Shown here one piece after another: positions 1 to 64,000 of a stretch of 64,000 bases of DNA. The notes under the pieces are model-generated. The model did no database searches, was not told where the DNA came from, and was given only the letters and a program-made list of their open reading frames with translations. The translations under genes were made by a program, and so were the position numbers. Position 1 is the first letter of the stretch. Each line of letters starts with the position of its first letter. Source of the stretch: an uncultured Ignavibacterium sp. (GTDB lineage: Bacteria > Bacteroidota > Ignavibacteria > Tepidaquicellales > Tepidaquicellaceae); the NCBI GenBank assembly GCA_964484125.1, contig CAZAEK010000008.1:24868-88867 (forward strand). The letters run 5' to 3'.

Positions 1-1533
1 TCCGTCAATTCCGTGAATGTGTGGTAAGGTTTCTATACATCCGTTTTCGGATACAACCCTCTTATCCACAAAATCCGAGGCATTTTCAAGTTCAAATTCA
101 GGGTGTGATTCTAAAAAGTTTTTTACAATCTCGTAATTTTCTTCCGGCTCTATTGTACAGGTACTGTAAACCAAAACTCCGCCTGTTTTAAGATATTTCA
201 CTGAGCTTTCAAGAATTTCCATTTGAATTTTCTGAAGTTGATATAAATCCTCGGGTTCTCTTTTCCATTTTATATCGGGTTTCTTTGAAAACACTCCGAA
301 ACCTGAACATGGTGCATCAACAAGAAGTTTATCTGCTTTTCCGATTAGTTTTGTTTTCATTGCTTCTGTCTTAGGGTCAGAAACATCGTCGTGAATAGCA
401 GTAACATTATTATATCCCAAACGTTTGAAATTACTGTTCATTTTTTCTGCTTTCAGTAAATACTTATCAATTGAAACAACCTCAGCTTTATCTCCTGAGA
501 GCTCGATTATATGAGAAGATTTTCCGCCCGGTGCAGCACAAACATCGAGTATTACTTCTCTTTCTTTTGGGTCTAAAAGATGTGAAATCAATCCTGCACT
601 TTCATCCTGAATGGAAAAAAATCCATTCTTAAACATTTCATCATCATAAAGTTTTGAGAAAGTTCTCACCGTATAAAATTCACTTAGATAAATTGATTTT
701 GCAAAGTTTATATTTTTACTGCTCAGATAATTTTCAAACTCTTCATTTGTTGTTTTTAGTTTGTTGATTCTGATATTTATTCCGGGACGTCTGTTGTTTG
801 CCTCGCAAAGTTTAACAGTATTATCAAATCCATATCTCGAAATCCATCTCCTGACTATCCAGTTCGGATGTGATTGTACTATACCGAGATAATTTACTTC
901 ATCAATTTCCCTTGTAGGCCAGACTAATGCATCAAGAGTTCTTAAAATAGTTCTCAGCAATCCGTTAACAACACCGGCATGCTTTTCTCCATGAATAGTT
1001 TTTATAAACTCAACTGCTTCATTAACTGCTGCAGAGTATGGTATCTTGTTAAGGAATAAAATCTGATAGAGAGCAACTCTCATGGCATTTTTGATTTCAG
1101 GAACGCATTTCTCATAATTGCCCCTGTAAAATCCATTCAGAAACCAGTCAAGTCTTCTCATCCATCTAACGACTCCGTTAGCGAGTTCATTTAAAAGTGA
1201 TTTATCAAAATCATTAAGATTTTTATTTGTTCTGATTTCATTATCAATCAGTCTCTCAAGTTTTGAATCAGACCTCTCATACCTGCAAATAATTTTAACC
1301 GCGCAGGAACGTGCATCTTTATAAATAAATTTATTATAATCCATTAAATTTAATTCTTTCGGGTAATAATCAACAACGGAAAATTTTTTATCTTCAGATG
1401 GAACCTCAAATCCGGTTTCTATCTGAAAACCGCCTTCTGTATTTATATCGTTTTCAGAATCTGAATAATTATATGAATTTTTATTGTCTGAATCTTCGTT
1501 TGTATTTTTATCTGTTTTATTATTTTCTTCCAT
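1..1533 (-). CDS. rsmB: 16S rRNA (cytosine-C5) methyltransferase, RsmB/Sun (NOL1/NOP2) family; the 3' end runs off the window; absent from the supplied ORF track
   Basis: My own minus-strand translation starts at the ATG (complement of 1531-1533), with an in-frame TGA five codons upstream. It stays open for 511 codons to position 1. Motifs read: ...ILDVCAAPGGKSSHI... (SAM site), ...KLLVDAPCSGFGVF..., ...GGVLVYSTCTIEPEEN... There is a NusB-like N-terminal region after an Asn/Asp-rich extension. Confidence 0.85.
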   Translation of the reverse strand, partial: MEENNKTDKNTNEDSDNKNSYNYSDSENDINTEGGFQIETGFEVPSEDKKFSVVDYYPKELNLMDYNKFIYKDARSCAVKIICRYERSDSKLERLIDNEIRTNKNLNDFDKSLLNELANGVVRWMRRLDWFLNGFYRGNYEKCVPEIKNAMRVALYQILFLNKIPYSAAVNEAVEFIKTIHGEKHAGVVNGLLRTILRTLDALVWPTREIDEVNYLGIVQSHPNWIVRRWISRYGFDNTVKLCEANNRRPGINIRINKLKTTNEEFENYLSSKNINFAKSIYLSEFYTVRTFSKLYDDEMFKNGFFSIQDESAGLISHLLDPKEREVILDVCAAPGGKSSHIIELSGDKAEVVSIDKYLLKAEKMNSNFKRLGYNNVTAIHDDVSDPKTEAMKTKLIGKADKLLVDAPCSGFGVFSKKPDIKWKREPEDLYQLQKIQMEILESSVKYLKTGGVLVYSTCTIEPEENYEIVKNFLESHPEFELENASDFVDKRVVSENGCIETLPHIHGIDG

Positions 1534-1578
1534 AAAGGAAGATAGTCAATCTGCTTTATATATTAAATGTAATAGAAA

Positions 1579-3600
1579 TTACTCATATAATTCATCTGAA
1601 ATACCATCTGAGTCAATTAATATTACGGGGCATTTTTCAAGAGCATTGATAAAGTGTTTACCGTATGTTTTTGTAATTACTCTTGTATCCAAAATAGCAA
1701 TAATTCCCTTATCATTTTTATTTCTGATTAATCTTCCGGCACCCTGCCTGAATTTGAAAATTGCTTCCGGTAGCTGATAATCCATAAAGCTATTTCCTCC
1801 GTTTGCATCAATATATTCAATTCTTGCCTGTACTAAAGGATGTTCAGGGACAAGAAATGGTAACCTTGTTATTATTAAACTGCTTAGGGCTTCTCCCGGA
1901 ACATCAACTCCGAGCCAGAAACTATCGAGTCCGAAAAGTACTGAATTAATGTTTTCTTTGAATGTTTCAAGCATATTCATCCGCGATATACCTTCGCCCT
2001 GAACAAGCACTTTAATTCCAGTTTCTTCAAGTAATGGTTTTAATCTTCCGGCAACATATTTCATCAGAACTGAATTTGTGAAAAGAACAAGCGCCTTCCC
2101 TTTGTTTAAATTAATAAAATATTCAATTTTTCCGGTGATAATGTTTTTATACTCTTCAGAATTTTCTTTTTGAGGAGGAGGAATATCTTTAGGAATATAA
2201 ATCTTAACCTGTTCCTGAAAATTAAAAAGTGTAGGAAGAGCTAGTGAATCAGCTTTTTCCGCTCCAAGTCTTTTCTGTAAATATTCGAAATTTCCTTTTA
2301 ATGACATTGTTGCACTTGTCATAATACAGGTATTATTTTCTTTAAAAATATTTTCCCTGAAATAATCTGATAAATCAATTGATGATTTACAAAGAGAAAT
2401 ATTAGCATCGGGCTTTTGAGACGATTTTTCAACCCAGTAAATAATCTTCGGGTCTGATTCACGTTGTTCGAGAAATGAATCTATCAGGTCATCTATTAAT
2501 GAGAATTTTGTAATAAAATCATTTAGTTCATTTTCCTGAAGTTCACTTTTACAATTATTCCTGAGTTTTTTCAGGTTATCAACTAATTCTGTTATTGCAG
2601 TTTTTAAATGGTTTGTAACAATATTTTTTTCATATACTCTTATTGCGAGTCTATTTCTGTTATTTTCGCTGGTATTGAAAACAGTTTCTTTTATCTGTTC
2701 AAAGAAAAAATTATTCAGTTCAAGGAGATTATCAAGAACTGGAATTATATGCAGCATAGGAAAAGTAACAAGAAATCCTTTTTTGGTTTTTGGATTGTAT
2801 ATCCTGAGTATATGATATTTAATCATTTCCCTTGTAACCTGAGGCATAAGTTGTTCCGCCGCAACCTGTTCGACTGTATGTGCTTCGTCAAATATTAAAA
2901 AATCATTGTGATAAAGATATCCGTCTTCTTCCGGGTCAGAACTATATCCAAAAAGTGTGAAAAATAAATAGTGATTAAGAATCAGTAAATTGGCTTCTGA
3001 TGCTTTCTTTTTAGCTCTCTGGAAAAAACATTCAGTTGTATCTGGATTACCACAGGTTTTATTTGTACATATACCCTGCTCTGCACATACGTTGTTCCAG
3101 ATATTGCTGCTTATCTGAAAATCGAGATCTGAAAGGGTTCCATCACTTGTTTGTGTAGCCCAGCGATATAATTTATCAAGTTGTTTTTTTTCATCAGTTT
3201 CAAAAAGAGTGTTAGAGTACTCAATAGCTTTTTTAAGTCTTTTCGGGCATAAGTAATTATTCTTACCCTTTAGCAGAGCATACTTAAATTCAACAGGAAG
3301 AAGTTTCTTCAGTGCTGGAATATCCTTGTTTATGAGCTGTTCCTGAAGATTAATTGTATGAGTTGAAATTACTGCTCTTTTTTCGTTATCTACTGCGTAC
3401 AGAATCGCAGGAACAAGATATGCATAACTTTTACCTATACCTGTCGGAGCTTCAATAAGAATATGTTTCTTTTTCTGAAGAGTATTGTATATTGCAATTG
3501 CCATATCACTTTGAGACTTCCTGAACTCAAATCCATCGAAAGCGTTTGAAAGTAATCCGCTTTCCGAGAAAAAACCGGTAATAAATTCTTTTCTTCCCAT
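1579..3600 (-). CDS. dinG: ATP-dependent helicase, DinG/Rad3 (XPD-like) family
   Basis: Walker A is APTGIGKSYAY and the DEAH box is FDEAHTVEQ. A Cys cluster lies between them (CPKRL, CAEQGIC, CGNPDTTEC), consistent with the Fe-S domain. The C-terminal motif is FRQGAGRLIR. 673 aa. Confidence 0.8.
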   Translation of the reverse strand: MGRKEFITGFFSESGLLSNAFDGFEFRKSQSDMAIAIYNTLQKKKHILIEAPTGIGKSYAYLVPAILYAVDNEKRAVISTHTINLQEQLINKDIPALKKLLPVEFKYALLKGKNNYLCPKRLKKAIEYSNTLFETDEKKQLDKLYRWATQTSDGTLSDLDFQISSNIWNNVCAEQGICTNKTCGNPDTTECFFQRAKKKASEANLLILNHYLFFTLFGYSSDPEEDGYLYHNDFLIFDEAHTVEQVAAEQLMPQVTREMIKYHILRIYNPKTKKGFLVTFPMLHIIPVLDNLLELNNFFFEQIKETVFNTSENNRNRLAIRVYEKNIVTNHLKTAITELVDNLKKLRNNCKSELQENELNDFITKFSLIDDLIDSFLEQRESDPKIIYWVEKSSQKPDANISLCKSSIDLSDYFRENIFKENNTCIMTSATMSLKGNFEYLQKRLGAEKADSLALPTLFNFQEQVKIYIPKDIPPPQKENSEEYKNIITGKIEYFINLNKGKALVLFTNSVLMKYVAGRLKPLLEETGIKVLVQGEGISRMNMLETFKENINSVLFGLDSFWLGVDVPGEALSSLIITRLPFLVPEHPLVQARIEYIDANGGNSFMDYQLPEAIFKFRQGAGRLIRNKNDKGIIAILDTRVITKTYGKHFINALEKCPVILIDSDGISDELYE

Positions 3601-3698
3601 AACCTTAAACTAATCATAATAAATAATTTAAAAAGCAGAAAAAAGGATACTGAAAAAAAATAATAAATAATTTAATTTGAAATATTAAAATACACTAT

Positions 3699-4235
3699 AT
3701 GAGAAAACTGACACATGCTGAAATAAAAGCAACAAGAAAAACGGCTGGAAATATAAACGACGAAGAAAGAAATCCTGTATATGTTTTATGTGATAACATC
3801 AGGAGCATATATAATGTGGGCTCTATATTCAGAACATCAGATGCCGCACTAATAAAAAAGCTTTTTTTAACTGGTTATACTCCTTATCCTCCAAGAAAGG
3901 AAATTGATAAAGTTGCACTTGGAGCAACCTTAACAGTACCCTGGGAATATTACAAAAACCCTTCAGATATAATTTTTAAATTAAAATCAGAAGGTGTTAA
4001 AATAGGAGTTCTTGAAATTACAGATTCAAAAAATTTAATATGGAATTTTAATAAAAGCGATTTACCGGTTTGCCTTATTCTTGGCAATGAAATTTCCGGA
4101 GTATCCAAAGAGTTGATTGATTTAGCTGATTTGTCATACGAAATTCCTATGTATGGTATGAAACAATCACTCAATGTATCTGTATCTTATGGAATTGCAA
4201 TTTTTGAAATTATCAGAAAAATTGTAAGTATATAA
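3699..4235 (+). CDS. SpoU/TrmH-family RNA 2'-O-methyltransferase
   Basis: 178 aa. The C-terminal knot motifs LGNEISGVS...IPMYGMKQSLNVSVSYGIAIFE are typical of SpoU methylases. Confidence 0.7.
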   Translation: MRKLTHAEIKATRKTAGNINDEERNPVYVLCDNIRSIYNVGSIFRTSDAALIKKLFLTGYTPYPPRKEIDKVALGATLTVPWEYYKNPSDIIFKLKSEGVKIGVLEITDSKNLIWNFNKSDLPVCLILGNEISGVSKELIDLADLSYEIPMYGMKQSLNVSVSYGIAIFEIIRKIVSI

Positions 4236-4363
4236 TATTATGTTATTTATAAAAAATTTTAATAATTTTTTGATATAATTTTATATTGCTTATAATAAAA
4301 TTATTTATTAAAATGCATATAAAGAACTATTTTAATTAACTAATCTAAACAAAAGGAGAAATA

Positions 4364-6418
4364 ATGAAATCTAAATTTCTTGCTTTAATTCCAGTAGCAT
4401 TAATCGGATTATTATTAGCCGGTTTTGCTTACGTCCAGATCGGCGACCCAAATGCCGATGTTTCACCTACAGTAAATAATGAATTCGTTTCAAACGAAGC
4501 GGATACAATTCCTCCTCCGGGATTCCCTTATCCAACAGTGTTCAATTTTAACTATAGCTTAATAGGCGGAATGAACGGCGGTACAGTTGGTGCAATGTGG
4601 CTAAACGGAAAATACTATTTCAACAGATGGAATGGTACTATGATTTACAGATATAACGATAACGGTCCAGGTGGCGGTCCCGGTACACTTGCTGACTCTA
4701 TTACTTATGTCGGTTCATGCAGAGACCTTGCAACAGACGGTACTTATCTTTATGGCGGTCCGGCATCAACAGTTCTTTACAGACTGGATCCAAACACCGG
4801 TGCAACACTTAAGACCTTCTCCCTTGCAGGCGGCTCAACAAGAGCATTAGCATGGGATCCGAACAGAAAAGGTTTCTGGAACACAAACTTTGGCGGAAAC
4901 ATTTTCTTCCACGATACCAATGGTGTTTTAAAACAAACTATCACTTCGACCCTGACTGCAAAGTATGGTATGGGATTTGACTCAACCTCTTCACCAGACT
5001 CCGCATTCTTATGGGTATGGAATCAGGGTACAGGAAGTACTACAAATGAATTATACAAAATTCATATCCAATCAGGTATTGTAAAAGCTTCCTATATCTT
5101 TACATTAACAGGTATTTCAGTTGGTATCGCAGGCGGCGCAGAAGTACTGGTAAAAGACAATAAACTTATGCTTCTTTTAAACTTCCAGAACCAGGCATTA
5201 GTAGGAAAGAAGTTAAAAGATTTAGCTCCTCCGGCACCCTCAGTATGGTCTGAGCAGACCTCACCTTTAACTACAGCTTTATATTCAGTATCCGCAGTTG
5301 ATGATTTTGTAGCATGGGCTTGCGGTGCTGCTGGTAAAGTTTTAAGAACAACAAACAAAGGTGTTAACTGGGTAAACGTCAGTGGTAACATACCGGCATC
5401 TGGCGACTTATACAATATTTTTGCTCTTAACAGTACAACAGCTCTTGTAACATCTTCTCCTGCTGCAGGAACTTATATTTATCTAACAACAAACGGAGGA
5501 GCAAACTGGACTCAGACTCTCTTCCAGGCAGGTGGCTTCTGTAATGCATTATGGATGACTGACGCAAACAATGCTTATGCAGTGGGTGATCCTGTAGGCG
5601 GAAACTGGTTCCTGAAGAGGTCAACCAATGGCGGACTTAACTGGTCAGACTGGGGCACAGTACCTTCAACACAGGCAGGATGGAACAACTCTCTTATGAT
5701 AATCGGAACTAATGTCTGGTTTGGAACAAATGCCAATTACATAATGTATTCTTCCAATATGGGAGCTAACTGGTCACAGCAGACAACAACCTTTACAAAC
5801 CAATATGCAGTATGGTTCAACAGCGCAACAGTTGGTTTAGCAGGATACAATGCACTTAACGTTACAACTAATGGTGGTGCAAACTGGTCAGCTCTTACTT
5901 CCCCAGTAACAACTAACGTTGGCGGTATTACCGGAAGCGGCAGTGACTGGTGGGTTGCAACACAGAATACAACAATCCATTATTCATCAAACAACGGTGC
6001 AAACTGGTCAACCCAATACACTGCTCCCAATGGTGTTTGGTATCACATTAATAAATCAAGAAGCGGCAACACAATCTGGGCAGTCAGAAATAATGGAAAG
6101 ATTGCAAGATATGGAACTGCTTTAAGTGTTACACCTATCGGTACAACAACACCAACAGAATTCTCATTATCACAGAACTATCCGAATCCTTTCAACCCTT
6201 CAACAAGTATCAATTTCTCAATTCCAAAGAGCGGATTGGTAACAATGAAGGTATTTGATATTCTCGGAAAAGAAGTTGCCACACTTGTAAATGGTAATTA
6301 CAATGCCGGCAGCTACACTGTTGATTTCAATGCTTCAAATCTTGCTTCAGGTGTTTATTTCTACAGAATAGAAGTAAATGGCTTCAGCGAAGTTAAGAGA
6401 ATGATGTTAGTAAAATAA
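4364..6418 (+). CDS. Secreted BNR/Ycf48-like beta-propeller repeat protein with T9SS C-terminal sorting domain
   Basis: It has a signal/anchor segment and six repeats of the type (T/S)(T/S)N-G-(G/A)-NW-(S/T). The C-terminus is SQNYPNPFNPSTSINF...GVYFYRIEVNGFSEVKRMMLVK (Por secretion tail-like). An AAGGAGA SD lies upstream. Confidence 0.7.
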   Translation: MKSKFLALIPVALIGLLLAGFAYVQIGDPNADVSPTVNNEFVSNEADTIPPPGFPYPTVFNFNYSLIGGMNGGTVGAMWLNGKYYFNRWNGTMIYRYNDNGPGGGPGTLADSITYVGSCRDLATDGTYLYGGPASTVLYRLDPNTGATLKTFSLAGGSTRALAWDPNRKGFWNTNFGGNIFFHDTNGVLKQTITSTLTAKYGMGFDSTSSPDSAFLWVWNQGTGSTTNELYKIHIQSGIVKASYIFTLTGISVGIAGGAEVLVKDNKLMLLLNFQNQALVGKKLKDLAPPAPSVWSEQTSPLTTALYSVSAVDDFVAWACGAAGKVLRTTNKGVNWVNVSGNIPASGDLYNIFALNSTTALVTSSPAAGTYIYLTTNGGANWTQTLFQAGGFCNALWMTDANNAYAVGDPVGGNWFLKRSTNGGLNWSDWGTVPSTQAGWNNSLMIIGTNVWFGTNANYIMYSSNMGANWSQQTTTFTNQYAVWFNSATVGLAGYNALNVTTNGGANWSALTSPVTTNVGGITGSGSDWWVATQNTTIHYSSNNGANWSTQYTAPNGVWYHINKSRSGNTIWAVRNNGKIARYGTALSVTPIGTTTPTEFSLSQNYPNPFNPSTSINFSIPKSGLVTMKVFDILGKEVATLVNGNYNAGSYTVDFNASNLASGVYFYRIEVNGFSEVKRMMLVK

Positions 6419-6420
6419 TA
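6321..6420 (+). repeat. Copy 1 of a roughly 100-nt near-identical segment (3' end of the T9SS CTD coding region)
   Basis: By eye it differs from 8391-8490 at only 2 positions. The last 32 aa of both proteins are identical. Confidence 0.85.
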
Positions 6421-6443
6421 TAGCATTTTATTAATTTTATACT

Positions 6444-6481
6444 GCCTCTGCCGTGAAAACGGCAGGGGCTTTTTTTTTTTA
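6444..6481 (+). terminator. Rho-independent terminator
   Basis: Stem is GCCTCTGCCG-tgaaaa-CGGCAGGGGC (10 bp, one G-U), followed by a T run of at least 10. Confidence 0.8.
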
Positions 6482-6496
6482 AAAATACAAAATAAC

Positions 6497-6525
6497 TTGA
6501 TGAATTTATGAATTTTTGTTATAAT
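6497..6525 (+). promoter_or_regulatory. Sigma-70-like promoter candidate for the Kelch/T9SS gene
   Basis: TTGATG, a 17-nt spacer, then TATAAT (6520-6525), about 35 nt upstream of the ATG at 6560. Confidence 0.4.
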
Positions 6526-6559
6526 AGAAAAACATTTCTTAATAAAATAAGGAGCAAAC

Positions 6560-8488
6560 ATGACACGTAACAAAACAATTCTACTTAGTTCCGTTTTTGT
6601 TCTTTTGCTTGGTGTAACATTGGGATTTATTATGCAAGATCCTTTTGGTTCAAAAACACCTGCAAATTCAGATCAAAAACCTTATGTCAGCAATGGGTCA
6701 GGTATTCAAACTGATGGTACCCCAATTTATACCGACAACTTTGATGGCAATAATGATACAACTGCCTTAAGGTCAAGAGGATATTTGATTTATCAAATGT
6801 CAACCCCAAGAGGTTCTACGTTCTGGTTTCAGGGAAATTCAGGAGTTTTCGCTGCATATAACGGACCAACAACCGGATATGTAGGTGCTAACTTCAATGC
6901 AACTACTGGTGTAGGTCAAATTGATGTCTGGATGGTAACACCTAAAATCAGTGGTGGTTTAATTGCCGGCGATTCACTTTATTTCTGGTCAAGATCCCCC
7001 AATGCCAGTACTTATCCTGATTCTATCAGAGTTATGTATTCAGTCAGTGACTCAACTCCTTCCGGAACCTGGACTGAACTCGGCAGATTTAAGGTCAGTA
7101 CCTCTGGATGGTTACTTAAAGGATTCAGAGCACCAACAGCAAGTGCAAACGGAAGATTTGCAATCAGATATAATGTTGCAAATGGCGGTCCTTTAGGTTC
7201 AAACAGCGATTATATTGGTATTGACGCTTTAAATATTATCAGAACAAGCGGACCTACTTCTACTATTTTCGCTTCAGTCTGGTGTCCCTTAAATACATAT
7301 CCTGTATTACCAGCAGCAACATATTTCCAGGCAGCAGCATGGCTTGGTGATACATTATATGTACAGGCACCCTCAACAACCGGCGCTGCTCAGACAACAA
7401 TCTATAGATACAAAATCGGTGGAACCTGGACAACAGGTGTTCCATGCTTAGTAGGTGTAACAGGTGCAACCTTAACAGCAGCAAACGGGAAATTATATCT
7501 GATTGGTGGCGGTACAACTTCAGTAACAACCGGCTCAAACAACGTACAGGAATACAATCCTGCAACAGGGACCTGGACAGCCAAAGCACCATTACCAGCG
7601 GCACTTTCCGCACATGGAACAGTAAACTGGGGTGATAGCGTACTGTTTGTAGTAGGCGGTCCATATACCGGTTCAAACACAAACCAGGCAGTTCACTATT
7701 ACAGAATAGCGTCAAATACCTGGGGTACACTGGCAACATCATTACCTGCAGGTCAGGGCAGACGCTCACAAGCAACTGGAATAGTAGGTAATAAAATCAT
7801 CATAGCTGCCGGATATAATACAGCATTTTTAAAGAATATGTATATCGGTACAATCGGTAGCGATGCAACACAATTGACATGGACTGCAGGTCCGGATGTA
7901 CCAACTCCATGGACAGGAATTTCAAGAACCGGCGGTGCAGGATATTACCCGTTGTTTTATCTTGTAGGCGGTGAAAGAGGTGGAGTAGGCGGATACAGCG
8001 ATTCCACATTCGTATTCAACACATTAACTAATACGTGGCAATTAGCAGTAGATAATAAACCTGTAGCAGTGTCAAATATATGGGCAGGCGTTGCAATAAA
8101 GAAAATAAATGATACAGTGAAAGTATTTGTACCTGGCGGATATAATGGAACTCCAAGTGCAACATTTGATGTACTTGGTTGCGGCGGAACAATAACAGAA
8201 GTAAAGAATATAAGCACTGTACCGGCAGATTATTCGTTAAGCCAGAACTATCCGAATCCGTTTAACCCTACAACAAAGATTAACTTCTCAATTCCGAAGA
8301 ACGGTATCGTAACTCTTAAAGTTTATGATATTCTTGGAAAAGAAGTAGCAACACTTGTTAACGGCGAGAAAACAGCTGGTTCTTATATTGTTGATTTCAA
8401 CGCTTCAAATCTTGCTTCAGGTGTTTATTTCTACAGAATAGAAGTAAATGGCTTCAGCGAAGTTAAGAGAATGATGTTGGTAAAATAA
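6560..8488 (+). CDS. Secreted Kelch-repeat protein with N-terminal adhesin-like domain and T9SS C-terminal sorting domain
   Basis: It has a signal/anchor segment. Kelch-like repeats include GKLYLIGG, VLFVVGGPY, KIIIAAGYN, LFYLVGGERG and VFVPGGYNG. The C-terminus is SQNYPNPFNPTTKINF...YFYRIEVNGFSEVKRMMLVK. Confidence 0.7.
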   Translation: MTRNKTILLSSVFVLLLGVTLGFIMQDPFGSKTPANSDQKPYVSNGSGIQTDGTPIYTDNFDGNNDTTALRSRGYLIYQMSTPRGSTFWFQGNSGVFAAYNGPTTGYVGANFNATTGVGQIDVWMVTPKISGGLIAGDSLYFWSRSPNASTYPDSIRVMYSVSDSTPSGTWTELGRFKVSTSGWLLKGFRAPTASANGRFAIRYNVANGGPLGSNSDYIGIDALNIIRTSGPTSTIFASVWCPLNTYPVLPAATYFQAAAWLGDTLYVQAPSTTGAAQTTIYRYKIGGTWTTGVPCLVGVTGATLTAANGKLYLIGGGTTSVTTGSNNVQEYNPATGTWTAKAPLPAALSAHGTVNWGDSVLFVVGGPYTGSNTNQAVHYYRIASNTWGTLATSLPAGQGRRSQATGIVGNKIIIAAGYNTAFLKNMYIGTIGSDATQLTWTAGPDVPTPWTGISRTGGAGYYPLFYLVGGERGGVGGYSDSTFVFNTLTNTWQLAVDNKPVAVSNIWAGVAIKKINDTVKVFVPGGYNGTPSATFDVLGCGGTITEVKNISTVPADYSLSQNYPNPFNPTTKINFSIPKNGIVTLKVYDILGKEVATLVNGEKTAGSYIVDFNASNLASGVYFYRIEVNGFSEVKRMMLVK

Positions 8489-8490
8489 TA
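8391..8490 (+). repeat. Copy 2 of the roughly 100-nt near-identical CTD segment
   Basis: See 6321-6420. Confidence 0.85.
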
Positions 8491-8514
8491 TATATCAAAA
8501 TATTTTTTTTAGAA

Positions 8515-8546
8515 AAGTGCGACTCGATGGGGTCGCACTTTTTTTG
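8515..8546 (+). terminator. Rho-independent terminator
   Basis: Stem is GTGCGAC-tcgatgg-GGTCGCAC, followed by TTTTTTT. Confidence 0.8.
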
Positions 8547-8566
8547 TTTTATTATAATGATTTCTG

Positions 8567-8634
8567 CTACAAACATTAAACCCCTAAGGGGTTTATGCAT
8601 ACGAAACGACTCCATAGGAGTCGTATGTTTGTAG
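8567..8634. other. 68-nt structured element (three-way junction) between convergent genes; possibly tandem terminators for the minus-strand operon
   Basis: The outer perfect 10-bp stem CTACAAACAT/ATGTTTGTAG encloses two hairpins: AAACCCC-taa-GGGGTTT and ACGACTCC-ata-GGAGTCGT. Confidence 0.4.
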
Positions 8635-8643
8635 AAAGGAATT

Positions 8644-9609
8644 TTAGAACTCTCTTGCTGAAACAAAATTTAGCAATGAAAGCATACTGCTTTTAACGTC
8701 GGAATCAGAAAAAATGTTCAGTGATTCTTTTGCTCTTGTGCAATACTCCTCAGTTTTTTGAGCAGTATAATCAATTCCCCCAAACTCTGTTACAAAATAA
8801 TATACCTCTTCAAATTTCTTTTTCTCATCTCCTTTAATAAGTTTCATTATTTCTGAAGCACGTTTTTTAGGAGCATTATTAAGAGAATAAATAAGAGGTA
8901 ATGTAAACTTTTTTTCCTTTAAATCATTACCTGTGGATTTACCGAGCAAGCTTTTTCTGCCCGTATAATCAAGCGCATCATCCCGGAGTTGAAATGCAAT
9001 GCCAAGATTTTCACCGAAATCAGACAAAGCTTCTATTAGATTATTATTATTTGTTGTGCTGATAGCTCCAAGTTTACAACATGATTTAATAAGCGATGCT
9101 GTTTTATCTGAAATTACTTTGAAATATGTTTCTTCAGTTGCATCAAAGTTTCTTGCTTTCTGAATTTGTAAAAGTTCGCCCTCGCTCATTCTTCTTACTG
9201 CTTCAGAAGTTGCGTGAAGAAAGTCATATTCTTTATTATCAAGAGAAATAAGCAATCCCTGTGAAAGTAAATAATCCCCAATCAAAACAGCTGCCTTATT
9301 TTTCCAAACTGCGTTAATTGACGCAAGACCTCTTCTTGTCTTTGCGTCATCAACGACGTCATCATGAATTAATGTGGCAGCATGTAAAAGTTCAACTAGA
9401 TTAGCCGCTATATAGCTTCTATGATTTATCTTACCGCAGAGTTTGGCACTTAGTAAAACTAACACAGGCCTGATTTTTTTACCCTTTTGTTTTAAAATAT
9501 ATTTCATTATTAAATCAAGCAGAGCAACCTTTGACTTCAAAACAGAAGCAAATTGCTTTTGAAATTCCTCCAACTCCGATTGTATAGGTGCTATTATTTC
9601 TTTATTCAT
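8644..9609 (-). CDS. Polyprenyl diphosphate synthase (trans-IPPS, octa/heptaprenyl type)
   Basis: First Asp-rich motif is LIHDDVVDD and the second is FQLRDDALD. 321 aa. Confidence 0.8.
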   Translation of the reverse strand: MNKEIIAPIQSELEEFQKQFASVLKSKVALLDLIMKYILKQKGKKIRPVLVLLSAKLCGKINHRSYIAANLVELLHAATLIHDDVVDDAKTRRGLASINAVWKNKAAVLIGDYLLSQGLLISLDNKEYDFLHATSEAVRRMSEGELLQIQKARNFDATEETYFKVISDKTASLIKSCCKLGAISTTNNNNLIEALSDFGENLGIAFQLRDDALDYTGRKSLLGKSTGNDLKEKKFTLPLIYSLNNAPKKRASEIMKLIKGDEKKKFEEVYYFVTEFGGIDYTAQKTEEYCTRAKESLNIFSDSDVKSSMLSLLNFVSAREF

Positions 9610-10312
9610 TTTTCTTTTGTGAATATTTACAAATCAGAATACTAAACTCATACAGCAGGAATAAAGGTATCCCGAGCAAGAGCTGACTGGCAATATCCGG
9701 TCCGGGTGTTAAAATTCCTGCAAGAATTAAAATTACAACAATTGCATGTCTTCTGTATTTCCTCATAAATTCAGGTTTCAGAATTCCAAGCTTGGAAAGG
9801 AAAAAAGAAACCATCGGTAGCTCGAAAACAATTCCGCCTGCGAGAAGAAGCGAAATAACAAAACTCATATACTCTTCTGCGGCAATCTGGTTTTCAATAA
9901 CAGAGGAGCCAAAAGTCGCGAAAAATCCAAGCGAAGTTGGAAGTAATACAAAATAGACAAACGCAATACCTGAAAGAAAACAAACCGAAGAGAAAAATAC
10001 TATTCCTACTATATATTTTCTTTCGTTTTCCTTTAGGGCAGGTTCAATAAATTTCCAGAATTGATAAAGAACATTAGGTAAGCTTAGTATTATACCTCCT
10101 ACTAAAATTACTTCAAAGTAAAGTGTAAGTTGTCCGAAAGGTTTAAGGTTTATAATCATCAGAGGCGGATTAGTATTTTTTGCCGGAGCGAACAGAACAT
10201 CTGTTATTACCCAATCAATAAAAATTCCTACTATAATTCCGCCTAAGACGATACCAATCAGAGATTTAATTACTCTCCATCTGAATTCTTCAAGATGGTC
10301 GAGAAAATTCAT
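9602..10312 (-). CDS. tatC: Twin-arginine translocase subunit TatC
   Basis: Six predicted TM segments with an N-terminus of MNFLDHLEEFRWRVI, typical of TatC. I prefer this internal ATG (10312) over the track start at 10357, which overlaps glyA by 20 nt. Confidence 0.75.
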   Translation of the reverse strand: MNFLDHLEEFRWRVIKSLIGIVLGGIIVGIFIDWVITDVLFAPAKNTNPPLMIINLKPFGQLTLYFEVILVGGIILSLPNVLYQFWKFIEPALKENERKYIVGIVFFSSVCFLSGIAFVYFVLLPTSLGFFATFGSSVIENQIAAEEYMSFVISLLLAGGIVFELPMVSFFLSKLGILKPEFMRKYRRHAIVVILILAGILTPGPDIASQLLLGIPLFLLYEFSILICKYSQKKNE

Positions 10313-10337
10313 CTCTGCTTCTTTATTTTGTTCACCT

Positions 10338-11627
10338 TTACCAGGCATACATTCCAAACTGAGAAGTCAATTTTAAAACTGCATCGCTAATTTCTGCTTT
10401 CACTTTTTCATCTGCAGGATTTGCTACAACCTTGTTTATAAATTCAGCAATCATTTCCATTTCTTTCTCTTTCATACCGCGGGTTGTCAATGCTGGAGTG
10501 CCAAGTCTTATACCACTTGTAATTAATGGACTCTTATCATCAAATGGAACAGAATTCTTATTGCATGTAATACCTACTGAATCCAGTGCTTCCTGTGCGG
10601 CTTTTCCTGTGATATTTTTATTTCTCAGGTCAATTAGCATAAGGTGATTATCTGTACCGCCTGAAATAATATTAAAATCAAATTCGATTAATTTTGCGGC
10701 AAGTGCTTTTGCATTTTTTATAACTTGTTTACCATATTCTTCAAAAGACGGCTGTAAGTCTTCTTTAAATGCAACTGCTTTTGCAGCAATTATGTGCATC
10801 AAAGGTCCGCCCTGAACACCGGGAATTACCATAGAATCAAACAGTTCACTCATCATCTTAGTTCTGCCGGTTTTAGGTGCTTTCAGCCCGAATGGATTTT
10901 CAAAATCTTTTCCCATTAAAATTAATCCGCCTCTCGGGCCTCTCAGAGTTTTATGTGTAGTTGTCGCAACTACGTGGCAATGTGGCATCGGGTCATTCAA
11001 TAATTTTTTTGCAATAAGTCCTGCAGGGTGTGCAATATCGGCAAAAAGAAATGCTCCGACTTTATCTGCAATTTCCCTGAAAATTTTATAGTCAATATTT
11101 CTTGAATATGCACTGGCTCCGACTGTAATTAATTTCGGCTTTTCTTTCATTGCAACCTCTTCAACATTGTTGTAATCAATATAGCCGGTTTCAGGGTCAA
11201 CACCATAACTTACGAAATTATAAAGCTGACCTGAAAAATTTACAGGTGAACCGTGAGTAAGGTGACCGCCGTGAGATAAATTCATTCCAAGAACTTTATC
11301 ACCGGGTTTTACCAGAACAAAATATACAGCCATATTTGCCTGACTGCCGGAATGTGGCTGTACATTTGAATATTCAGCACCAAAAAGTTCTTTTGCCCTG
11401 TCTCTTGCAATATTTTCTGCTACATCAACCCATTCACAACCGCCATAATATCTCTTACCCGGATATCCCTCTGCATATTTATTCGTCATTACACAACTCA
11501 TTGCCTCTCTTACCTCCGGAGATACAAAATTTTCAGATGCAATTAGTTCAAGTTTTTCTGCCTGTCTTTTTGTCTCATTTTGAATTGCTTCAAATATTTC
11601 TTTGTCTTTTTTTTCTAATAAGTTCAT
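10338..11627 (-). CDS. glyA: Serine hydroxymethyltransferase
   Basis: 429 aa. Motifs read: ELIASENF, the PLP-Lys region [13 protein letters not shown], and [12 protein letters not shown]. Confidence 0.95.
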
Positions 11628-11663
11628 AACTTTTACAAAATTTAAAATATTTAAAAATTTAAT

Positions 11664-12101
11664 TTACTTTATATTGTTTAATTTATTTATTCTTCTTTCG
11701 TGTCTCTCGCCGCCTTCAAATTCTGTTGAAATAAAAATATCAAAATATTTTAAAGCAGTTTCTTTATCTATAAAATCAGCACCAAAACAAATTATTCTTG
11801 CATCATTATGTTTTCTTGACATCTTTGCCATATTTTCATTCGTTGCATTTACTGCCCTGGCACCCTTAACTTTATTAGCGGCAATGCTTACACCTATTCC
11901 GCTTCCGCATATTGCAATGCCATAATCTGCCTTCCCCGAAACAACACTCCCCGCAACACTTTCTGCATAATCGGGATAGTCAACGCTTGCATCGGAATCA
12001 GTTCCAAAATCAATTACCGTATAATTTCTGGATTTTAATTCCTTTATTAATTCTTCTTTAAGACGAAAGCCTCTGTGGTCAGAGCCTATTGAAATTATCA
12101 T
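11664..12101 (-). CDS. rpiB: Ribose-5-phosphate isomerase B
   Basis: 145 aa. Motifs IGSDHRGF, ICGSGIG and GGERHERR are typical of the RpiB/LacAB family. Confidence 0.9.
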   Translation of the reverse strand: MIISIGSDHRGFRLKEELIKELKSRNYTVIDFGTDSDASVDYPDYAESVAGSVVSGKADYGIAICGSGIGVSIAANKVKGARAVNATNENMAKMSRKHNDARIICFGADFIDKETALKYFDIFISTEFEGGERHERRINKLNNIK

Positions 12102-12121
12102 TGTTTATTATTTTATTGAGT

Positions 12122-13378
12122 TTATTTATCTTCATCTTTAGGTCTGAGAAACCAAAGTTCTCCAAAATTTATACCAAATGAAATTCTAAATAAGTCATCT
12201 TTCAGAAGTCCGTTAGAAGTTTTTCCCCTTGTCTGGTAACTCAAAGCGATATCAATTGAATTTAATTGATTTAAGGGTATTCCAATACCAATACTTGCAC
12301 CATATCCATCAACACCTTCTCCGTTTACATTATAAAGACTCTTATCATAAAAAACGCCAAACCTGTATGCATTTTTTAAAATAAATGGCCGGTCAGCCCT
12401 TGTATTTGGTAATATTTCAAGTCCTAATCCCACTCTCATTGAATTTCGAAGATTCGGATCTGTAGCTCCGTTGGATTTATAGTTAGCCCATTGCTGGAAA
12501 ACTACATCACCTGAAAGCAAGTATTTATCACCGAATTTATTCGTAATTCCAAAACCAAACATTTCAGGAATTTCAATATCGCCTCCTGGTATCTGTGTAG
12601 TATCATTTCCGGTGCTTGTTCCATAAATATTATCGACAGATGTAGTCAGTTTCAGTTTTGTCTGATATAAAAAACCAATTGATAGTTCGTCTGCCTGAAG
12701 TTCTTTAAATATTCTTCCAATATTAATTAACAAACCACCCTTAATAAAAGAGCCGCCTATATCAGTTTCTCTTCTTTTATAAGTACTTACAATATTCGGA
12801 TTAGTAAAATCAAGCACTGCAAGTTTTTTAACATTGCCGAAGGAATAATTATATTCAAAACCGAGACTCAGATTTTTCAAGGGTGAGTATGAAAGCCCAG
12901 CATTAATTCTTGTTAATCCTCCGTTGCCTGCATAAATATGGGTAACTTCTTCTCCAAGTTGGGTACTTAGCCGCGTTATTTTATAATTAATAAGATACTG
13001 CGGGTTAAAACCAATATTTAATACCATTCCCCAGTCTTTTTGTAAAGGTATTCCGAAATTAAAACCCGAAATGTTTGCATCTGTATTATCAGATTTACTT
13101 GATTCACTTTTTGTTCTTAAAAAATTGTATCTGAATCCAAAAGCCAGCTCAGTGTGTAAAAGTCTGTAGTTTGCAGCCGGGTTAAAATTTGTTACATTAT
13201 CTCCAGTCAGTGCTATACCCATAACGGACATACCTTCAGTTCTGTTGTTCGAATAATATAAATTATCTCCCAAACCGAAAATTGTATATGGAGAACCGCC
13301 GTTAAAATCTTCCTGTGCGAAACTATCAGCAGAAGCTATTGCAAATATTGAAAGAAATGTAAATATAATTTTATTCAT
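12122..13378 (-). CDS. Uncharacterised outer-membrane beta-barrel protein
   Basis: Signal peptide MNKIIFTFLSIFAIASADSFAQ. The protein is Gly/aromatic-rich with an alternating strand pattern throughout. No specific family recognised. Confidence 0.45.
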   Translation of the reverse strand: MNKIIFTFLSIFAIASADSFAQEDFNGGSPYTIFGLGDNLYYSNNRTEGMSVMGIALTGDNVTNFNPAANYRLLHTELAFGFRYNFLRTKSESSKSDNTDANISGFNFGIPLQKDWGMVLNIGFNPQYLINYKITRLSTQLGEEVTHIYAGNGGLTRINAGLSYSPLKNLSLGFEYNYSFGNVKKLAVLDFTNPNIVSTYKRRETDIGGSFIKGGLLINIGRIFKELQADELSIGFLYQTKLKLTTSVDNIYGTSTGNDTTQIPGGDIEIPEMFGFGITNKFGDKYLLSGDVVFQQWANYKSNGATDPNLRNSMRVGLGLEILPNTRADRPFILKNAYRFGVFYDKSLYNVNGEGVDGYGASIGIGIPLNQLNSIDIALSYQTRGKTSNGLLKDDLFRISFGINFGELWFLRPKDEDK

Positions 13379-13394
13379 TATAATGATTTCGTTT

Positions 13395-14576
13395 TTAATT
13401 TCTTGGAGTATATCTAATCTTGATACGTGGCCTTAAGGATAAATTGTTATAATTAATACCGTATAAATAGAACTGATCAAGTCCCTGAAAGTCATAAACA
13501 TAATAAATCATAAATCCGTAATTGGTCAGTGTTCCGAGATTCCACTTCTGAACAGTTGGAGTTATTCTGAATGAATATTTCTGAGAATCGGCTATACTGC
13601 CAAGATATTCAATCCCTGTAGTTAAATTAGCGGAATCAGTAATTTCGGCGAGAATTAAACGGTTCTCAGCCATTTTTGAAAAAGTTAATGATTTGTCAAG
13701 ATAAAAATCTATAGTTGCGTCATTTATAGATACTTTCCCTCCGAGTTTGGATAAATCGAAGCTGAATTTAGATCTGTAAGCAACTCCGCTCTGTACGAAT
13801 ATTCTGTCAGAAGGAGGTGTAATATTCCCGGAATTTGTAAGGGTAACAGTCTCGGAAGAATTAAAAACCAGAGTATCAATATCATTCTTTAAAGATACAA
13901 TTGCCTTTATAAAAGGTTTCAGGGAATCTGAATTTCTTGAAGTAAAGAATCCCTTTATTGTAGTTGAATTTGCATTAGGAGTAATTGCAACGCCATTATT
14001 TGCAAAGGGGTGATTCGGATTTGCGGCTTTCCAAATCCATTGTTTCACTGTCTCATTATCGAACGGAATACTGATTACTGAGGAATCAAGAGGATTTCCG
14101 CTATATGAAGCAAGCACGGTATTACCGATAACAGACTGATTAAAAGTACCGAAGTTTATAGTTGAGAGCCCTACAGTATCAGTAAGGGTATAGATATTGA
14201 AGGAAGTCTGTCCCGAAGAATCTTTGAAAAAGTAATTTGCATATCTGAAATTCAAAGTTGCAGAGATAACGGTGCAGCTGTCGTATGAAGCAGTAATGTC
14301 ATTAAACTTTAATAAAGTTTTAGATTCAAATCCCTGATATTTTCCGACAAGAAAATACTGAGATGAATAAGTATTTAGATATTTAACAAAACCAGAAGAC
14401 ACTTGCAGGATAGTATCAACCTGGGAATCAATAATTTTAGTGCCTAGAGTATCTCCGGAATTAATATAATTAAGCCCTAAATCGCTCGGGTTTTTTTCAC
14501 ATCCGTTAGTTATTATCAGAAATGCTGATAATAAGAAAATCAAATTTACGGATTTTAGTAATTTAATTTTATTCAT
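13395..14576 (-). CDS. Lipoprotein, DUF4270-like (conserved next to glycogen synthase in Bacteroidota)
   Basis: Lipobox ...IITNGC. Its position directly downstream of a glgA-like gene matches the synteny I recall for DUF4270. The family assignment is not verifiable here. Confidence 0.4.
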   Translation of the reverse strand: MNKIKLLKSVNLIFLLSAFLIITNGCEKNPSDLGLNYINSGDTLGTKIIDSQVDTILQVSSGFVKYLNTYSSQYFLVGKYQGFESKTLLKFNDITASYDSCTVISATLNFRYANYFFKDSSGQTSFNIYTLTDTVGLSTINFGTFNQSVIGNTVLASYSGNPLDSSVISIPFDNETVKQWIWKAANPNHPFANNGVAITPNANSTTIKGFFTSRNSDSLKPFIKAIVSLKNDIDTLVFNSSETVTLTNSGNITPPSDRIFVQSGVAYRSKFSFDLSKLGGKVSINDATIDFYLDKSLTFSKMAENRLILAEITDSANLTTGIEYLGSIADSQKYSFRITPTVQKWNLGTLTNYGFMIYYVYDFQGLDQFYLYGINYNNLSLRPRIKIRYTPRN

Positions 14577-14668
14577 TTAATTGTTTATAAATCGTCAAAG
14601 CATTTAAAATAACATAATAAAATATAATAATCCAAACACTAAGTAAAAACAAAATAAAAAACGAAATA

Positions 14669-15250
14669 TTAGTTGTCTGGAACAGAATTATTTAGTATAA
14701 ACGAAGCCGCTTCAATTAAATTATCAGCGGGGCATTCAATAATAATATTTTCGTCGAGACATTTTTTAAAATCTCTTTTTCCATATCCGGTCATCATCAT
14801 TATTTTTTTCAACTTTGCATTTGCAGCACATTTCATGTCTGTATAAGAATCGCCAACAAAAAATGATTCTTTTAAATTAATATTATATTTAGCAGTTGCT
14901 TTTTCAATCAATCCAATATCCGGTTTTCTGTCACGATGTTCAACCTTAAATTTTTCAACTATTCCATCAATGTGATAAGGTGAATAAAAAATATCGTCAA
15001 TCAGAATTTTTCCATTTTTGTTAAGTCTGTTAAAAAATTCATTATGAATAGATTCAAGTTCCTCAATAGAAAGCAATCCTCTTGCAACGGCAGATTGATT
15101 AGTAATAATTATATTTAAAAACCCGGCTTCTTTAAGCATTACAAGTGCTTCTGTAAGTCCGGGCATAAATTCAATATCTTCCTTTTTTATCAGATAATTA
15201 ACTTCTTTGTTGATAGTACCGTCTCTGTCAAAAAAAACAGCTTTTTTCAC
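14669..15250 (-). CDS. gmhB: HAD-IIIA phosphatase, D,D-heptose 1,7-bisphosphate phosphatase-like
   Basis: Motifs FFDRDGTIN, ITNQSAVARG, RKPDIG and FFVGDSYTD. Confidence 0.7.
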   Translation of the reverse strand: MKKAVFFDRDGTINKEVNYLIKKEDIEFMPGLTEALVMLKEAGFLNIIITNQSAVARGLLSIEELESIHNEFFNRLNKNGKILIDDIFYSPYHIDGIVEKFKVEHRDRKPDIGLIEKATAKYNINLKESFFVGDSYTDMKCAANAKLKKIMMMTGYGKRDFKKCLDENIIIECPADNLIEAASFILNNSVPDN

Positions 15251-15263
15251 AACTGAACCGAAA

Positions 15264-16745
15264 TCATTTACCTGTTAGAGATTTATAAAGCTCCATATAC
15301 TTCCTGGCAGATGTTTTCCAGGAAAAGTCAAGTGACATACCGTTTCTGATTAATGAATACCATTTATCTTTTTTATTCTGATATACATTTAATGCTGTTT
15401 TGATTGTTTTAAGAAAATCTGTTGCATTAAATTTGTCGAATAAAAATCCTGTTCCATCAGGTCTGCTCCAGTCATTAATTGTATCCGATAATCCGCCTGT
15501 ATTTCTTACAACAGGGATTGTGCCGTAACTAAGACTATAGAGCTGATTATAACCACATGGTTCGTAAAGCGAAGGCATAAGTAACATATCTGCTCCTGCT
15601 TCAATGTAATGAGCAAGCTCTTCATCGAAACCAATATTTACTATAAGTTTATCAGCATACAATTTTTTGGCTTTTAGGAAATACTTCTGATATTTTTCTT
15701 CACCGACTCCGAGAATTATCATCTGAACATTTTCTTTCATAAGTTTTGGAAGTATTTCCACAAGCAGGTCAATGCCTTTGTGTTGCACCATTCTTGAAAT
15801 AACGCCTATGAGCGGAATGTTTTCATCGTATCTGAATTTGAATCGGTTCAGTAGTTCTCTTTTATTTTCATACTTCAGAGGAATTTCCTGATAAGTATAT
15901 CTGTAAGGTATAATTCTGTCAACACTCGGATTCCATATTGTATAATCAATACCGCTTAATATTCCAATTATATCTTTTTTCCTTTTTTGAAAAACATCGT
16001 CTAAACCTTTATTGAGCACTTTGTCAGAGATAATTTCCTTTGCATACGTTTCGCTTACAGTAGTAATTTTATCTGCATAAATTAAACCTGTTTTTAAGAA
16101 ATTTATTCTACCCGATTGTCCGTGAATTTGCTCTTCAAAAACTTTTTCAGGAAGTCCCGTTTTGTTAAAAGTTGATTTCGGGAAAACACCCTGATTTTCA
16201 AGGTTGTGAATTGTTAAAACGGTCTTAATATCCCTGATATGCGCATTATTCTTATATACTGTTTTTAATAGAGCCGGTATGAGAGCTGTTTGCCAGTCAT
16301 TGCAGTGAATTACATCAGGTTTCCATTGTAATATTTCAAGAATTTCAAGCACAGCTTTAGAAAAAAACAAAAATCTCTCATCGTTATTCGAAAATTCTTT
16401 TTTTGTTCTCGGGTTAAAATAAACTCCTTTGTTTTTGAAAAAATCCTGATTTTCGAGAAGATAAATCTGTGCCTTAGTGTTTTTTCCGTGTATAAACGAA
16501 GATTTTATACTGAATTTTGTTGCTTTTCCATTTATTGAAATCTTAAGGTCTTTTAAACGCTTAATCTCATGAATCTGAAGTTTTCTTTCGTCTAATGGAC
16601 CGTATTTAGGAGATATAATTCTGACCTCATTTCCAAGTGAATTCAGAGCTTGTGGTAATGAATTTGATACATCAGCTAAACCGCCAGTTTTTGAATATGG
16701 AAGAACTTCGCTTGTTACAAACAGAACATTAAAACCTTTTTTCAT
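15264..16745 (-). CDS. glgA: Glycogen/starch synthase (GT5)
   Basis: The N-terminal motif SEVLPYSKTGGLADV is the diagnostic KTGGL motif. 493 aa. Confidence 0.85.
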   Translation of the reverse strand: MKKGFNVLFVTSEVLPYSKTGGLADVSNSLPQALNSLGNEVRIISPKYGPLDERKLQIHEIKRLKDLKISINGKATKFSIKSSFIHGKNTKAQIYLLENQDFFKNKGVYFNPRTKKEFSNNDERFLFFSKAVLEILEILQWKPDVIHCNDWQTALIPALLKTVYKNNAHIRDIKTVLTIHNLENQGVFPKSTFNKTGLPEKVFEEQIHGQSGRINFLKTGLIYADKITTVSETYAKEIISDKVLNKGLDDVFQKRKKDIIGILSGIDYTIWNPSVDRIIPYRYTYQEIPLKYENKRELLNRFKFRYDENIPLIGVISRMVQHKGIDLLVEILPKLMKENVQMIILGVGEEKYQKYFLKAKKLYADKLIVNIGFDEELAHYIEAGADMLLMPSLYEPCGYNQLYSLSYGTIPVVRNTGGLSDTINDWSRPDGTGFLFDKFNATDFLKTIKTALNVYQNKKDKWYSLIRNGMSLDFSWKTSARKYMELYKSLTGK

Positions 16746-16846
16746 CTAAGATTTTATTTTTAAAGAAGATACTTATTTATCAAAGGAAATTCAATACAAA
16801 TTGTAATGACTATGTTCCAGTTAAAAGTAACAGTGTATAATTTCAA

Positions 16847-16866
16847 GTGTGGAATAATTCCTCATG
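16847..16866. promoter_or_regulatory. Dyad motif GTGTGGAATAATTCCTCATG upstream of the sigma-54 activator gene (candidate activator binding site or autoregulation site)
   Basis: It contains the perfect palindrome GGAAT-A-ATTCC. Related copies lie at 18267-18284 and, inverted, at 25568-25587. Confidence 0.3.
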
Positions 16867-16884
16867 TTTATATATCTTTAATGT

Positions 16885-18228
16885 ATGAAAGAAAAAATAA
16901 AAATATTACTGGTTGATGACGAATTAAATTCAACTCAGATTCTTGGAAAAGTTCTCAGAAAAAAAGGATTTGATGTATATGAGGAAAATAGCAGCGTTAA
17001 TGCGAAAGAGCTTATCAAAAAGAATTTTTATGATATAATAATATCAGATTTGCAGATGCCAAATGTTTCAGGAATGGACTTGCTCGAAATTAAACCCGAA
17101 CATAGTTTATTTATAATGATAACAGGGTATGGTTCAGTATTATCTGCAGTGGAATCAATGAAAAAAGGAGCATTCGATTATGTGAACAAGCCATTTAATC
17201 TTGACGAATTCATTTTAAAAGTAGAAAAAGCGGCAGAAAAGGTTACGATGCAGACTGAACTTAATAAGTTAAAAGATATTGTTGAGAATGAAAACAATTT
17301 TTATGGAATAATCGGAAAAAGCCAGGAAATGCTTGATATATTTGATTTAATAAGAAATGTATCAAAAGTAAATATAAATTCACTGATTTATGGAGAAAGC
17401 GGAACAGGTAAAGAATTGATAGCCAGAGCAATACATAATTTAAGTGACAGAAACACAAAGCCATTCGTAGCAATAAACTGCAGTGCAATACCTGAAAACC
17501 TTCTGGAGAGTGAGCTTTTCGGACACACAAAGGGTGCATTTACTGGTGCAATTGATTCTCAAAAAGGAGTTTTTGAACAGGCAGATGGAGGCACTTTATT
17601 TTTAGATGAGATAGGTGATATGCCTTATAACCTTCAGGCAAAACTATTAAGAGTTTTAGAAAATTTCGAAGTTAAGCCGCTCGGAAGTGATAAAGTAAAG
17701 AAAATTGATATAAGATTAATATCAGCTACAAATCAAAATCTTGAAGAATTAATAAATGAAAAAAAATTTCGCGATGATTTATACTATAGAATAGCTACAA
17801 TCAAGATTAATCTTCCTCCATTAAGAGCAAGGAGAAGTGATATACCTTTAATAGCATACAATTATCTGAAAAAACTAGCTATTAAATTCGGAAGCGAATA
17901 TGAAATAACACCTGAGGCAATGGAAGCAATTACAAATTATGAATGGAAGGGAAACGTAAGAGAGCTTGAGAATGCTCTTGATATGGCTGCAATAAAAAGC
18001 TCAAATAAAATTATAGACATAACTTCTTTGCCTTTTAAGGGTGACGGAGGTTTTTCTATAAAAGAAATAACAACAGATAATACAAAGCCACAGACCTTAC
18101 TGGAAGTTGAAAAGTCTTATATAAAGCGAATCCTCGAATCTACCGGGGGAAATAAGCAAAAAGCAGCAGAAATCTTACAAATTGACAGAAAAACGCTGTA
18201 TAAAAAAATTAAAGACTATAACCTGTAA
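16885..18228 (+). CDS. Sigma-54-dependent response regulator (NtrC family: REC + AAA+ + Fis-type HTH)
   Basis: REC domain with LLVDDE and IIISDLQMP. AAA+ domain with GESGTGKE, ESELFGHTKGAFTGA (the GAFTGA loop) and LFLDEIG. The C-terminal HTH is GNKQKAAEILQIDRKTLYKK. Confidence 0.9.
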   Translation: MKEKIKILLVDDELNSTQILGKVLRKKGFDVYEENSSVNAKELIKKNFYDIIISDLQMPNVSGMDLLEIKPEHSLFIMITGYGSVLSAVESMKKGAFDYVNKPFNLDEFILKVEKAAEKVTMQTELNKLKDIVENENNFYGIIGKSQEMLDIFDLIRNVSKVNINSLIYGESGTGKELIARAIHNLSDRNTKPFVAINCSAIPENLLESELFGHTKGAFTGAIDSQKGVFEQADGGTLFLDEIGDMPYNLQAKLLRVLENFEVKPLGSDKVKKIDIRLISATNQNLEELINEKKFRDDLYYRIATIKINLPPLRARRSDIPLIAYNYLKKLAIKFGSEYEITPEAMEAITNYEWKGNVRELENALDMAAIKSSNKIIDITSLPFKGDGGFSIKEITTDNTKPQTLLEVEKSYIKRILESTGGNKQKAAEILQIDRKTLYKKIKDYNL

Positions 18229-18266
18229 AACAAGAATGTAGATTAATTCCTCATTCTACAACAATG

Positions 18267-18284
18267 TGTAATAATTCCCCACTT
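18267..18284. promoter_or_regulatory. Candidate upstream activator site, about 50 nt upstream of the -24 element
   Basis: GTGTAATAATTCCCCACT resembles the motif at 16847-16866. The adjacent TGTAGA-N12-TCTACA dyad at 18238-18261 also contains TTAATTCCTCA. Confidence 0.25.
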
Positions 18285-18332
18285 AAATGTTTATTATTTA
18301 TTAGTTTAAATTAATTATTGAACCTATCTTTT

Positions 18333-18348
18333 TGGCACGATAATTGCT
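18333..18348 (+). promoter_or_regulatory. Sigma-54 (-24/-12) promoter
   Basis: TGGCAC-gataa-TTGCT is an exact match to the TGGCAC-N5-TTGCW consensus. It lies immediately downstream of the sigma-54 activator gene. Confidence 0.75.
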
Positions 18349-18353
18349 GAAAA

Positions 18354-18731
18354 ATGAACGTGAAAAAAGTATTAAAAATATTGGTTTTCAGTTTAAATCC
18401 TGAGATGTGTAAATTAATGAAAAAATTTTTTGCAAAATTTGATTACAAATTTGATTGTGTGAAAATAGAAATTGACTCAGACTGGCGAAATCAAATTTTT
18501 GATAAAGAAATAGACTGCATCATTCTTGACACTAATATTAATTCCAGAGTGCAGGTAGAAATAAGGCAAAAATTCAGCAAAGCTATTTTTATTCTGATTC
18601 CCTCCTTCTCAAGTGAACCATATCCTGATTCAAATTCAGCTGATTTAATTCCTGAACCTTTTAAATTCAGTGAACTTGAAAAAGCATTATCTGAAATATA
18701 TAAATCAAAAGCTACTTCTGATGCGCTTTAA
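18354..18731 (+). CDS. Receiver-like (pseudo-REC) protein, first ORF of the cytochrome operon; start codon uncertain
   Basis: The pattern is CheY-like: KILVFSL (the DD acidic pair is replaced), DCIILD (Asp kept), AIFILIPS, and PEPFKFSELEKAL (the conserved Lys in KPF is replaced by Glu). The stop overlaps the next gene's ATG. Confidence 0.45.
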   Translation: MNVKKVLKILVFSLNPEMCKLMKKFFAKFDYKFDCVKIEIDSDWRNQIFDKEIDCIILDTNINSRVQVEIRQKFSKAIFILIPSFSSEPYPDSNSADLIPEPFKFSELEKALSEIYKSKATSDAL

Positions 18732-20586
18732 AACACTGATTTCAATATTGTATTTATTAATTTTTTTTGTTTTAATAATATTCATTGTTTCTTCATCTGT
18801 ACAGGTTAAGGCAAAATATTCAGACGATTGTCTTGCATGTCACGAAGATAAAGACCTTATAATGGAGAAAAACGGGAGAAAAATTTCACTTTATGTAAAT
18901 CCTTCAGTTTATAAAGCATCAGTTCACGGAGGTGCTGATTGTAAAGATTGTCATCAGGGTTACAATCCTGAAGAAATACCTCATAATCCGAAAAGTAAAG
19001 GTGTTAATTGTAATGAATGTCATGATATAAAAAAGAACACTTCCTCTGTTCATAATAATGTAAAGTGTTATTCCTGCCACGGTTATCATGACGTTGTTAC
19101 TGCAAAAGAATTTGCCAAGTCAGATAATTGTATAAATTGCCATAATACAAAAAGCATAACTTCATTCAAACAATCAGTTCATTTCAGAAAAAATATTTCC
19201 TGTGATAAATGTCATAAAGGTGGGCATGAAGTAATAAAAATTTCAAAGTCAGAATCAACAAGACTATGCTCTCAATGTCATAGAAATGCATTTAACGAAG
19301 TAAATAACAGTGTACACAAGCAGGCAAGCGGAAAAGGGCAAACGCCTGTATGCGTTGACTGTCATGGATATCACAGTATAAATACAAACAGACTTAGCAT
19401 AGAAGCACAGTCGTGCTATAAATGCCACCTCAATGAAAAAATGTTCCCCGGTAAAGAAAAGGGTTCTGCAGATTTTGTAGCACAATACGAAAAAAGTGTT
19501 CATAATTCAGTAAGAAAAAACGGAATCCCTGCGGCTTCATGTACAGATTGTCATGGAGACCATTTGATTAAGGGTTCAAAAGACTTAGAGACTAAAGATG
19601 GAATTCTGGAGTCATGTATAAGATGCCATGATAAAGCAGTAAAAGAATTCAGGATGTCAAAACACGGCAATAATGTTGAAAAAAGTCCGGGAAATCCGTT
19701 TGAATGTACTGATTGTCATGGAGAGCACGGAATTTTAGCCGTTAAACTCGATAGTAAACTTTCGAAACTTATGCAAACCGATATGTGTCTTGAATGTCAT
19801 AAAGACAATAAGTTTCAATCGAAATTTAAACCCGGAACGGAATTACACATTAACGATTATTTGAATAGTGCACACTATATAAAGCTGAGAGAAGGAAATC
19901 CAAATGCCGCATCTTGTACCGATTGTCATGGCTCGCATGCGATGTTAAATGCACTTGATCCCAATTCTCCAATAAATCCTAAAAACATTTCCTCAACTTG
20001 CGGACAAAGTAATTGTCATAATAAAATATATAATGAATATAAAGGTTCAATACACGATGTCTCAGTTCAGACGAAAGAAAAATCTGATGCTCCGACTTGC
20101 GTAAATTGTCACGGTAGTCACGGACTTCTTAAAAAAGATGACCCGGCTAATCCTTTAGCAAAACCAAATGGAGTTGTGCAGTTATGTTCTGATTGTCATG
20201 CTTCGGTCAGGATTGTAGAAAATAATAATCTTCCAAAAGGTATAGTAACAGACTTTAATTCAAGTTTCCATGGACTCGCATTAAGAGGTGGTTCACAGGA
20301 GGCAGCAGATTGCGGAAGTTGTCACGGTGTTCACAATGTTCGTCCGTCTTCAGATCCTATGTCAAGTATTCACGATAATAACTTACCGCAGACCTGTGGT
20401 AAATGCCATCCTGGTGCAACACTTGCAACGTTTAAGACTCCTATACACCTTGTAGAAAGTGCAGAAGAAAATGTTATACTAAAATGGGTTAAAATATTAT
20501 ATACATTTTTAATAATTGCAATAATTGGATTTATGGTATTACATAATATTTTTGATTTTATTAAGAAATTAAGGACTAAACATTAA
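18721..20586 (+). CDS. Membrane-anchored multihaem cytochrome c (18 CXXCH + 1 CX4CH)
   Basis: I counted 18 CXXCH motifs plus CGQSNCH. Seven occur as CxxCHGxH, alternating with SVH...CxxCH units. The N-terminal signal/anchor is MRFKTLISILYLLIFF... and the C-terminal TM is ILYTFLIIAIIGFMVL. The ATG at 18721 is preferred over the GTG at 18670. Confidence 0.85.
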   Translation: MRFKTLISILYLLIFFVLIIFIVSSSVQVKAKYSDDCLACHEDKDLIMEKNGRKISLYVNPSVYKASVHGGADCKDCHQGYNPEEIPHNPKSKGVNCNECHDIKKNTSSVHNNVKCYSCHGYHDVVTAKEFAKSDNCINCHNTKSITSFKQSVHFRKNISCDKCHKGGHEVIKISKSESTRLCSQCHRNAFNEVNNSVHKQASGKGQTPVCVDCHGYHSINTNRLSIEAQSCYKCHLNEKMFPGKEKGSADFVAQYEKSVHNSVRKNGIPAASCTDCHGDHLIKGSKDLETKDGILESCIRCHDKAVKEFRMSKHGNNVEKSPGNPFECTDCHGEHGILAVKLDSKLSKLMQTDMCLECHKDNKFQSKFKPGTELHINDYLNSAHYIKLREGNPNAASCTDCHGSHAMLNALDPNSPINPKNISSTCGQSNCHNKIYNEYKGSIHDVSVQTKEKSDAPTCVNCHGSHGLLKKDDPANPLAKPNGVVQLCSDCHASVRIVENNNLPKGIVTDFNSSFHGLALRGGSQEAADCGSCHGVHNVRPSSDPMSSIHDNNLPQTCGKCHPGATLATFKTPIHLVESAEENVILKWVKILYTFLIIAIIGFMVLHNIFDFIKKLRTKH

Positions 20587-21284
20587 TGAATACTTCATCC
20601 GGGAAAAAATATTTAAGAATGTCATTAAATGAAAGAATACAGCATATTCTTTTATTAACTACATTTATTACATTAGTTATTACAGGTTTCGGTTTACTTT
20701 ATCCTGAAGCTTTTTGGGTAAAATGGATAGTAGCTATTGTAGGGCAAAATGCATTTGAGGCAAGAGGTGTTGTTCATAGAATTGCAGCAGTTGTTATGGT
20801 TATAGCTTCAGTTTATCATATTTTATATGTAGTATTTACTAAAAGAGGCAGAAGGTTTGTAATTGATATGTGGTTTAAAATTCAGGATATCAAAGATATG
20901 TTTTCATACCTGAAATACATTGTTGGATTATCAAAAGAAAAACCGAAATTCGGAAGGTTCAGCTATATTGAAAAAATGGAGTATTGGGCAGTTGTATGGG
21001 GTACAGTAGTTATGGGTGCTACAGGCGGAGTACTATGGTTTGAAAATGAATTTCTACCGATAATCGGAATGGATGGAATGTACATAGCAACAGCAATACA
21101 TCTTTACGAAGCAATACTCGCATCATTGGCAATACTTGTCTGGCATTTTTATTTTATTTTTATAAATCCTGATGTATTTCCGATGAATAAGGCATGGATA
21201 ACAGGTTACCTCACACATGAGCAAATGAAACACGAGCATCCTTTGGAACTTGAACAAATTGAATCTGGTAACATAAAAAATTAA
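20586..21284 (+). CDS. Membrane b-type cytochrome, FdnI/HydC/PhsC-like (4 TM, conserved His pairs)
   Basis: Four hydrophobic helices carry His residues (RIQHILLL, VHRIAAV...YHILY, AIHLYEA...VWHFYF). The TAATG junction overlaps the upstream cytochrome c gene. Confidence 0.65.
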   Translation: MNTSSGKKYLRMSLNERIQHILLLTTFITLVITGFGLLYPEAFWVKWIVAIVGQNAFEARGVVHRIAAVVMVIASVYHILYVVFTKRGRRFVIDMWFKIQDIKDMFSYLKYIVGLSKEKPKFGRFSYIEKMEYWAVVWGTVVMGATGGVLWFENEFLPIIGMDGMYIATAIHLYEAILASLAILVWHFYFIFINPDVFPMNKAWITGYLTHEQMKHEHPLELEQIESGNIKN

Positions 21285-21356
21285 CTTAATTTTACACTTG
21301 AATATAAAGATAAAAATATCTTATTTTCCATTAACCAAATTAACTAAAAAACTCCT

Positions 21357-21914
21357 ATGAAGGGCAAACAAACACTATTGACAATCACTGTAGTTGCGGC
21401 TATCGTACTTTCCTTCTCTGCATTTAATTTCTACCATGGTGTGGGACAGTTTAAATACGTTGGCGTGACAAAATGTGTGGGCGCATGTCATAAAACAGAC
21501 GCTCAGGGAAAACAGCTTGATATCTGGAAGAACTCAAAACATTCAATGGCATACAAAACCCTTGAAACTCCTGAAGCAGATAAGATTGCAAAGGAAAAGG
21601 GTTTTGAAACTAAAGCAGCCGAAACTCCAAACTGTCTTAAATGTCACGTACTCGGTAAAGATATGGACCCCTCAGAATTTACAGAGACATTTGATAAAAA
21701 AGATGGAGTTCAGTGTGAAAGCTGTCATGGTCCCGGCTCTGAGTATAAGACAATGTCAATTATGAAAGACAAACAAAAATCAATTGAAAATGGACTTATT
21801 GTCCACACAGAAAAAGAAGCTTTTTGCACAAACTGTCATAATGCAGAGAGCCCAACTTTTAAAGGATTTGAGTACGACAAGATGTGGGATGCAATAAAAC
21901 ATCCAAAGCCGTAA
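21357..21914 (+). CDS. Small periplasmic multihaem cytochrome c (3 CXXCH + 1 CX3CH), cytochrome c554-family-like
   Basis: It has a signal peptide and the motifs CVGACH, CLKCH, CESCH and CTNCH. 185 aa. Confidence 0.7.
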   Translation: MKGKQTLLTITVVAAIVLSFSAFNFYHGVGQFKYVGVTKCVGACHKTDAQGKQLDIWKNSKHSMAYKTLETPEADKIAKEKGFETKAAETPNCLKCHVLGKDMDPSEFTETFDKKDGVQCESCHGPGSEYKTMSIMKDKQKSIENGLIVHTEKEAFCTNCHNAESPTFKGFEYDKMWDAIKHPKP

Positions 21915-21941
21915 TTTATTTTTGATAGTTAATAAGTCATT

Positions 21942-21966
21942 CCCGTTCCGGGAAAGCCGGAACGGG
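21942..21966 (+). other. Intra-operon GC-rich hairpin (attenuator or RNA-stability element)
   Basis: CCCGTTCCGG-gaaag-CCGGAACGGG is a perfect 10-bp stem with no clear T tract after it. Confidence 0.4.
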
Positions 21967-21993
21967 TAAATTATTAAAAACCGTATTATAAAT

Positions 21994-23298
21994 ATGATGA
22001 GAAAATTTATCTACTTTTTAATTCCTCTTTTTGTGGTTCTCTTCACTTCTACAGGTTTATATTCTCAAACTGTTAATGCAAGGTTCAGCACTTCTTTTTA
22101 TACCTGGGAAAGATATGACTCAATCGGTTCTGAATCTTCCACTAAACATTTGAGGGCATACCAGAATATTCTGCTTGATGTCTCGCAGAAAAAATGGTCT
22201 TTCAATACCAATGCTCAGCTTGAAGGGGATATAATAGAAAAATCCGGAAGAGGATTTAGCTACAGATTTTATAGTCTGTATATTAAAGGGTCAAACCTGT
22301 TTGATGTAATGGATGTCAGACTCGGAAGGCAATATGTCTCAGCCGGTGTTGGCAGGGGATATATTGACGGAGCACATCTGAAATTCAAACTCGGTAAAAG
22401 TAAAGAGTATCAACTTACTGCATACGGAGGCGGACTTTCACCACTCTCATACGATTTCGATTATGGAGAAAAATATCAATTAAAAGATAATTTTTCCATT
22501 GGTGCGATGTTTCAGTATTACGGTGTAAAAGACTTAATGCTTGGTGTAAGTTATTATAACAAACACAGAGCCGTACCGAGTTACTATGCCCCAAGACTTG
22601 ACAGCGCTCTTTTTACAAAGATTGTTGAAATTCAAACTGAGCCATTTGCTGATCAACTCGCAGGATTTGATTTTTCTTTTTTCAAGCCATCTTATCAGGC
22701 AATGGGAAAGGTTTACTATGATATAAACCTTAAAAAACTTTACAGGGCTGATTTGAATGCGGGTTTTAATGTTGCCGAAAATCTGCGTTTTAATTTCGGA
22801 TTTTTATATCGCGAACCACAGATAAGCTATAATACCATTTTCTGGGTTTTTCAGCATAAGCCGCTTTCCGAATTTGAAGCAGGATTGGATTATACACTTC
22901 TTAAAAAATATAATATATATTTCAAGGTTTCTGACGTGATGTATGATAACGATAATTCTGCAAAATTCTCATTTGGCTTTTCACATGCAAACTATGGAAT
23001 TTCATTTGTAAAATATACTGGTTATGCAGGAGAGTCTGACGGAGCATTTGGTTATTTCAATTATGAGTTGCTGAGGTCAAAACTTGCAATAACATCAGGT
23101 CTTAATTATTCCAACTATAGTATTAAAAATTATTCTGAAGATAAAGTAAGTGCGTTTTCAGGAATTCTCGGATTAGTTTACAGGCCTGTTGACCATTTCA
23201 CCATTGATTTACAGGGACAGATTATTACGAACAAAATTTATAAGACGGATACAAGAATATTGCTTGGTTTTAATTACTGGTTATTTAAGAAATTTTAA
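21994..23298 (+). CDS. Outer-membrane beta-barrel (porin-like) protein of the cytochrome locus
   Basis: Signal peptide MMRKFIYFLIPLFVVLFTSTGLYSQ. Strands are amphipathic and Tyr/Gly-rich throughout. The C-terminus ...GFNYWLFKKF ends in Phe (OMP signature). Confidence 0.65.
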   Translation: MMRKFIYFLIPLFVVLFTSTGLYSQTVNARFSTSFYTWERYDSIGSESSTKHLRAYQNILLDVSQKKWSFNTNAQLEGDIIEKSGRGFSYRFYSLYIKGSNLFDVMDVRLGRQYVSAGVGRGYIDGAHLKFKLGKSKEYQLTAYGGGLSPLSYDFDYGEKYQLKDNFSIGAMFQYYGVKDLMLGVSYYNKHRAVPSYYAPRLDSALFTKIVEIQTEPFADQLAGFDFSFFKPSYQAMGKVYYDINLKKLYRADLNAGFNVAENLRFNFGFLYREPQISYNTIFWVFQHKPLSEFEAGLDYTLLKKYNIYFKVSDVMYDNDNSAKFSFGFSHANYGISFVKYTGYAGESDGAFGYFNYELLRSKLAITSGLNYSNYSIKNYSEDKVSAFSGILGLVYRPVDHFTIDLQGQIITNKIYKTDTRILLGFNYWLFKKF

Positions 23299-23309
23299 AA
23301 TTCAACATT

Positions 23310-24569
23310 ATGAGAATTATGAAATTTTACACTTTGCTGATTACATGTCTGACTTTTTTCGTTACTATAACTGCCTATAATTTTTATTCGGGCGGGACAG
23401 TTACCTCAAAAAGTATTTTTACAAAACACGTAATAGCAAAGGACAATCCTGATAACAGGACAATTATCAAATTCAATCACTCTAAACATCTGAAAGACGC
23501 AGGGGTACAATGTACTGATTGTCATACTAAAGCTCCAAATTCTGTTAATGCCCTCGAAAGTCTTGTCCCGGTAAAAGCTGCCTGTGCAAACTGTCATGAT
23601 GTTGAAAATAAAAATGAATGCAGTCTATGTCATTTTGAAGGAGTTTTTAAAAAGCTTGTTCCAACTCTCAAGGAATTACATTTCAGCCATAAGAAACATG
23701 TAAAAGACAGTAAAATGCAATGCCTTGATTGCCATAGAAATATGCCCGAGTATAAATATTCAAGTGATAATCCTCAAAAATATCCGGAAATGGAAATATG
23801 TGCCAAATGTCATAACGATGTAGAAGCGACAATGAGCTGTGAGAAATGTCATACAAATCTGACTAATCTGAAACCGATGAATCATCTTCAGTCAAACTTT
23901 CTCAATGAGCATAAATGGGTATTTGAAGCTTCAAATGAAAAAAATAATTGTATGATGTGCCATTCGGATAATTTCTGTCAGGTTTGCCACAGTGCCGGGA
24001 AATATAACGGTTCGAATACAAAAAAAGATTTTTATGCCCCTTATTGGACAAAGAATTCAGGTACAAGAATTGACAGAGCGGAATTACAAAAACTAAATAC
24101 AGTTCATACTCTTAATTACCTTTATACTCACGGAATAGAAGCATTACATAAATCTTATGAGTGTAAAACCTGTCATGATCCGGTAGAGTTCTGTTCTGCC
24201 TGCCATAAGACGGGCGGTAATCTTGTAACTGGTTTCATGCCCAAAAGCCATCTTGTACCAAATTTCAAAACTTTCGGTGTAGGAACAGGTGGCGGATTAC
24301 ACGCTGAACTTGCAAGAAAGGATATTGAATCATGTCAGGCATGTCATGATGTGAACGGCGGTGATCAGATCTGTATAAAGTGTCATTTCGATAATGATGG
24401 AGTGAAAGGTACGAATCCCAGAACACATGAATGGGGATTTATGAAAGATGAAAAAGGAATCTGGCACGAAACACAGGGAGCTATTTGTTTCAGATGCCAT
24501 ACTGATGCAAATGCAAGACCAAATGGAATAGCCGGAATAGGATTCTGTGGCTATTGCCATGGTAAATAA
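23310..24569 (+). CDS. Multihaem cytochrome c (14 CXXCH)
   Basis: I counted 14 CXXCH motifs. It has an N-terminal hydrophobic signal/anchor. 419 aa. Confidence 0.85.
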   Translation: MRIMKFYTLLITCLTFFVTITAYNFYSGGTVTSKSIFTKHVIAKDNPDNRTIIKFNHSKHLKDAGVQCTDCHTKAPNSVNALESLVPVKAACANCHDVENKNECSLCHFEGVFKKLVPTLKELHFSHKKHVKDSKMQCLDCHRNMPEYKYSSDNPQKYPEMEICAKCHNDVEATMSCEKCHTNLTNLKPMNHLQSNFLNEHKWVFEASNEKNNCMMCHSDNFCQVCHSAGKYNGSNTKKDFYAPYWTKNSGTRIDRAELQKLNTVHTLNYLYTHGIEALHKSYECKTCHDPVEFCSACHKTGGNLVTGFMPKSHLVPNFKTFGVGTGGGLHAELARKDIESCQACHDVNGGDQICIKCHFDNDGVKGTNPRTHEWGFMKDEKGIWHETQGAICFRCHTDANARPNGIAGIGFCGYCHGK

Positions 24570-24609
24570 ATAAAATTAATAATAAAAGTTAATTGAATAT
24601 TTAGTCAAT

Positions 24610-25482
24610 ATGAAAAAAAATAATCTTTTATATCTTCTTTTAATACCTGTGGTTATAATAATAATTACTTTATATAGCTGCAGTAAACTGGAAGATAATC
24701 TTGTAAATGCTCCTAAGGCAGGAATACATCCCGAGGGCTGGACCAACCCTGTAAATGAAAATTTTCACGGAAAGTATTTTTACTCGAATAAATGGGATTT
24801 TAAATTTTGTACACAATGTCACGGTGCTGATTATAATGGAGGTAACACGGGTAAAAGCTGTAATGATCCTGCATGCCATGGAAGTTCAACACCTGAAGAT
24901 TGCAGACTATGCCATGGAGACAGGAGTACTACAATTTTCCCGCCTGTTGGACTAAATGGCTCAACCTCAGTTACTTATATTGGTGTTGGTACTCATAACA
25001 CACATTTGAACAAAGATAGTACTCTCAGGAATTCAGCAAGAGTAAGATGTGTTTCATGCCACCCTTCTATAACAGGTTTTTATGACCCGAAACATATTGG
25101 TACGAATCCGGATAACATTGCTGATGTTGTATTTGATTCTCTTTCCAAAACCTCAACAGACGGAATAACTCCAAACCCTGTCTGGAATAGAAATAATCCA
25201 CAGTCATGCTCAGAGACTTATTGTCATGGAAATTTCAAAAATGGAAATTACAGACTAAATCCTGCTTCAATGATTAATCCTTCCTGGACAGATCCTAATT
25301 CTGTATATTGTGGTACCTGCCATGGAAATCCGGGAACAGGAAATCCTCTGCCGGGCGGTACACACCTGCAGGGATTTACAATTTATAATTGCTATTTCTG
25401 CCATGGTTCGGTTATCAGCAATACAGGAAATATTATAAATAAATCAAAACATATAAACGGAATCGTTAATATGAATCAGTAA
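24610..25482 (+). CDS. Lipoprotein multihaem cytochrome c (5 CXXCH + 2 CX4CH; CxxxxCH...CxxCH paired units)
   Basis: Lipobox ...ITLYSC. The units CNDPACH-x7-CRLCH and CSETYCH-x26-CGTCH resemble the Geobacter CxxxxCH/CxxCH domain (TIGR01904, recalled from memory). Confidence 0.75.
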   Translation: MKKNNLLYLLLIPVVIIIITLYSCSKLEDNLVNAPKAGIHPEGWTNPVNENFHGKYFYSNKWDFKFCTQCHGADYNGGNTGKSCNDPACHGSSTPEDCRLCHGDRSTTIFPPVGLNGSTSVTYIGVGTHNTHLNKDSTLRNSARVRCVSCHPSITGFYDPKHIGTNPDNIADVVFDSLSKTSTDGITPNPVWNRNNPQSCSETYCHGNFKNGNYRLNPASMINPSWTDPNSVYCGTCHGNPGTGNPLPGGTHLQGFTIYNCYFCHGSVISNTGNIINKSKHINGIVNMNQ

Positions 25483-25511
25483 ATATATATTTCATCAAGA
25501 TTTAATTAAAA

Positions 25512-25541
25512 AGAGGTTGCCCAAAAGTAGCCTCTTTTTTT
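25512..25541 (+). terminator. Rho-independent terminator candidate
   Basis: AAGAGGTT-10 nt-AGCCTCTT, followed by a T run. Confidence 0.5.
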
Positions 25542-25567
25542 ATTAAATTTTATATACCTTATTAAAC

Positions 25568-25587
25568 ACGGGGTATTTTTCCACACA
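25568..25587. promoter_or_regulatory. Candidate upstream activator site (inverted copy of the 16847 motif)
   Basis: The reverse complement GTGTGGAAAAATACCCCGTG matches GTGTGGAATAATTCCTCATG at 16 of 20 positions. It lies about 80 nt upstream of the second -24 element. Confidence 0.3.
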
Positions 25588-25664
25588 AAGAAAATTTATT
25601 GTCCAAATATACCCATAAAAAGTAAACCTGAATTTTATTTCTTTAAAAAATTATAAATTTAATT

Positions 25665-25680
25665 TGGCACAAAAATTGAT
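25665..25680 (+). promoter_or_regulatory. Sigma-54 (-24/-12) promoter
   Basis: TGGCAC-aaaaa-TTGAT has one mismatch at -12. It lies about 45 nt upstream of the ATG at 25725, which has a GGAGG SD. Confidence 0.6.
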
Positions 25681-25724
25681 ATGTATGTCTAAAATTATCT
25701 TTTAAAAATAAACGGAGGTCACTA

Positions 25725-27119
25725 ATGAAAAGATATTTTTCGTTTTTTTTGATAGTTTCAATAATCTTCATTTCTGAGTCTCTATTCTCGCAGTCAACAA
25801 GTTTTCATATGTTGAGAAAAGGACATGCAAATTTTTATGCTTCAACAAATGGTGGATTTGAAACTATATCAAATATTCCGATTAATGCTCTGCGCTGTTT
25901 GAAATGTCATCCGGGCAAATTGGCAAATAATACACCAATTGATACTGCAACTTATGCACCTTCCTGCAATGATTGCCATAATTTTTCTGCAGGAACTTCA
26001 GTGCCAGATACAATATGTCTGAGATGTCACAGCAGGCAAAAAGTTGAAAGAGCAAATTTCACAGACAAACACAGATCTGCAGGAATGACTTGCGTAACCT
26101 GTCATATTAAGGATGAACTACATGCAGATGCAACTCCTTATTTTTCAGGGTTCGATACTATTCAGGGTAAAACATGTACAACAGTTGGTTGTCATAACAA
26201 CGTCCCTGTAACTCCTGACGATTCACTTGCTCACGCAATTCACAACAGCAAGCTCGAATGTGCCACATGCCATGCAAGGTCTCAGATAACCTGTTACAAC
26301 TGCCACTTTGAAACAGAAATCTGGCAGGGAATGAGAGGATTTAAAAGACCAATTGGCCAATATAAAGGTTTCATAATGCTCGGAAGATATACCAAAACCG
26401 GAAAGGTAGGTATTGTCAATTATCAGTCAATTATCTATCAGGGCAATAAAACATTTAATGCATGGGGTCCGTATTATCCTCATACGATAATGCCAAAGGA
26501 TTCAACACGCGGCTGCTCCGAATGTCACAACGCTCCAACTATTCAGGAATACAATACAACAACAAAAATCGTTGTTGCAAAATGGGATTCTACTCTTACA
26601 CCAAAGAAAATAGTTCACACTCAGGGAATGATTCCTGTTCCACCTGATTATTTAACTTCTTTGGTTTTTGATTTTGCAAACTATATTGGCAGAGTTGATA
26701 CAACATATACAGACCCGACCAAATGGGTATATGCCAAAACCGGTTTAACAGGAAATCAGATGCTATCGAGATATGTAATGCCTTTAACTGCGGCACAGAT
26801 GACGGCACTTGGCTCAACTATCGGTATCACACCAATCAGCACCGAGGTACCAGGTAATTTTGAATTATTCCAAAACTATCCAAATCCGTTCAACCCGAGC
26901 ACAGTTATCAAATTTAATATTGCAAAGACTGCAAACGTTTCGATAAATGTATATAATTCACTTGGTAAACTTGTTACAACATTAGTATCGCAGAAATTGA
27001 ATTCGGGTACATATCAGGTTGATTTTGATGGCAAAGAACTTTCCAGTGGTATTTATTTCTACACAATGAATATTGACGGAAAGGTATCAGCTGCTAAAAA
27101 GATGCTGTTGGTAAAGTAA
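25725..27119 (+). CDS. Multihaem cytochrome c (7 CXXCH + 1 CX4CH) with T9SS C-terminal sorting domain
   Basis: It has a signal peptide and the motifs CLKCH, CNDCH, CLRCH, CVTCH, CTTVGCH, CATCH, CYNCH and CSECH. The C-terminus is FQNYPNPFNPSTVIKFNI...GIYFYTMNIDGKVSAAKKMLLVK. Confidence 0.85.
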   Translation: MKRYFSFFLIVSIIFISESLFSQSTSFHMLRKGHANFYASTNGGFETISNIPINALRCLKCHPGKLANNTPIDTATYAPSCNDCHNFSAGTSVPDTICLRCHSRQKVERANFTDKHRSAGMTCVTCHIKDELHADATPYFSGFDTIQGKTCTTVGCHNNVPVTPDDSLAHAIHNSKLECATCHARSQITCYNCHFETEIWQGMRGFKRPIGQYKGFIMLGRYTKTGKVGIVNYQSIIYQGNKTFNAWGPYYPHTIMPKDSTRGCSECHNAPTIQEYNTTTKIVVAKWDSTLTPKKIVHTQGMIPVPPDYLTSLVFDFANYIGRVDTTYTDPTKWVYAKTGLTGNQMLSRYVMPLTAAQMTALGSTIGITPISTEVPGNFELFQNYPNPFNPSTVIKFNIAKTANVSINVYNSLGKLVTTLVSQKLNSGTYQVDFDGKELSSGIYFYTMNIDGKVSAAKKMLLVK

Positions 27120-27148
27120 GATTGAACATTTTTTCATATTTTTAAAAA

Positions 27149-27189
27149 GAGACCGGTTCCGATATTTGTCGGGACCGGTCTCAGTTTTT
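27149..27189 (+). terminator. Strong rho-independent terminator
   Basis: GAGACCGGTTCCG-atatttgt-CGGGACCGGTCTC is a 13-bp stem with one G-U, followed by AGTTTTT. Confidence 0.8.
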
Positions 27190-27364
27190 AGGAATATTAC
27201 AAATTATTCTGTTATTTTAACAAAAAAACAAATCAGAATTATTAATAAAGTATTTTTGTTTAGTATTTTGAATAAGATATATACAAATTTGTTTTCTAAT
27301 TGTTTATTATATTTGCTAAAAAAATTATTTTAAGTATATTTATCGCAATAAAAATTTAATATAG

Positions 27365-27826
27365 ATGAAATATTTAACATTACTTACTATTATTCTGGTT
27401 TTTATAGCTGGTTGTTCAAAAATGGAAGAAAAAAAAGAAACAACAGGCAATAAAACAATGCCCCCGGTAACAAAAGACGGAATGAATAATCCACATTCAG
27501 ACATGCCGGGAATGCAGAATAATTCAGATTCCAAAGGAAATGAACAAGCTTTAAAATTATCACAGGAAGCGTTTGAGTTTGAGAAAATTTATGAGAAAAA
27601 TAAAGACGAGAAGACTAAAAAACAGCTTATTGAAAAGCATCTTGCAGCTGCAAAAGAACTCTCTCCCTCTACCAATCCTGAACATATGAATAAGGAGACA
27701 ATCAGAACATCTTTAAAACATTTTAAAAGAGTTCTTGAACTTGAGCCGGATAATGCAGATGCAAAAGCAGGAAAGGAAGAAATAGTTCAGATGTATGAAA
27801 TGATAGGAGTTCCTTTACCGGAATAA
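27365..27826 (+). CDS. Lipoprotein with Met/His-rich N-terminal segment and helical (TPR-like) C-terminal part
   Basis: Lipobox LVFIAGC, then MPPVTKDGMNNPHSDMPGMQNN. No family recognised. Confidence 0.4.
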   Translation: MKYLTLLTIILVFIAGCSKMEEKKETTGNKTMPPVTKDGMNNPHSDMPGMQNNSDSKGNEQALKLSQEAFEFEKIYEKNKDEKTKKQLIEKHLAAAKELSPSTNPEHMNKETIRTSLKHFKRVLELEPDNADAKAGKEEIVQMYEMIGVPLPE

Positions 27827-27828
27827 TT

Positions 27829-27864
27829 AGTTTATAAAGTTTATAAAGTTCATAAAGTATAGAA
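27829..27864 (+). repeat. Four tandem 9-nt units directly upstream of ccmC
   Basis: AGTTTATAA AGTTTATAA AGTTCATAA AGTATAGAA, followed directly by the TTG start at 27865. Confidence 0.7.
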
Positions 27865-28524
27865 TTGAATATAATTTATAAATCTGCCGTTTTTATCATC
27901 ATAACAGGAGTGTTACTGGCTGCATTCTTATCGCCAATTCCAAATATACCTGCTCTTGGCGAGAAAGCAAGGATAATTTTCCTTCATGTTCCGACTGCAT
28001 GGCTTAGCGTAGTAGCTTTTTTAATTTCTATGATATATTCAGTCATATATCTTAAAAAAAGAGATATATTCGCTGATATAAAAGCATTTGCCTCGGCTGA
28101 GATCGGATTTTTATTTTGTATTCTTGCAACAGTTACAGGTTCAGTTTGGGCAAAATTCAGTTGGGGTTCTTTCTGGAACTGGGATCCGAGGGAGACTTCA
28201 ATTTTTATCCTTTTGCTTATTTATGGAGCTTATTTCTCATTAAGGTCAGCTATAGATAATCCGGAACAAAAAGCTAAACTCGCATCTGTATATTCCATTA
28301 TTGCTTTTATAACTGTACCTTTTTTCATATTTATAATGCCGCGTCTTGTTGAGACGCTTCACCCTGACCCGATTATTAACGACAGGGGCAAAATAAATAT
28401 GTCACCGAATATGCAGATAATATTTTTCAGTTCATTAGCTGGATTTACTATGCTTTTTTTCTGGATGTTAAATGTTAAGGTACGATTGGAAAATCTAAGA
28501 ATTAAAAAAATTAATATAAACTAA
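27865..28524 (+). CDS. ccmC: Haem exporter/haem-handling protein CcmC (System I cytochrome c maturation)
   Basis: Trp-rich WWD motif WGSFWNWDPRETS, flanking His residues (FLHVPTAW, ETLHPDP) and 6 TM segments. It has a TTG start. Confidence 0.8.
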   Translation: MNIIYKSAVFIIITGVLLAAFLSPIPNIPALGEKARIIFLHVPTAWLSVVAFLISMIYSVIYLKKRDIFADIKAFASAEIGFLFCILATVTGSVWAKFSWGSFWNWDPRETSIFILLLIYGAYFSLRSAIDNPEQKAKLASVYSIIAFITVPFFIFIMPRLVETLHPDPIINDRGKINMSPNMQIIFFSSLAGFTMLFFWMLNVKVRLENLRIKKININ

Positions 28525-28534
28525 AGAATAATTT

Positions 28535-28648
28535 ATGAATGATATCTATGTTGTTTTAATTATCGCTTTAATAATCTGGTTTGGATTGTTTATTTATTTA
28601 TTTATGATTGACAAAAGATTAAAAAAACTTGAAGATGAAAACAAATAA
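28535..28648 (+). CDS. ccmD: CcmD-like small membrane protein (37 aa; below the ORF-track cut-off)
   Basis: My own translation is MNDIYVVLIIALIIWFGLFIYLFMIDKRLKKLEDENK. It is a single TM followed by a basic tail, placed between ccmC and ccmE as in canonical ccm operons. Confidence 0.6.
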   Translation: MNDIYVVLIIALIIWFGLFIYLFMIDKRLKKLEDENK

Positions 28649-28654
28649 AATTTT

Positions 28655-29041
28655 ATGAATAACAGAATTAAAATAATTATAGGGGTTGTTATTGTTCTTG
28701 TCTTTGTATCCATTGGCTTTTTTAAGTTTATGGATACAAAAATTGAATACGTCAATTTTCAGGAGGCAACTGCTAAGTCAAAAGTCGTTGAAGTTAAAGG
28801 CGTATGGCTTAAAGACAAGGAAACAAAATTTGATCCTGAAAAAGCAACTTTTGAATTCTTTATGAAAGATGATTATAATACTGAAATGAAGGTAATTTAC
28901 CAGGGAGGAAAACCTAATAACTTTGAAGTTGCAGATGCAATAGTTGTTAAAGGTCAGGTAAAAAACGGCTCGTTTCATGCAAAAGAAATTCTGACAAAAT
29001 GCCCGTCTAAATACGAAGGCGACGGACAGGATGTAAAATAA
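28655..29041 (+). CDS. ccmE: Haem chaperone CcmE, CxxxY variant
   Basis: It has an N-terminal TM anchor and an OB-fold-length body. The C-terminal LTKCPSKYEG sits where HxxxY is found in canonical CcmE. Confidence 0.75.
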   Translation: MNNRIKIIIGVVIVLVFVSIGFFKFMDTKIEYVNFQEATAKSKVVEVKGVWLKDKETKFDPEKATFEFFMKDDYNTEMKVIYQGGKPNNFEVADAIVVKGQVKNGSFHAKEILTKCPSKYEGDGQDVK

Positions 29042-29067
29042 TATTTCACCATAATTTTAATCTTAAT

Positions 29068-31353
29068 ATGATAGGAAAAATTCTCGTTTATATAACATTA
29101 GCCGCAAGTTTTATATCAATTATCGGCTATGCGTTAACTTATTTCAGAAAAAATAATCTTCTTAAGATATCAAGATTATTTTTTCACATTACAGTTATAA
29201 GTGTACTGTTCGCTTCGGCTTACTTATTAAGTCTGATTTTATCTCATCAGTTCCAGTATTCCTATGTCTGGGAATATAGCAGCCGTTCACTCGGAACACC
29301 ACTTCTGATTTCCACTTTCTACGCAGGACAGGAAGGAAGTTTTTTACTCTGGGCACTTTTTGCATCAATTATCGGAATATTTCTGATAAATAATGTCTCG
29401 AAAAATTCTGATTTTGAAGCACCTGTAATGATGATTTATACATTAGTAATAGCATTCCTTGCAGTGCTTTTAGTACTGAAATCACCCTTTACTACTATCT
29501 GGGAAGCATTCCCGGGACAGGTAAAAGAAAATTATATGCCTGAGGATGGAAGAGGGCTAAACCCGATATTACAGAACTTCTGGATGGTAATACACCCGCC
29601 TATTTTATTTATCGGCTTTGCTTCACTTGCAGTACCATTTTCTTTTGCACTTGCAACCCTGTTTAATAAAAAATACAGGGAATGGGTTTACTATGTAATG
29701 CCATGGATGCTATTTGCTTCAGCTACTTTAGGCCTTGGTATTATTCTCGGAGGATATTGGTCTTATGGTGTTCTCGGCTGGGGCGGATATTGGGCATGGG
29801 ATCCGGTAGAAAATTCATCTCTGATTCCATGGCTCGTTTCAGTTGCGGCTTTGCATACTCTTATTGGTCAGAAAGCAACAGAAGGATATAAAAAAACAAA
29901 TATTATTTTATCAATTATTGCTTATCTGCTTGTACTTTATTCTACTTTTCTTACAAGAAGCGGAATACTTCAGGATGCTTCTGTTCATTCCTTTGTTAAG
30001 CCCGGAATGGAAGTATATATAGCACTTGTCCTTTTCATCTCTTCATTTGCATTAATATCTGCTATTGCGATTGCAGTAAGATTTAAGTCTCTGAGTGAAG
30101 TTGCAAAAAAAGATGCGAAAGTAAATATTCTTTCAAGAGAAGCGGTTTTGTATATCGGGGCACTGATTATTCTTGCATCAGGTGCTATTATCATTGCAGG
30201 AACAAGTTTACCTATTTTCTCCAAAAGCACAGTAGATATCAGTTTCTATAACCAGATGAATATGCCAATTGCAATTGTAATGCTCGTTTTTGCAGCAATA
30301 GCTTTTTTCCTTGATTGGAGATCAACTGACACTAAAAAGTTTCTAAATAAATTAATTACTCCGGCTGCACTTGCGCTTGTTACAACCATTATCCTTGCTA
30401 TATTTGCAATTAATGAATTAGTATATATAATATTTACATTTGTTATATTTTTTGCTTTCTTTTCCGGTTTAATAAAACTCGGAAATGTTTTCAAGGCAAA
30501 GAAATTAACTTTTGGTGCCGCAGTTGCACATATCGGACTTGCACTTTTCTTCCTCGGAATTATTGCATCTTCAAAATACAGTGAAGAAGTAAAGTTATCA
30601 CTTGAAATGGGTAAACCTGCAGAAGCTTTTGGATATTTATTCACCTATACAGGAGCAGAGCCGTTTGACGACCCTCAAAATCCAAACGATGAAAAATATT
30701 ATTTTAACATACTCGTTGAAAAAGATAATAAAGAAATGGTATTAAAGCCGGTGATGTATTTCAGTAGTTTCAATGAAGGCCTTATGAAAAATCCTGATAT
30801 AGCAAGTTTTGTTACTAAAGATATTTATCTCTCTCCGATAGAATTAATTGCTCCCCAGAAATTCAACCCCAAAGATGAACAAGCAATTGGTCAAAATGAA
30901 GAAAAAGAAATCAATGGTGTAAAAATAAAATTTATTGATTTTGACCTGAGCCAGGCACCAATGGGAAATCAGGCGGAAATGACAGATTATTCTATTTTTG
31001 CTAATGTCAGCACTACTTATAACGGAAAAACTAATCCTTTAAAACTCGAATTGAAATATGTTGGAGGAGTGCCTGAACCTGTAGAAATTAATCTTCCGCA
31101 GGATGAAAAAATTACATTAATGTTTACAGGTATGAATGTAAAAAATGAACAGAACCCGGTATCATCAGCAAAAATAGTTGTTGCAACCGAAGAAACTAAA
31201 TCAAAATTTAAAAAGCAGGAAGAAATGATGATAGCAAGTGTTGCTATAAAACCATTTATCGGAGTTTTATGGCTTGGTGCTTTTATAATGATTTTTGGTT
31301 TCTTCTATTCAATTATAAAAAGAGTCAGGGATTTGAAAAAGGTAAATAATTAA
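29068..31353 (+). CDS. ccmF: Cytochrome c haem lyase subunit CcmF
   Basis: 761 aa and polytopic, with the WWD motif WGGYWAWDPVENSSLIPW. Confidence 0.85.
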   Translation: MIGKILVYITLAASFISIIGYALTYFRKNNLLKISRLFFHITVISVLFASAYLLSLILSHQFQYSYVWEYSSRSLGTPLLISTFYAGQEGSFLLWALFASIIGIFLINNVSKNSDFEAPVMMIYTLVIAFLAVLLVLKSPFTTIWEAFPGQVKENYMPEDGRGLNPILQNFWMVIHPPILFIGFASLAVPFSFALATLFNKKYREWVYYVMPWMLFASATLGLGIILGGYWSYGVLGWGGYWAWDPVENSSLIPWLVSVAALHTLIGQKATEGYKKTNIILSIIAYLLVLYSTFLTRSGILQDASVHSFVKPGMEVYIALVLFISSFALISAIAIAVRFKSLSEVAKKDAKVNILSREAVLYIGALIILASGAIIIAGTSLPIFSKSTVDISFYNQMNMPIAIVMLVFAAIAFFLDWRSTDTKKFLNKLITPAALALVTTIILAIFAINELVYIIFTFVIFFAFFSGLIKLGNVFKAKKLTFGAAVAHIGLALFFLGIIASSKYSEEVKLSLEMGKPAEAFGYLFTYTGAEPFDDPQNPNDEKYYFNILVEKDNKEMVLKPVMYFSSFNEGLMKNPDIASFVTKDIYLSPIELIAPQKFNPKDEQAIGQNEEKEINGVKIKFIDFDLSQAPMGNQAEMTDYSIFANVSTTYNGKTNPLKLELKYVGGVPEPVEINLPQDEKITLMFTGMNVKNEQNPVSSAKIVVATEETKSKFKKQEEMMIASVAIKPFIGVLWLGAFIMIFGFFYSIIKRVRDLKKVNN

Positions 31354-31461
31354 TATTTATCTGTAATTTTGACTTTAACAATTTACCTAAGTTGTTTATT
31401 TTTCAATATGTTTTTATTTCAGGATTCTCACTTTTGAATATTAATTTTAACTTTTCATTTT

Positions 31462-32346
31462 ATGTTTAATTCCATTGTATTAGTTAAGCAGGTTCCCGAT
31501 ACCACAAATATTACCGGACAGGTAATGAAAGAGGATGGTACGGTAAACAGAGCTAAACTGCCTGCTATTTTTAATTTTGAGGATAAAGTTGCACTTGAAC
31601 TTGCGTTGAGAATAAAAGATGAATATGGAGGGAAGGTAACAGCAATAACAATGGGACCTCCGAGAGCTTCAGATATTTTAAGAGAATGTCTTTATATGGG
31701 AGCCGATGAAGTATATGCAATAAGCGACAGAAAATTTGCCGGAGCTGATACATTGGCAACGTCTTATGTACTGAGTGAAGCAATAAAAAAAATCGGTCAG
31801 TATGATTTTATATTTGCAGGCAGACAGGCAATAGACGGAGATACTGCTCAGGTTGGACCACAGACAGCAGAAAAACTTGGAATACCACAGGTAACTTATG
31901 TAGAAGAAATACTCGGGCTTTCGGAAGGTAAAGCTAAAATCAGAAAAAAAATAGACGGAGGTTTTGAAATAGTTGAAGTAAAACTACCTGTATTATTAAC
32001 GGTTATCAAGGAAGCCGCTGAGCCAAGACCTTACAGCGCCAAAAGGGTAATGCAATACAAGGGGGCTAAATCATTAATGGATTTGGAAAAACTTACTGAA
32101 GGAAATCCTTTGCTTTATATTGATTCACTTCAGCACGAATATGAAAAAAGAAATTTATTTATCCCGACACTCACAACAGATGATTTACCTGTTGACCTTT
32201 CGAGGATAGGTATAAAAGGTTCGCCTACAAAAGTTTACAAAATCGAATCTGTTGTTTTAGCAGGCGGAAATAAAGAAATAATAGAGCCGACCAAAAAGGG
32301 AATAGGTGAGCTGATAGATAAATTAATTGATGACCATATATTTTAA
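31462..32346 (+). CDS. etfB: Electron transfer flavoprotein beta subunit
   Basis: The N-terminus IVLVKQVPDT... and ...GRQAIDGDTAQVGPQ... are typical of EtfB. Confidence 0.85.
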   Translation: MFNSIVLVKQVPDTTNITGQVMKEDGTVNRAKLPAIFNFEDKVALELALRIKDEYGGKVTAITMGPPRASDILRECLYMGADEVYAISDRKFAGADTLATSYVLSEAIKKIGQYDFIFAGRQAIDGDTAQVGPQTAEKLGIPQVTYVEEILGLSEGKAKIRKKIDGGFEIVEVKLPVLLTVIKEAAEPRPYSAKRVMQYKGAKSLMDLEKLTEGNPLLYIDSLQHEYEKRNLFIPTLTTDDLPVDLSRIGIKGSPTKVYKIESVVLAGGNKEIIEPTKKGIGELIDKLIDDHIF

Positions 32347-32382
32347 TTTTTTATAATCAAGGTAACATAAAGAATTTATAAA

Positions 32383-33417
32383 ATGAGTAATAGCGGAACA
32401 AAAAATAAGCCATCTGAAGTTTGGGTATTCATTGAACAAAGAGAAGGTAAACCTGCAGATGTGAGTTTTGAGCTTTTAAGCAAGGGAAGGAAACTTGCAG
32501 ATAATATGAACGGGCTTCTGAAAGCAATAGTGATAGGGGATAACGTTTCCGGAATTGCAAAAGAATCATTCAGGTTCGGCGCAAACGAAGCTTATCTTAT
32601 TCAGCATCCTGAACTTAAACATTACAGAACTTTGCCTTATGCAAGGATACTTAATGAACTTATAGAGAAAGAAAATCCGAGGATTGTACTTTTTGGAGCT
32701 ACAATTATCGGGAGAGATCTTGCTCCAAGGGTTGCATCACATACAAAAAGCGGGCTGACAGCTGACTGCACAGATTTAAAAATTGCAGATATAACTTATC
32801 TTAACAAAGATTACAGGGAACTGCTTCTGCAGATCAGACCTGCATTTGGCGGTAATATCGTTGCAACTATTATTACTCCGGACGTATATGTTCAGATGGC
32901 AACTGTAAGAGAAGGCGTAATGGAAATGCATCAATATGAAAATCCTTTTGAAGTAAAGATTACTGAAATACCTTATGTACCGAATGAAATTGATAACCTA
33001 GTAACATTTATTGAACAGCATAGAGAAGAATCAAAAATTAATTTAAAAGCCGCACCAATAATAGTAGCAGGGGGTTACGGACTCGGAACGAAAGAGAATT
33101 TTAATTTAATATTTGAACTTGCTCATACACTCGGAGCTGAAGTCGCCGGAAGCCGTGCCGCAGTTGATGCGGGATTTATTCCACACGAAAGACAGGTAGG
33201 TCAAACAGGCGTTACCGTTCGTCCAAAGTTATACATTGCAGTTGGTATTTCCGGTGCAATTCAACACAGAGCAGGTATGCAGGAAGCTAATAAAATAATA
33301 GCAATAAACAATGACCCTGATGCACCGATCTTTGAAATTGCACATTATGGAATAGTAGGAGATGCAACAGAAATAATACCGACATTTATCGAAACTTATA
33401 AAAGTAAATTGAAATAA
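32383..33417 (+). CDS. etfA: Electron transfer flavoprotein alpha subunit
   Basis: The C-terminal FAD motif is ...GSRAAVDAGF...QVGQTG..V.PKLYIAVGISGAIQH. Confidence 0.85.
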   Translation: MSNSGTKNKPSEVWVFIEQREGKPADVSFELLSKGRKLADNMNGLLKAIVIGDNVSGIAKESFRFGANEAYLIQHPELKHYRTLPYARILNELIEKENPRIVLFGATIIGRDLAPRVASHTKSGLTADCTDLKIADITYLNKDYRELLLQIRPAFGGNIVATIITPDVYVQMATVREGVMEMHQYENPFEVKITEIPYVPNEIDNLVTFIEQHREESKINLKAAPIIVAGGYGLGTKENFNLIFELAHTLGAEVAGSRAAVDAGFIPHERQVGQTGVTVRPKLYIAVGISGAIQHRAGMQEANKIIAINNDPDAPIFEIAHYGIVGDATEIIPTFIETYKSKLK

Positions 33418-33423
33418 AATAAT

Positions 33424-35145
33424 ATGCCAAATTTTTTCACAGACAATAAAGACCTGATTTTTCAATTTGAAAGACTTGACCTTAAGGAAGTTGTGCAGAT
33501 AGCGGAAAATAATTACGAGGAATCAAAGAAATATCCTTATGCACCAACGAACTATGAAGATGCAATGGAAAATTACCGCAAAGTTCTTGAGGTAGTTGGA
33601 GATATAGCCGGAAATTATATTGATGCAAGAGCAGGAGAGGTTGATACAGAGGGTGCCCATTATAAAAACGGAGAAGTGAATTATGCTTCCGGCACTGTTG
33701 AGAATTTAAAGCAACTTTCAAAGGCAGACCTTATGGGCATGGTACTTCCGAGAAGATTTGGAGGTCTGAATTTTCCGACATCAATATATATGATGGCAAC
33801 AGAAATAATAGCCCGTGCAGATGCATCGCTTATGAATATTTTTGGTTTGCAGGATATTGGTGAGATGATTAATAAATTTGGAGATGAAAGCCAGAGGGAA
33901 GAATTTCTGCCAAAGTTCTGTACAGGCGAATATACCGGAGCTATGGCATTGACAGAACCCGATGCCGGCTCTGATTTACAGGCAGTAAAATTAACAGCAT
34001 ATCAGGATGAGAAAGGTCAGTGGTTTTTAAAAGGTGTGAAAAGATTTATTACAAACGGAAATGCCGATGTTCACCTTGTACTTGCCCGTTCTGAACCCGG
34101 TACAAAAGACGGAAGAGGTTTAAGTATGTTTGTATGTTACAGAGATAAATCTGTTGTAATCAGGCGAATTGAAAATAAACTTGGCATACACGGCTCACCC
34201 ACATGTGAACTGCAGTTTAATGACACTCCTGCATGGCTTGTTGGCAAAAGAAAATTCGGATTGATAAAATATGTTTTTGATTTAATGTTTCGTGCAAGAC
34301 TCGGAGTTTCTGCACAGGCACTTGGTATATCGCAGGCAGCTTATGAAGAAGCCCTGAAATATGCAAAAGACAGGGTTCAGTTCGGAAAGTCAATATATAA
34401 CATTCCTGCCGTAACAAACATACTGCTTGATATGAGAACTACACTCGAAACAAACCGTACTTTAATGTATGCGGCAGGTACTGCTGTTGATATAAAAGAG
34501 AAACTTGAGGAATTAGTAGAAAAGAACAAGGCAGAAGGGAAAAATGATACTGAGTTAAATGAAAGACTTAAATCAGTAACAAAGTTTGCAAATTTTGTAA
34601 CACCTCTTGCAAAATATATTTTAACCGAAAGTGCAAATAAGATAACATACGATGCACTTCAGATTCACGGAGGAACAGGATATATGAAGGAGTTCAGAGT
34701 TGAAAGACTCGCCCGTGATGCACGAATAACAAATATTTATGAAGGGACTTCACAGCTTCAGATAGTAGCGGCAATAGGTGGAGTTCTTGGTGATATATTA
34801 AAAGATATGTTTGATAAAAAGGAGAAGAAAGAATATCCCGGCGGACTTGCAAGACTCTCTGAAATACTAAAGGAAATCCGTGTAATATTTTATGACAGTT
34901 TGAAATATGTTGTGGATAAAAAAGATGTCAGTTTTCAGGATGTTGCAGCGAAAGATCTTGTTGAGCTTTATAGCTATATTTATACCGGCTGGCTGCTACT
35001 CGATGAAGCCGAAGTAAACGAAAGAAAGAAATTTATTGCAAACAGATATATAATTGAATCACTTGCAAATGCGAGAAAAAATGCAGAAAATATCAAAAAC
35101 GAACTTTTCTCTGATATACTGCATGCAGATAAAATATTAATATAA
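33424..35145 (+). CDS. Large acyl-CoA dehydrogenase (573 aa)
   Basis: Motifs read: ALTEPDAGSD, FITNG, the GIHGSPTCEL region, and QIHGGTGYMKEFRVERLARDARITNIYEGTSQLQ. Confidence 0.85.
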   Translation: MPNFFTDNKDLIFQFERLDLKEVVQIAENNYEESKKYPYAPTNYEDAMENYRKVLEVVGDIAGNYIDARAGEVDTEGAHYKNGEVNYASGTVENLKQLSKADLMGMVLPRRFGGLNFPTSIYMMATEIIARADASLMNIFGLQDIGEMINKFGDESQREEFLPKFCTGEYTGAMALTEPDAGSDLQAVKLTAYQDEKGQWFLKGVKRFITNGNADVHLVLARSEPGTKDGRGLSMFVCYRDKSVVIRRIENKLGIHGSPTCELQFNDTPAWLVGKRKFGLIKYVFDLMFRARLGVSAQALGISQAAYEEALKYAKDRVQFGKSIYNIPAVTNILLDMRTTLETNRTLMYAAGTAVDIKEKLEELVEKNKAEGKNDTELNERLKSVTKFANFVTPLAKYILTESANKITYDALQIHGGTGYMKEFRVERLARDARITNIYEGTSQLQIVAAIGGVLGDILKDMFDKKEKKEYPGGLARLSEILKEIRVIFYDSLKYVVDKKDVSFQDVAAKDLVELYSYIYTGWLLLDEAEVNERKKFIANRYIIESLANARKNAENIKNELFSDILHADKILI

Positions 35146-35170
35146 TTATAAACTATATAATAAAATTAAA

Positions 35171-35368
35171 ATGTTTTATTACAGAATTTTTGACGATAAA
35201 GACGAACTAAACTTTTTTAAGAGTTCATTTGAGTATGAGAAGATTGTTGAATTAATGCAACAATACGAGAAAGAACATCAGGAGTATTTAAACTGTGAGT
35301 TCATAGATTTTCTTAAGAAAAGGGATTCTGAGGCGGAGATTATTGAAGTAACGAATATTTATTATTAA
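35171..35368 (+). CDS. Hypothetical small acidic protein (65 aa)
   Basis: This is an ORF only. It is compactly placed after the ACAD gene and before a bidirectional terminator. Confidence 0.3.
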   Translation: MFYYRIFDDKDELNFFKSSFEYEKIVELMQQYEKEHQEYLNCEFIDFLKKRDSEAEIIEVTNIYY

Positions 35369-35374
35369 AGTATA

Positions 35375-35405
35375 AAAAGGACTGCTTTTAAAGGCAGTCC
35401 TTTTA
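35375..35405. terminator. Bidirectional terminator between convergent genes
   Basis: AAAAGGACTGC-ttttaaag-GCAGTCCTTTT, with A and T runs on either side. Confidence 0.7.
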
Positions 35406-35418
35406 ATAATTTTAATAT

Positions 35419-35787
35419 TTATTGTTTAGACCAAAGACCAATTAAATTATTATCAAGGTCTCTGAACAGTCCAAAGTATCCGGCTGATTCGCTTATAAGG
35501 GTTTTATGTTCTTCTATTTTACCTCCTAATTCAACTGCTTTTTTCAGGGTTTCTTCTATATCTTCAACCTCAATATATATTATAATTGACTGACCTGTAC
35601 TTTCGAGTTCTCTTCTTGTAAAACCGCCTCCGACTGAATTCTCCCCTGTATAGATATTCCAGTATATTGTTTTTGATGCCTGTGATAACTTAAACTCCCA
35701 GTTAAAAAGCTTAGAATAAAAATTTTTTGCTCTTTCAAAATCGCTTACTTTTATCTCAAACCATCCTATTGGGTTTTTAGACGACAT
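35419..35787 (-). CDS. VOC/glyoxalase-family protein
   Basis: 122 aa with the pattern WFEIKVSD...AKNFY...GGxF...IYIEVEDIEETLKKAVELGG, typical of the glyoxalase/bleomycin-resistance fold. Confidence 0.65.
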   Translation of the reverse strand: MSSKNPIGWFEIKVSDFERAKNFYSKLFNWEFKLSQASKTIYWNIYTGENSVGGGFTRRELESTGQSIIIYIEVEDIEETLKKAVELGGKIEEHKTLISESAGYFGLFRDLDNNLIGLWSKQ

Positions 35788-35942
35788 TTTTATTATCTCC
35801 TTTTTTATTTATAATATAAAACCAAAATATTGATTTTTTAATTCTATTTCTATGTATTTTTTTAATGGTAGTAAAATTAATCATTTATTTAATTATTTTT
35901 TTTTATACTTTCATAAGAATTTTTAACCTAAATTTTAAAAAT

Positions 35943-36866
35943 ATGAAAAAATTTTTACTCCTTCTTTTTTTATTATCAATGCCGGTTTTAGCTTTTTCCC
36001 AATACTACTCTGAAGGGTTTGAAGCTTACGATTCACTGACAATTCCTCCTGACTGGAAAGTTGTTAATAATGCAGGTTTTCCAATTGATCCATTTGCAAA
36101 CTGGACTATTCGCGATTCAGGGAAAGCATTACCAAACATTACGTACAGCATTGAAAAACGTTCAAGAGCTTATAACAGCTTAAAAGCTTTTGATATTACA
36201 TGGGGCGCCGGTATTGATACAGTTTCCGGGACACCTTCCATTAGTGATGCATGGCTTATCACAAAAAAATTTAATTACATTCCGACTGATGCTTTGTTTT
36301 CTTTTTATGCATGTGGTGGTTCTGCTTCGTATCTTGATAGCTTACAGATTTGGCTTAGCCCTACCGGTGATACAGCGCTATCAAGCTTTACAGTAAAACT
36401 ATCTACAATAGTATGGACTCCGCCTGTAGTTTATGGTAACTTTACAAATTATTTTAACGACTTATCAGCTTATGCCGGTTTAAATGTAAGATTAGCATTC
36501 AGATATTATATGAATGTTACGGTTGATGGATATGTAGTAATGCTTGACCAGGTTGAGATGTTTGGTACAATTGGCGTTAACCCCATTGGCTCGAATATTC
36601 CAAAAGAATATGCATTGCATCAAAACTATCCTAATCCGTTCAACCCGCAAACAACTATCAAATTTGATCTGGCAAAAGCTTCAAATGTAAAATTAGAAGT
36701 GTTTAATTCGCTTGGTCAGCTTGTACAGACAATTTACAATGGATTTAAACCCGCCGGCTATTATGAGGCAACTTTCAATGCGGCTTCGCTTACAAGCGGA
36801 ATTTATTTCTATAGATTAACAACCGATAATTTTGTACAGACTAAAAAAATGTCTGTTGTAAAATAA
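35943..36866 (+). CDS. Secreted protein with T9SS C-terminal sorting domain (N-terminal domain resembles that of 6560-8488)
   Basis: The internal ATG at 35943 gives the signal peptide MKKFLLLLFLLSMPVLAFSQ. The C-terminus is HQNYPNPFNPQTTIKF...GIYFYRLTTDNFVQTKKMSVVK. Confidence 0.7.
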   Translation: MKKFLLLLFLLSMPVLAFSQYYSEGFEAYDSLTIPPDWKVVNNAGFPIDPFANWTIRDSGKALPNITYSIEKRSRAYNSLKAFDITWGAGIDTVSGTPSISDAWLITKKFNYIPTDALFSFYACGGSASYLDSLQIWLSPTGDTALSSFTVKLSTIVWTPPVVYGNFTNYFNDLSAYAGLNVRLAFRYYMNVTVDGYVVMLDQVEMFGTIGVNPIGSNIPKEYALHQNYPNPFNPQTTIKFDLAKASNVKLEVFNSLGQLVQTIYNGFKPAGYYEATFNAASLTSGIYFYRLTTDNFVQTKKMSVVK

Positions 36867-36887
36867 AAAGTTTCAACTATTTAAAAA

Positions 36888-36917
36888 GGTCAGAAGAATT
36901 TCTTCTGACCTTTTTTA
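36888..36917 (+). terminator. Rho-independent terminator
   Basis: GGTCAGAAGA-att-TCTTCTGACC, followed by TTTTTT. Confidence 0.8.
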
Positions 36918-36955
36918 TTTAATGAATAAATTTATTTTACAGTAAAATAACAATT

Positions 36956-37465
36956 ATGTATAATATAGAAATCAAAGCAAGGTGCAATAGAACTGATGAA
37001 ATCAGAAGAATTTTGCTTGATGAAAATGCTGATTACAAGGGAACTGATTTTCAAACCGATACATATTTTATAGTCAAAGAAGGCAGATTAAAACTCAGAC
37101 ATGGCAATATCGAGAATTCGCTTATCTACTACAAGCGTGAAAATATTTCCGGTTCTAAGAAGTCATCTGTTATATTATATAACACTACTCCTGATTCAAA
37201 ACTGAAAGAAATTCTGACTCAAACTCTTGGAATACTTGTCGAAGTAAAAAAGAAGAGGGAAATATATTTTATTGAAAATGTGAAATTCCATATTGATGAA
37301 GTTGAATCACTCGGCTCCTTTGTTGAGATTGAAGCCATTAGTTCGGTTCCAGATAAAGAAGAGATATTTTTCCGCAACCAATGCGAAAAATATATCTCTC
37401 TTTTAAAAATCAATAAAGATGATTTAATTTCAATTTCCTACAGCGATATGCTGCTGCAAAAATAA
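36956..37465 (+). CDS. CYTH-domain protein (class IV adenylate cyclase / triphosphate tunnel metalloenzyme-like)
   Basis: 169 aa. The N-terminal NIEIKAR is ExExK-like with the first Glu replaced by Asn. The length and beta-strand pattern are typical of CyaB-like proteins. Confidence 0.55.
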   Translation: MYNIEIKARCNRTDEIRRILLDENADYKGTDFQTDTYFIVKEGRLKLRHGNIENSLIYYKRENISGSKKSSVILYNTTPDSKLKEILTQTLGILVEVKKKREIYFIENVKFHIDEVESLGSFVEIEAISSVPDKEEIFFRNQCEKYISLLKINKDDLISISYSDMLLQK

Positions 37466-38470
37466 TTACATCTCAAGTACTGCTCTGTAACGGATTGTGT
37501 TGTTCCGTACTTTTTCTATAGCTTTGTTTACATCTGCTACTTTGAACAGCTCGGTCTTCGCTTTTATTCTGTTTCTTGCGGCAAAATCCAGCATCTCTTT
37601 AATAATCGCAATACCGCCAATAACGCTTCCGCCTACAATTTTCTGCCCGAGTACAAGAGCCATAGGAGGGATTTCAATATTACCGGGAGAGGCACCGACA
37701 AAAATAAGTTTTCCGTTTGGCCTCAATACGTTCACGTAGTCCATCCAGTTCAAGTGAGCTGTAACAGTTGAAAGTATAAAATCAAGTTTTCCTGTCATTT
37801 CCTGCATTTGCTTTTCGTCTTTTGAATTTACGAAATTATGTGCGCCAAAGCTTTTTGCCTCTGCTTCTTTATCTGCTGATGTTGAAAAAGCAGTTACTTC
37901 GCAGCCCATCGCTCTGGCAAACTGAAGGGCAAGATGACCAAGACCGCCAATGCCTATTACTCCAACTTTATGGCTTGGTTTTACCTGGTAATTTTTTAAT
38001 GGTGAATAGACTGTTATTCCTCCACAAAGCAAGGGTGCCGCATTTTCTGAGTCAAGTGCTTCCGGAATTGGAAAAGCAAATCTGCTGTCTGTTACAATAT
38101 GGTCTGCAAATCCTCCATACTTTCCTACACATGTTGCTACTGATTTAGCACAAAGATTTTCCTGACTTGTTGTACACCATTCACATTCATGGCAGGCACC
38201 TGATTGCCAACCAACACCAACCCTGATTCCGGGTTTTAAATCTATTACATCTTTTCCAACTTTTGTTACTATGCCAATTATCTCGTGCCCCGGCACAAGA
38301 GGATATTGTGATATCATCCAATCATTATCAATAAGATGTATATCGCTGTGGCAAATTCCGCAATGTGTAATTTTTATTTCGACTTCCTTCCCTTCCGGAA
38401 TTTTGGAATCGTATTTGAATTCTTTTAGATTTTCTTTTGGCTGATATGCTGCATAAGCATTTACCTGCAT
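37466..38470 (-). CDS. Zn-dependent NAD(P) alcohol dehydrogenase (cinnamyl-ADH/YahK-like)
   Basis: Motifs read: CGICHSDIH, GHEIIGIV, the structural Zn Cys cluster CHECEWCTTSQENLC, and GIGGLGH. Confidence 0.85.
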   Translation of the reverse strand: MQVNAYAAYQPKENLKEFKYDSKIPEGKEVEIKITHCGICHSDIHLIDNDWMISQYPLVPGHEIIGIVTKVGKDVIDLKPGIRVGVGWQSGACHECEWCTTSQENLCAKSVATCVGKYGGFADHIVTDSRFAFPIPEALDSENAAPLLCGGITVYSPLKNYQVKPSHKVGVIGIGGLGHLALQFARAMGCEVTAFSTSADKEAEAKSFGAHNFVNSKDEKQMQEMTGKLDFILSTVTAHLNWMDYVNVLRPNGKLIFVGASPGNIEIPPMALVLGQKIVGGSVIGGIAIIKEMLDFAARNRIKAKTELFKVADVNKAIEKVRNNTIRYRAVLEM

Positions 38471-38648
38471 AAAATATTCTCCTTAATTTTATTTATATAA
38501 ATTAAAAACAATATTTTATATTAAAAAGTCACGGAATTATTTTGAATATTCTGTAATTGTCAGTAAATAATTAATTAATTAATTAAAAACACAATGAATT
38601 GAAATAAAACAAATCAAAAACTATTTTACTTTAATTAAAAATAATAAT

Positions 38649-39758
38649 ATGATAAAATCTTTATTAAAAACTTTTTTATCCGTAATATTTCTTCTTGTAA
38701 TTTCTAACATACTTTATTCACAAGAACTTGAAAATGTTAAGTTACTTCCTCACACAGGCGTAAAAGACCAGGCAATGAGCGGTACTTGCTGGTGTTTTTC
38801 TGTGATTTCTATTATAGAATCCGAATTAATCAAAAAGGGGATTGAATATCCAGACCTTTCGGAAATGTTTGTAGTAAGAAATGTATATTTCGATAAAGCG
38901 CAGAATTATATTTTAAGGCAGGGCTTTACGCGTTTCTCAGAGGGAGCATTTACTCACGATGTTATTCCCGCGATTGAAAAATATGGAATAGTTCCGCAAT
39001 CAGTTTACCCTAATTCCGCTGGTGGTAAAATCAATCACATGGGATTTGATACGAAACTTAAAAAATTTTTAGACAGTGTTATTGCTAAAACTCCGATTTC
39101 ACCTGACTGGAAGATTAATTTCAATAAAATGCTTGATGATAAATTCGGGGAATTACCTGTAACATTTACTTATGAAGGAAAAGAATATACTCCCAAAAGA
39201 TTTGCAGATGAGATTTTACAATTTAAATCATCGGATTTTGTCGGTTTAACATCATTCACTCATCATCCGTTTTATAAACCATTTAATGTTGAGGTGCCAG
39301 ATAACTATTCAGGTGGTTTATTTTATAATGTTCCAGTTGACGAGCTAATTGAAATTACAAAAGATGCAGTTTTAAATGGTTATACAGTTGGATGGGATGC
39401 TGATGTATCGAATAATTTCTTCAATCAAAATGCAGGTTTTGCAATGATTCCCGTGAATAAAAAGAATCTCAGTGGAGAAATTAATCCTGATGACGAAGAA
39501 GTTACATATACACAACAATCAAGACAGGAACTATTTGAAAATCTGGAAACTCAGGATGACCACCTTATGCATCTTGTAGGGCTTAAAAAATCAAAAGGCG
39601 GAAAAATTTTCTTTTATGTAAAAAACTCATGGGGAGAAATAGGACCTTTCAGAGGATTTATTAATGTTTCTGAGACTTATTTCGGAATAAATACGATTAC
39701 TATAGTTCTTCCCGTTAGTTCGCTTAAATCTGAAGTCCGCTCTAAACTTGGATTGTAA
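38649..39758 (+). CDS. Secreted C1-family cysteine peptidase (aminopeptidase C/bleomycin hydrolase-like)
   Basis: It has a signal peptide, the catalytic Cys context QAMSGTCWCFS, and a downstream DHLMHLVG (His). Confidence 0.65.
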   Translation: MIKSLLKTFLSVIFLLVISNILYSQELENVKLLPHTGVKDQAMSGTCWCFSVISIIESELIKKGIEYPDLSEMFVVRNVYFDKAQNYILRQGFTRFSEGAFTHDVIPAIEKYGIVPQSVYPNSAGGKINHMGFDTKLKKFLDSVIAKTPISPDWKINFNKMLDDKFGELPVTFTYEGKEYTPKRFADEILQFKSSDFVGLTSFTHHPFYKPFNVEVPDNYSGGLFYNVPVDELIEITKDAVLNGYTVGWDADVSNNFFNQNAGFAMIPVNKKNLSGEINPDDEEVTYTQQSRQELFENLETQDDHLMHLVGLKKSKGGKIFFYVKNSWGEIGPFRGFINVSETYFGINTITIVLPVSSLKSEVRSKLGL

Positions 39759-39775
39759 TATCTGATAACCGCATA

Positions 39776-42586
39776 TTATTTATAGCATATCCCTGAATAC
39801 TCACACCAGGCACAGACTTTTTCATCGCTGGTCTGAATAAATGGTATATCAGGATTGCCTATTTCTTCTATATTATTTTTGAGCATATTTTCGAATTCTT
39901 TAATAGCGTCTGACGTAATATAATTTTCAGATATCGTGATTAATCCTTTCTTATTTCCCCGGAGGTAATACATTCCGGCATTTATAAGTTCTTTTGAACT
40001 TCCCTTTAAAAGATAGACATACATTAGTGCCTGTAAACTATGTTCCTTATCATTACTGCTCTTTAACAAACTGAAAAACTCATCTTTTTCTTTTTCTTTG
40101 TATTCCCTTATTTTTGCATTACCTGTTTTATAATCAATTATCATTATAACTCCGTCTTTTTTCTCTATCCTGTCAACAAAGCCCTTAATTCTGACTTCTA
40201 TTTCTTTATTATTAATATTTGCTTTTAAATTTCGCTCTAATTTTTTCTCGAGACCAATTATTTTAAAGGGTGATTTTTTACTGTCTTCATCGAGTGTATT
40301 TAAAACAAGTTCTTTTAATATTCTCTTATAAATTAAATTTTTCGGAAGATACTCCTGGCTTATGTTATTTTTATTATAAATATGCTTAATAGTTTCTGAA
40401 AATATATTGTCGTAATCCGAAATAAAAGCTTCTTTTATAATTTTAAAATCAGTTTCTGTTATTTCCTTATTAATAAAATCTTTATAAACGTAATTCATCA
40501 TATAATGATACGCAGAACCGAAATCCTTATCATCCATACTTTCCGTAACCTTTTTCCTGTCTTCAATACAGGCAATTTTACTAAAATAAAAAGCAAGAGA
40601 ACAACCGATATATTTATTTATGGAAGAAGCAGAATAGTTTGGAAGCTTTTCAATCTCAGATAAAATTTCTTCAGATTTATCTATTCTTATCGGTATTCTT
40701 TTCGTAAATGATATTTCCGGCGTCAGTAATAATTCTTTAATTTTTGCAGATTTGTTTGCTTTGCAGAGTTCATAATTTAATTGATATATAAATCTGCTTT
40801 TACCTTTAGAGCCGGTCTCAGTTTCCGTGTTATATAAAATATAAATATTTTTTGCCCTTTGAATTAACCTGTAAAAATAATAAGCCGTAATCGCAGATTC
40901 ATCATCATTAACAGGAATTCCAAAAGCTTTTCTCAGGGTGTAGGGGATATAACTGTTTTCAGTTCCGCCGGAAGGAAGAAAACCTTCATTGGCAGAAAGC
41001 AAAATTACGTTCTCGAAATCAATCTGTCTTGTTTCAAGCAAACCCATTACCTGCAAACCTTTTAGTGGCTCACCTGAAAAAGGTACTTTAAGTCCATGAA
41101 GTGCTTTTTCAATTATATTCCAGATTGTTTCATTTTTTATTTTAATATTAAATTCCCTGATTGAATCGGATATGAGATTAATACTTGTGTAAAAGTGATA
41201 TAAAAATTCGTTTTCAAATTTATCCCTTTGATTTTTCTCATCGGATATACTGACAATTATCTTTTTTATATATTCAAAAACATCATTGCATTCAGTGAAA
41301 ATATCTTCAATTAAATCCGGTTCGGTTAGTTTACGGTTTTCTGTTTTTGCAGGGTTCAGATAGGCAGTGTTGTTGTTTTTCATTTCTGCTATTAAGTCAA
41401 ACACAAATTTTGAATTACTGAATTTTATATATGGATGAAGCAATACTTTTTCTATATCCTTATGATTAAATAATAATATTCCATTCCTTTTAATCATATT
41501 TCTTTGTAATTCCCGAAGTATTTTGAATAAATTATAAACATGAGAAAATCTGAAAGGATAACCCATTGTTACATTGAACTCACCAGCTTCTTCCGGAATG
41601 GAATAAAGTACAGGTAGCAATAGATTTTCATCCGGTAAAACTATTGCAGTATTTGACTCATTAAATAGTCCTTTATCTATAAGCTCATTCACAAAAACAC
41701 CTGATGATTTTGCTATTCCTGCATTCAGTGCAGTGCCTGCTATTGTAATATTTTTTTCTTCATTTAACAGTGAATTAATAATAAACCTTCCTGATTCGGC
41801 TTTATCAAATATCTTCAGATTTTTTCTAATGAAATATCCTGCTTCCTGTTTATTGTCGCTTATGTAATATTCGTCAGCATCGAAGAATATTTCAGCTTTA
41901 CCGGTTTTCTTCAGTGATTCAAAAATATCTGATTCGCTTTTTGAAATTCCATTGAATCCTGCAAAAATAATTTTATCGAAGTTGCCGATGTTCTTTCCGT
42001 TTTTAAGTTCTTCAGCAAGTCTTCTGTAAGCCATCCCTTCATAGGAAAAGCCCATATCTGACAGTCTGGAATTAAATTCTCTATATACGTGTCCGAGTAT
42101 TTTCCAGTTTCTTAAAAATTCACCTTTTACTTCATCCTTACCGTTCAAAACAGATTTCCAGAATCTGATATATTCAACTGGTAATTCCTCTGCAAATCTC
42201 TCTTCTATTTCTTTTATATCTTCAATAGCCCTGAATAACTTTTCTGTATTAACCATAAATTTATCTACTATATCAAAATCGCTGATCATCATTTCACCCC
42301 ACTTGTAAAAATCATCAAATTCCTGTCTGTCATACTTTATATAGATTTCATATAATTCCAGCACTAATTTAATATCATCGAGAGGTTTTAAATTACCAAC
42401 CTCATAAACAAAGTCCTGCATTGAAAAGACTGACGGAGACCAACCCGGTTTACCAATGTTTTTTGCCAAACCACGTTTAAAAAATATTCCTGCACGTCTT
42501 GAAGGGAATACTACTGCAATTCTTTGAAGTTTGTTTGAATATTTATTTAAAGTATATCCTGCAAGTTCATTTAAAAAAGTATTCAT
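39776..42586 (-). CDS. AddB-like PD-(D/E)XK nuclease subunit with C-terminal Fe-S Cys cluster
   Basis: The C-terminus has GFVDRIEK...IIDYKTG (nuclease motif) and CAWCEYSGIC. I found no N-terminal Walker A. It overlaps the upstream helicase gene by 4 nt. Confidence 0.65.
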   Translation of the reverse strand: MNTFLNELAGYTLNKYSNKLQRIAVVFPSRRAGIFFKRGLAKNIGKPGWSPSVFSMQDFVYEVGNLKPLDDIKLVLELYEIYIKYDRQEFDDFYKWGEMMISDFDIVDKFMVNTEKLFRAIEDIKEIEERFAEELPVEYIRFWKSVLNGKDEVKGEFLRNWKILGHVYREFNSRLSDMGFSYEGMAYRRLAEELKNGKNIGNFDKIIFAGFNGISKSESDIFESLKKTGKAEIFFDADEYYISDNKQEAGYFIRKNLKIFDKAESGRFIINSLLNEEKNITIAGTALNAGIAKSSGVFVNELIDKGLFNESNTAIVLPDENLLLPVLYSIPEEAGEFNVTMGYPFRFSHVYNLFKILRELQRNMIKRNGILLFNHKDIEKVLLHPYIKFSNSKFVFDLIAEMKNNNTAYLNPAKTENRKLTEPDLIEDIFTECNDVFEYIKKIIVSISDEKNQRDKFENEFLYHFYTSINLISDSIREFNIKIKNETIWNIIEKALHGLKVPFSGEPLKGLQVMGLLETRQIDFENVILLSANEGFLPSGGTENSYIPYTLRKAFGIPVNDDESAITAYYFYRLIQRAKNIYILYNTETETGSKGKSRFIYQLNYELCKANKSAKIKELLLTPEISFTKRIPIRIDKSEEILSEIEKLPNYSASSINKYIGCSLAFYFSKIACIEDRKKVTESMDDKDFGSAYHYMMNYVYKDFINKEITETDFKIIKEAFISDYDNIFSETIKHIYNKNNISQEYLPKNLIYKRILKELVLNTLDEDSKKSPFKIIGLEKKLERNLKANINNKEIEVRIKGFVDRIEKKDGVIMIIDYKTGNAKIREYKEKEKDEFFSLLKSSNDKEHSLQALMYVYLLKGSSKELINAGMYYLRGNKKGLITISENYITSDAIKEFENMLKNNIEEIGNPDIPFIQTSDEKVCAWCEYSGICYK

Positions 42587-45500
42587 TTTACCTCCTTTAT
42601 AAAATAGTTGCTTCCTGATGCCGTATCAAGATATAACAGATATTTCCCTGTTACATTATAACCCATTTCAGTGAGTGTTGCAGCATATTTTTTCACCTGG
42701 GTGAAGTGAACCGTATTTTCCTTCCCGGTTTTATAATCTATTACTTTTGCTTCTTTTCCTTTTATTATAATCCTGTCAGGTCTTATGAAATTACCATCTG
42801 GAAGTAAAATATCTTTCTCATTCATAACTTCCCACTCAGGCGAAAACCAATCTGCGATTGTTTCGTTATCTAAAATATCCTTAAGACATTTAATGATCAT
42901 TTCTCTGTTAGTTTTTGTGAATTCACCTTTTTTCTCAGCTTGATAAATAACATTCTCCAGATCTTCAGATGTTTTCATACCTGAGAGAATACTGTGAACA
43001 AGATTTCCTGTGATTACCTCAGAAAAACTTTTATCCCATGGCTTTATTGAATAATTTTTTGGTTTGATAACTATTTTCGATTTCCAATTTGATGAAATGT
43101 GGTCAAATCTTATATTTGCTTTTATGTATTTATTTTTATCTTCTTTTGCTTTATATGATTTCTTTTCTCCTGTCTCAAAAATGTTTTTGTTAATTTTATC
43201 TTTAAAAACATCGCTCTCTGAAATTGCACTGTAAACTAAATTGCTGATTTTTTTATCCTGACTTAAAGGAACAAATGCGAAAAGCATATCCTCAGGCCTT
43301 GTAAATGCTACATAAAGAAGGTTCAGATTATCTATTCGAGTTAATTCGGATTCTTCAACATAATCATTATTAAAAAAAGTATTCTCCAGACCTTTTGAAG
43401 GATTAACCAGATATGCCGGATATTTATTGAAAGGATGTTCAGGAGAAGAAGCCCAGATATATCCCTTATTTGGCTCTAAATTTAAGACCCAGTCAACAAA
43501 AGGAACTATAACTATCTTGCTTTGTAATCCTTTTGCTTTGTGTATAGTCATAACCGCAACAGAATTCTCTGATTCTGAAACAGAAATTGATAATTTATCC
43601 TTATTTTTATCCCACCAATCAAGAAAGCTAACCACATCAGATTGCTTTCCGGAAGAAAATTCGTGAACTGAATTTAAAAACTTAATCAGATAAGCATCAG
43701 CGGATTTATCCATTCCTGTTATTTCTATAAGGCGTTCTGCAAGTTCGTAAACATTAAGACCGGGCAATTCACTATTAATTAATTTTTTAGTTTTATTATC
43801 TCTTGAAAATAGTTCCTGCGGTAAATCGTTATAAAATACCTGTTCGATAGAGTGAGGAGGGAATAACTTGTTGAAGCCGGTATTTTTTTCATTTAAATAT
43901 GCAGAATAATTCACAATTGCTTCTGATAAAGAAAGAATGTCTCCGGTGTTAATTACGAAACGCATTAAACTGATTAAAAGATTTACTTTTGGAGAACTCG
44001 ATACAAGAAGTGATTCAGATGAAACAACACTATATCCGCTTTCTACCAGGTAATTTGAAACTTCAACTCCTTCATTACGTGTTCTGACCAAAATCATAAT
44101 ATCAGAGTGGGAATAGCCAAGAGACAAAACATCCTCAATAAAAGAAGGAAGTTGTTTAAGAATCTTTACTTTTGCAATTTCTTCACCGGTATTTTCTTCT
44201 GCTTTATCGTCACGGATAAATTCAATCCTGACATATCCTCCTTTATTATTTTCAGAATAATCCTGCTTTAAATCTTCAAGATATGCTTTCTCTAATAATT
44301 CTTTTTGTCCTTCGTTATCAATCTGAATAATATTCTGTGCTTTCAAAAAAAAGTTATTGTTGAATTCTACAATTTCCTTTTTACTTCTGTAGTTATTTCC
44401 GAGATTTATCGTTTCAATTTCTTTATTAAAGTCTGCTAAATCGTCTTTTACCTGACTGAGAAGTAATTTCATATTTCCGCTCCGCCATCTGTATATAGAC
44501 TGTTTGACATCACCTACGATGATTGATTTATTGCCTTCGCTGAGTGAATTTATTATCAGAGGTTTCAGATTTTTCCATTGAAAGCTAGATGTATCCTGAA
44601 ATTCATCAATTAAAAAGTTTTTATACTTATTACCTGTTTTTTCGTAAATGAAAGGGGAATTATCTTCAGACATCAGATTAAGCAAAATATTATTGATATC
44701 GCTTTGAAGTAAAACGTTATTTTCCTTTCTGTAATCTCTGAGATTTGTAATTAAATCCGTGAAAATTCCGAGCACATAAATGGTCTTTAAAATCTCATTT
44801 GCAGTATAAAATGTTTTACTGTTTATGTCGTAGTAATCTCTTGCTGAAATAAGTGATTGCAGAAACCCATCGTTAATACATTTCTCCAGTTCAGTTTTTT
44901 TGTCAGATTTATTTTTTATTAACTTTGATTGGTCGTTTATTACATCTGATACTCTTGTACCGTAATTATATTCTTTATTCACAAGGATTTTATTTAATAA
45001 ATATCCCGCCGCACCGCTTTTACCGTAATTAAAATCTTCAATTTTTAAATTATATTTATTTGCAATTTCCTTAGCATTTAAAGCAAAGCTCTTCATATCG
45101 GCTTCGAATCTATCAGTTATTTCTTTTAGTTCGTTTATAAGATTTATAAAGTTTTCCCTGCTTTCCGGTGAAGTATTTCCGGATTTGTATTTTTTCTCCC
45201 AATATCTTTCTTTAAAAATTTCATACGAAATATCGGAAATATTTTTATCAATATTCCAGCCGGAGTTTTTACTGACTCTGTCCCTGATATAATCAACAAT
45301 ATAATTTAAAAGTTCTTCATCATTTCCTGTTTGTTTCCAGAGTTTTTCCGTGATTTCCTCAAGTACTTCATCAGTGTCAAGTTGAATCTCGAAACCGGCA
45401 GGAATCTTTAATTCTTTTGCAAAAGCTCTTACAATTTTATTAAAAAAACTATCAATTGTGCTTATAGAAAAATCAGAAAAACCGTGCAGGATTCCCTCTA

Positions 45501-45783
45501 AAACTCTCTTCGCATTTATACTGATTTCTTCCGGCGAAGTATTGTTATCACAAAGTTGTTTTTTTAAATCTATAAATTTACTGTTACTGTCATCTTCACT
45601 CAGTTTTTCAAGATATTCTATAATTCTGTTTTTCATCTCTTCTGTCGCCTTGTTTGTAAAGGTAATAGCGAGGATATTTCTGAACCTTTCAGGACTCTTA
45701 AATGCAATCTTAAGATATTCCTTTACCAAGGTGTGGGTTTTTCCTGAACCGGCTGAAGATTTATAAATTAATAAATTCCCCAT
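42583..45783 (-). CDS. UvrD/AddA-like ATP-dependent helicase-nuclease
   Basis: Walker A is SAGSGKTH. UvrD motifs include ITFTNKAT and LIDEFQDTS. The C-terminal VIDYKTGKE is nuclease-like. 1066 aa. Confidence 0.8.
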   Translation of the reverse strand: MGNLLIYKSSAGSGKTHTLVKEYLKIAFKSPERFRNILAITFTNKATEEMKNRIIEYLEKLSEDDSNSKFIDLKKQLCDNNTSPEEISINAKRVLEGILHGFSDFSISTIDSFFNKIVRAFAKELKIPAGFEIQLDTDEVLEEITEKLWKQTGNDEELLNYIVDYIRDRVSKNSGWNIDKNISDISYEIFKERYWEKKYKSGNTSPESRENFINLINELKEITDRFEADMKSFALNAKEIANKYNLKIEDFNYGKSGAAGYLLNKILVNKEYNYGTRVSDVINDQSKLIKNKSDKKTELEKCINDGFLQSLISARDYYDINSKTFYTANEILKTIYVLGIFTDLITNLRDYRKENNVLLQSDINNILLNLMSEDNSPFIYEKTGNKYKNFLIDEFQDTSSFQWKNLKPLIINSLSEGNKSIIVGDVKQSIYRWRSGNMKLLLSQVKDDLADFNKEIETINLGNNYRSKKEIVEFNNNFFLKAQNIIQIDNEGQKELLEKAYLEDLKQDYSENNKGGYVRIEFIRDDKAEENTGEEIAKVKILKQLPSFIEDVLSLGYSHSDIMILVRTRNEGVEVSNYLVESGYSVVSSESLLVSSSPKVNLLISLMRFVINTGDILSLSEAIVNYSAYLNEKNTGFNKLFPPHSIEQVFYNDLPQELFSRDNKTKKLINSELPGLNVYELAERLIEITGMDKSADAYLIKFLNSVHEFSSGKQSDVVSFLDWWDKNKDKLSISVSESENSVAVMTIHKAKGLQSKIVIVPFVDWVLNLEPNKGYIWASSPEHPFNKYPAYLVNPSKGLENTFFNNDYVEESELTRIDNLNLLYVAFTRPEDMLFAFVPLSQDKKISNLVYSAISESDVFKDKINKNIFETGEKKSYKAKEDKNKYIKANIRFDHISSNWKSKIVIKPKNYSIKPWDKSFSEVITGNLVHSILSGMKTSEDLENVIYQAEKKGEFTKTNREMIIKCLKDILDNETIADWFSPEWEVMNEKDILLPDGNFIRPDRIIIKGKEAKVIDYKTGKENTVHFTQVKKYAATLTEMGYNVTGKYLLYLDTASGSNYFIKEVK

Positions 45784-45825
45784 ATAATTGTTTATTATTA
45801 TTCATTATTTTTTTCAAATATACAA

Positions 45826-45877
45826 AATCCATATTTAAAAATATTCTCACAAAATGAGAAAAAACTAAATATGGATT
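45826..45877 (-). terminator. Long imperfect hairpin downstream of the Lys-rich protein gene
   Basis: The 12-bp perfect arms AATCCATATTTA/TAAATATGGATT enclose an inner TTCTCA/TGAGAA pair. A moderately U-rich tail follows on the minus strand. Confidence 0.4.
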
Positions 45878-45963
45878 CTTTTTATATTATAGCAAGGTTA
45901 AATACTCTACCAGAGTATGATTTGATGAAAGATAAAAATATTTCTTTTAATTTAATCCTTCTT

Positions 45964-46326
45964 TTACGCAGGAGAATTATATGTTTCTGTAATTATCTCC
46001 GGAATATCTTTTTTTATCAGACTGTTTTTAACATCCATTACTAAAGTAACAACCCTGTTCATTACGTGAAAAACATTATCTACGTATAATCTTACAGCTT
46101 CAACATCTCTCGGATCCGGTTTATTGGCAATTAATTCAAACAAATCATTCTGAGCGGCATCAAGCATTCCAATTTCAAATTCAAATACTTTCTTTCCAGA
46201 AACCAGAGATACTTTTTTCGATGTTTTTTTTGTTTTTTTCGTTTGCTTCTTTGTTGTTACTGCTTTTTTCACCGGTTTTTTTGTTTTCACCGGTTCTTTT
46301 TTTGTTTTTTTTGTTGTTTTCGGCAT
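45964..46326 (-). CDS. Protein with histone H1-like Lys-rich N-terminal tail and unknown C-terminal domain
   Basis: The N-terminus is MPKTTKKTKKEPVKTKKPVKKAVTTKKQTKKTKKTSKK, followed by a non-repetitive domain of about 80 aa. Confidence 0.45.
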   Translation of the reverse strand: MPKTTKKTKKEPVKTKKPVKKAVTTKKQTKKTKKTSKKVSLVSGKKVFEFEIGMLDAAQNDLFELIANKPDPRDVEAVRLYVDNVFHVMNRVVTLVMDVKNSLIKKDIPEIITETYNSPA

Positions 46327-46531
46327 ATCAAAATCCTGTAATTTTTTTATTTAAAGATACTAAATTTTTTCCGGAAAATTTTCTTGTTTTTCTGAGAGGT
46401 TTTTAAAATTGAGTTTAAAAAACATTAAATTTGTTTTGATAACTTATTACAAAAATGAATAAATATTTTTAAATTTTAAAGTCAATATACTTACTGAAAC
46501 GAACAAAGTTATTTTCGTTGAAAACTTAAAT

Positions 46532-47917
46532 TTATACCGGCAAGGTTATTTTAAATGTAGTTCCGGGGTTATCTTCGTCTCCTATCTTTGAGGGGCTTTC
46601 AAAATATATCTCTCCATTATGTTGTTCTATAATCTGCTTTACTATGTTTAATCCCATACCAGTTCCTTCGAATCCCTTGCTTTTTGCATTAGATGCTCTG
46701 AAAAAATCCGTAAATATTCTGGCGCGGTCTTTTTCCGGTATTCCTATTCCGTTATCCGATATAGTTATAGTTAATCTGTCCTTTTCCTTTTTATTTATGG
46801 CTATTTCAACTTTCCCGCCTTTATTTGTGTATTTCAGTGCATTACCAATTAAATTCGAAAAAGCAAGTTCAAGTAAAGAAAAATCTGCATTAATTACATC
46901 ATTATCAGGAGTTTCTTCTATTAGCTTTAGTTCTATTTTTTTTGATTCGGCGGTTGAAGATTTCTGGTTTACAATTTTATTAAGTAATTCTTTAATATTT
47001 ACAGGGGATTTTGATATCTTATTCAAAAGCTTTAACTTTGAAATATTAAGCACATCATTTATAATCTGAACGGCTTCTTCTGTTCTGGCTCTTGCACGCT
47101 TAAGCTTTGATTCAACAGGTTCAGATATCGGACCTGCATATTTTCCCAGAACGAGGTCTATATATGATTGTACTGCCACAATAGGGGATTTAATTTCGTG
47201 TACGATACCCATTGTATATTTTTGTTTGATTTTTTCTGCTTCACTCAGATTATCTAAAGCAATACGCAATTCCTGCTCTCGCTTATACAGACCTGTTGCA
47301 AGTGAATCTGCGAAATAAATTCCCAAATACAACATTATAACCAAAGAAATAATCGTCAGAAACAAAAATCCCAATTCACTATGAGTTCCCGGATGTATAA
47401 ATCCCTGTATGTCGAAATGAGGTATCACAGAAAAATATTCAAGTATATTACTAGCAATGAATATTATATTTACAATTGTGCATATTGTATATACTATCCA
47501 GCCGGGCAGAATCATACTTCCGATAATCATATGAAAAATAAAGAAAACAATAAATGGACTTTCAACATTTCCGGTCAAATAGGTTATCATTAGTAGAGAA
47601 CTCAGGTCGAAAATAATTTGTAATAAGGAAATATGAAGATGATTAAATTTTTCAGGTGATTCTTTTACGAGTTCTGTTTCTGATATGTATTTAAACAATA
47701 AATTATATACCAGTATTGACAGGGAAACTAATATTAAAGCAATAAACTGATTATCAGTTAATCCAAGCCCGGGTATGAATTTTAGTGCAACTGCCAACAA
47801 TAAAGATGAAGTACCAGCAATAAACCTTAACTTTACAAACCATTTGTTCCTACTCTTTATTGTGAACCATAATTGCTCTAAGTTATAAGTGCTTGAAGGT
47901 ATTAAATTTATCATCAA
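46532..47917 (-). CDS. Membrane sensor histidine kinase
   Basis: There are about 6 N-terminal TM segments. The H box is HEIKSPI, with GNALKYT, DNGIGIP and GTGMGL boxes. Confidence 0.85.
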   Translation of the reverse strand: MMINLIPSSTYNLEQLWFTIKSRNKWFVKLRFIAGTSSLLLAVALKFIPGLGLTDNQFIALILVSLSILVYNLLFKYISETELVKESPEKFNHLHISLLQIIFDLSSLLMITYLTGNVESPFIVFFIFHMIIGSMILPGWIVYTICTIVNIIFIASNILEYFSVIPHFDIQGFIHPGTHSELGFLFLTIISLVIMLYLGIYFADSLATGLYKREQELRIALDNLSEAEKIKQKYTMGIVHEIKSPIVAVQSYIDLVLGKYAGPISEPVESKLKRARARTEEAVQIINDVLNISKLKLLNKISKSPVNIKELLNKIVNQKSSTAESKKIELKLIEETPDNDVINADFSLLELAFSNLIGNALKYTNKGGKVEIAINKKEKDRLTITISDNGIGIPEKDRARIFTDFFRASNAKSKGFEGTGMGLNIVKQIIEQHNGEIYFESPSKIGDEDNPGTTFKITLPV

Positions 47918-48008
47918 TAATCATTTTGTATATGCAAATTAATTATTAATTGATGTTATTTGAAATACAAAAATTAATACTTATATTACATATTAAGTAT
48001 TTCAGGAA

Positions 48009-49109
48009 ATGAAAATAATAAGACTTTTTATAATAATTTTATTAACTTCAGGATTTTATTGCGGGGATAAGGAAAAAAGTAATATCAGCGCAGATACTGT
48101 TAGTGTAGTTAATCAGGTAAAGGATACCGTTTCAGAGTATATTTCTGTTATCGGAGTTGGTGATATTATGCTCGGCTCAAATTATCCTACATCCTCTTCG
48201 CTTCCTCCAAATGACGGGGAAACTATTCTTGATGATGTTAAAAATATTCTTTCAGATGCAGATATTACAACCGGTAATCTGGAAGGATGCTTTCTTGACA
48301 AAGGCGGAACACCAAAAGATTGCGGGGGAACAGGAGAAAATTGTCATTCATTTCGTATGCCGACTCACTATGCGGGATATCTGAAAAATGCAGGTTTCGA
48401 TTATATGTCAGTTGCAAATAATCACAGCGGTGATATGGGTAAAACAGGAAGGGAATCAACATACAATACATTGAAAGAATATGGAATTGCATTTTCAGGT
48501 ACTGATGATTATCCACATACCATAATTGAGTCTAAAGGAAAGAAAATCGGAATTGCAGGATTTGCCCCTAACAGAGGATGTATTGATCTGCGGAAAATTA
48601 ATGAAGCAAAAGAAATAATTTCTGAACTTAAATCGAAAACAGATATTGTAATAGTATGGTTTCACGGCGGTGCAGAGGGTTCGGGAGCACAGCATATAAC
48701 AAAAAAGCCGGAAACATATATGAATGAAAATCGTGGTAATGTTTATGAGTTTGCTCATTCTGTAATTGATGCCGGTGCTGATCTGGTATTCGGCTCTGGT
48801 CCACACGTAACAAGAGCTGTAGAGCTGTATAAAGGAAAATTTATTGCATATAGTCTTGGAAATTTTTGTACTTACGGAAAATTCGGCTTAAGCGGGCAAC
48901 TTGGTATAGCTCCTGTAATCAAAGTATATATCAACAATAAAGGCGAATTTGTGAAAGCAGAAGTAACATCTGTCAAACAAATTAACCGGGGATTTCCGGT
49001 TATTGACGAAACAGGAAAAGCTTTTTCAACATTAAAAAAGTTAACAGAAACAGATTTCCCTGAAACAGGATTGACATTCGAAGAAAATGCAATAAAAAAT
49101 AGATATTAA
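48009..49109 (+). CDS. CapA/PGA_cap-family metallophosphatase-like lipoprotein
   Basis: Lipobox SGFYC. Motifs GVGDIMLG, NLEG, ANNHSGD and WFHGGAEG are typical of CapA. Confidence 0.7.
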   Translation: MKIIRLFIIILLTSGFYCGDKEKSNISADTVSVVNQVKDTVSEYISVIGVGDIMLGSNYPTSSSLPPNDGETILDDVKNILSDADITTGNLEGCFLDKGGTPKDCGGTGENCHSFRMPTHYAGYLKNAGFDYMSVANNHSGDMGKTGRESTYNTLKEYGIAFSGTDDYPHTIIESKGKKIGIAGFAPNRGCIDLRKINEAKEIISELKSKTDIVIVWFHGGAEGSGAQHITKKPETYMNENRGNVYEFAHSVIDAGADLVFGSGPHVTRAVELYKGKFIAYSLGNFCTYGKFGLSGQLGIAPVIKVYINNKGEFVKAEVTSVKQINRGFPVIDETGKAFSTLKKLTETDFPETGLTFEENAIKNRY

Positions 49110-49222
49110 AAAAATTAATAACTGATTATATTAGTTAATTATTTATTGAACTTATCAGCGCTTAAATTACTTTAATATTTATTTTGTCTGAAAAAACTTA
49201 ATTAAACCCTTTTAATTTTAAC

Positions 49223-51721
49223 ATGAGGGAGAAAGATCAGAAATACAGTTATTTTCTTGAGCATAGTTATGAAGGAATAACTTACATAGAATTTGAAAAC
49301 AGTATTGATATTTCACTTCCTGTTTCAGAGCAGATAAAACAGATTTACAGAGAAGGATTTATTTCATCATGCAACCCTTCATTTATGAAAATGTATGGAT
49401 TTACCTCCAACTCAGAAATATTAGGCAAAAGACTTATAGAACTCCATGGTGGGGATAACGTTAAAGAAAATGTTGAAGCATTTAAAAATTTTATAGAAAG
49501 TGATTATAATGTTCTTAACGTTGAAACACTTGAAGTTGATAAGAACGGAAACAAGCTCTATTTTCTGAATAATTCTGTTGGAGTAATTAAGAATAACAGA
49601 TTGCTTGGTATATGGAGTGCACAGATAGATATTACAAAAAGGAAGAAAGAGGAAATTCTCAGAGACGCGATATACAGGATATCACAGTCTGTTCACAGCA
49701 CTGAAAATCCGGAAGAATTATATGAACAGATTCATAAAATACTTGAAACAATTATTCCGGCAAAAAATATTTATATAGCAATCTATGACAGCAAAAAAGA
49801 TCTGATCAGATTTCCTTATTTTAAAGACGAATCAGGATTTATTATTACGGAGAAAAAACCGGGAAAAGGATTGACAGAATATGTAATTCAAACCGGGAAA
49901 CCTCTGCTTGCAACTCCTGAAATCTTTAATGAGCTTGTCAGATCAGGCAAGGTTGAACTAATCGGTGAGGACTCTATAGATTGGCTTGGTGTTCCGCTGA
50001 AAAAAGGTAAAAAAACATTCGGAGTTCTTGCAGTACAATCTTATGATAAAAATGTAAGATATAAAGAGGAAGATAAGGAAATGCTGACATTTGTTTCCGA
50101 GCAGATTGCATTTTCAATAGATAAAAAGCAAACGGAAGAAGCATTAATTCTCAGCGAGAGCAAGTACAGGAATTTTATAGAAAGAGGACTTGAAGGAGTA
50201 TATTATGTAGAATATAGGGAGCCGATAAATATAAAAAAAGATTTTGAAGAACAGGCAATTCTAATGTATAATACCGGAGTTTTGGTTGAGTGCAATGATT
50301 TTCATGCGAAAATGTACGGTTATAAAAAGAAAGAAGAAATAATAGGCAAAGAGCTTAAGGAGCAATACGGATATCAATTTAGTGAAGAAAACAGGAAGGC
50401 ATTTATAGAATTTGCAAAATCAGGATATCAAATTAAGAATCTTGAAACAAGGGAAGTTGATAAATATGGCAATGAAAAATATTTTATCAATAATGTAGTC
50501 GGAGTTATAGAAAACGGATATCTTGTAGGGAATTGGGGAACACAGTTGGATATTACCGAAAGGAAAAAGTTTGAAGCTGAATTAATAACTGCAAAAGAGA
50601 AAGCCGAGGAGATGAGCAAGGTAAAATCCAATTTTCTCTCAAACATGAGCCATGAATTGCGAACCCCACTTCATGGAATTATGGGCTTTGCACAGTTATT
50701 AAAAGAATCACTGGATGGTGAAAATGGTGAAATGGCTGATATTATATACAAAAGCGGTAAAAGGTTAATGGAAACTCTGAATCTGATTTTAAATTTTTCA
50801 AAAGCTGAAGCAGAAAAGATTATTATAAATAAGAAAAATATCAGCATTAAAAAGATTATTAACGAAGTATATAATCTTTTTGAAATTAATGCAAAAGATA
50901 AAGGTCTTAATTTTGAAAAAATAATTAAACCTGATGAAATAATTGCAAAAACAGATGAAAAACTTTTGCTTGATATTTTAAACAATATTGTAAATAATGC
51001 TATAAAATTTACTGAAAGAGGTTTTGTAAGAATTGAAGCATTTGCAAAAAACAATGATCTGGTAATAAAAGTCAGGGATACAGGGATTGGAATTTCAAAG
51101 CAGGGCAAAGATTTAATATTTGAGGAATTCAGACAGGAAAGTGAGGGTTTAAGCAGGAGCTTTGAAGGAACAGGGCTTGGGCTTACAATATCGAAAAAAT
51201 ATACAAAAATTCTCGGGGGCGAAATATCTCTTGAAAGTGAACTTGGGAAAGGTTCGACTTTTATTCTGACTTTCCCGGACTCGGTTTGTAAACTAAAACC
51301 CGAAAAAGTTATAACTCGTTATGAAATTGAATCAGAAAACGAAGAATGTAATAATCCAAGAATAAAAAAGATTTTAATTGTAGAAAATGATGTAATAAGT
51401 GTAGAACTGATTAAAGCAATTGTAAAAGATTCAGCAGAAATTGATTTTGCAACAGATGGGGTAAGGGCAATTGAAAAGGTGAAAGAATCGAAATACGATT
51501 TGATTTTTATGGATATTAATTTAGGCGAAGGATTAACAGGAGTAGAAGTAACTAAAAAAATAAGAAAACTTAAAGATTATAAAGATATACCAATAGTTGC
51601 AATTACTGCATTTGCGATGGATGGTGACAGAGAAGAATTTATAAATGCAGGATGTACTCATTATCTCTCAAAACCGTTTAAGAAATCTGAGTTTGTAAAA
51701 ATGTATAATGAAATATCTTAG
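49223..51721 (+). CDS. Hybrid sensor histidine kinase (PAS-like, GAF, PAS-like, HisKA, HATPase, REC)
   Basis: The H box is SHELRTPLH, with G boxes DTGIGIS and GTGLGL. The C-terminal REC has ILIVENDV, LIFMDINL and SKPF. Two paralogous PAS-like modules flank a GAF-like segment. Confidence 0.85.
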   Translation: MREKDQKYSYFLEHSYEGITYIEFENSIDISLPVSEQIKQIYREGFISSCNPSFMKMYGFTSNSEILGKRLIELHGGDNVKENVEAFKNFIESDYNVLNVETLEVDKNGNKLYFLNNSVGVIKNNRLLGIWSAQIDITKRKKEEILRDAIYRISQSVHSTENPEELYEQIHKILETIIPAKNIYIAIYDSKKDLIRFPYFKDESGFIITEKKPGKGLTEYVIQTGKPLLATPEIFNELVRSGKVELIGEDSIDWLGVPLKKGKKTFGVLAVQSYDKNVRYKEEDKEMLTFVSEQIAFSIDKKQTEEALILSESKYRNFIERGLEGVYYVEYREPINIKKDFEEQAILMYNTGVLVECNDFHAKMYGYKKKEEIIGKELKEQYGYQFSEENRKAFIEFAKSGYQIKNLETREVDKYGNEKYFINNVVGVIENGYLVGNWGTQLDITERKKFEAELITAKEKAEEMSKVKSNFLSNMSHELRTPLHGIMGFAQLLKESLDGENGEMADIIYKSGKRLMETLNLILNFSKAEAEKIIINKKNISIKKIINEVYNLFEINAKDKGLNFEKIIKPDEIIAKTDEKLLLDILNNIVNNAIKFTERGFVRIEAFAKNNDLVIKVRDTGIGISKQGKDLIFEEFRQESEGLSRSFEGTGLGLTISKKYTKILGGEISLESELGKGSTFILTFPDSVCKLKPEKVITRYEIESENEECNNPRIKKILIVENDVISVELIKAIVKDSAEIDFATDGVRAIEKVKESKYDLIFMDINLGEGLTGVEVTKKIRKLKDYKDIPIVAITAFAMDGDREEFINAGCTHYLSKPFKKSEFVKMYNEIS

Positions 51722-51753
51722 AAAAAATATTTCATTGCATTTATCAAATACAT

Positions 51754-52524
51754 TTAAAATACAAGACTTGTCAATACGCTATAAATCAGAAAAACCGAAA
51801 TTAAAATTATCATAACCGGCATAGTTTTTACCTTTCCTGCTTTCGCAATTCCTATTGAAATAACAATATAAAACCAGATATAAAACACATCAAGTTTTGT
51901 AAAGAAAGCAAATAGTTTAGCTCCGACAGAATCTTCATCGAAAAACAAAGCAGGGCTTACTCCGGATAATTTACCCAGTACAATTGCTAATACAGTACCG
52001 ATAATTACTCCAATTGCGATTATTACATTTCCAAGTCCAATCGCATTTAGAAGTCCCTGAAAGTTTGCATTACCTTTAAGAATTTTTAATATCAAAAGAG
52101 CGATTAAACTTAGAATCAGAAGAAGTAAAAACGGACCTATTACTGCCATTGCGTAACCGATAATTTGAAAGAATACACTTTTAGGGTTCATAAATTTTTC
52201 GGCAGATTCAATTGCTACGTTTGCATCTTCGCGGGTTATATCTCCCTTTTTTACCTTCTCTTCCATTTGCTCCCGCATTTGTTTTTTCTGTTTATCCATT
52301 ACCTGAGAAGTCAGCTCTTCATCTTGTATGAACAGGAATGTCCCAATTAAATTAGCTATAATTACTAACAGAACAGGAAATAACCAGTAATTTGTTTTAC
52401 TGAACCGACTTATGTTTTCATAAGTCCCTGATGGATCTGTAAGCACACCGGAAACTGCCTCAACCTTTGAAAGTTGTTCTGTTTCCGGCTGCGGCTCTGA
52501 ACTTGTGTTAAATGAATCCTGCAT
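51754..52524 (-). CDS. Yip1-domain membrane protein
   Basis: Five hydrophobic helices with an N-terminal GVLTDPSGTYENI, similar to Yip1-family bacterial proteins. Confidence 0.45.
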   Translation of the reverse strand: MQDSFNTSSEPQPETEQLSKVEAVSGVLTDPSGTYENISRFSKTNYWLFPVLLVIIANLIGTFLFIQDEELTSQVMDKQKKQMREQMEEKVKKGDITREDANVAIESAEKFMNPKSVFFQIIGYAMAVIGPFLLLLILSLIALLILKILKGNANFQGLLNAIGLGNVIIAIGVIIGTVLAIVLGKLSGVSPALFFDEDSVGAKLFAFFTKLDVFYIWFYIVISIGIAKAGKVKTMPVMIILISVFLIYSVLTSLVF

Positions 52525-52534
52525 AATAATTTTT

Positions 52535-53128
52535 TTAATTTCGTTTATATAAATTGTTTTTTTTAATATAGTCTTCTACTTCTGGAAGAATCTGATATTT
52601 AACTGATTTATTCTGATAAAGTAAATCTCTGATTTGTGTTGAAGAAATATCAATTGAAGGGACAGGAACATAAATAACACGTCTGACAAATTCATTTGTA
52701 ACTTTATCAATAAAATATCCGGGACGGTTAATTACTATTACTTCGCAAATCCCAAATAATTTTCCCGGTGTTTTCCATAAATGAAGGTCAATTAAGTTAT
52801 CCATTCCGATAATTAAAAATAATTTTACAAAGTCGTTTTTATATTTTTCACGGAGTTTTAAAAGAGTATCAATTGTATATGTCTTTTCTTCATTATTTAT
52901 GAGCTCAATATCAGATACCTCAAAATTTGGATCTCTTTCAAATGCAATTTTTGCCATGTTAAGTCTGTGCTCTGCTGAAACACTCACATCCTGCTTCAGC
53001 GGGGGATTCCCGGAAGGCACAAATATTACCTTATCAAGAGACATCTGTTCTCTGACGCTTTCGGCGTGAATAAGGTGAGCTATGTGCGGCGGATTGAAAG
53101 TTCCTCCGAAAATACCATATCGCTTCAT
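52535..53128 (-). CDS. nadD: Nicotinate-nucleotide adenylyltransferase
   Basis: Has the GGTFNPPHIAH motif and a C-terminal ISST-type motif (DISSTQIR). Confidence 0.85.
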   Translation of the reverse strand: MKRYGIFGGTFNPPHIAHLIHAESVREQMSLDKVIFVPSGNPPLKQDVSVSAEHRLNMAKIAFERDPNFEVSDIELINNEEKTYTIDTLLKLREKYKNDFVKLFLIIGMDNLIDLHLWKTPGKLFGICEVIVINRPGYFIDKVTNEFVRRVIYVPVPSIDISSTQIRDLLYQNKSVKYQILPEVEDYIKKNNLYKRN

Positions 53129-54219
53129 TTTGTATTATTAATTTTTTCTAAAATTTCCTTTAAACTGATAAAAACTTCTTCAACAGATATATTTTTCATA
53201 CATTCATGTGTACCTGTGTTGCATATAAATTCATTACCTTTATAATATGTTTTATTATTTCTGTCTATCGCTGTTTGCGGAGTGTAACAAGGACTGCATC
53301 CGGGCTGTTTCCATATATTTTTGTGTACTATTTCTTTTTTATAATTCAATGGTGCTACCAATCTCGGGTCAGAAGGACCGAATAGACCTATAGTATTAAT
53401 TCCGAAGGCGGCGGCTAAATGGAGTGCTCCTGTATCTGCAGAAATGAAAACATTACACGAATACATTAAATCGTTATCAATTATCGGATGAATTTTGATG
53501 TTGTCGTTTAATTTTATATCATTGTCAAATTTTTCGTCATCATGAGTACCCTCAAAAAGTATTATTGTATATTCAGGATATTCAGATAATATTATTTCGA
53601 TTAATTTAAAATAATTTTTTAAATCCCATCTCTTTATTTTCATTGTAGTACCCGGATTTATTCCACCAAAAGGGAAAATCCCAATAATCGCTGAATCAGC
53701 TTTTAAATCGTTTTTCGTTTTTACAGATTCAATGCTGCGTATTCTGTTTAATTTGGGTTCAGTCTCGGTTGTCTCAAGACCGTTTTCTTTGAGCACTTTT
53801 AAGTATCTTATTGTTTCGTGTACTGAATCATCGTATTCTGAATAATAATTTATAAATGAAGTATTCTTGAAACCAAGTCTGTAACGGATACCCGAAAGCA
53901 TTAATATAGTCCCAAAAGAAGAATCTCTATGGCATGATAGAGCGAGGTCGAATTTATCTTTTCTGATTAAACGGATTAATTTATAAGCAGATGAAATTTT
54001 ATCAATAAATCCACCTTTAAATGGCGGATCAAAAATGAGAAAATTATTTACATCAGGAATATATTTATAAATATTTTTAACCCATGAAGATGAGATAAGA
54101 GTAATTTTTGCCTCAGGGAAATTTTTTTTGAGATTTGCAATAGCCGGTAGAATAAAAACCATATCTCCGAGGCAACACAATTTTAAAACAAGTATTTTTT
54201 TTACGTTTTGAAAAATCAT
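53125..54219 (-). CDS. Glycosyltransferase family 9 (heptosyltransferase-like)
   Basis: ILVLKLCCLGDMVF...P is the GT9 N-terminal signature. The C-terminal motif is ISADTGALHLAAAFG. Confidence 0.7.
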   Translation of the reverse strand: MIFQNVKKILVLKLCCLGDMVFILPAIANLKKNFPEAKITLISSSWVKNIYKYIPDVNNFLIFDPPFKGGFIDKISSAYKLIRLIRKDKFDLALSCHRDSSFGTILMLSGIRYRLGFKNTSFINYYSEYDDSVHETIRYLKVLKENGLETTETEPKLNRIRSIESVKTKNDLKADSAIIGIFPFGGINPGTTMKIKRWDLKNYFKLIEIILSEYPEYTIILFEGTHDDEKFDNDIKLNDNIKIHPIIDNDLMYSCNVFISADTGALHLAAAFGINTIGLFGPSDPRLVAPLNYKKEIVHKNIWKQPGCSPCYTPQTAIDRNNKTYYKGNEFICNTGTHECMKNISVEEVFISLKEILEKINNTK

Positions 54220-55088
54220 TTTTTTAGTCCTGCAACAAGCAGTATTATTTTTAAATAAACCGTTTTAAAAGAAGTTAGGTAGCTGAATGAAAATTTCAAA
54301 AATAAATATAATCTTAACTTTAAAAGCTCAAATCCTGAGCGATGAATTTTATAATATAATAACTGAGATTGTTTTGAAAAATAATAATTTGAATTGATAA
54401 AATCATTGTTTGTATTTTCGCCTTTATGGTGAATTACCTTGAGAAAAGGATAATAATAATTTTTATTTCCTCCAAGAGATATTCTTTTGCATAGGTCAGA
54501 ATCTTCATAATACATAAAAAATCTTTCGTCAAATCCTTTAACTTTATTAAATACAAATCTTGATAAAAATAATGCCGCCCCGCTAACCCAGTCCACGGGA
54601 GTAATCTCAGAATATTGCATTTCAATTTTTTCAATAATATCACTGTTCCTGTCTTTGAAATATTTTTCAAGCTTTTTATTCCTGAATTCTCCTTTTATGT
54701 TAATTTCTTCTCCAAATGAAAGTTGTAGAGTTAAATCAGGATTAAGAATTTTAAATCCGAAACTTCCTGCATCTAACTGTTCATATATTTTAATTACGTT
54801 TTCAAAATCATCATTTACTATTGTAGTATCCGGATTAAGGAAAAGCAGATAATTCCCGTCTGAATTAACTGCTCCAAGATTACAGGCACTTGCAAATCCA
54901 CTGTTGGTGTTTTCATATATTTTCACATTATTCCTACCTGAAGAAATTTCGGAAATGTTTTCCTCCGGAGAGTTATTTATAACGATGACTTCAAAATTAC
55001 ATGATGATATCACATTATATAATGAGTTTATGCAATCTCTCAGATAGTTCAGACTATGGTAATTCACTATTATTACTGATAATGTCAT
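54216..55088 (-). CDS. Glycosyltransferase family 2
   Basis: Motifs LSVIIVNYHS, the NNSPE region, and LFLNPDT (DxD-like). Confidence 0.7.
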   Translation of the reverse strand: MTLSVIIVNYHSLNYLRDCINSLYNVISSCNFEVIVINNSPEENISEISSGRNNVKIYENTNSGFASACNLGAVNSDGNYLLFLNPDTTIVNDDFENVIKIYEQLDAGSFGFKILNPDLTLQLSFGEEINIKGEFRNKKLEKYFKDRNSDIIEKIEMQYSEITPVDWVSGAALFLSRFVFNKVKGFDERFFMYYEDSDLCKRISLGGNKNYYYPFLKVIHHKGENTNNDFINSNYYFSKQSQLLYYKIHRSGFELLKLRLYLFLKFSFSYLTSFKTVYLKIILLVAGLKK

Positions 55089-56128
55089 TTCCGGAATTCT
55101 ACAGTTCTCAGACCTGTTACTTTACAATAAAAAAACGAAATTTTATTAATAATATTTTCAAATCTGTTTTCACCATTAAAAATCTTACATGTAAGATATT
55201 TCAGAACATTATGATATTTTATTTTTATGAACGGCTTTATTTTTTTTCTCTCTTTCAATATAAAAACTGGATGTATAGAAAGCCATAAATGTGCTCGAAT
55301 AATTCCCAAAAGAGAATATTTCTTTTTAAAAAGAGATAGTAATATTTTTGATAATATATTAAAAATAAAATAAGGAATCAGCAAAATATGGAATGAAAAA
55401 GGAAAAAAAATCATAAAGTTAAGAATCCTGTTTCTTTCCTGATAATAATTAATAAAAGGCAATTTTGATTTCCTTGTAGTTGCACTTCCCTTATGATAAA
55501 CTATTGATTTTGCATTATGGTAGTTCTTAAATCCGCTAAAAAGACTGAAGAAGCTCAGGTATGTATCTTCTGAGTATAAAAAATACTCATCAGGAAATAT
55601 TTCTGCTTTATTTCCAAGAAGAGATTTTTTAAAAATCAGTGAAGCACCTCCTGCGAGGAAAATTTCTCCTTTGCCGTTTTCGTCTATTGGGAAAATTTCC
55701 ATAATATTATGCCCGAGGAAATTTACAGAACCATTTTTTTCGTAATATTTTTTTGGTATCCCATCTGTCAGCACAAGTGACTGAACAATCCCTGCATTTT
55801 CGAATGTTTCAATTCCTTTCACTAATTCCTCAAGCCAGTTTGGTTCGACTACTGTGTCGTTATTCAATAGTACTATATATTCACCGTCAGAATATTTGTA
55901 GCCGAGATTATTACCGCCTGTAAATCCGAGATTCTTTTCTGAGAATAAATATCTGAAATTATTTCTCGTTCCAAAAAGTAATTCTGTTATTTTCCCGCTG
56001 TTATCAGTGGAGCCGTTATCAACAAATATTACTTCAAAATCTTTGTAAGTCTGGTTAAAAACTGTTTTAAGACATGCTTCGTTAAATAATAATCCGTTAT
56101 AGTTTAATATTATAATTGAAACTTTCAT
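55085..56128 (-). CDS. Glycosyltransferase family 2 with C-terminal TM segments
   Basis: Motifs VSIIILNYNG, VDNGSTD and LLNNDT. Confidence 0.7.
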   Translation of the reverse strand: MKVSIIILNYNGLLFNEACLKTVFNQTYKDFEVIFVDNGSTDNSGKITELLFGTRNNFRYLFSEKNLGFTGGNNLGYKYSDGEYIVLLNNDTVVEPNWLEELVKGIETFENAGIVQSLVLTDGIPKKYYEKNGSVNFLGHNIMEIFPIDENGKGEIFLAGGASLIFKKSLLGNKAEIFPDEYFLYSEDTYLSFFSLFSGFKNYHNAKSIVYHKGSATTRKSKLPFINYYQERNRILNFMIFFPFSFHILLIPYFIFNILSKILLSLFKKKYSLLGIIRAHLWLSIHPVFILKERKKIKPFIKIKYHNVLKYLTCKIFNGENRFENIINKISFFYCKVTGLRTVEFRK

Positions 56129-57081
56129 TTGTAAAGCTTTAAAATACTCAATACCTCTTTGTCAGTAAGAAGCCTGTTTTTTTGAATTGTTTTTCTCTTA
56201 CTGAGACTTTTTCGAATTTCAGATAGTCCCATAAAATATCCGCCTAAAGCACTTGCAAACACAGCAAAAGAATTATTAATGAGCATTCTATAGTATCTTA
56301 AAAATCTTGCAATTATAAAAAATATTTCGAAACGAAGTAACAAAAAGAAAGGATAATTCTTTATTCGCAAAGCTATAAGATTTTTTTCGCAGTACTTAGT
56401 AGTCAGTCCTTTTGTTTTTGAAGATGTAGCTTCTCTTTTATGATAACAAATAGCTTTTGCATTATAATAACATTTAAATTTCATCAGCTGAAGCCGGAAT
56501 CCGATATCAACATCTTCGTAGTATGCAAAAAAATCCTCGTCGAACAAGCCAACTATTTCAAGTGCTTCTCTTCTATAGGCAGCCGCTCCTGCGCAAGCCG
56601 AAAATACAAATTCAGACTTATTAAATACTTCTGAATCTTTCATTTTATTTCCACGAGCTGTTGGTAAACCACGGCGGTTAAGAAAATCTCCTGCAGCATC
56701 TATCAGACTCCTGTCGTAATAGTTTAGCATTTTTGAGGCAACACTTCCTACATCATTACTGACAAAACCTTTTATCATCTCCTCAACAAAAAAATAATCA
56801 CACTCAACATCGTTATTTAATAAAATGAAATATTTTATTTGCTGACTTTTAAATCCTTCTTTGATGCCAATATTAACTGCTTTAGCAAAACCTGTATTAT
56901 TGGGCAATCTTATTAAATTTACATCTGGAAACTCTCTCTCAATAATTTCACAGGATTCGTCTGTTGAACCGTTATCAATAACAGTTATTCTGAAATTTTC
57001 TACCGATTGATTTTTCAATGATAAAAGGCAGTCTCTTATAAGGTCTTTTCCGTTATAATTCGGTATTATTATTTCTGTCAA
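56125..57081 (-). CDS. Glycosyltransferase family 2
   Basis: Motifs IIIPNYNG, IDNGSTD, LLNNDV and YYEDVD. Confidence 0.7.
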   Translation of the reverse strand: MTEIIIPNYNGKDLIRDCLLSLKNQSVENFRITVIDNGSTDESCEIIEREFPDVNLIRLPNNTGFAKAVNIGIKEGFKSQQIKYFILLNNDVECDYFFVEEMIKGFVSNDVGSVASKMLNYYDRSLIDAAGDFLNRRGLPTARGNKMKDSEVFNKSEFVFSACAGAAAYRREALEIVGLFDEDFFAYYEDVDIGFRLQLMKFKCYYNAKAICYHKREATSSKTKGLTTKYCEKNLIALRIKNYPFFLLLRFEIFFIIARFLRYYRMLINNSFAVFASALGGYFMGLSEIRKSLSKRKTIQKNRLLTDKEVLSILKLYK

Positions 57082-58058
57082 AATTTGAAATAATGATTTA
57101 AAAATAATTTTAAAAAATGTATATGCTTTTTTAGTCTGAATCTGTCATGCATCTTTAATGGTGATTTTAAAATTTCTATTGATATTATTAAAAATGAATT
57201 CAGCAAAGTGATAAATTTTAATATTATTGCCGATAATATATTATAATTGCAGTCAAAAAAAATATTCATACTCAGAATATAATTGCCAAATATTTCAGGA
57301 TTTTTGTTAATATTAAAACTAGCCCCTCCATAATGCATTACTCTGTTTTCACAATCTACAAGAATATTATATTTTTTCCCTATGCGGAATGAAATATCAA
57401 CATCCTCGAAAAACAAAAAATATTTTTCGTTTAAACCGCCGTATTCATTATATATTTCTCTTGTTGTGAAGAAAAAAGCACATGGAATCTGACTTACCGT
57501 GACCAAATCCTCCCTGCCTTCCAGTAAATCTTCGTTGTAAAGGAATTTTTTTCGCAGCTTAATATTATTTTTAAAATACTTCGTAAAAAATGAATGAAAA
57601 TAAATAAATTGCCTGACCGTTGGATATTTTTGGTAATAAGAAAATTGTAACTTTTCATCAACTCCCTCCAATAGTGGTGAAACTGCTCCATTATCTTTAA
57701 CTGCAAGAATATTTTTAAATTTTTCTATTATTGGTTCTTTCAGAACAATATCCGGATTAAGTATTAAAATATATTTCCCATCTGATAACTTTGCAGCGGA
57801 GTTATTTCCTTTAGCAAAACCTGTATTATTTTCATTCAAAATATATTTTATATTTGGATACTTGCCCGCAATAAGCTTTATAATTTCAGGTGAGCCATCC
57901 TGTGATGCCTGGTCAACAATAATTATTTCAAAGTTATCATTATTTTCAAACTTGTATATTGACTCAATGCATTTTATTAATAATTTCCCTGTGTTGAAAT
58001 TAACTATTAAAATCGAAGATTTATTTTCATTTGCAGATTGCACAGTTTCATCTTTCAT
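57078..58058 (-). CDS. Glycosyltransferase family 2
   Basis: Motifs ILIVNFNT, VDQASQDGS, ILNPDI and FFEDVD. Confidence 0.7.
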   Translation of the reverse strand: MKDETVQSANENKSSILIVNFNTGKLLIKCIESIYKFENNDNFEIIIVDQASQDGSPEIIKLIAGKYPNIKYILNENNTGFAKGNNSAAKLSDGKYILILNPDIVLKEPIIEKFKNILAVKDNGAVSPLLEGVDEKLQFSYYQKYPTVRQFIYFHSFFTKYFKNNIKLRKKFLYNEDLLEGREDLVTVSQIPCAFFFTTREIYNEYGGLNEKYFLFFEDVDISFRIGKKYNILVDCENRVMHYGGASFNINKNPEIFGNYILSMNIFFDCNYNILSAIILKFITLLNSFLIISIEILKSPLKMHDRFRLKKHIHFLKLFLNHYFKF

Positions 58059-60432
58059 TTTTTATAGAAGCATCAATTGTATTTCTAATAAACTTTCTGA
58101 TTGAAAAAACACACTTAAGTTTCCTCTTTATTCTATAACTTATTGGCAGACTAAGTTTTGCACTTTTATACTTATTTTTCAAAATTGATTCATATTCTGT
58201 GTTGTAATAGTCACCTGTTGCATGAAAAACTTTCAATCCTTCAAGAATCCCAACCTTAAAACCCCTACCAATTGTCCTGACTCCGTAATCTCCGTCTTCA
58301 GCAAAGAATACTCTATCGTTTAGTATAAGAAACTTTCCAACCTCATTATATACTTTGCGCGATATCAAAAAACACCACCCGCCTGTAGGTCCGATCATTA
58401 AATTGTAAGTACCTCCACAATATTTTTCTATCCGATAAAATTCCGGACCTGGTTTTGCTCCGTTTGTAAATTCATTTTGAATTACATCTGTTGCAAGATA
58501 GCCCATAAATGGGATACAATTATATGCATTAATCATCTCAATCGCCCAGTTCTCAGGAAAGTCCAGTACATCATCGTCAATACCGAATATGTAATCGCCT
58601 TTACATTCCTCTGCTGCTTTCCCTTTCCCGTTGACACCGGAATTTGTATTATCAAATACTACCCTTATTCTGTTATCAGTTTTGCATAGCTTTTCCAGGA
58701 ATTCTTTTGTTCCGTCAGTCGAAGCATTATCCCAGATTATAACCTCATAATTCATGTTTTTAATACTTCTAAGGAGTGCTTCAGAACATTTTTCAAGCAT
58801 TTTCAACCGATTATGAGTAACAATGAAAAAACTAACGAGTTCGTTTTTATACTTATTATTCAGCGGAGTTTTATATTTAGATAATACTTTTTGCGGGATG
58901 AATTTTGAAACAGTGCGAAATATTAAAAATTTATCGTCTTTATTTAAATATTTAAGAAGAAATACAGATAAGATAAAAACAATATTGTAAACCAATGCAG
59001 TAATCAATAGTAAATATAACGAGTTAATTCTGTTGATTGGCTCAATAAAATTTATCAATATGTTGTTATATAAAAAATAAGATATTAATGAAGAGAAAAA
59101 AACTGCTATAACGGGCTTGAAATATGTTTCCGAACTTAATGATTTCAAAGAAATTCTGAAATGTCTGCCTGATACAAAGAAAACATACAGAGAGGATGTA
59201 ATTGTAGCAAAAGCCCCCCCATAAGCGGCTCCAAGAACTCCAAACTTTAATATTAAAATTAAACTGATAATCAGATTTACACCAAGATGAATAAGACCTT
59301 CAAACATCTGGTATTTAGGGAAACCAATATTAGGAGTAATTGAATTACCCGGAGCAGAGAACAGTAAATTAACAGCTTGACCTATCATCAATATTCTGGT
59401 TATTTGAACCGCTATAGTATTATTACTTCCAATCCACGCTATAAAAATTAAATCCGAAAAAATGAAAATATATATTACAATTGGCAATGAAACTAAAGTT
59501 AAATATTTGCTAATATCCTTAAAAAGTTTTTTAAGTTTTTCTTCCTGATTTTTTGAATTTAATTCGGCTGCAACCGGAGCAACCTGGTTTACTATCTGCA
59601 TTGGGATAAATCTGCCAAATCTGCTTATTTTAACTGATAAGTTATAATACGTTACGCTCGAAAGCGAAGAAAAAATTCCAAGCAGTATTTCATCGTATTT
59701 TTCTGAAGCAAATGTTGATAATCTCGACATCTGCATCTGAGTTCCGAATTTCCCGATTTCTCGGAGTGTTTTTTTCTTAAAATATTTTATTCCGATTTTT
59801 ATTTCTGGTAAATACAAAAAGGTGAAGTATAACGGTGTGAATGACAAAATGCTGACAGTAATAAACTGACTCCACATCAAACCCTGTAATCCAAATCCTG
59901 AAGACAAAAAAATCAAAGTAAAAAAAATATTTGCTGTGGTTGATATAACAGTAATTATACTTATAATGTACATTCTTTGAATGCTAATAAGAACTGAAGT
60001 GAATACTAAAAAAGTATTTGAAACAAAAAATGTCAACAGAGAAATTCTAAATGCTGTTATACTGCTGTCAAATAAATAATCCGGAATACGAATCAAACTC
60101 AATATTTGCTTGGAGAAAAAAAATCCTGTAATTATTACAAAAGCAGATAAGAAAAAATAAAAGAATATTCCAGTATTAATAACAGAATTTAGTTCAGAAA
60201 ACTTTTTTTGGTTATAATATTTGGAAATAAAAACCACAAAAGATGTTGAAATGCTGAAATCAATCAACCCGATTGTGCCTGTTAAACCTAACAAAATTGC
60301 AAAAATACCAAAATTTTCTTCACCTATTTTTCCGATTATGAATGGAGTCAATAACAGAGGGGAAATAAATGTTGCAATCTGAGAGATAAAATTATATAGT
60401 GTATTTTTTATTACTTTATCTGTAAGTGACAT
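58048..60432 (-). CDS. Fusion protein: MOP/Wzx-type polysaccharide flippase (N-terminal, about 500 aa) + GT2 glycosyltransferase (C-terminal, about 280 aa)
   Basis: The N-terminal half is polytopic (at least 12 hydrophobic helices) with a polysaccharide-biosynthesis-protein-like start. The C-terminal half carries FFIVTHNR, WDNASTDGT and GIDDDV, which are GT2 motifs. Confidence 0.65.
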   Translation of the reverse strand: MSLTDKVIKNTLYNFISQIATFISPLLLTPFIIGKIGEENFGIFAILLGLTGTIGLIDFSISTSFVVFISKYYNQKKFSELNSVINTGIFFYFFLSAFVIITGFFFSKQILSLIRIPDYLFDSSITAFRISLLTFFVSNTFLVFTSVLISIQRMYIISIITVISTTANIFFTLIFLSSGFGLQGLMWSQFITVSILSFTPLYFTFLYLPEIKIGIKYFKKKTLREIGKFGTQMQMSRLSTFASEKYDEILLGIFSSLSSVTYYNLSVKISRFGRFIPMQIVNQVAPVAAELNSKNQEEKLKKLFKDISKYLTLVSLPIVIYIFIFSDLIFIAWIGSNNTIAVQITRILMIGQAVNLLFSAPGNSITPNIGFPKYQMFEGLIHLGVNLIISLILILKFGVLGAAYGGAFATITSSLYVFFVSGRHFRISLKSLSSETYFKPVIAVFFSSLISYFLYNNILINFIEPINRINSLYLLLITALVYNIVFILSVFLLKYLNKDDKFLIFRTVSKFIPQKVLSKYKTPLNNKYKNELVSFFIVTHNRLKMLEKCSEALLRSIKNMNYEVIIWDNASTDGTKEFLEKLCKTDNRIRVVFDNTNSGVNGKGKAAEECKGDYIFGIDDDVLDFPENWAIEMINAYNCIPFMGYLATDVIQNEFTNGAKPGPEFYRIEKYCGGTYNLMIGPTGGWCFLISRKVYNEVGKFLILNDRVFFAEDGDYGVRTIGRGFKVGILEGLKVFHATGDYYNTEYESILKNKYKSAKLSLPISYRIKRKLKCVFSIRKFIRNTIDASIKNER

Positions 60433-60437
60433 TATTT

Positions 60438-61445
60438 TTAATAGGGTCTGTTATTGCTATTTTGATTATATTTTAGCGATGCATCGTAAAACATACGCTT
60501 TATTGTGTATCTTAAATTCTCAACATCTGTTTCATAACTTTTTCTCGAAAATCCTGAAGTATTTTTCATCTGAAATTTTCTCAGTCCGAGCATAACCGCA
60601 GTTTTAACATATTCCTTCTGATTCACAAACTGAGGGCACCAGCCGTATTTGTATTTTTTGGTAACAAAAGGAATAAATTTCAGATGCTCCTGTGGAATTA
60701 ATCCCGATGAAGCTTCTTCGGTTAATTCACGCAAGATTGTCCTGCTTTCAAGATAAAGGGCAATCTGAAACACTGCAAGCAGTGCTATCAGATATGAAAA
60801 CATAAAGAAAAAACCTGCGGGTGCAGTTTCCTCAAAGCTTACAGTGAGATTCCATGAAAAGTGAAGAAAAACGGCAGCAAAATAACCTGTAGGTATTAGA
60901 ATAAATTTCAGAATTGCCGGCTTAAATTTACTGAAACCAATAAAACCTCCGAAGGTTGCCTGTGCCATTGCGTGCATAACGGCGGAAAAAAATGTTCTGA
61001 TAATAACAATCAACAACCAGTTATCAGAATATGAAACAAAATACATAAAATTTTCAGTCATTCCAAAACCCAGCCCGATTGCTCCGCCATATACAACACC
61101 GTCAACTATACCATCAAATTTTCTTGTTGAAGCCATTATCATTAAAAACAATCCTTTTGTAAATTCTTCAACAATTGGTGCTGTTATAACGGCTCCGGAT
61201 AAATGTATTAATTCTTCCGCATTGCCGTCATAAGAATTTGATATTAGTGTTGAAAGAGGTATCTGAAAAATCAGACTTCCGATAATTGCCAGAACTATCG
61301 CTCCTGTAGCTCCCCAGCCAAAATTCAAAAGCATCAGCCAGAGAGGTTCTCTTTCATTTCTATCCATCCACCATATCAGAAGCAGATAGATAAACATTGG
61401 TATAATTGCGGCTAAAAAAGAAGCAAAAATTAAAACTGCTGACAT
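60438..61445 (-). CDS. PrsW-family intramembrane metalloprotease
   Basis: It is polytopic. The EExxK motif (PIVEEFTKG) and the His-containing helix (SAVMHAMAQATFGG) are typical of PrsW. Confidence 0.6.
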   Translation of the reverse strand: MSAVLIFASFLAAIIPMFIYLLLIWWMDRNEREPLWLMLLNFGWGATGAIVLAIIGSLIFQIPLSTLISNSYDGNAEELIHLSGAVITAPIVEEFTKGLFLMIMASTRKFDGIVDGVVYGGAIGLGFGMTENFMYFVSYSDNWLLIVIIRTFFSAVMHAMAQATFGGFIGFSKFKPAILKFILIPTGYFAAVFLHFSWNLTVSFEETAPAGFFFMFSYLIALLAVFQIALYLESRTILRELTEEASSGLIPQEHLKFIPFVTKKYKYGWCPQFVNQKEYVKTAVMLGLRKFQMKNTSGFSRKSYETDVENLRYTIKRMFYDASLKYNQNSNNRPY

Positions 61446-61454
61446 AAAATAATT

Positions 61455-61991
61455 TTATTGAATAGGTTCTAATTTAATCAGTGTCTGTCCTTTATCAACA
61501 GGTTTTTTCTCTTCAACGAGAATTTTTGAAACTATCGCATCATTTGTTGCTTTTAGTTCGTTTTCCATCTTCATTGCCTCAAGGACTATAATAACCTGTC
61601 CTTTTTTAACAGTATCTCCTTCTTTCACATTTATTTTTACTATTGAACCCGGCATAGGAGAAATTAAATCTTTCTTGAATCCCTTATCTGCACGGCTTTT
61701 AGAGAATTTTTCAACAAGAATATCAAGTTCATTTTTACAGTTTACTTTGAACTGTTCAGATTCAAAATCAATCAGAAAATCTGAATTTTCAAGGTCTGTA
61801 TCTGCTTCGTTATCCCTTTCTACCTTGAGAACAAAATTCTTATTTTCAATGCGAAGCACAAGAACATTATTGGAAACAAACTTATATTCATAATACATTT
61901 CTATCCCGTTAAAAGAAAACCTGCTGTCACTCAGTACTTCAAGTTCCTGAGGTTTTGGTGAATTATTGATATTTATCAGATATTTTTTCAT
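61455..61991 (-). CDS. Biotin carboxyl carrier / biotinyl-domain protein
   Basis: The C-terminal biotinyl domain carries the EAMKMENE (AMKM) motif. It overlaps the upstream biotin carboxylase by 4 nt. Confidence 0.75.
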   Translation of the reverse strand: MKKYLININNSPKPQELEVLSDSRFSFNGIEMYYEYKFVSNNVLVLRIENKNFVLKVERDNEADTDLENSDFLIDFESEQFKVNCKNELDILVEKFSKSRADKGFKKDLISPMPGSIVKINVKEGDTVKKGQVIIVLEAMKMENELKATNDAIVSKILVEEKKPVDKGQTLIKLEPIQ

Positions 61992-63499
61992 TGGAATATT
62001 GAAAATCGTTTTTTAATCCAGTTACTTGAATTTTCTTTATTATCAGCTAATTTATTTGCGGAAGTCTGCGCCTCAACTTTTTCCTTATAGATAACACCTG
62101 CAAGCATTACTGCAAGAGCAGTACTGCTGTCAATTACTTTTTGTGTTTCTGAAAGACGCGGCAGAAATACTTTTTCAACATATTGAGTGTTGTAATTCCC
62201 TTCAACATACTCAGGTGAATTTAGCAAACTCAAAAGAAAATTTATATTTGTTTTCGGTCCTACAATTTTATAACTCTTCAAAGCTCTTTTCATTTTCTCT
62301 ATAGCTGATTTTCTGTCAGGTGCATACGCTATTAACTTTGCAATCATTGAATCATAATAAATTGAAATTTCGTTTCCTTGCTCTACTCCTGTATCTTCTC
62401 TCATCCCGTTTCCAAGTACTCTGCTTATGTAATCTATTTTACCTATTGAAGGCATAAAATTATTATCGCAATCTTCAGCATTGATTCTGCATTCAATCGC
62501 ATATCCTTTAAACAGAACATCATCCTGTGTGAATGATAATTTCTCTCCTGAGGCAATTTTTATCTGTTCTTTTACAAGGTCTAAACCGGTTCGCATTTCA
62601 GTTATAGGGTGTTCAACCTGCAATCTTGTATTTACTTCGAGGAAATAGAAATTTTTATCTTTGTCAACCATAAATTCCACAGTTCCTGCATTTGTATATC
62701 CTGATGCTAGAGCGATTGTTTTAGCACATTCGCCCATTCTATGTCTCAAATCTTCATCCATAATTACTGAGGGGGTTTCCTCTATTATCTTCTGATGTCT
62801 TCTTTGCATTGAACACTCTCTTTCACCAAGATGAACTGCATTTCCGTGCTCATCAAGCAATATCTGAAATTCAATATGTCTTGGTGAATCAACATACTTT
62901 TCTATGAAAACACTATCGTCGCCAAATGAAGAGCGGGCTTCGTTTTGAGCCATACGTAGTGAACTTTCAAGCTCTGCTTCTGATTTTACTACACGCATCC
63001 CCTTCCCGCCGCCTCCTGCAGAAGCTTTTATCATAACAGGATATCCTATGCTTTGAGCGATTTTCTTTACTTCTGCAATGTCAACTACTGCTTTATCCAT
63101 ACCAGCTACAACAGGCACTTTATTAGAAATAGCAAGCTGTTTGGCGTGGGTTTTACTTCCCAGTTTTTCAATTGCTTCTGCAGGCGGTCCGATAAATTTA
63201 ATTCCGTTATCTCTGCACATACGGGCAAATATTCCCCGTTCGGAAAGAAAACCATAACCCGGATGAATTGCATCTGCTCCGGATTTTTTTGCAACTTCAA
63301 TTATTCTCTCAGCAATCAGATAACTCTGAGATGCAGGTGATTCACCTATGTGATATGCCTCATCTGCAAGTTTTGTATAAAGAGAATACCTGTCAAAATC
63401 GGAATAAACTGCAACTGTTTTTATTCCCATTTCTTTTGCTGATGTTATAATCCTGACAGCAATTTCTCCTCTGTTCGCAATTAAAATTTTTTTAATCAT
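61988..63499 (-). CDS. accC: Biotin carboxylase (acetyl/propionyl-CoA carboxylase alpha-type)
   Basis: Motifs read: KILIANRGEIAVRI, GYPVMIKASAGGGGKGMR and EVNTRLQVEHPITE. Confidence 0.9.
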   Translation of the reverse strand: MIKKILIANRGEIAVRIITSAKEMGIKTVAVYSDFDRYSLYTKLADEAYHIGESPASQSYLIAERIIEVAKKSGADAIHPGYGFLSERGIFARMCRDNGIKFIGPPAEAIEKLGSKTHAKQLAISNKVPVVAGMDKAVVDIAEVKKIAQSIGYPVMIKASAGGGGKGMRVVKSEAELESSLRMAQNEARSSFGDDSVFIEKYVDSPRHIEFQILLDEHGNAVHLGERECSMQRRHQKIIEETPSVIMDEDLRHRMGECAKTIALASGYTNAGTVEFMVDKDKNFYFLEVNTRLQVEHPITEMRTGLDLVKEQIKIASGEKLSFTQDDVLFKGYAIECRINAEDCDNNFMPSIGKIDYISRVLGNGMREDTGVEQGNEISIYYDSMIAKLIAYAPDRKSAIEKMKRALKSYKIVGPKTNINFLLSLLNSPEYVEGNYNTQYVEKVFLPRLSETQKVIDSSTALAVMLAGVIYKEKVEAQTSANKLADNKENSSNWIKKRFSIFQ

Positions 63500-63509
63500 A
63501 AAAAGTTAT

Positions 63510-64000
63510 TTATTTCTTTGAGTCAGACTTACTCTTTTTTAAATAATATCCTCCTACGCCAACTACAAGCACTGCCAATATCAGCAGATTAGCTATAAGA
63601 GTAATATTTTTACTTGAATTGTAAGTATCTGATTCATATTTCATTTCAATCTTATGCTTTCCCTTTGGTACTATGATTCCTCTCTGTAAATAATTCGTTT
63701 TATAGATTTCAGTTTCGTTACCGTCTATGTAACATTTCCAGTCTTTCGGATAATACATTTCATTAAGAACAAGAAAATTATTTCCTGAAGCATTTACTTC
63801 ATAATCAATCTGATGAATTGAAAACCTGGTAATTTTTGCATAACAGGTTGAATCTGCAGGCTGGATATTTGCAGGAATCTGTACTTCAGTAAAAGCAGTT
63901 ACATTTGGATTAAACGTACCCTGTTGAATATTTCTGAGAATGTTTATCGGTTTTTCTGTTTTTACTTCGTTTACAAAAAATGCACGCGGCATAAAAAATT
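63510..64000 (-). CDS. C-terminal part of a large membrane protein (YfhO-like?), with the 5' end beyond the window
   Basis: The frame stays open upstream of the track ATG (63992) to the window edge. It has a beta-rich domain, then a terminal TM (LIANLLILAVLVVGVGGYY) and a basic tail. Confidence 0.4.
   Translation of the reverse strand, partial: FFMPRAFFVNEVKTEKPINILRNIQQGTFNPNVTAFTEVQIPANIQPADSTCYAKITRFSIHQIDYEVNASGNNFLVLNEMYYPKDWKCYIDGNETEIYKTNYLQRGIIVPKGKHKIEMKYESDTYNSSKNITLIANLLILAVLVVGVGGYYLKKSKSDSKK

Follow-up and report, generated by a model that had tools for sequence, protein, structure and literature searches.

Extracellular electron transfer has been worked out chiefly in Shewanella and Geobacter, in which the surface cytochromes are lipoproteins. 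In Shewanella, MtrC and OmcA are decaheme lipoprotein cytochromes of the outer surface that are exported by the T2SS. To our knowledge, the route by which cytochromes reach the exterior in Ignavibacteria and their relatives has so far not been addressed, and we know of no experiment in which any T9SS was shown to carry a protein with covalently bound heme. Ignavibacteria and related lineages are often found on anodes, in iron-rich environments, and in wastewater (PMC7399161, PMC11495043). Furthermore, the I. album cluster IALB_1837-1840 encodes a ~400-aa 14-heme periplasmic cytochrome, a porin-like protein, a CX4CH-containing outer-membrane cytochrome, and a periplasmic cytochrome (PMC4245776). 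As for the T9SS, a survey of Ignavibacterium and Melioribacter reported SprA, PorV, and Plug and no other T9SS protein (PMC11705866). The C-terminal sorting domain (CTD) model TIGR04183 has been reported to be specific to the FCB superphylum (PMC4737851), and carbohydrate-active enzymes of Melioribacter bear the same T9SS CTD tag (PMC3534657). Our literature searches pairing T9SS with multiheme or c-type cytochromes returned no paper linking both, and neither the Melioribacter respiration paper nor the I. album genome paper discusses the protein described here.

The 64-kb stretch of DNA that we analyzed (the window) contains an open reading frame at 25725..27119 on the + strand, with a product of 464 aa, that lies directly 3' of a porin-cytochrome (Pcc) cluster and 5' of ccmCEF. 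We think it rather probable that this target product is an eight-heme c-type cytochrome that functions beyond the outer membrane, at the distal end of a chain for extracellular electron transfer. Its surroundings are as follows.

16885..18228 (+): sigma-54-dependent response regulator (enhancer-binding protein) that heads the cytochrome cluster, with Response_reg, Sigma54_activat, and HTH_8 domains
18670-20586 (+): membrane-anchored 19-heme cytochrome, with 18 CXXCH motifs, 1 CX4CH motif, and a hydrophobic N-terminus
20586-21284 (+): cytochrome b, with a Ni_hydr_CYTB domain
21357..25482 (+): Pcc module of four genes, assigned from heme counts, a lipobox, and a barrel model
21357-21914 (+): 4-heme c554-like cytochrome of the Pcc module
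21994-23298 (+): outer-membrane beta-barrel of the Pcc module, from an AlphaFold2 model
23310-24569 (+): 14-heme periplasmic cytochrome of the Pcc module, with a signal peptide
24610-25482 (+): 7-heme lipoprotein cytochrome of the Pcc module, with lipobox LYSC
27865..31353 (+): System I cytochrome c maturation genes ccmC, ccmE, and ccmF, from Pfam and NCBIfam matches

In the AlphaFold2 model, the Pcc barrel is all-beta with ~24 strands and matches outer-membrane barrels. With a barrel, a periplasmic multiheme cytochrome, and an outer-membrane lipoprotein cytochrome, the upstream genes qualify as a predicted Pcc cluster, and the pair formed by the 19-heme cytochrome and cytochrome b may be its quinol-oxidizing entry module. 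Melioribacteraceae and KSB1 share this gene order of Pcc module, sigma-54 activator, and CTD-bearing cytochrome. The orthologues closest to the target (L002, L005, and L007) have housekeeping genes as neighbors and are not near any Pcc cluster, and the functional link to Pcc therefore rests on part of the family only.

The target protein, with eight conserved heme sites and ccm genes nearby, is a predicted multiheme c-type cytochrome that is made up of three parts.

25725..25790 (+): predicted Sec (signal peptidase I) signal peptide, aa 1-22, with n-, h-, and c-regions in the sequence
25791..26849 (+): octaheme module, aa 23-375, in which a heme-rich N-terminal part precedes a beta-rich domain
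26877..27116 (+): type A T9SS C-terminal sorting domain, aa 385-464, from TIGR04183, PF18962, the structural model, and motifs

The initial annotation had counted seven CXXCH motifs and one CX4CH motif, and this count is confirmed by the positions of the motifs and by their conservation. The CXXCH motifs are at residues 58, 81, 98, 123, 179, 190, and 264 (n = 7), the single CX4CH motif (CTTVGCH) at residue 151 is heme site 5, and all eight sites are 100% conserved in an alignment of 69 homologues. Site 5 takes the CX4CH form in 30 of these homologues and the plain CXXCH form in 39; this alternation therefore indicates a two-residue insertion within a genuine heme site. The target also scored 35.8 bits against Pfam Cytochrome_C7 (cutoff, 24.8). 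At the N terminus, the signal peptide and its cut can be read off as MKRYFSFFLIVSIIFISESLFS followed by Q, with cleavage predicted before Gln23, which is nearly invariant across the alignment, and the position of the cut is conserved in the homologues. Just past it, S26, H28, R31, and G33 are invariant in the family. The AlphaFold2 model, built without hemes and of low confidence in the heme region (pLDDT, 55-70), places the start of the beta-rich domain at about residue 205 and heme site 8 (C264) within it. Thus, what had been annotated as a non-heme domain exists as a beta-rich domain but is not cleanly separate, because it carries the eighth heme site. The octaheme module is a distinct family that has no name.

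Outside the heme motifs, only H28, H116, H133, H173, and H253 are invariant histidines for the eight hemes, and H170 is present in 59% of the homologues. This ratio leaves room for a catalytic and not purely conductive role. The cytochrome might be an exported octaheme reductase acting on a soluble or colloidal substrate (e.g., an S, N, Se, or As oxyanion) through one or more hemes with an open or unusual distal position, rather than the mineral-conducting end-piece of a chain. Such an enzyme would also suit the best PDB sequence match, which is octaheme tetrathionate reductase 1sp3 (E = 1.8e-9), with NrfB and NrfA-type reductases ranking next. However, the PDB matches span only ~100 residues of a generic heme-packing module, the CXXCK motif is absent from the target, and the conserved neighbors are porin-cytochrome genes and not substrate-specific accessory genes. 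The module as a whole has no match to any solved fold either, since the PDB structures retrieved in a fold search with the whole model were all CTD-type beta-sandwiches and the heme-plus-beta module stayed unmatched. We regard a catalytic role of this kind as unlikely.

The T9SS CTD named in the initial annotation was borne out when the TIGR04183 HMM was run: aa 385-460 of 464 scored 39.1 bits against this type A model (cutoff, 23), and the domain scored 44.6 bits against PF18962 (cutoff, 27). The type B model TIGR04131 gave 16.4 bits on the target, which is under its cutoff of 35. The domain contains the motifs YPNPFNP, GIYFY, and KKMLLVK, and AlphaFold2 models it as a seven-strand Ig-like beta-sandwich (pLDDT, 80-89). 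In Foldseek searches, the domain resembled the translocon-bound T9SS substrate CTDs 8gl8_D and 8gl6_D (target-normalized TM-score, 0.60-0.62) and also matched PorU 6za2_B. The window encodes four type A CTD proteins, the target and three others, and further CTD-bearing cytochromes with 9 to 24 heme motifs are present in the homologue loci retrieved.

The distribution of the domain was followed in 80 GTDB loci. Among the full-length homologues from GTDB species, 64 of 77 carry the CTD, and all 64 are from FCB-group lineages. The 13 CTD-less homologues are from Fervidibacter/Armatimonadota, Bipolaricaulota, Acidobacteria, and HR10, plus one bin labeled Cytophagia. On its own, the octaheme module defines a family that comprises 337 clusters at 50% identity. 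A CTD is present in 17 of the 118 cluster representatives of the module; in 45, a lipoprotein signal precedes a Gly/Pro/Thr/Asp-rich stretch, and many members outside the FCB group bear the lipoprotein signal. Across the module family, the occurrence of a CTD or a lipoprotein signal reads as a swap of envelope-anchoring signals. The initial annotation had suggested that T9SS could be the functional counterpart of the T2SS of Shewanella in MtrC/OmcA export. This idea is supported comparatively by the Pcc and Ccm neighbors, the FCB-linked CTD, and the lipoprotein signal in many CTD-less members, and from these features we infer that the target cytochrome is exported by T9SS.

No T9SS core genes were found when nearly all large open reading frames of the 64-kb window were scanned with Pfam and NCBIfam. 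A FadL-like barrel at 12122-13378 was considered as PorV and rejected as BamG-like, and large or CTD-bearing open reading frames of the homologue loci, considered as PorU or SprA, were a protease, a cellobiosidase-like enzyme, and unknowns. The core T9SS genes to which the initial annotation had tied its proposal are therefore accounted for only in part: SprA, PorV, and Plug are reported for Ignavibacterium (PMC11705866) but no others are, and none is in the window. It follows from that survey that the motor (GldKLMN) and the sortase (PorU) may be missing or may have diverged beyond detection.

If the T9SS of Ignavibacteria is incomplete, the cytochrome could instead stay in the periplasm as a carrier or store for the Pcc conduit, with the CTD being a conserved Ig-like domain that does not lead to export. 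Both the short list of T9SS proteins reported in Ignavibacterium and Melioribacter and the lack of T9SS genes in the window are in line with this arrangement. Against it, 64 homologues from several phyla have retained the CTD and its motifs, the domain is missing from the CTD-less homologues of non-FCB lineages, three more CTD proteins are encoded in the window alone, and the same tag occurs on the carbohydrate-active enzymes of Melioribacter. Additionally, a periplasmic carrier needs no long-linker lipoprotein replacement in other phyla. Retention in the periplasm thus seems quite improbable to us, even more so than a catalytic role. Flavobacterium releases many of its type A CTD cargos instead of anchoring them, which counts for release of the target after export. 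Least probable of all in our estimate, this release, either as a diffusible extracellular cytochrome or as a heme filament in which the N-terminal arm (TSxH28xxR) ligates the heme of the next subunit, would agree with the invariance of S26, H28, R31, and G33, with invariant distal histidines that are fewer than the hemes, and with the reported lack of PorU in Ignavibacterium (PMC11705866), but OmcS, OmcE, and OmcZ are absent from the PDB matches at E <= 1, and the lipid-anchored homologues in other phyla point to a cell-bound role.

The surface cytochrome that we favor appears to be transcribed on its own, and the elements around its gene are the following.

18333..18347 (+): first sigma-54 -24/-12 element, TGGCACGATAATTGC, 5' of the putative quinol-oxidase genes and the Pcc genes, the other exact match in the window
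25508..25545 (+): intrinsic terminator closing the Pcc transcription unit, a hairpin and then U7
25571..25614 (no strand): inverted repeat GGGTATTTTTCCACA / TGTCCAAATATACCC, candidate activator-binding site, 50-95 nt 5' of the -24 element
25665..25679 (+): sigma-54 -24/-12 element TGGCAC-N5-TTGA, TGGCACAAAAATTGA, an exact match with positional conservation
25714..25718 (+): Shine-Dalgarno sequence GGAGG, 6 nt 5' of the ATG, read from the sequence
27149..27190 (+): intrinsic terminator of the cytochrome gene, a hairpin at 27149-27182 and then a U run

The initial annotation had placed the gene at 25665-27119, with a sigma-54 promoter, a GGAGG Shine-Dalgarno sequence, and terminators on both sides. 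The gene is real, but position 25665 belongs to the promoter element and the start codon is at 25725; the other signals were all confirmed. The target promoter matches 9/10 positions of the consensus TGGCAC-N5-TTGC, with the -12 C replaced by A. Exact matches to TGGCAC-N5-TTG[AC] are rare in the 64-kb window (2 found versus 0.13 expected), and the second one, at 18333, heads the same cytochrome cluster as the target's. A GG-N10-TG element is present ~46-60 nt 5' of the ATG in 11/11 cases, which are the window and all ten orthologues (L001-L010), compared to a background of 8.7% of random 360-nt windows. A scan with one mismatch allowed gave 4 sites versus 5.2 expected, which is not above chance, and only the exact matches and their conservation carry the weight of the sigma-54 assignment. 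In a more distant paralogue group (~38% identity), no -24/-12 element was found immediately 5' of the gene. The gene in this group comes after an activator gene and a small open reading frame with nearly no gap and is therefore probably co-transcribed with both. The terminators that flank the target are strong hairpins: the upstream one has a folding energy of -18.5 kcal/mol (z = -5.96), and the downstream one has a 15-bp stem with 9 GC pairs and -33 kcal/mol (z = -8.62).

The activator at 16885..18228 scored 240 bits against Sigma54_activat and contains the GAFTGA motif, and a homologue of it lies <=10 kb from the target homologue in 31/80 loci. No rpoN gene was found within the 64-kb window. 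The inverted repeat at 25571-25614 has 15-nt arms that are 80% complementary with 14 nt between them, and parts of it recur upstream in the orthologues. It is absent at the other sigma-54 promoter (18333), which has a different repeat, TGTAGA-N12-TCTACA, and it therefore stays a candidate activator site only. The promoter and the activator themselves come from sequence and conservation, and the regulatory link between them is one that we infer. Sigma-54 control common to the conduit and the exported cytochrome would point to a dedicated switch for this respiration.

Given these features, the following course of events can be proposed. The activator that heads the cluster would drive monocistronic transcription of the target from its sigma-54 promoter. 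The precursor would be exported by Sec and, as read from its sequence, cut by signal peptidase I before Gln23. The Ccm system, whose genes are adjacent, would then load eight hemes in the periplasm, after which the folded holoprotein may be recognized via its type A CTD and pass through the T9SS translocon (SprA/PorV), to be kept on the cell surface or released. Outside, the cytochrome could accept electrons from the Pcc conduit (the 14-heme periplasmic cytochrome, the beta-barrel, and the 7-heme lipoprotein cytochrome), which the quinol-oxidase module of 19-heme cytochrome and cytochrome b may supply. It would hand them to acceptors that are insoluble or extracellular (e.g., Fe(III) minerals or electrodes), and electron flow in the reverse direction is possible.

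A wider generalization is tempting, and we offer it tentatively, with less confidence than the proposal for the target itself. Throughout the FCB superphylum (Ignavibacteria, Melioribacteraceae, Kryptoniota, KSB1, Calditrichota, and some Bacteroidota), T9SS may be a general exit for heme-loaded cytochromes of 8-24 hemes that replaces the lipoprotein/T2SS route, with the Ignavibacteria using a pared-down set of SprA, PorV, and Plug and no recognizable GldKLMN/PorU. If true, these cytochromes would be the first redox cargo of T9SS to bear cofactors, and they would offer a natural test of how much a minimal translocon can do. Export of the target would add proteins with covalent cofactors to the known cargo range of T9SS. 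A conserved octaheme module that bears a T9SS tag offers a concrete and testable answer to how Ignavibacteria export cytochromes, and the combination of CXXCH richness with TIGR04183 provides a simple genomic marker for predicting surface cytochromes in FCB-group genomes.

Compared with known systems, the target shares with 1sp3 and NrfB-type modules a weak similarity over ~100 residues at heme sites 3 to 6 (Pfam Cytochrom_c_NrfB-like). Unlike in those proteins, the match is partial, falls under the family cutoffs, comes with another domain order, and has no counterpart at the fold level. Membership in the OTR, NrfB, or NrfA family was rejected because only weak, partial matches to their heme modules came out of a profile search against PDB sequences. 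The layout of the four upstream genes fits the description published for I. album IALB_1840-1837, one of the Geobacter-type Pcc clusters (Shi et al. 2014, PMC4245776), with the barrel, the 14-heme protein, and the 7-heme protein together agreeing with what is described for IALB_1839, 1838, and 1837. The target differs from that cluster in being an additional gene with its own promoter and terminator that is unmentioned in the searched text, and it bears a T9SS CTD, which is on no Pcc component described there (PMC4245776).

Like MtrC and OmcA of Shewanella, the target is a predicted multiheme c-type cytochrome that joins heme-rich and beta-rich parts, and for it, too, we propose maturation by Ccm in the periplasm and crossing of the outer membrane in a folded state to a Pcc conduit. 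In contrast to their ten hemes, N-terminal lipoprotein signal, and T2SS, it has eight hemes, a C-terminal T9SS domain, and putative sigma-54 control. Membership in the MtrC/OmcA family was rejected, as neither PF22113 (MtrC/MtrF) nor TIGR03507 matches the target at E <= 0.01; therefore, the analogy is one of role and not of family. With type A cargos such as the RgpB gingipain, Flavobacterium ChiA/RemA, and Rhodothermus Xyn10A, the target has in common a Sec signal and a ~80-aa TIGR04183/PF18962 terminal domain with the same motifs and beta-sandwich fold. Unlike the hosts of known cargos, its lineage may have the translocon part of T9SS only (PMC11705866), and whereas known T9SS cargos are hydrolases, adhesins, and motility proteins, the passenger here would be a redox protein with eight covalent hemes.

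The CTD-cytochrome, an eight-haem c-type cytochrome with a type A T9SS C-terminal domain (CTD), is encoded downstream of a cytochrome cluster that spans 18670 to 25482 with all of its genes on the + strand. The features of this region are as follows.

Cluster gene 1, + strand, 19-haem cytochrome with a hydrophobic N-terminus
Cluster gene 2, + strand, cytochrome b
Cluster gene 3, + strand, 4-haem c554-like protein
Cluster gene 4, + strand, 434-aa protein, no Pfam match
Cluster gene 5, + strand, 14-haem cytochrome
Cluster gene 6, + strand, 7-haem lipoprotein cytochrome with CX4CH motifs
25665-25679, sigma-54 -24/-12 element TGGCACAAAAATTGA, between the two terminator hairpins
25714-25718, Shine-Dalgarno sequence GGAGG, between the two hairpins
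25725-27119, + strand, CTD-cytochrome ORF, 464 aa

The product of gene 4 has an all-beta model (about 24 strands, pLDDT 79.4) that matches outer-membrane barrels (AlgE, FimD, and Occ porins). Downstream of the CTD-cytochrome gene come a small lipoprotein gene and then ccmC, ccmE, and ccmF. The best genomic match, a MAG labelled I. album, encodes a protein 91% identical to the CTD-cytochrome and keeps 14 of 14 neighbouring genes in the same order; the window thus derives from a relative or member of Ignavibacterium. At 31462-35145 (+), ccmF is directly followed by electron-transfer flavoprotein beta and alpha and a long acyl-CoA dehydrogenase, an order shared by L001 and L008, two of the ten closest loci.

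The protein begins with a typical signal peptidase I signal (MKRYFSFFLIVSIIFISESLFS, cut before Q). The haem sites and T9SS tag called in the initial annotation were borne out: there are seven CXXCH motifs (C58, C81, C98, C123, C179, C190, and C264) and one CX4CH (C151, CTTVGCH), and the final 80 residues score above the curated cut-offs of TIGR04183, the type A sorting domain (39.1 bits versus 23), and PF18962 (44.6 versus 27). The type B model fell below cut-off. An AlphaFold2 model built on 26 homologues (mean pLDDT 77.8) is poor in the haem region (55-70), as expected for a model without haems, and better in a beta-rich domain at about residues 205-375 (80-94) and in the terminal beta-sandwich (80-89). 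Foldseek matches in the PDB cover only this sandwich and include PorU and substrate CTDs of the Flavobacterium T9SS translocon complexes 8gl8 and 8gl6. On all features that could be tested, the protein is a type A CTD cargo.

None of the eight haem sites varies among the 69 aligned sequences. At site 5, 30 sequences have CX4CH and 39 have CXXCH, so the unusual motif represents a short insertion at a real haem site. The nearest solved sequences are those of octahaem tetrathionate reductase (1sp3, E = 1.8e-9 across about 100 residues), a Geobacter c7-type polymer, MtrA, and NrfB; these matches are to generic haem-packing modules and do not place the protein in any of the families. Only five nonmotif histidines are invariant (H28, H116, H133, H173, and H253), with a sixth, H170, present in 59%. 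The distal position may therefore be open or of another kind at some haems, which keeps alive the reading of the protein as an exported catalytic reductase, although we regard that as unlikely.

The full-length protein has many homologues of equal length and architecture. A pattern scan covering one genome for each GTDB species gave relatives at 221 loci, and among the best 80 the CTD is present in 64 of 77 complete ORFs. Those 64 all belong to the FCB group (Ignavibacteria, Melioribacteraceae, Kryptoniota, KSB1, Calditrichota, and Bacteroidota orders). The 13 that lack the CTD (Fervidibacter/Armatimonadota, Bipolaricaulota, Acidobacteria, HR10, and one bin labelled Cytophagia) stop exactly where the linker to the CTD would start. 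Locus L073, in the Cytophagia bin, has a complete 728-aa ORF with 16 haem motifs and no CTD, and its tblastn match extends to query residue 462; its CTD may have been split off by a frameshift or assembly error. In Melioribacteraceae and KSB1, longer CTD-bearing cytochromes (about 800 aa, 16 haems) are encoded immediately after porin-cytochrome (Pcc) genes and an activator. A further CTD-bearing cytochrome of 1145 aa (L020, 953-4390) combines 24 haem motifs with regions resembling ExtM; its contig is labelled Deferribacteres, a phylum not expected to have the tag, and the bin may be mislabelled.

Residues 1-375 alone, searched against 1.84 billion cluster representatives, matched 337 clusters at E <= 1e-3 and 125 at E <= 1e-30. 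This octahaem module is a distinct, fairly small family that neither Pfam nor NCBIfam names. Of 118 full-length representatives, 17 carry the CTD and 45 a PROSITE-type lipobox, usually followed by a Gly/Pro/Thr/Asp-rich stretch; several others have lipobox-like or signal-anchor N-termini. The same redox module therefore bears a lipid-anchor signal in many lineages and a T9SS tag in the FCB group, as expected for a protein working at or beyond the outer membrane. This alternation is the strongest argument, albeit an indirect one, for the initial annotation's proposal that the T9SS carries the holocytochrome to the cell surface, as a counterpart of the T2SS for MtrC/OmcA. Delivery by this route has independent comparative support, though the localization is still an inference.

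Family members from Ignavibacteria, KSB1, and Calditrichota almost always keep Q23, next to the signal. In the window, six secreted proteins (ORFs 4364, 12122 on the - strand, 21994, 25725, 35865, and 38649) have Gln at the predicted cut or close to it (for example, with a slash at the cut, LYS/QT, LFS/QS, AFS/QY, and SFA/QE). The pattern resembles the Bacteroidetes "Q-rule," which is reported not to extend to the entire FCB group (PMC5837995). Three further type A CTD proteins (4364-6418, 6560-8488, and 35865-36866, all +) carry BNR/Asp-box repeats, Kelch repeats, or a "choice-of-anchor J" domain, one each. A FadL-like barrel (12122-13378, -) scores 246.5 bits with the NCBIfam BamG model, just below the cutoff of 250, and matches BamG chains of the recent Bacteroidota BAM complex structures 9hjm and 9n2d; a Bacteroidota-type BAM accessory subunit thus seems present in an Ignavibacterium-like genome.

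The CTD-cytochrome gene reads as its own transcription unit between two terminators. That of the preceding cytochrome gene is a -18.5 kcal/mol hairpin (z = -6.0) followed by U7, and the downstream one has a 15-bp stem (-33 kcal/mol, z = -8.6) and then a run of U. The terminators, sigma-54 promoter, and GGAGG described initially were all recovered. Exact matches to TGGCAC-N5-TTG[AC] number 2 in 64 kb, versus 0.13 expected; the second, at 18333, heads the same cytochrome cluster just 3' of the activator gene, which encodes a response regulator with a sigma-54 interaction domain and GAFTGA motif. In 11 of 11 upstream regions (the window and the ten closest orthologous loci, 60-91% protein identity), diverged flanking sequence surrounds a GG-N10-TG element ([T]GGCA[CT]-N5-TTG[CAT]) placed about 46-60 nt ahead of the start codon; 8.7% of random 360-nt windows from these loci contain such an element. 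In 31 of the best 80 of 221 loci, an activator homologue is no more than 10 kb from the cytochrome gene, and in most of the 31 it is directly upstream. Predicted sigma-54 control of the gene is well supported.

An inverted repeat with G+C-rich ends inside an A+T-rich spacer (25571-25614), 50-95 nt 5' of the -24 element, may be where the activator binds. At the other promoter a different repeat, TGTAGA-N12-TCTACA, is present near 18238-18261, and the sigma-54 element there stops 7 nt short of the ATG of a 125-aa ORF (18354-18731) that matches no family. L001, L008, and L011 also have this ORF, whose sequence resembles a degenerate receiver domain. Because transcription starting about 12 nt past -12 would begin inside it, either the true start is a later ATG or the ORF is a long leader. 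In a paralogue group of about 38% identity (L031, L039, and L038, at about 8000-10000, and some 20 more loci), a PAS-type sigma-54 activator of about 442-444 aa precedes a conserved ORF of about 155 aa with a CPC motif and then the CTD-cytochrome; overlapping or very close stop and start codons suggest cotranscription of all three.

TIGR04183 is reported not to occur outside the FCB superphylum and to mark 811 proteins in the Kryptonia genomes (PMC4737851); it also tags carbohydrate-active enzymes of Melioribacter (PMC3534657). Pfam and NCBIfam scans of nearly all large ORFs showed no T9SS gene within the 64-kb window. For Melioribacter and Ignavibacterium, SprA, PorV, and Plug were found and no other T9SS protein (PMC11705866), so the translocon recognizing type A CTDs is reported present, and the motor and sortase may be missing or too divergent for detection. 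This report is the main caveat to T9SS export; retention of the cytochrome in the periplasm strikes us as improbable.

We consider most likely, at slightly better than even odds, a route in which the precursor would be exported by Sec, receive haems from Ccm, pass via SprA/PorV in a CTD-dependent manner, and form, under sigma-54 control, the outer end of a Pcc-type conduit. That the cytochrome is released or polymerises we consider quite improbable.

Databases already contain proteins of this type under the label "T9SS type A sorting domain-containing protein," and each part is known by itself. Our full-text search found no paper linking the T9SS with multihaem cytochromes and, in the searchable literature, no description of the octahaem module joined to a T9SS CTD; papers on extracellular electron transfer in Ignavibacteria treat porin-cytochrome clusters and predicted extracellular cytochromes without mention of the tag. 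The combination is directly testable and would be of interest to the electron-transfer and secretion fields alike.

As described in the searched text of PMC4245776, the Pcc cluster of I. album JCM 16511 comprises a periplasmic cytochrome (IALB_1840), a porin-like protein (IALB_1839), a 14-haem protein of about 400 aa (IALB_1838), and an outer-membrane cytochrome with atypical motifs (IALB_1837). That text makes no mention of an adjacent counterpart of the CTD-cytochrome gene. Compared by description, the layout of our cluster fits IALB_1840-1837. In its proposed role, the CTD-cytochrome may be likened to OmcA and MtrC, although it lies outside that family.
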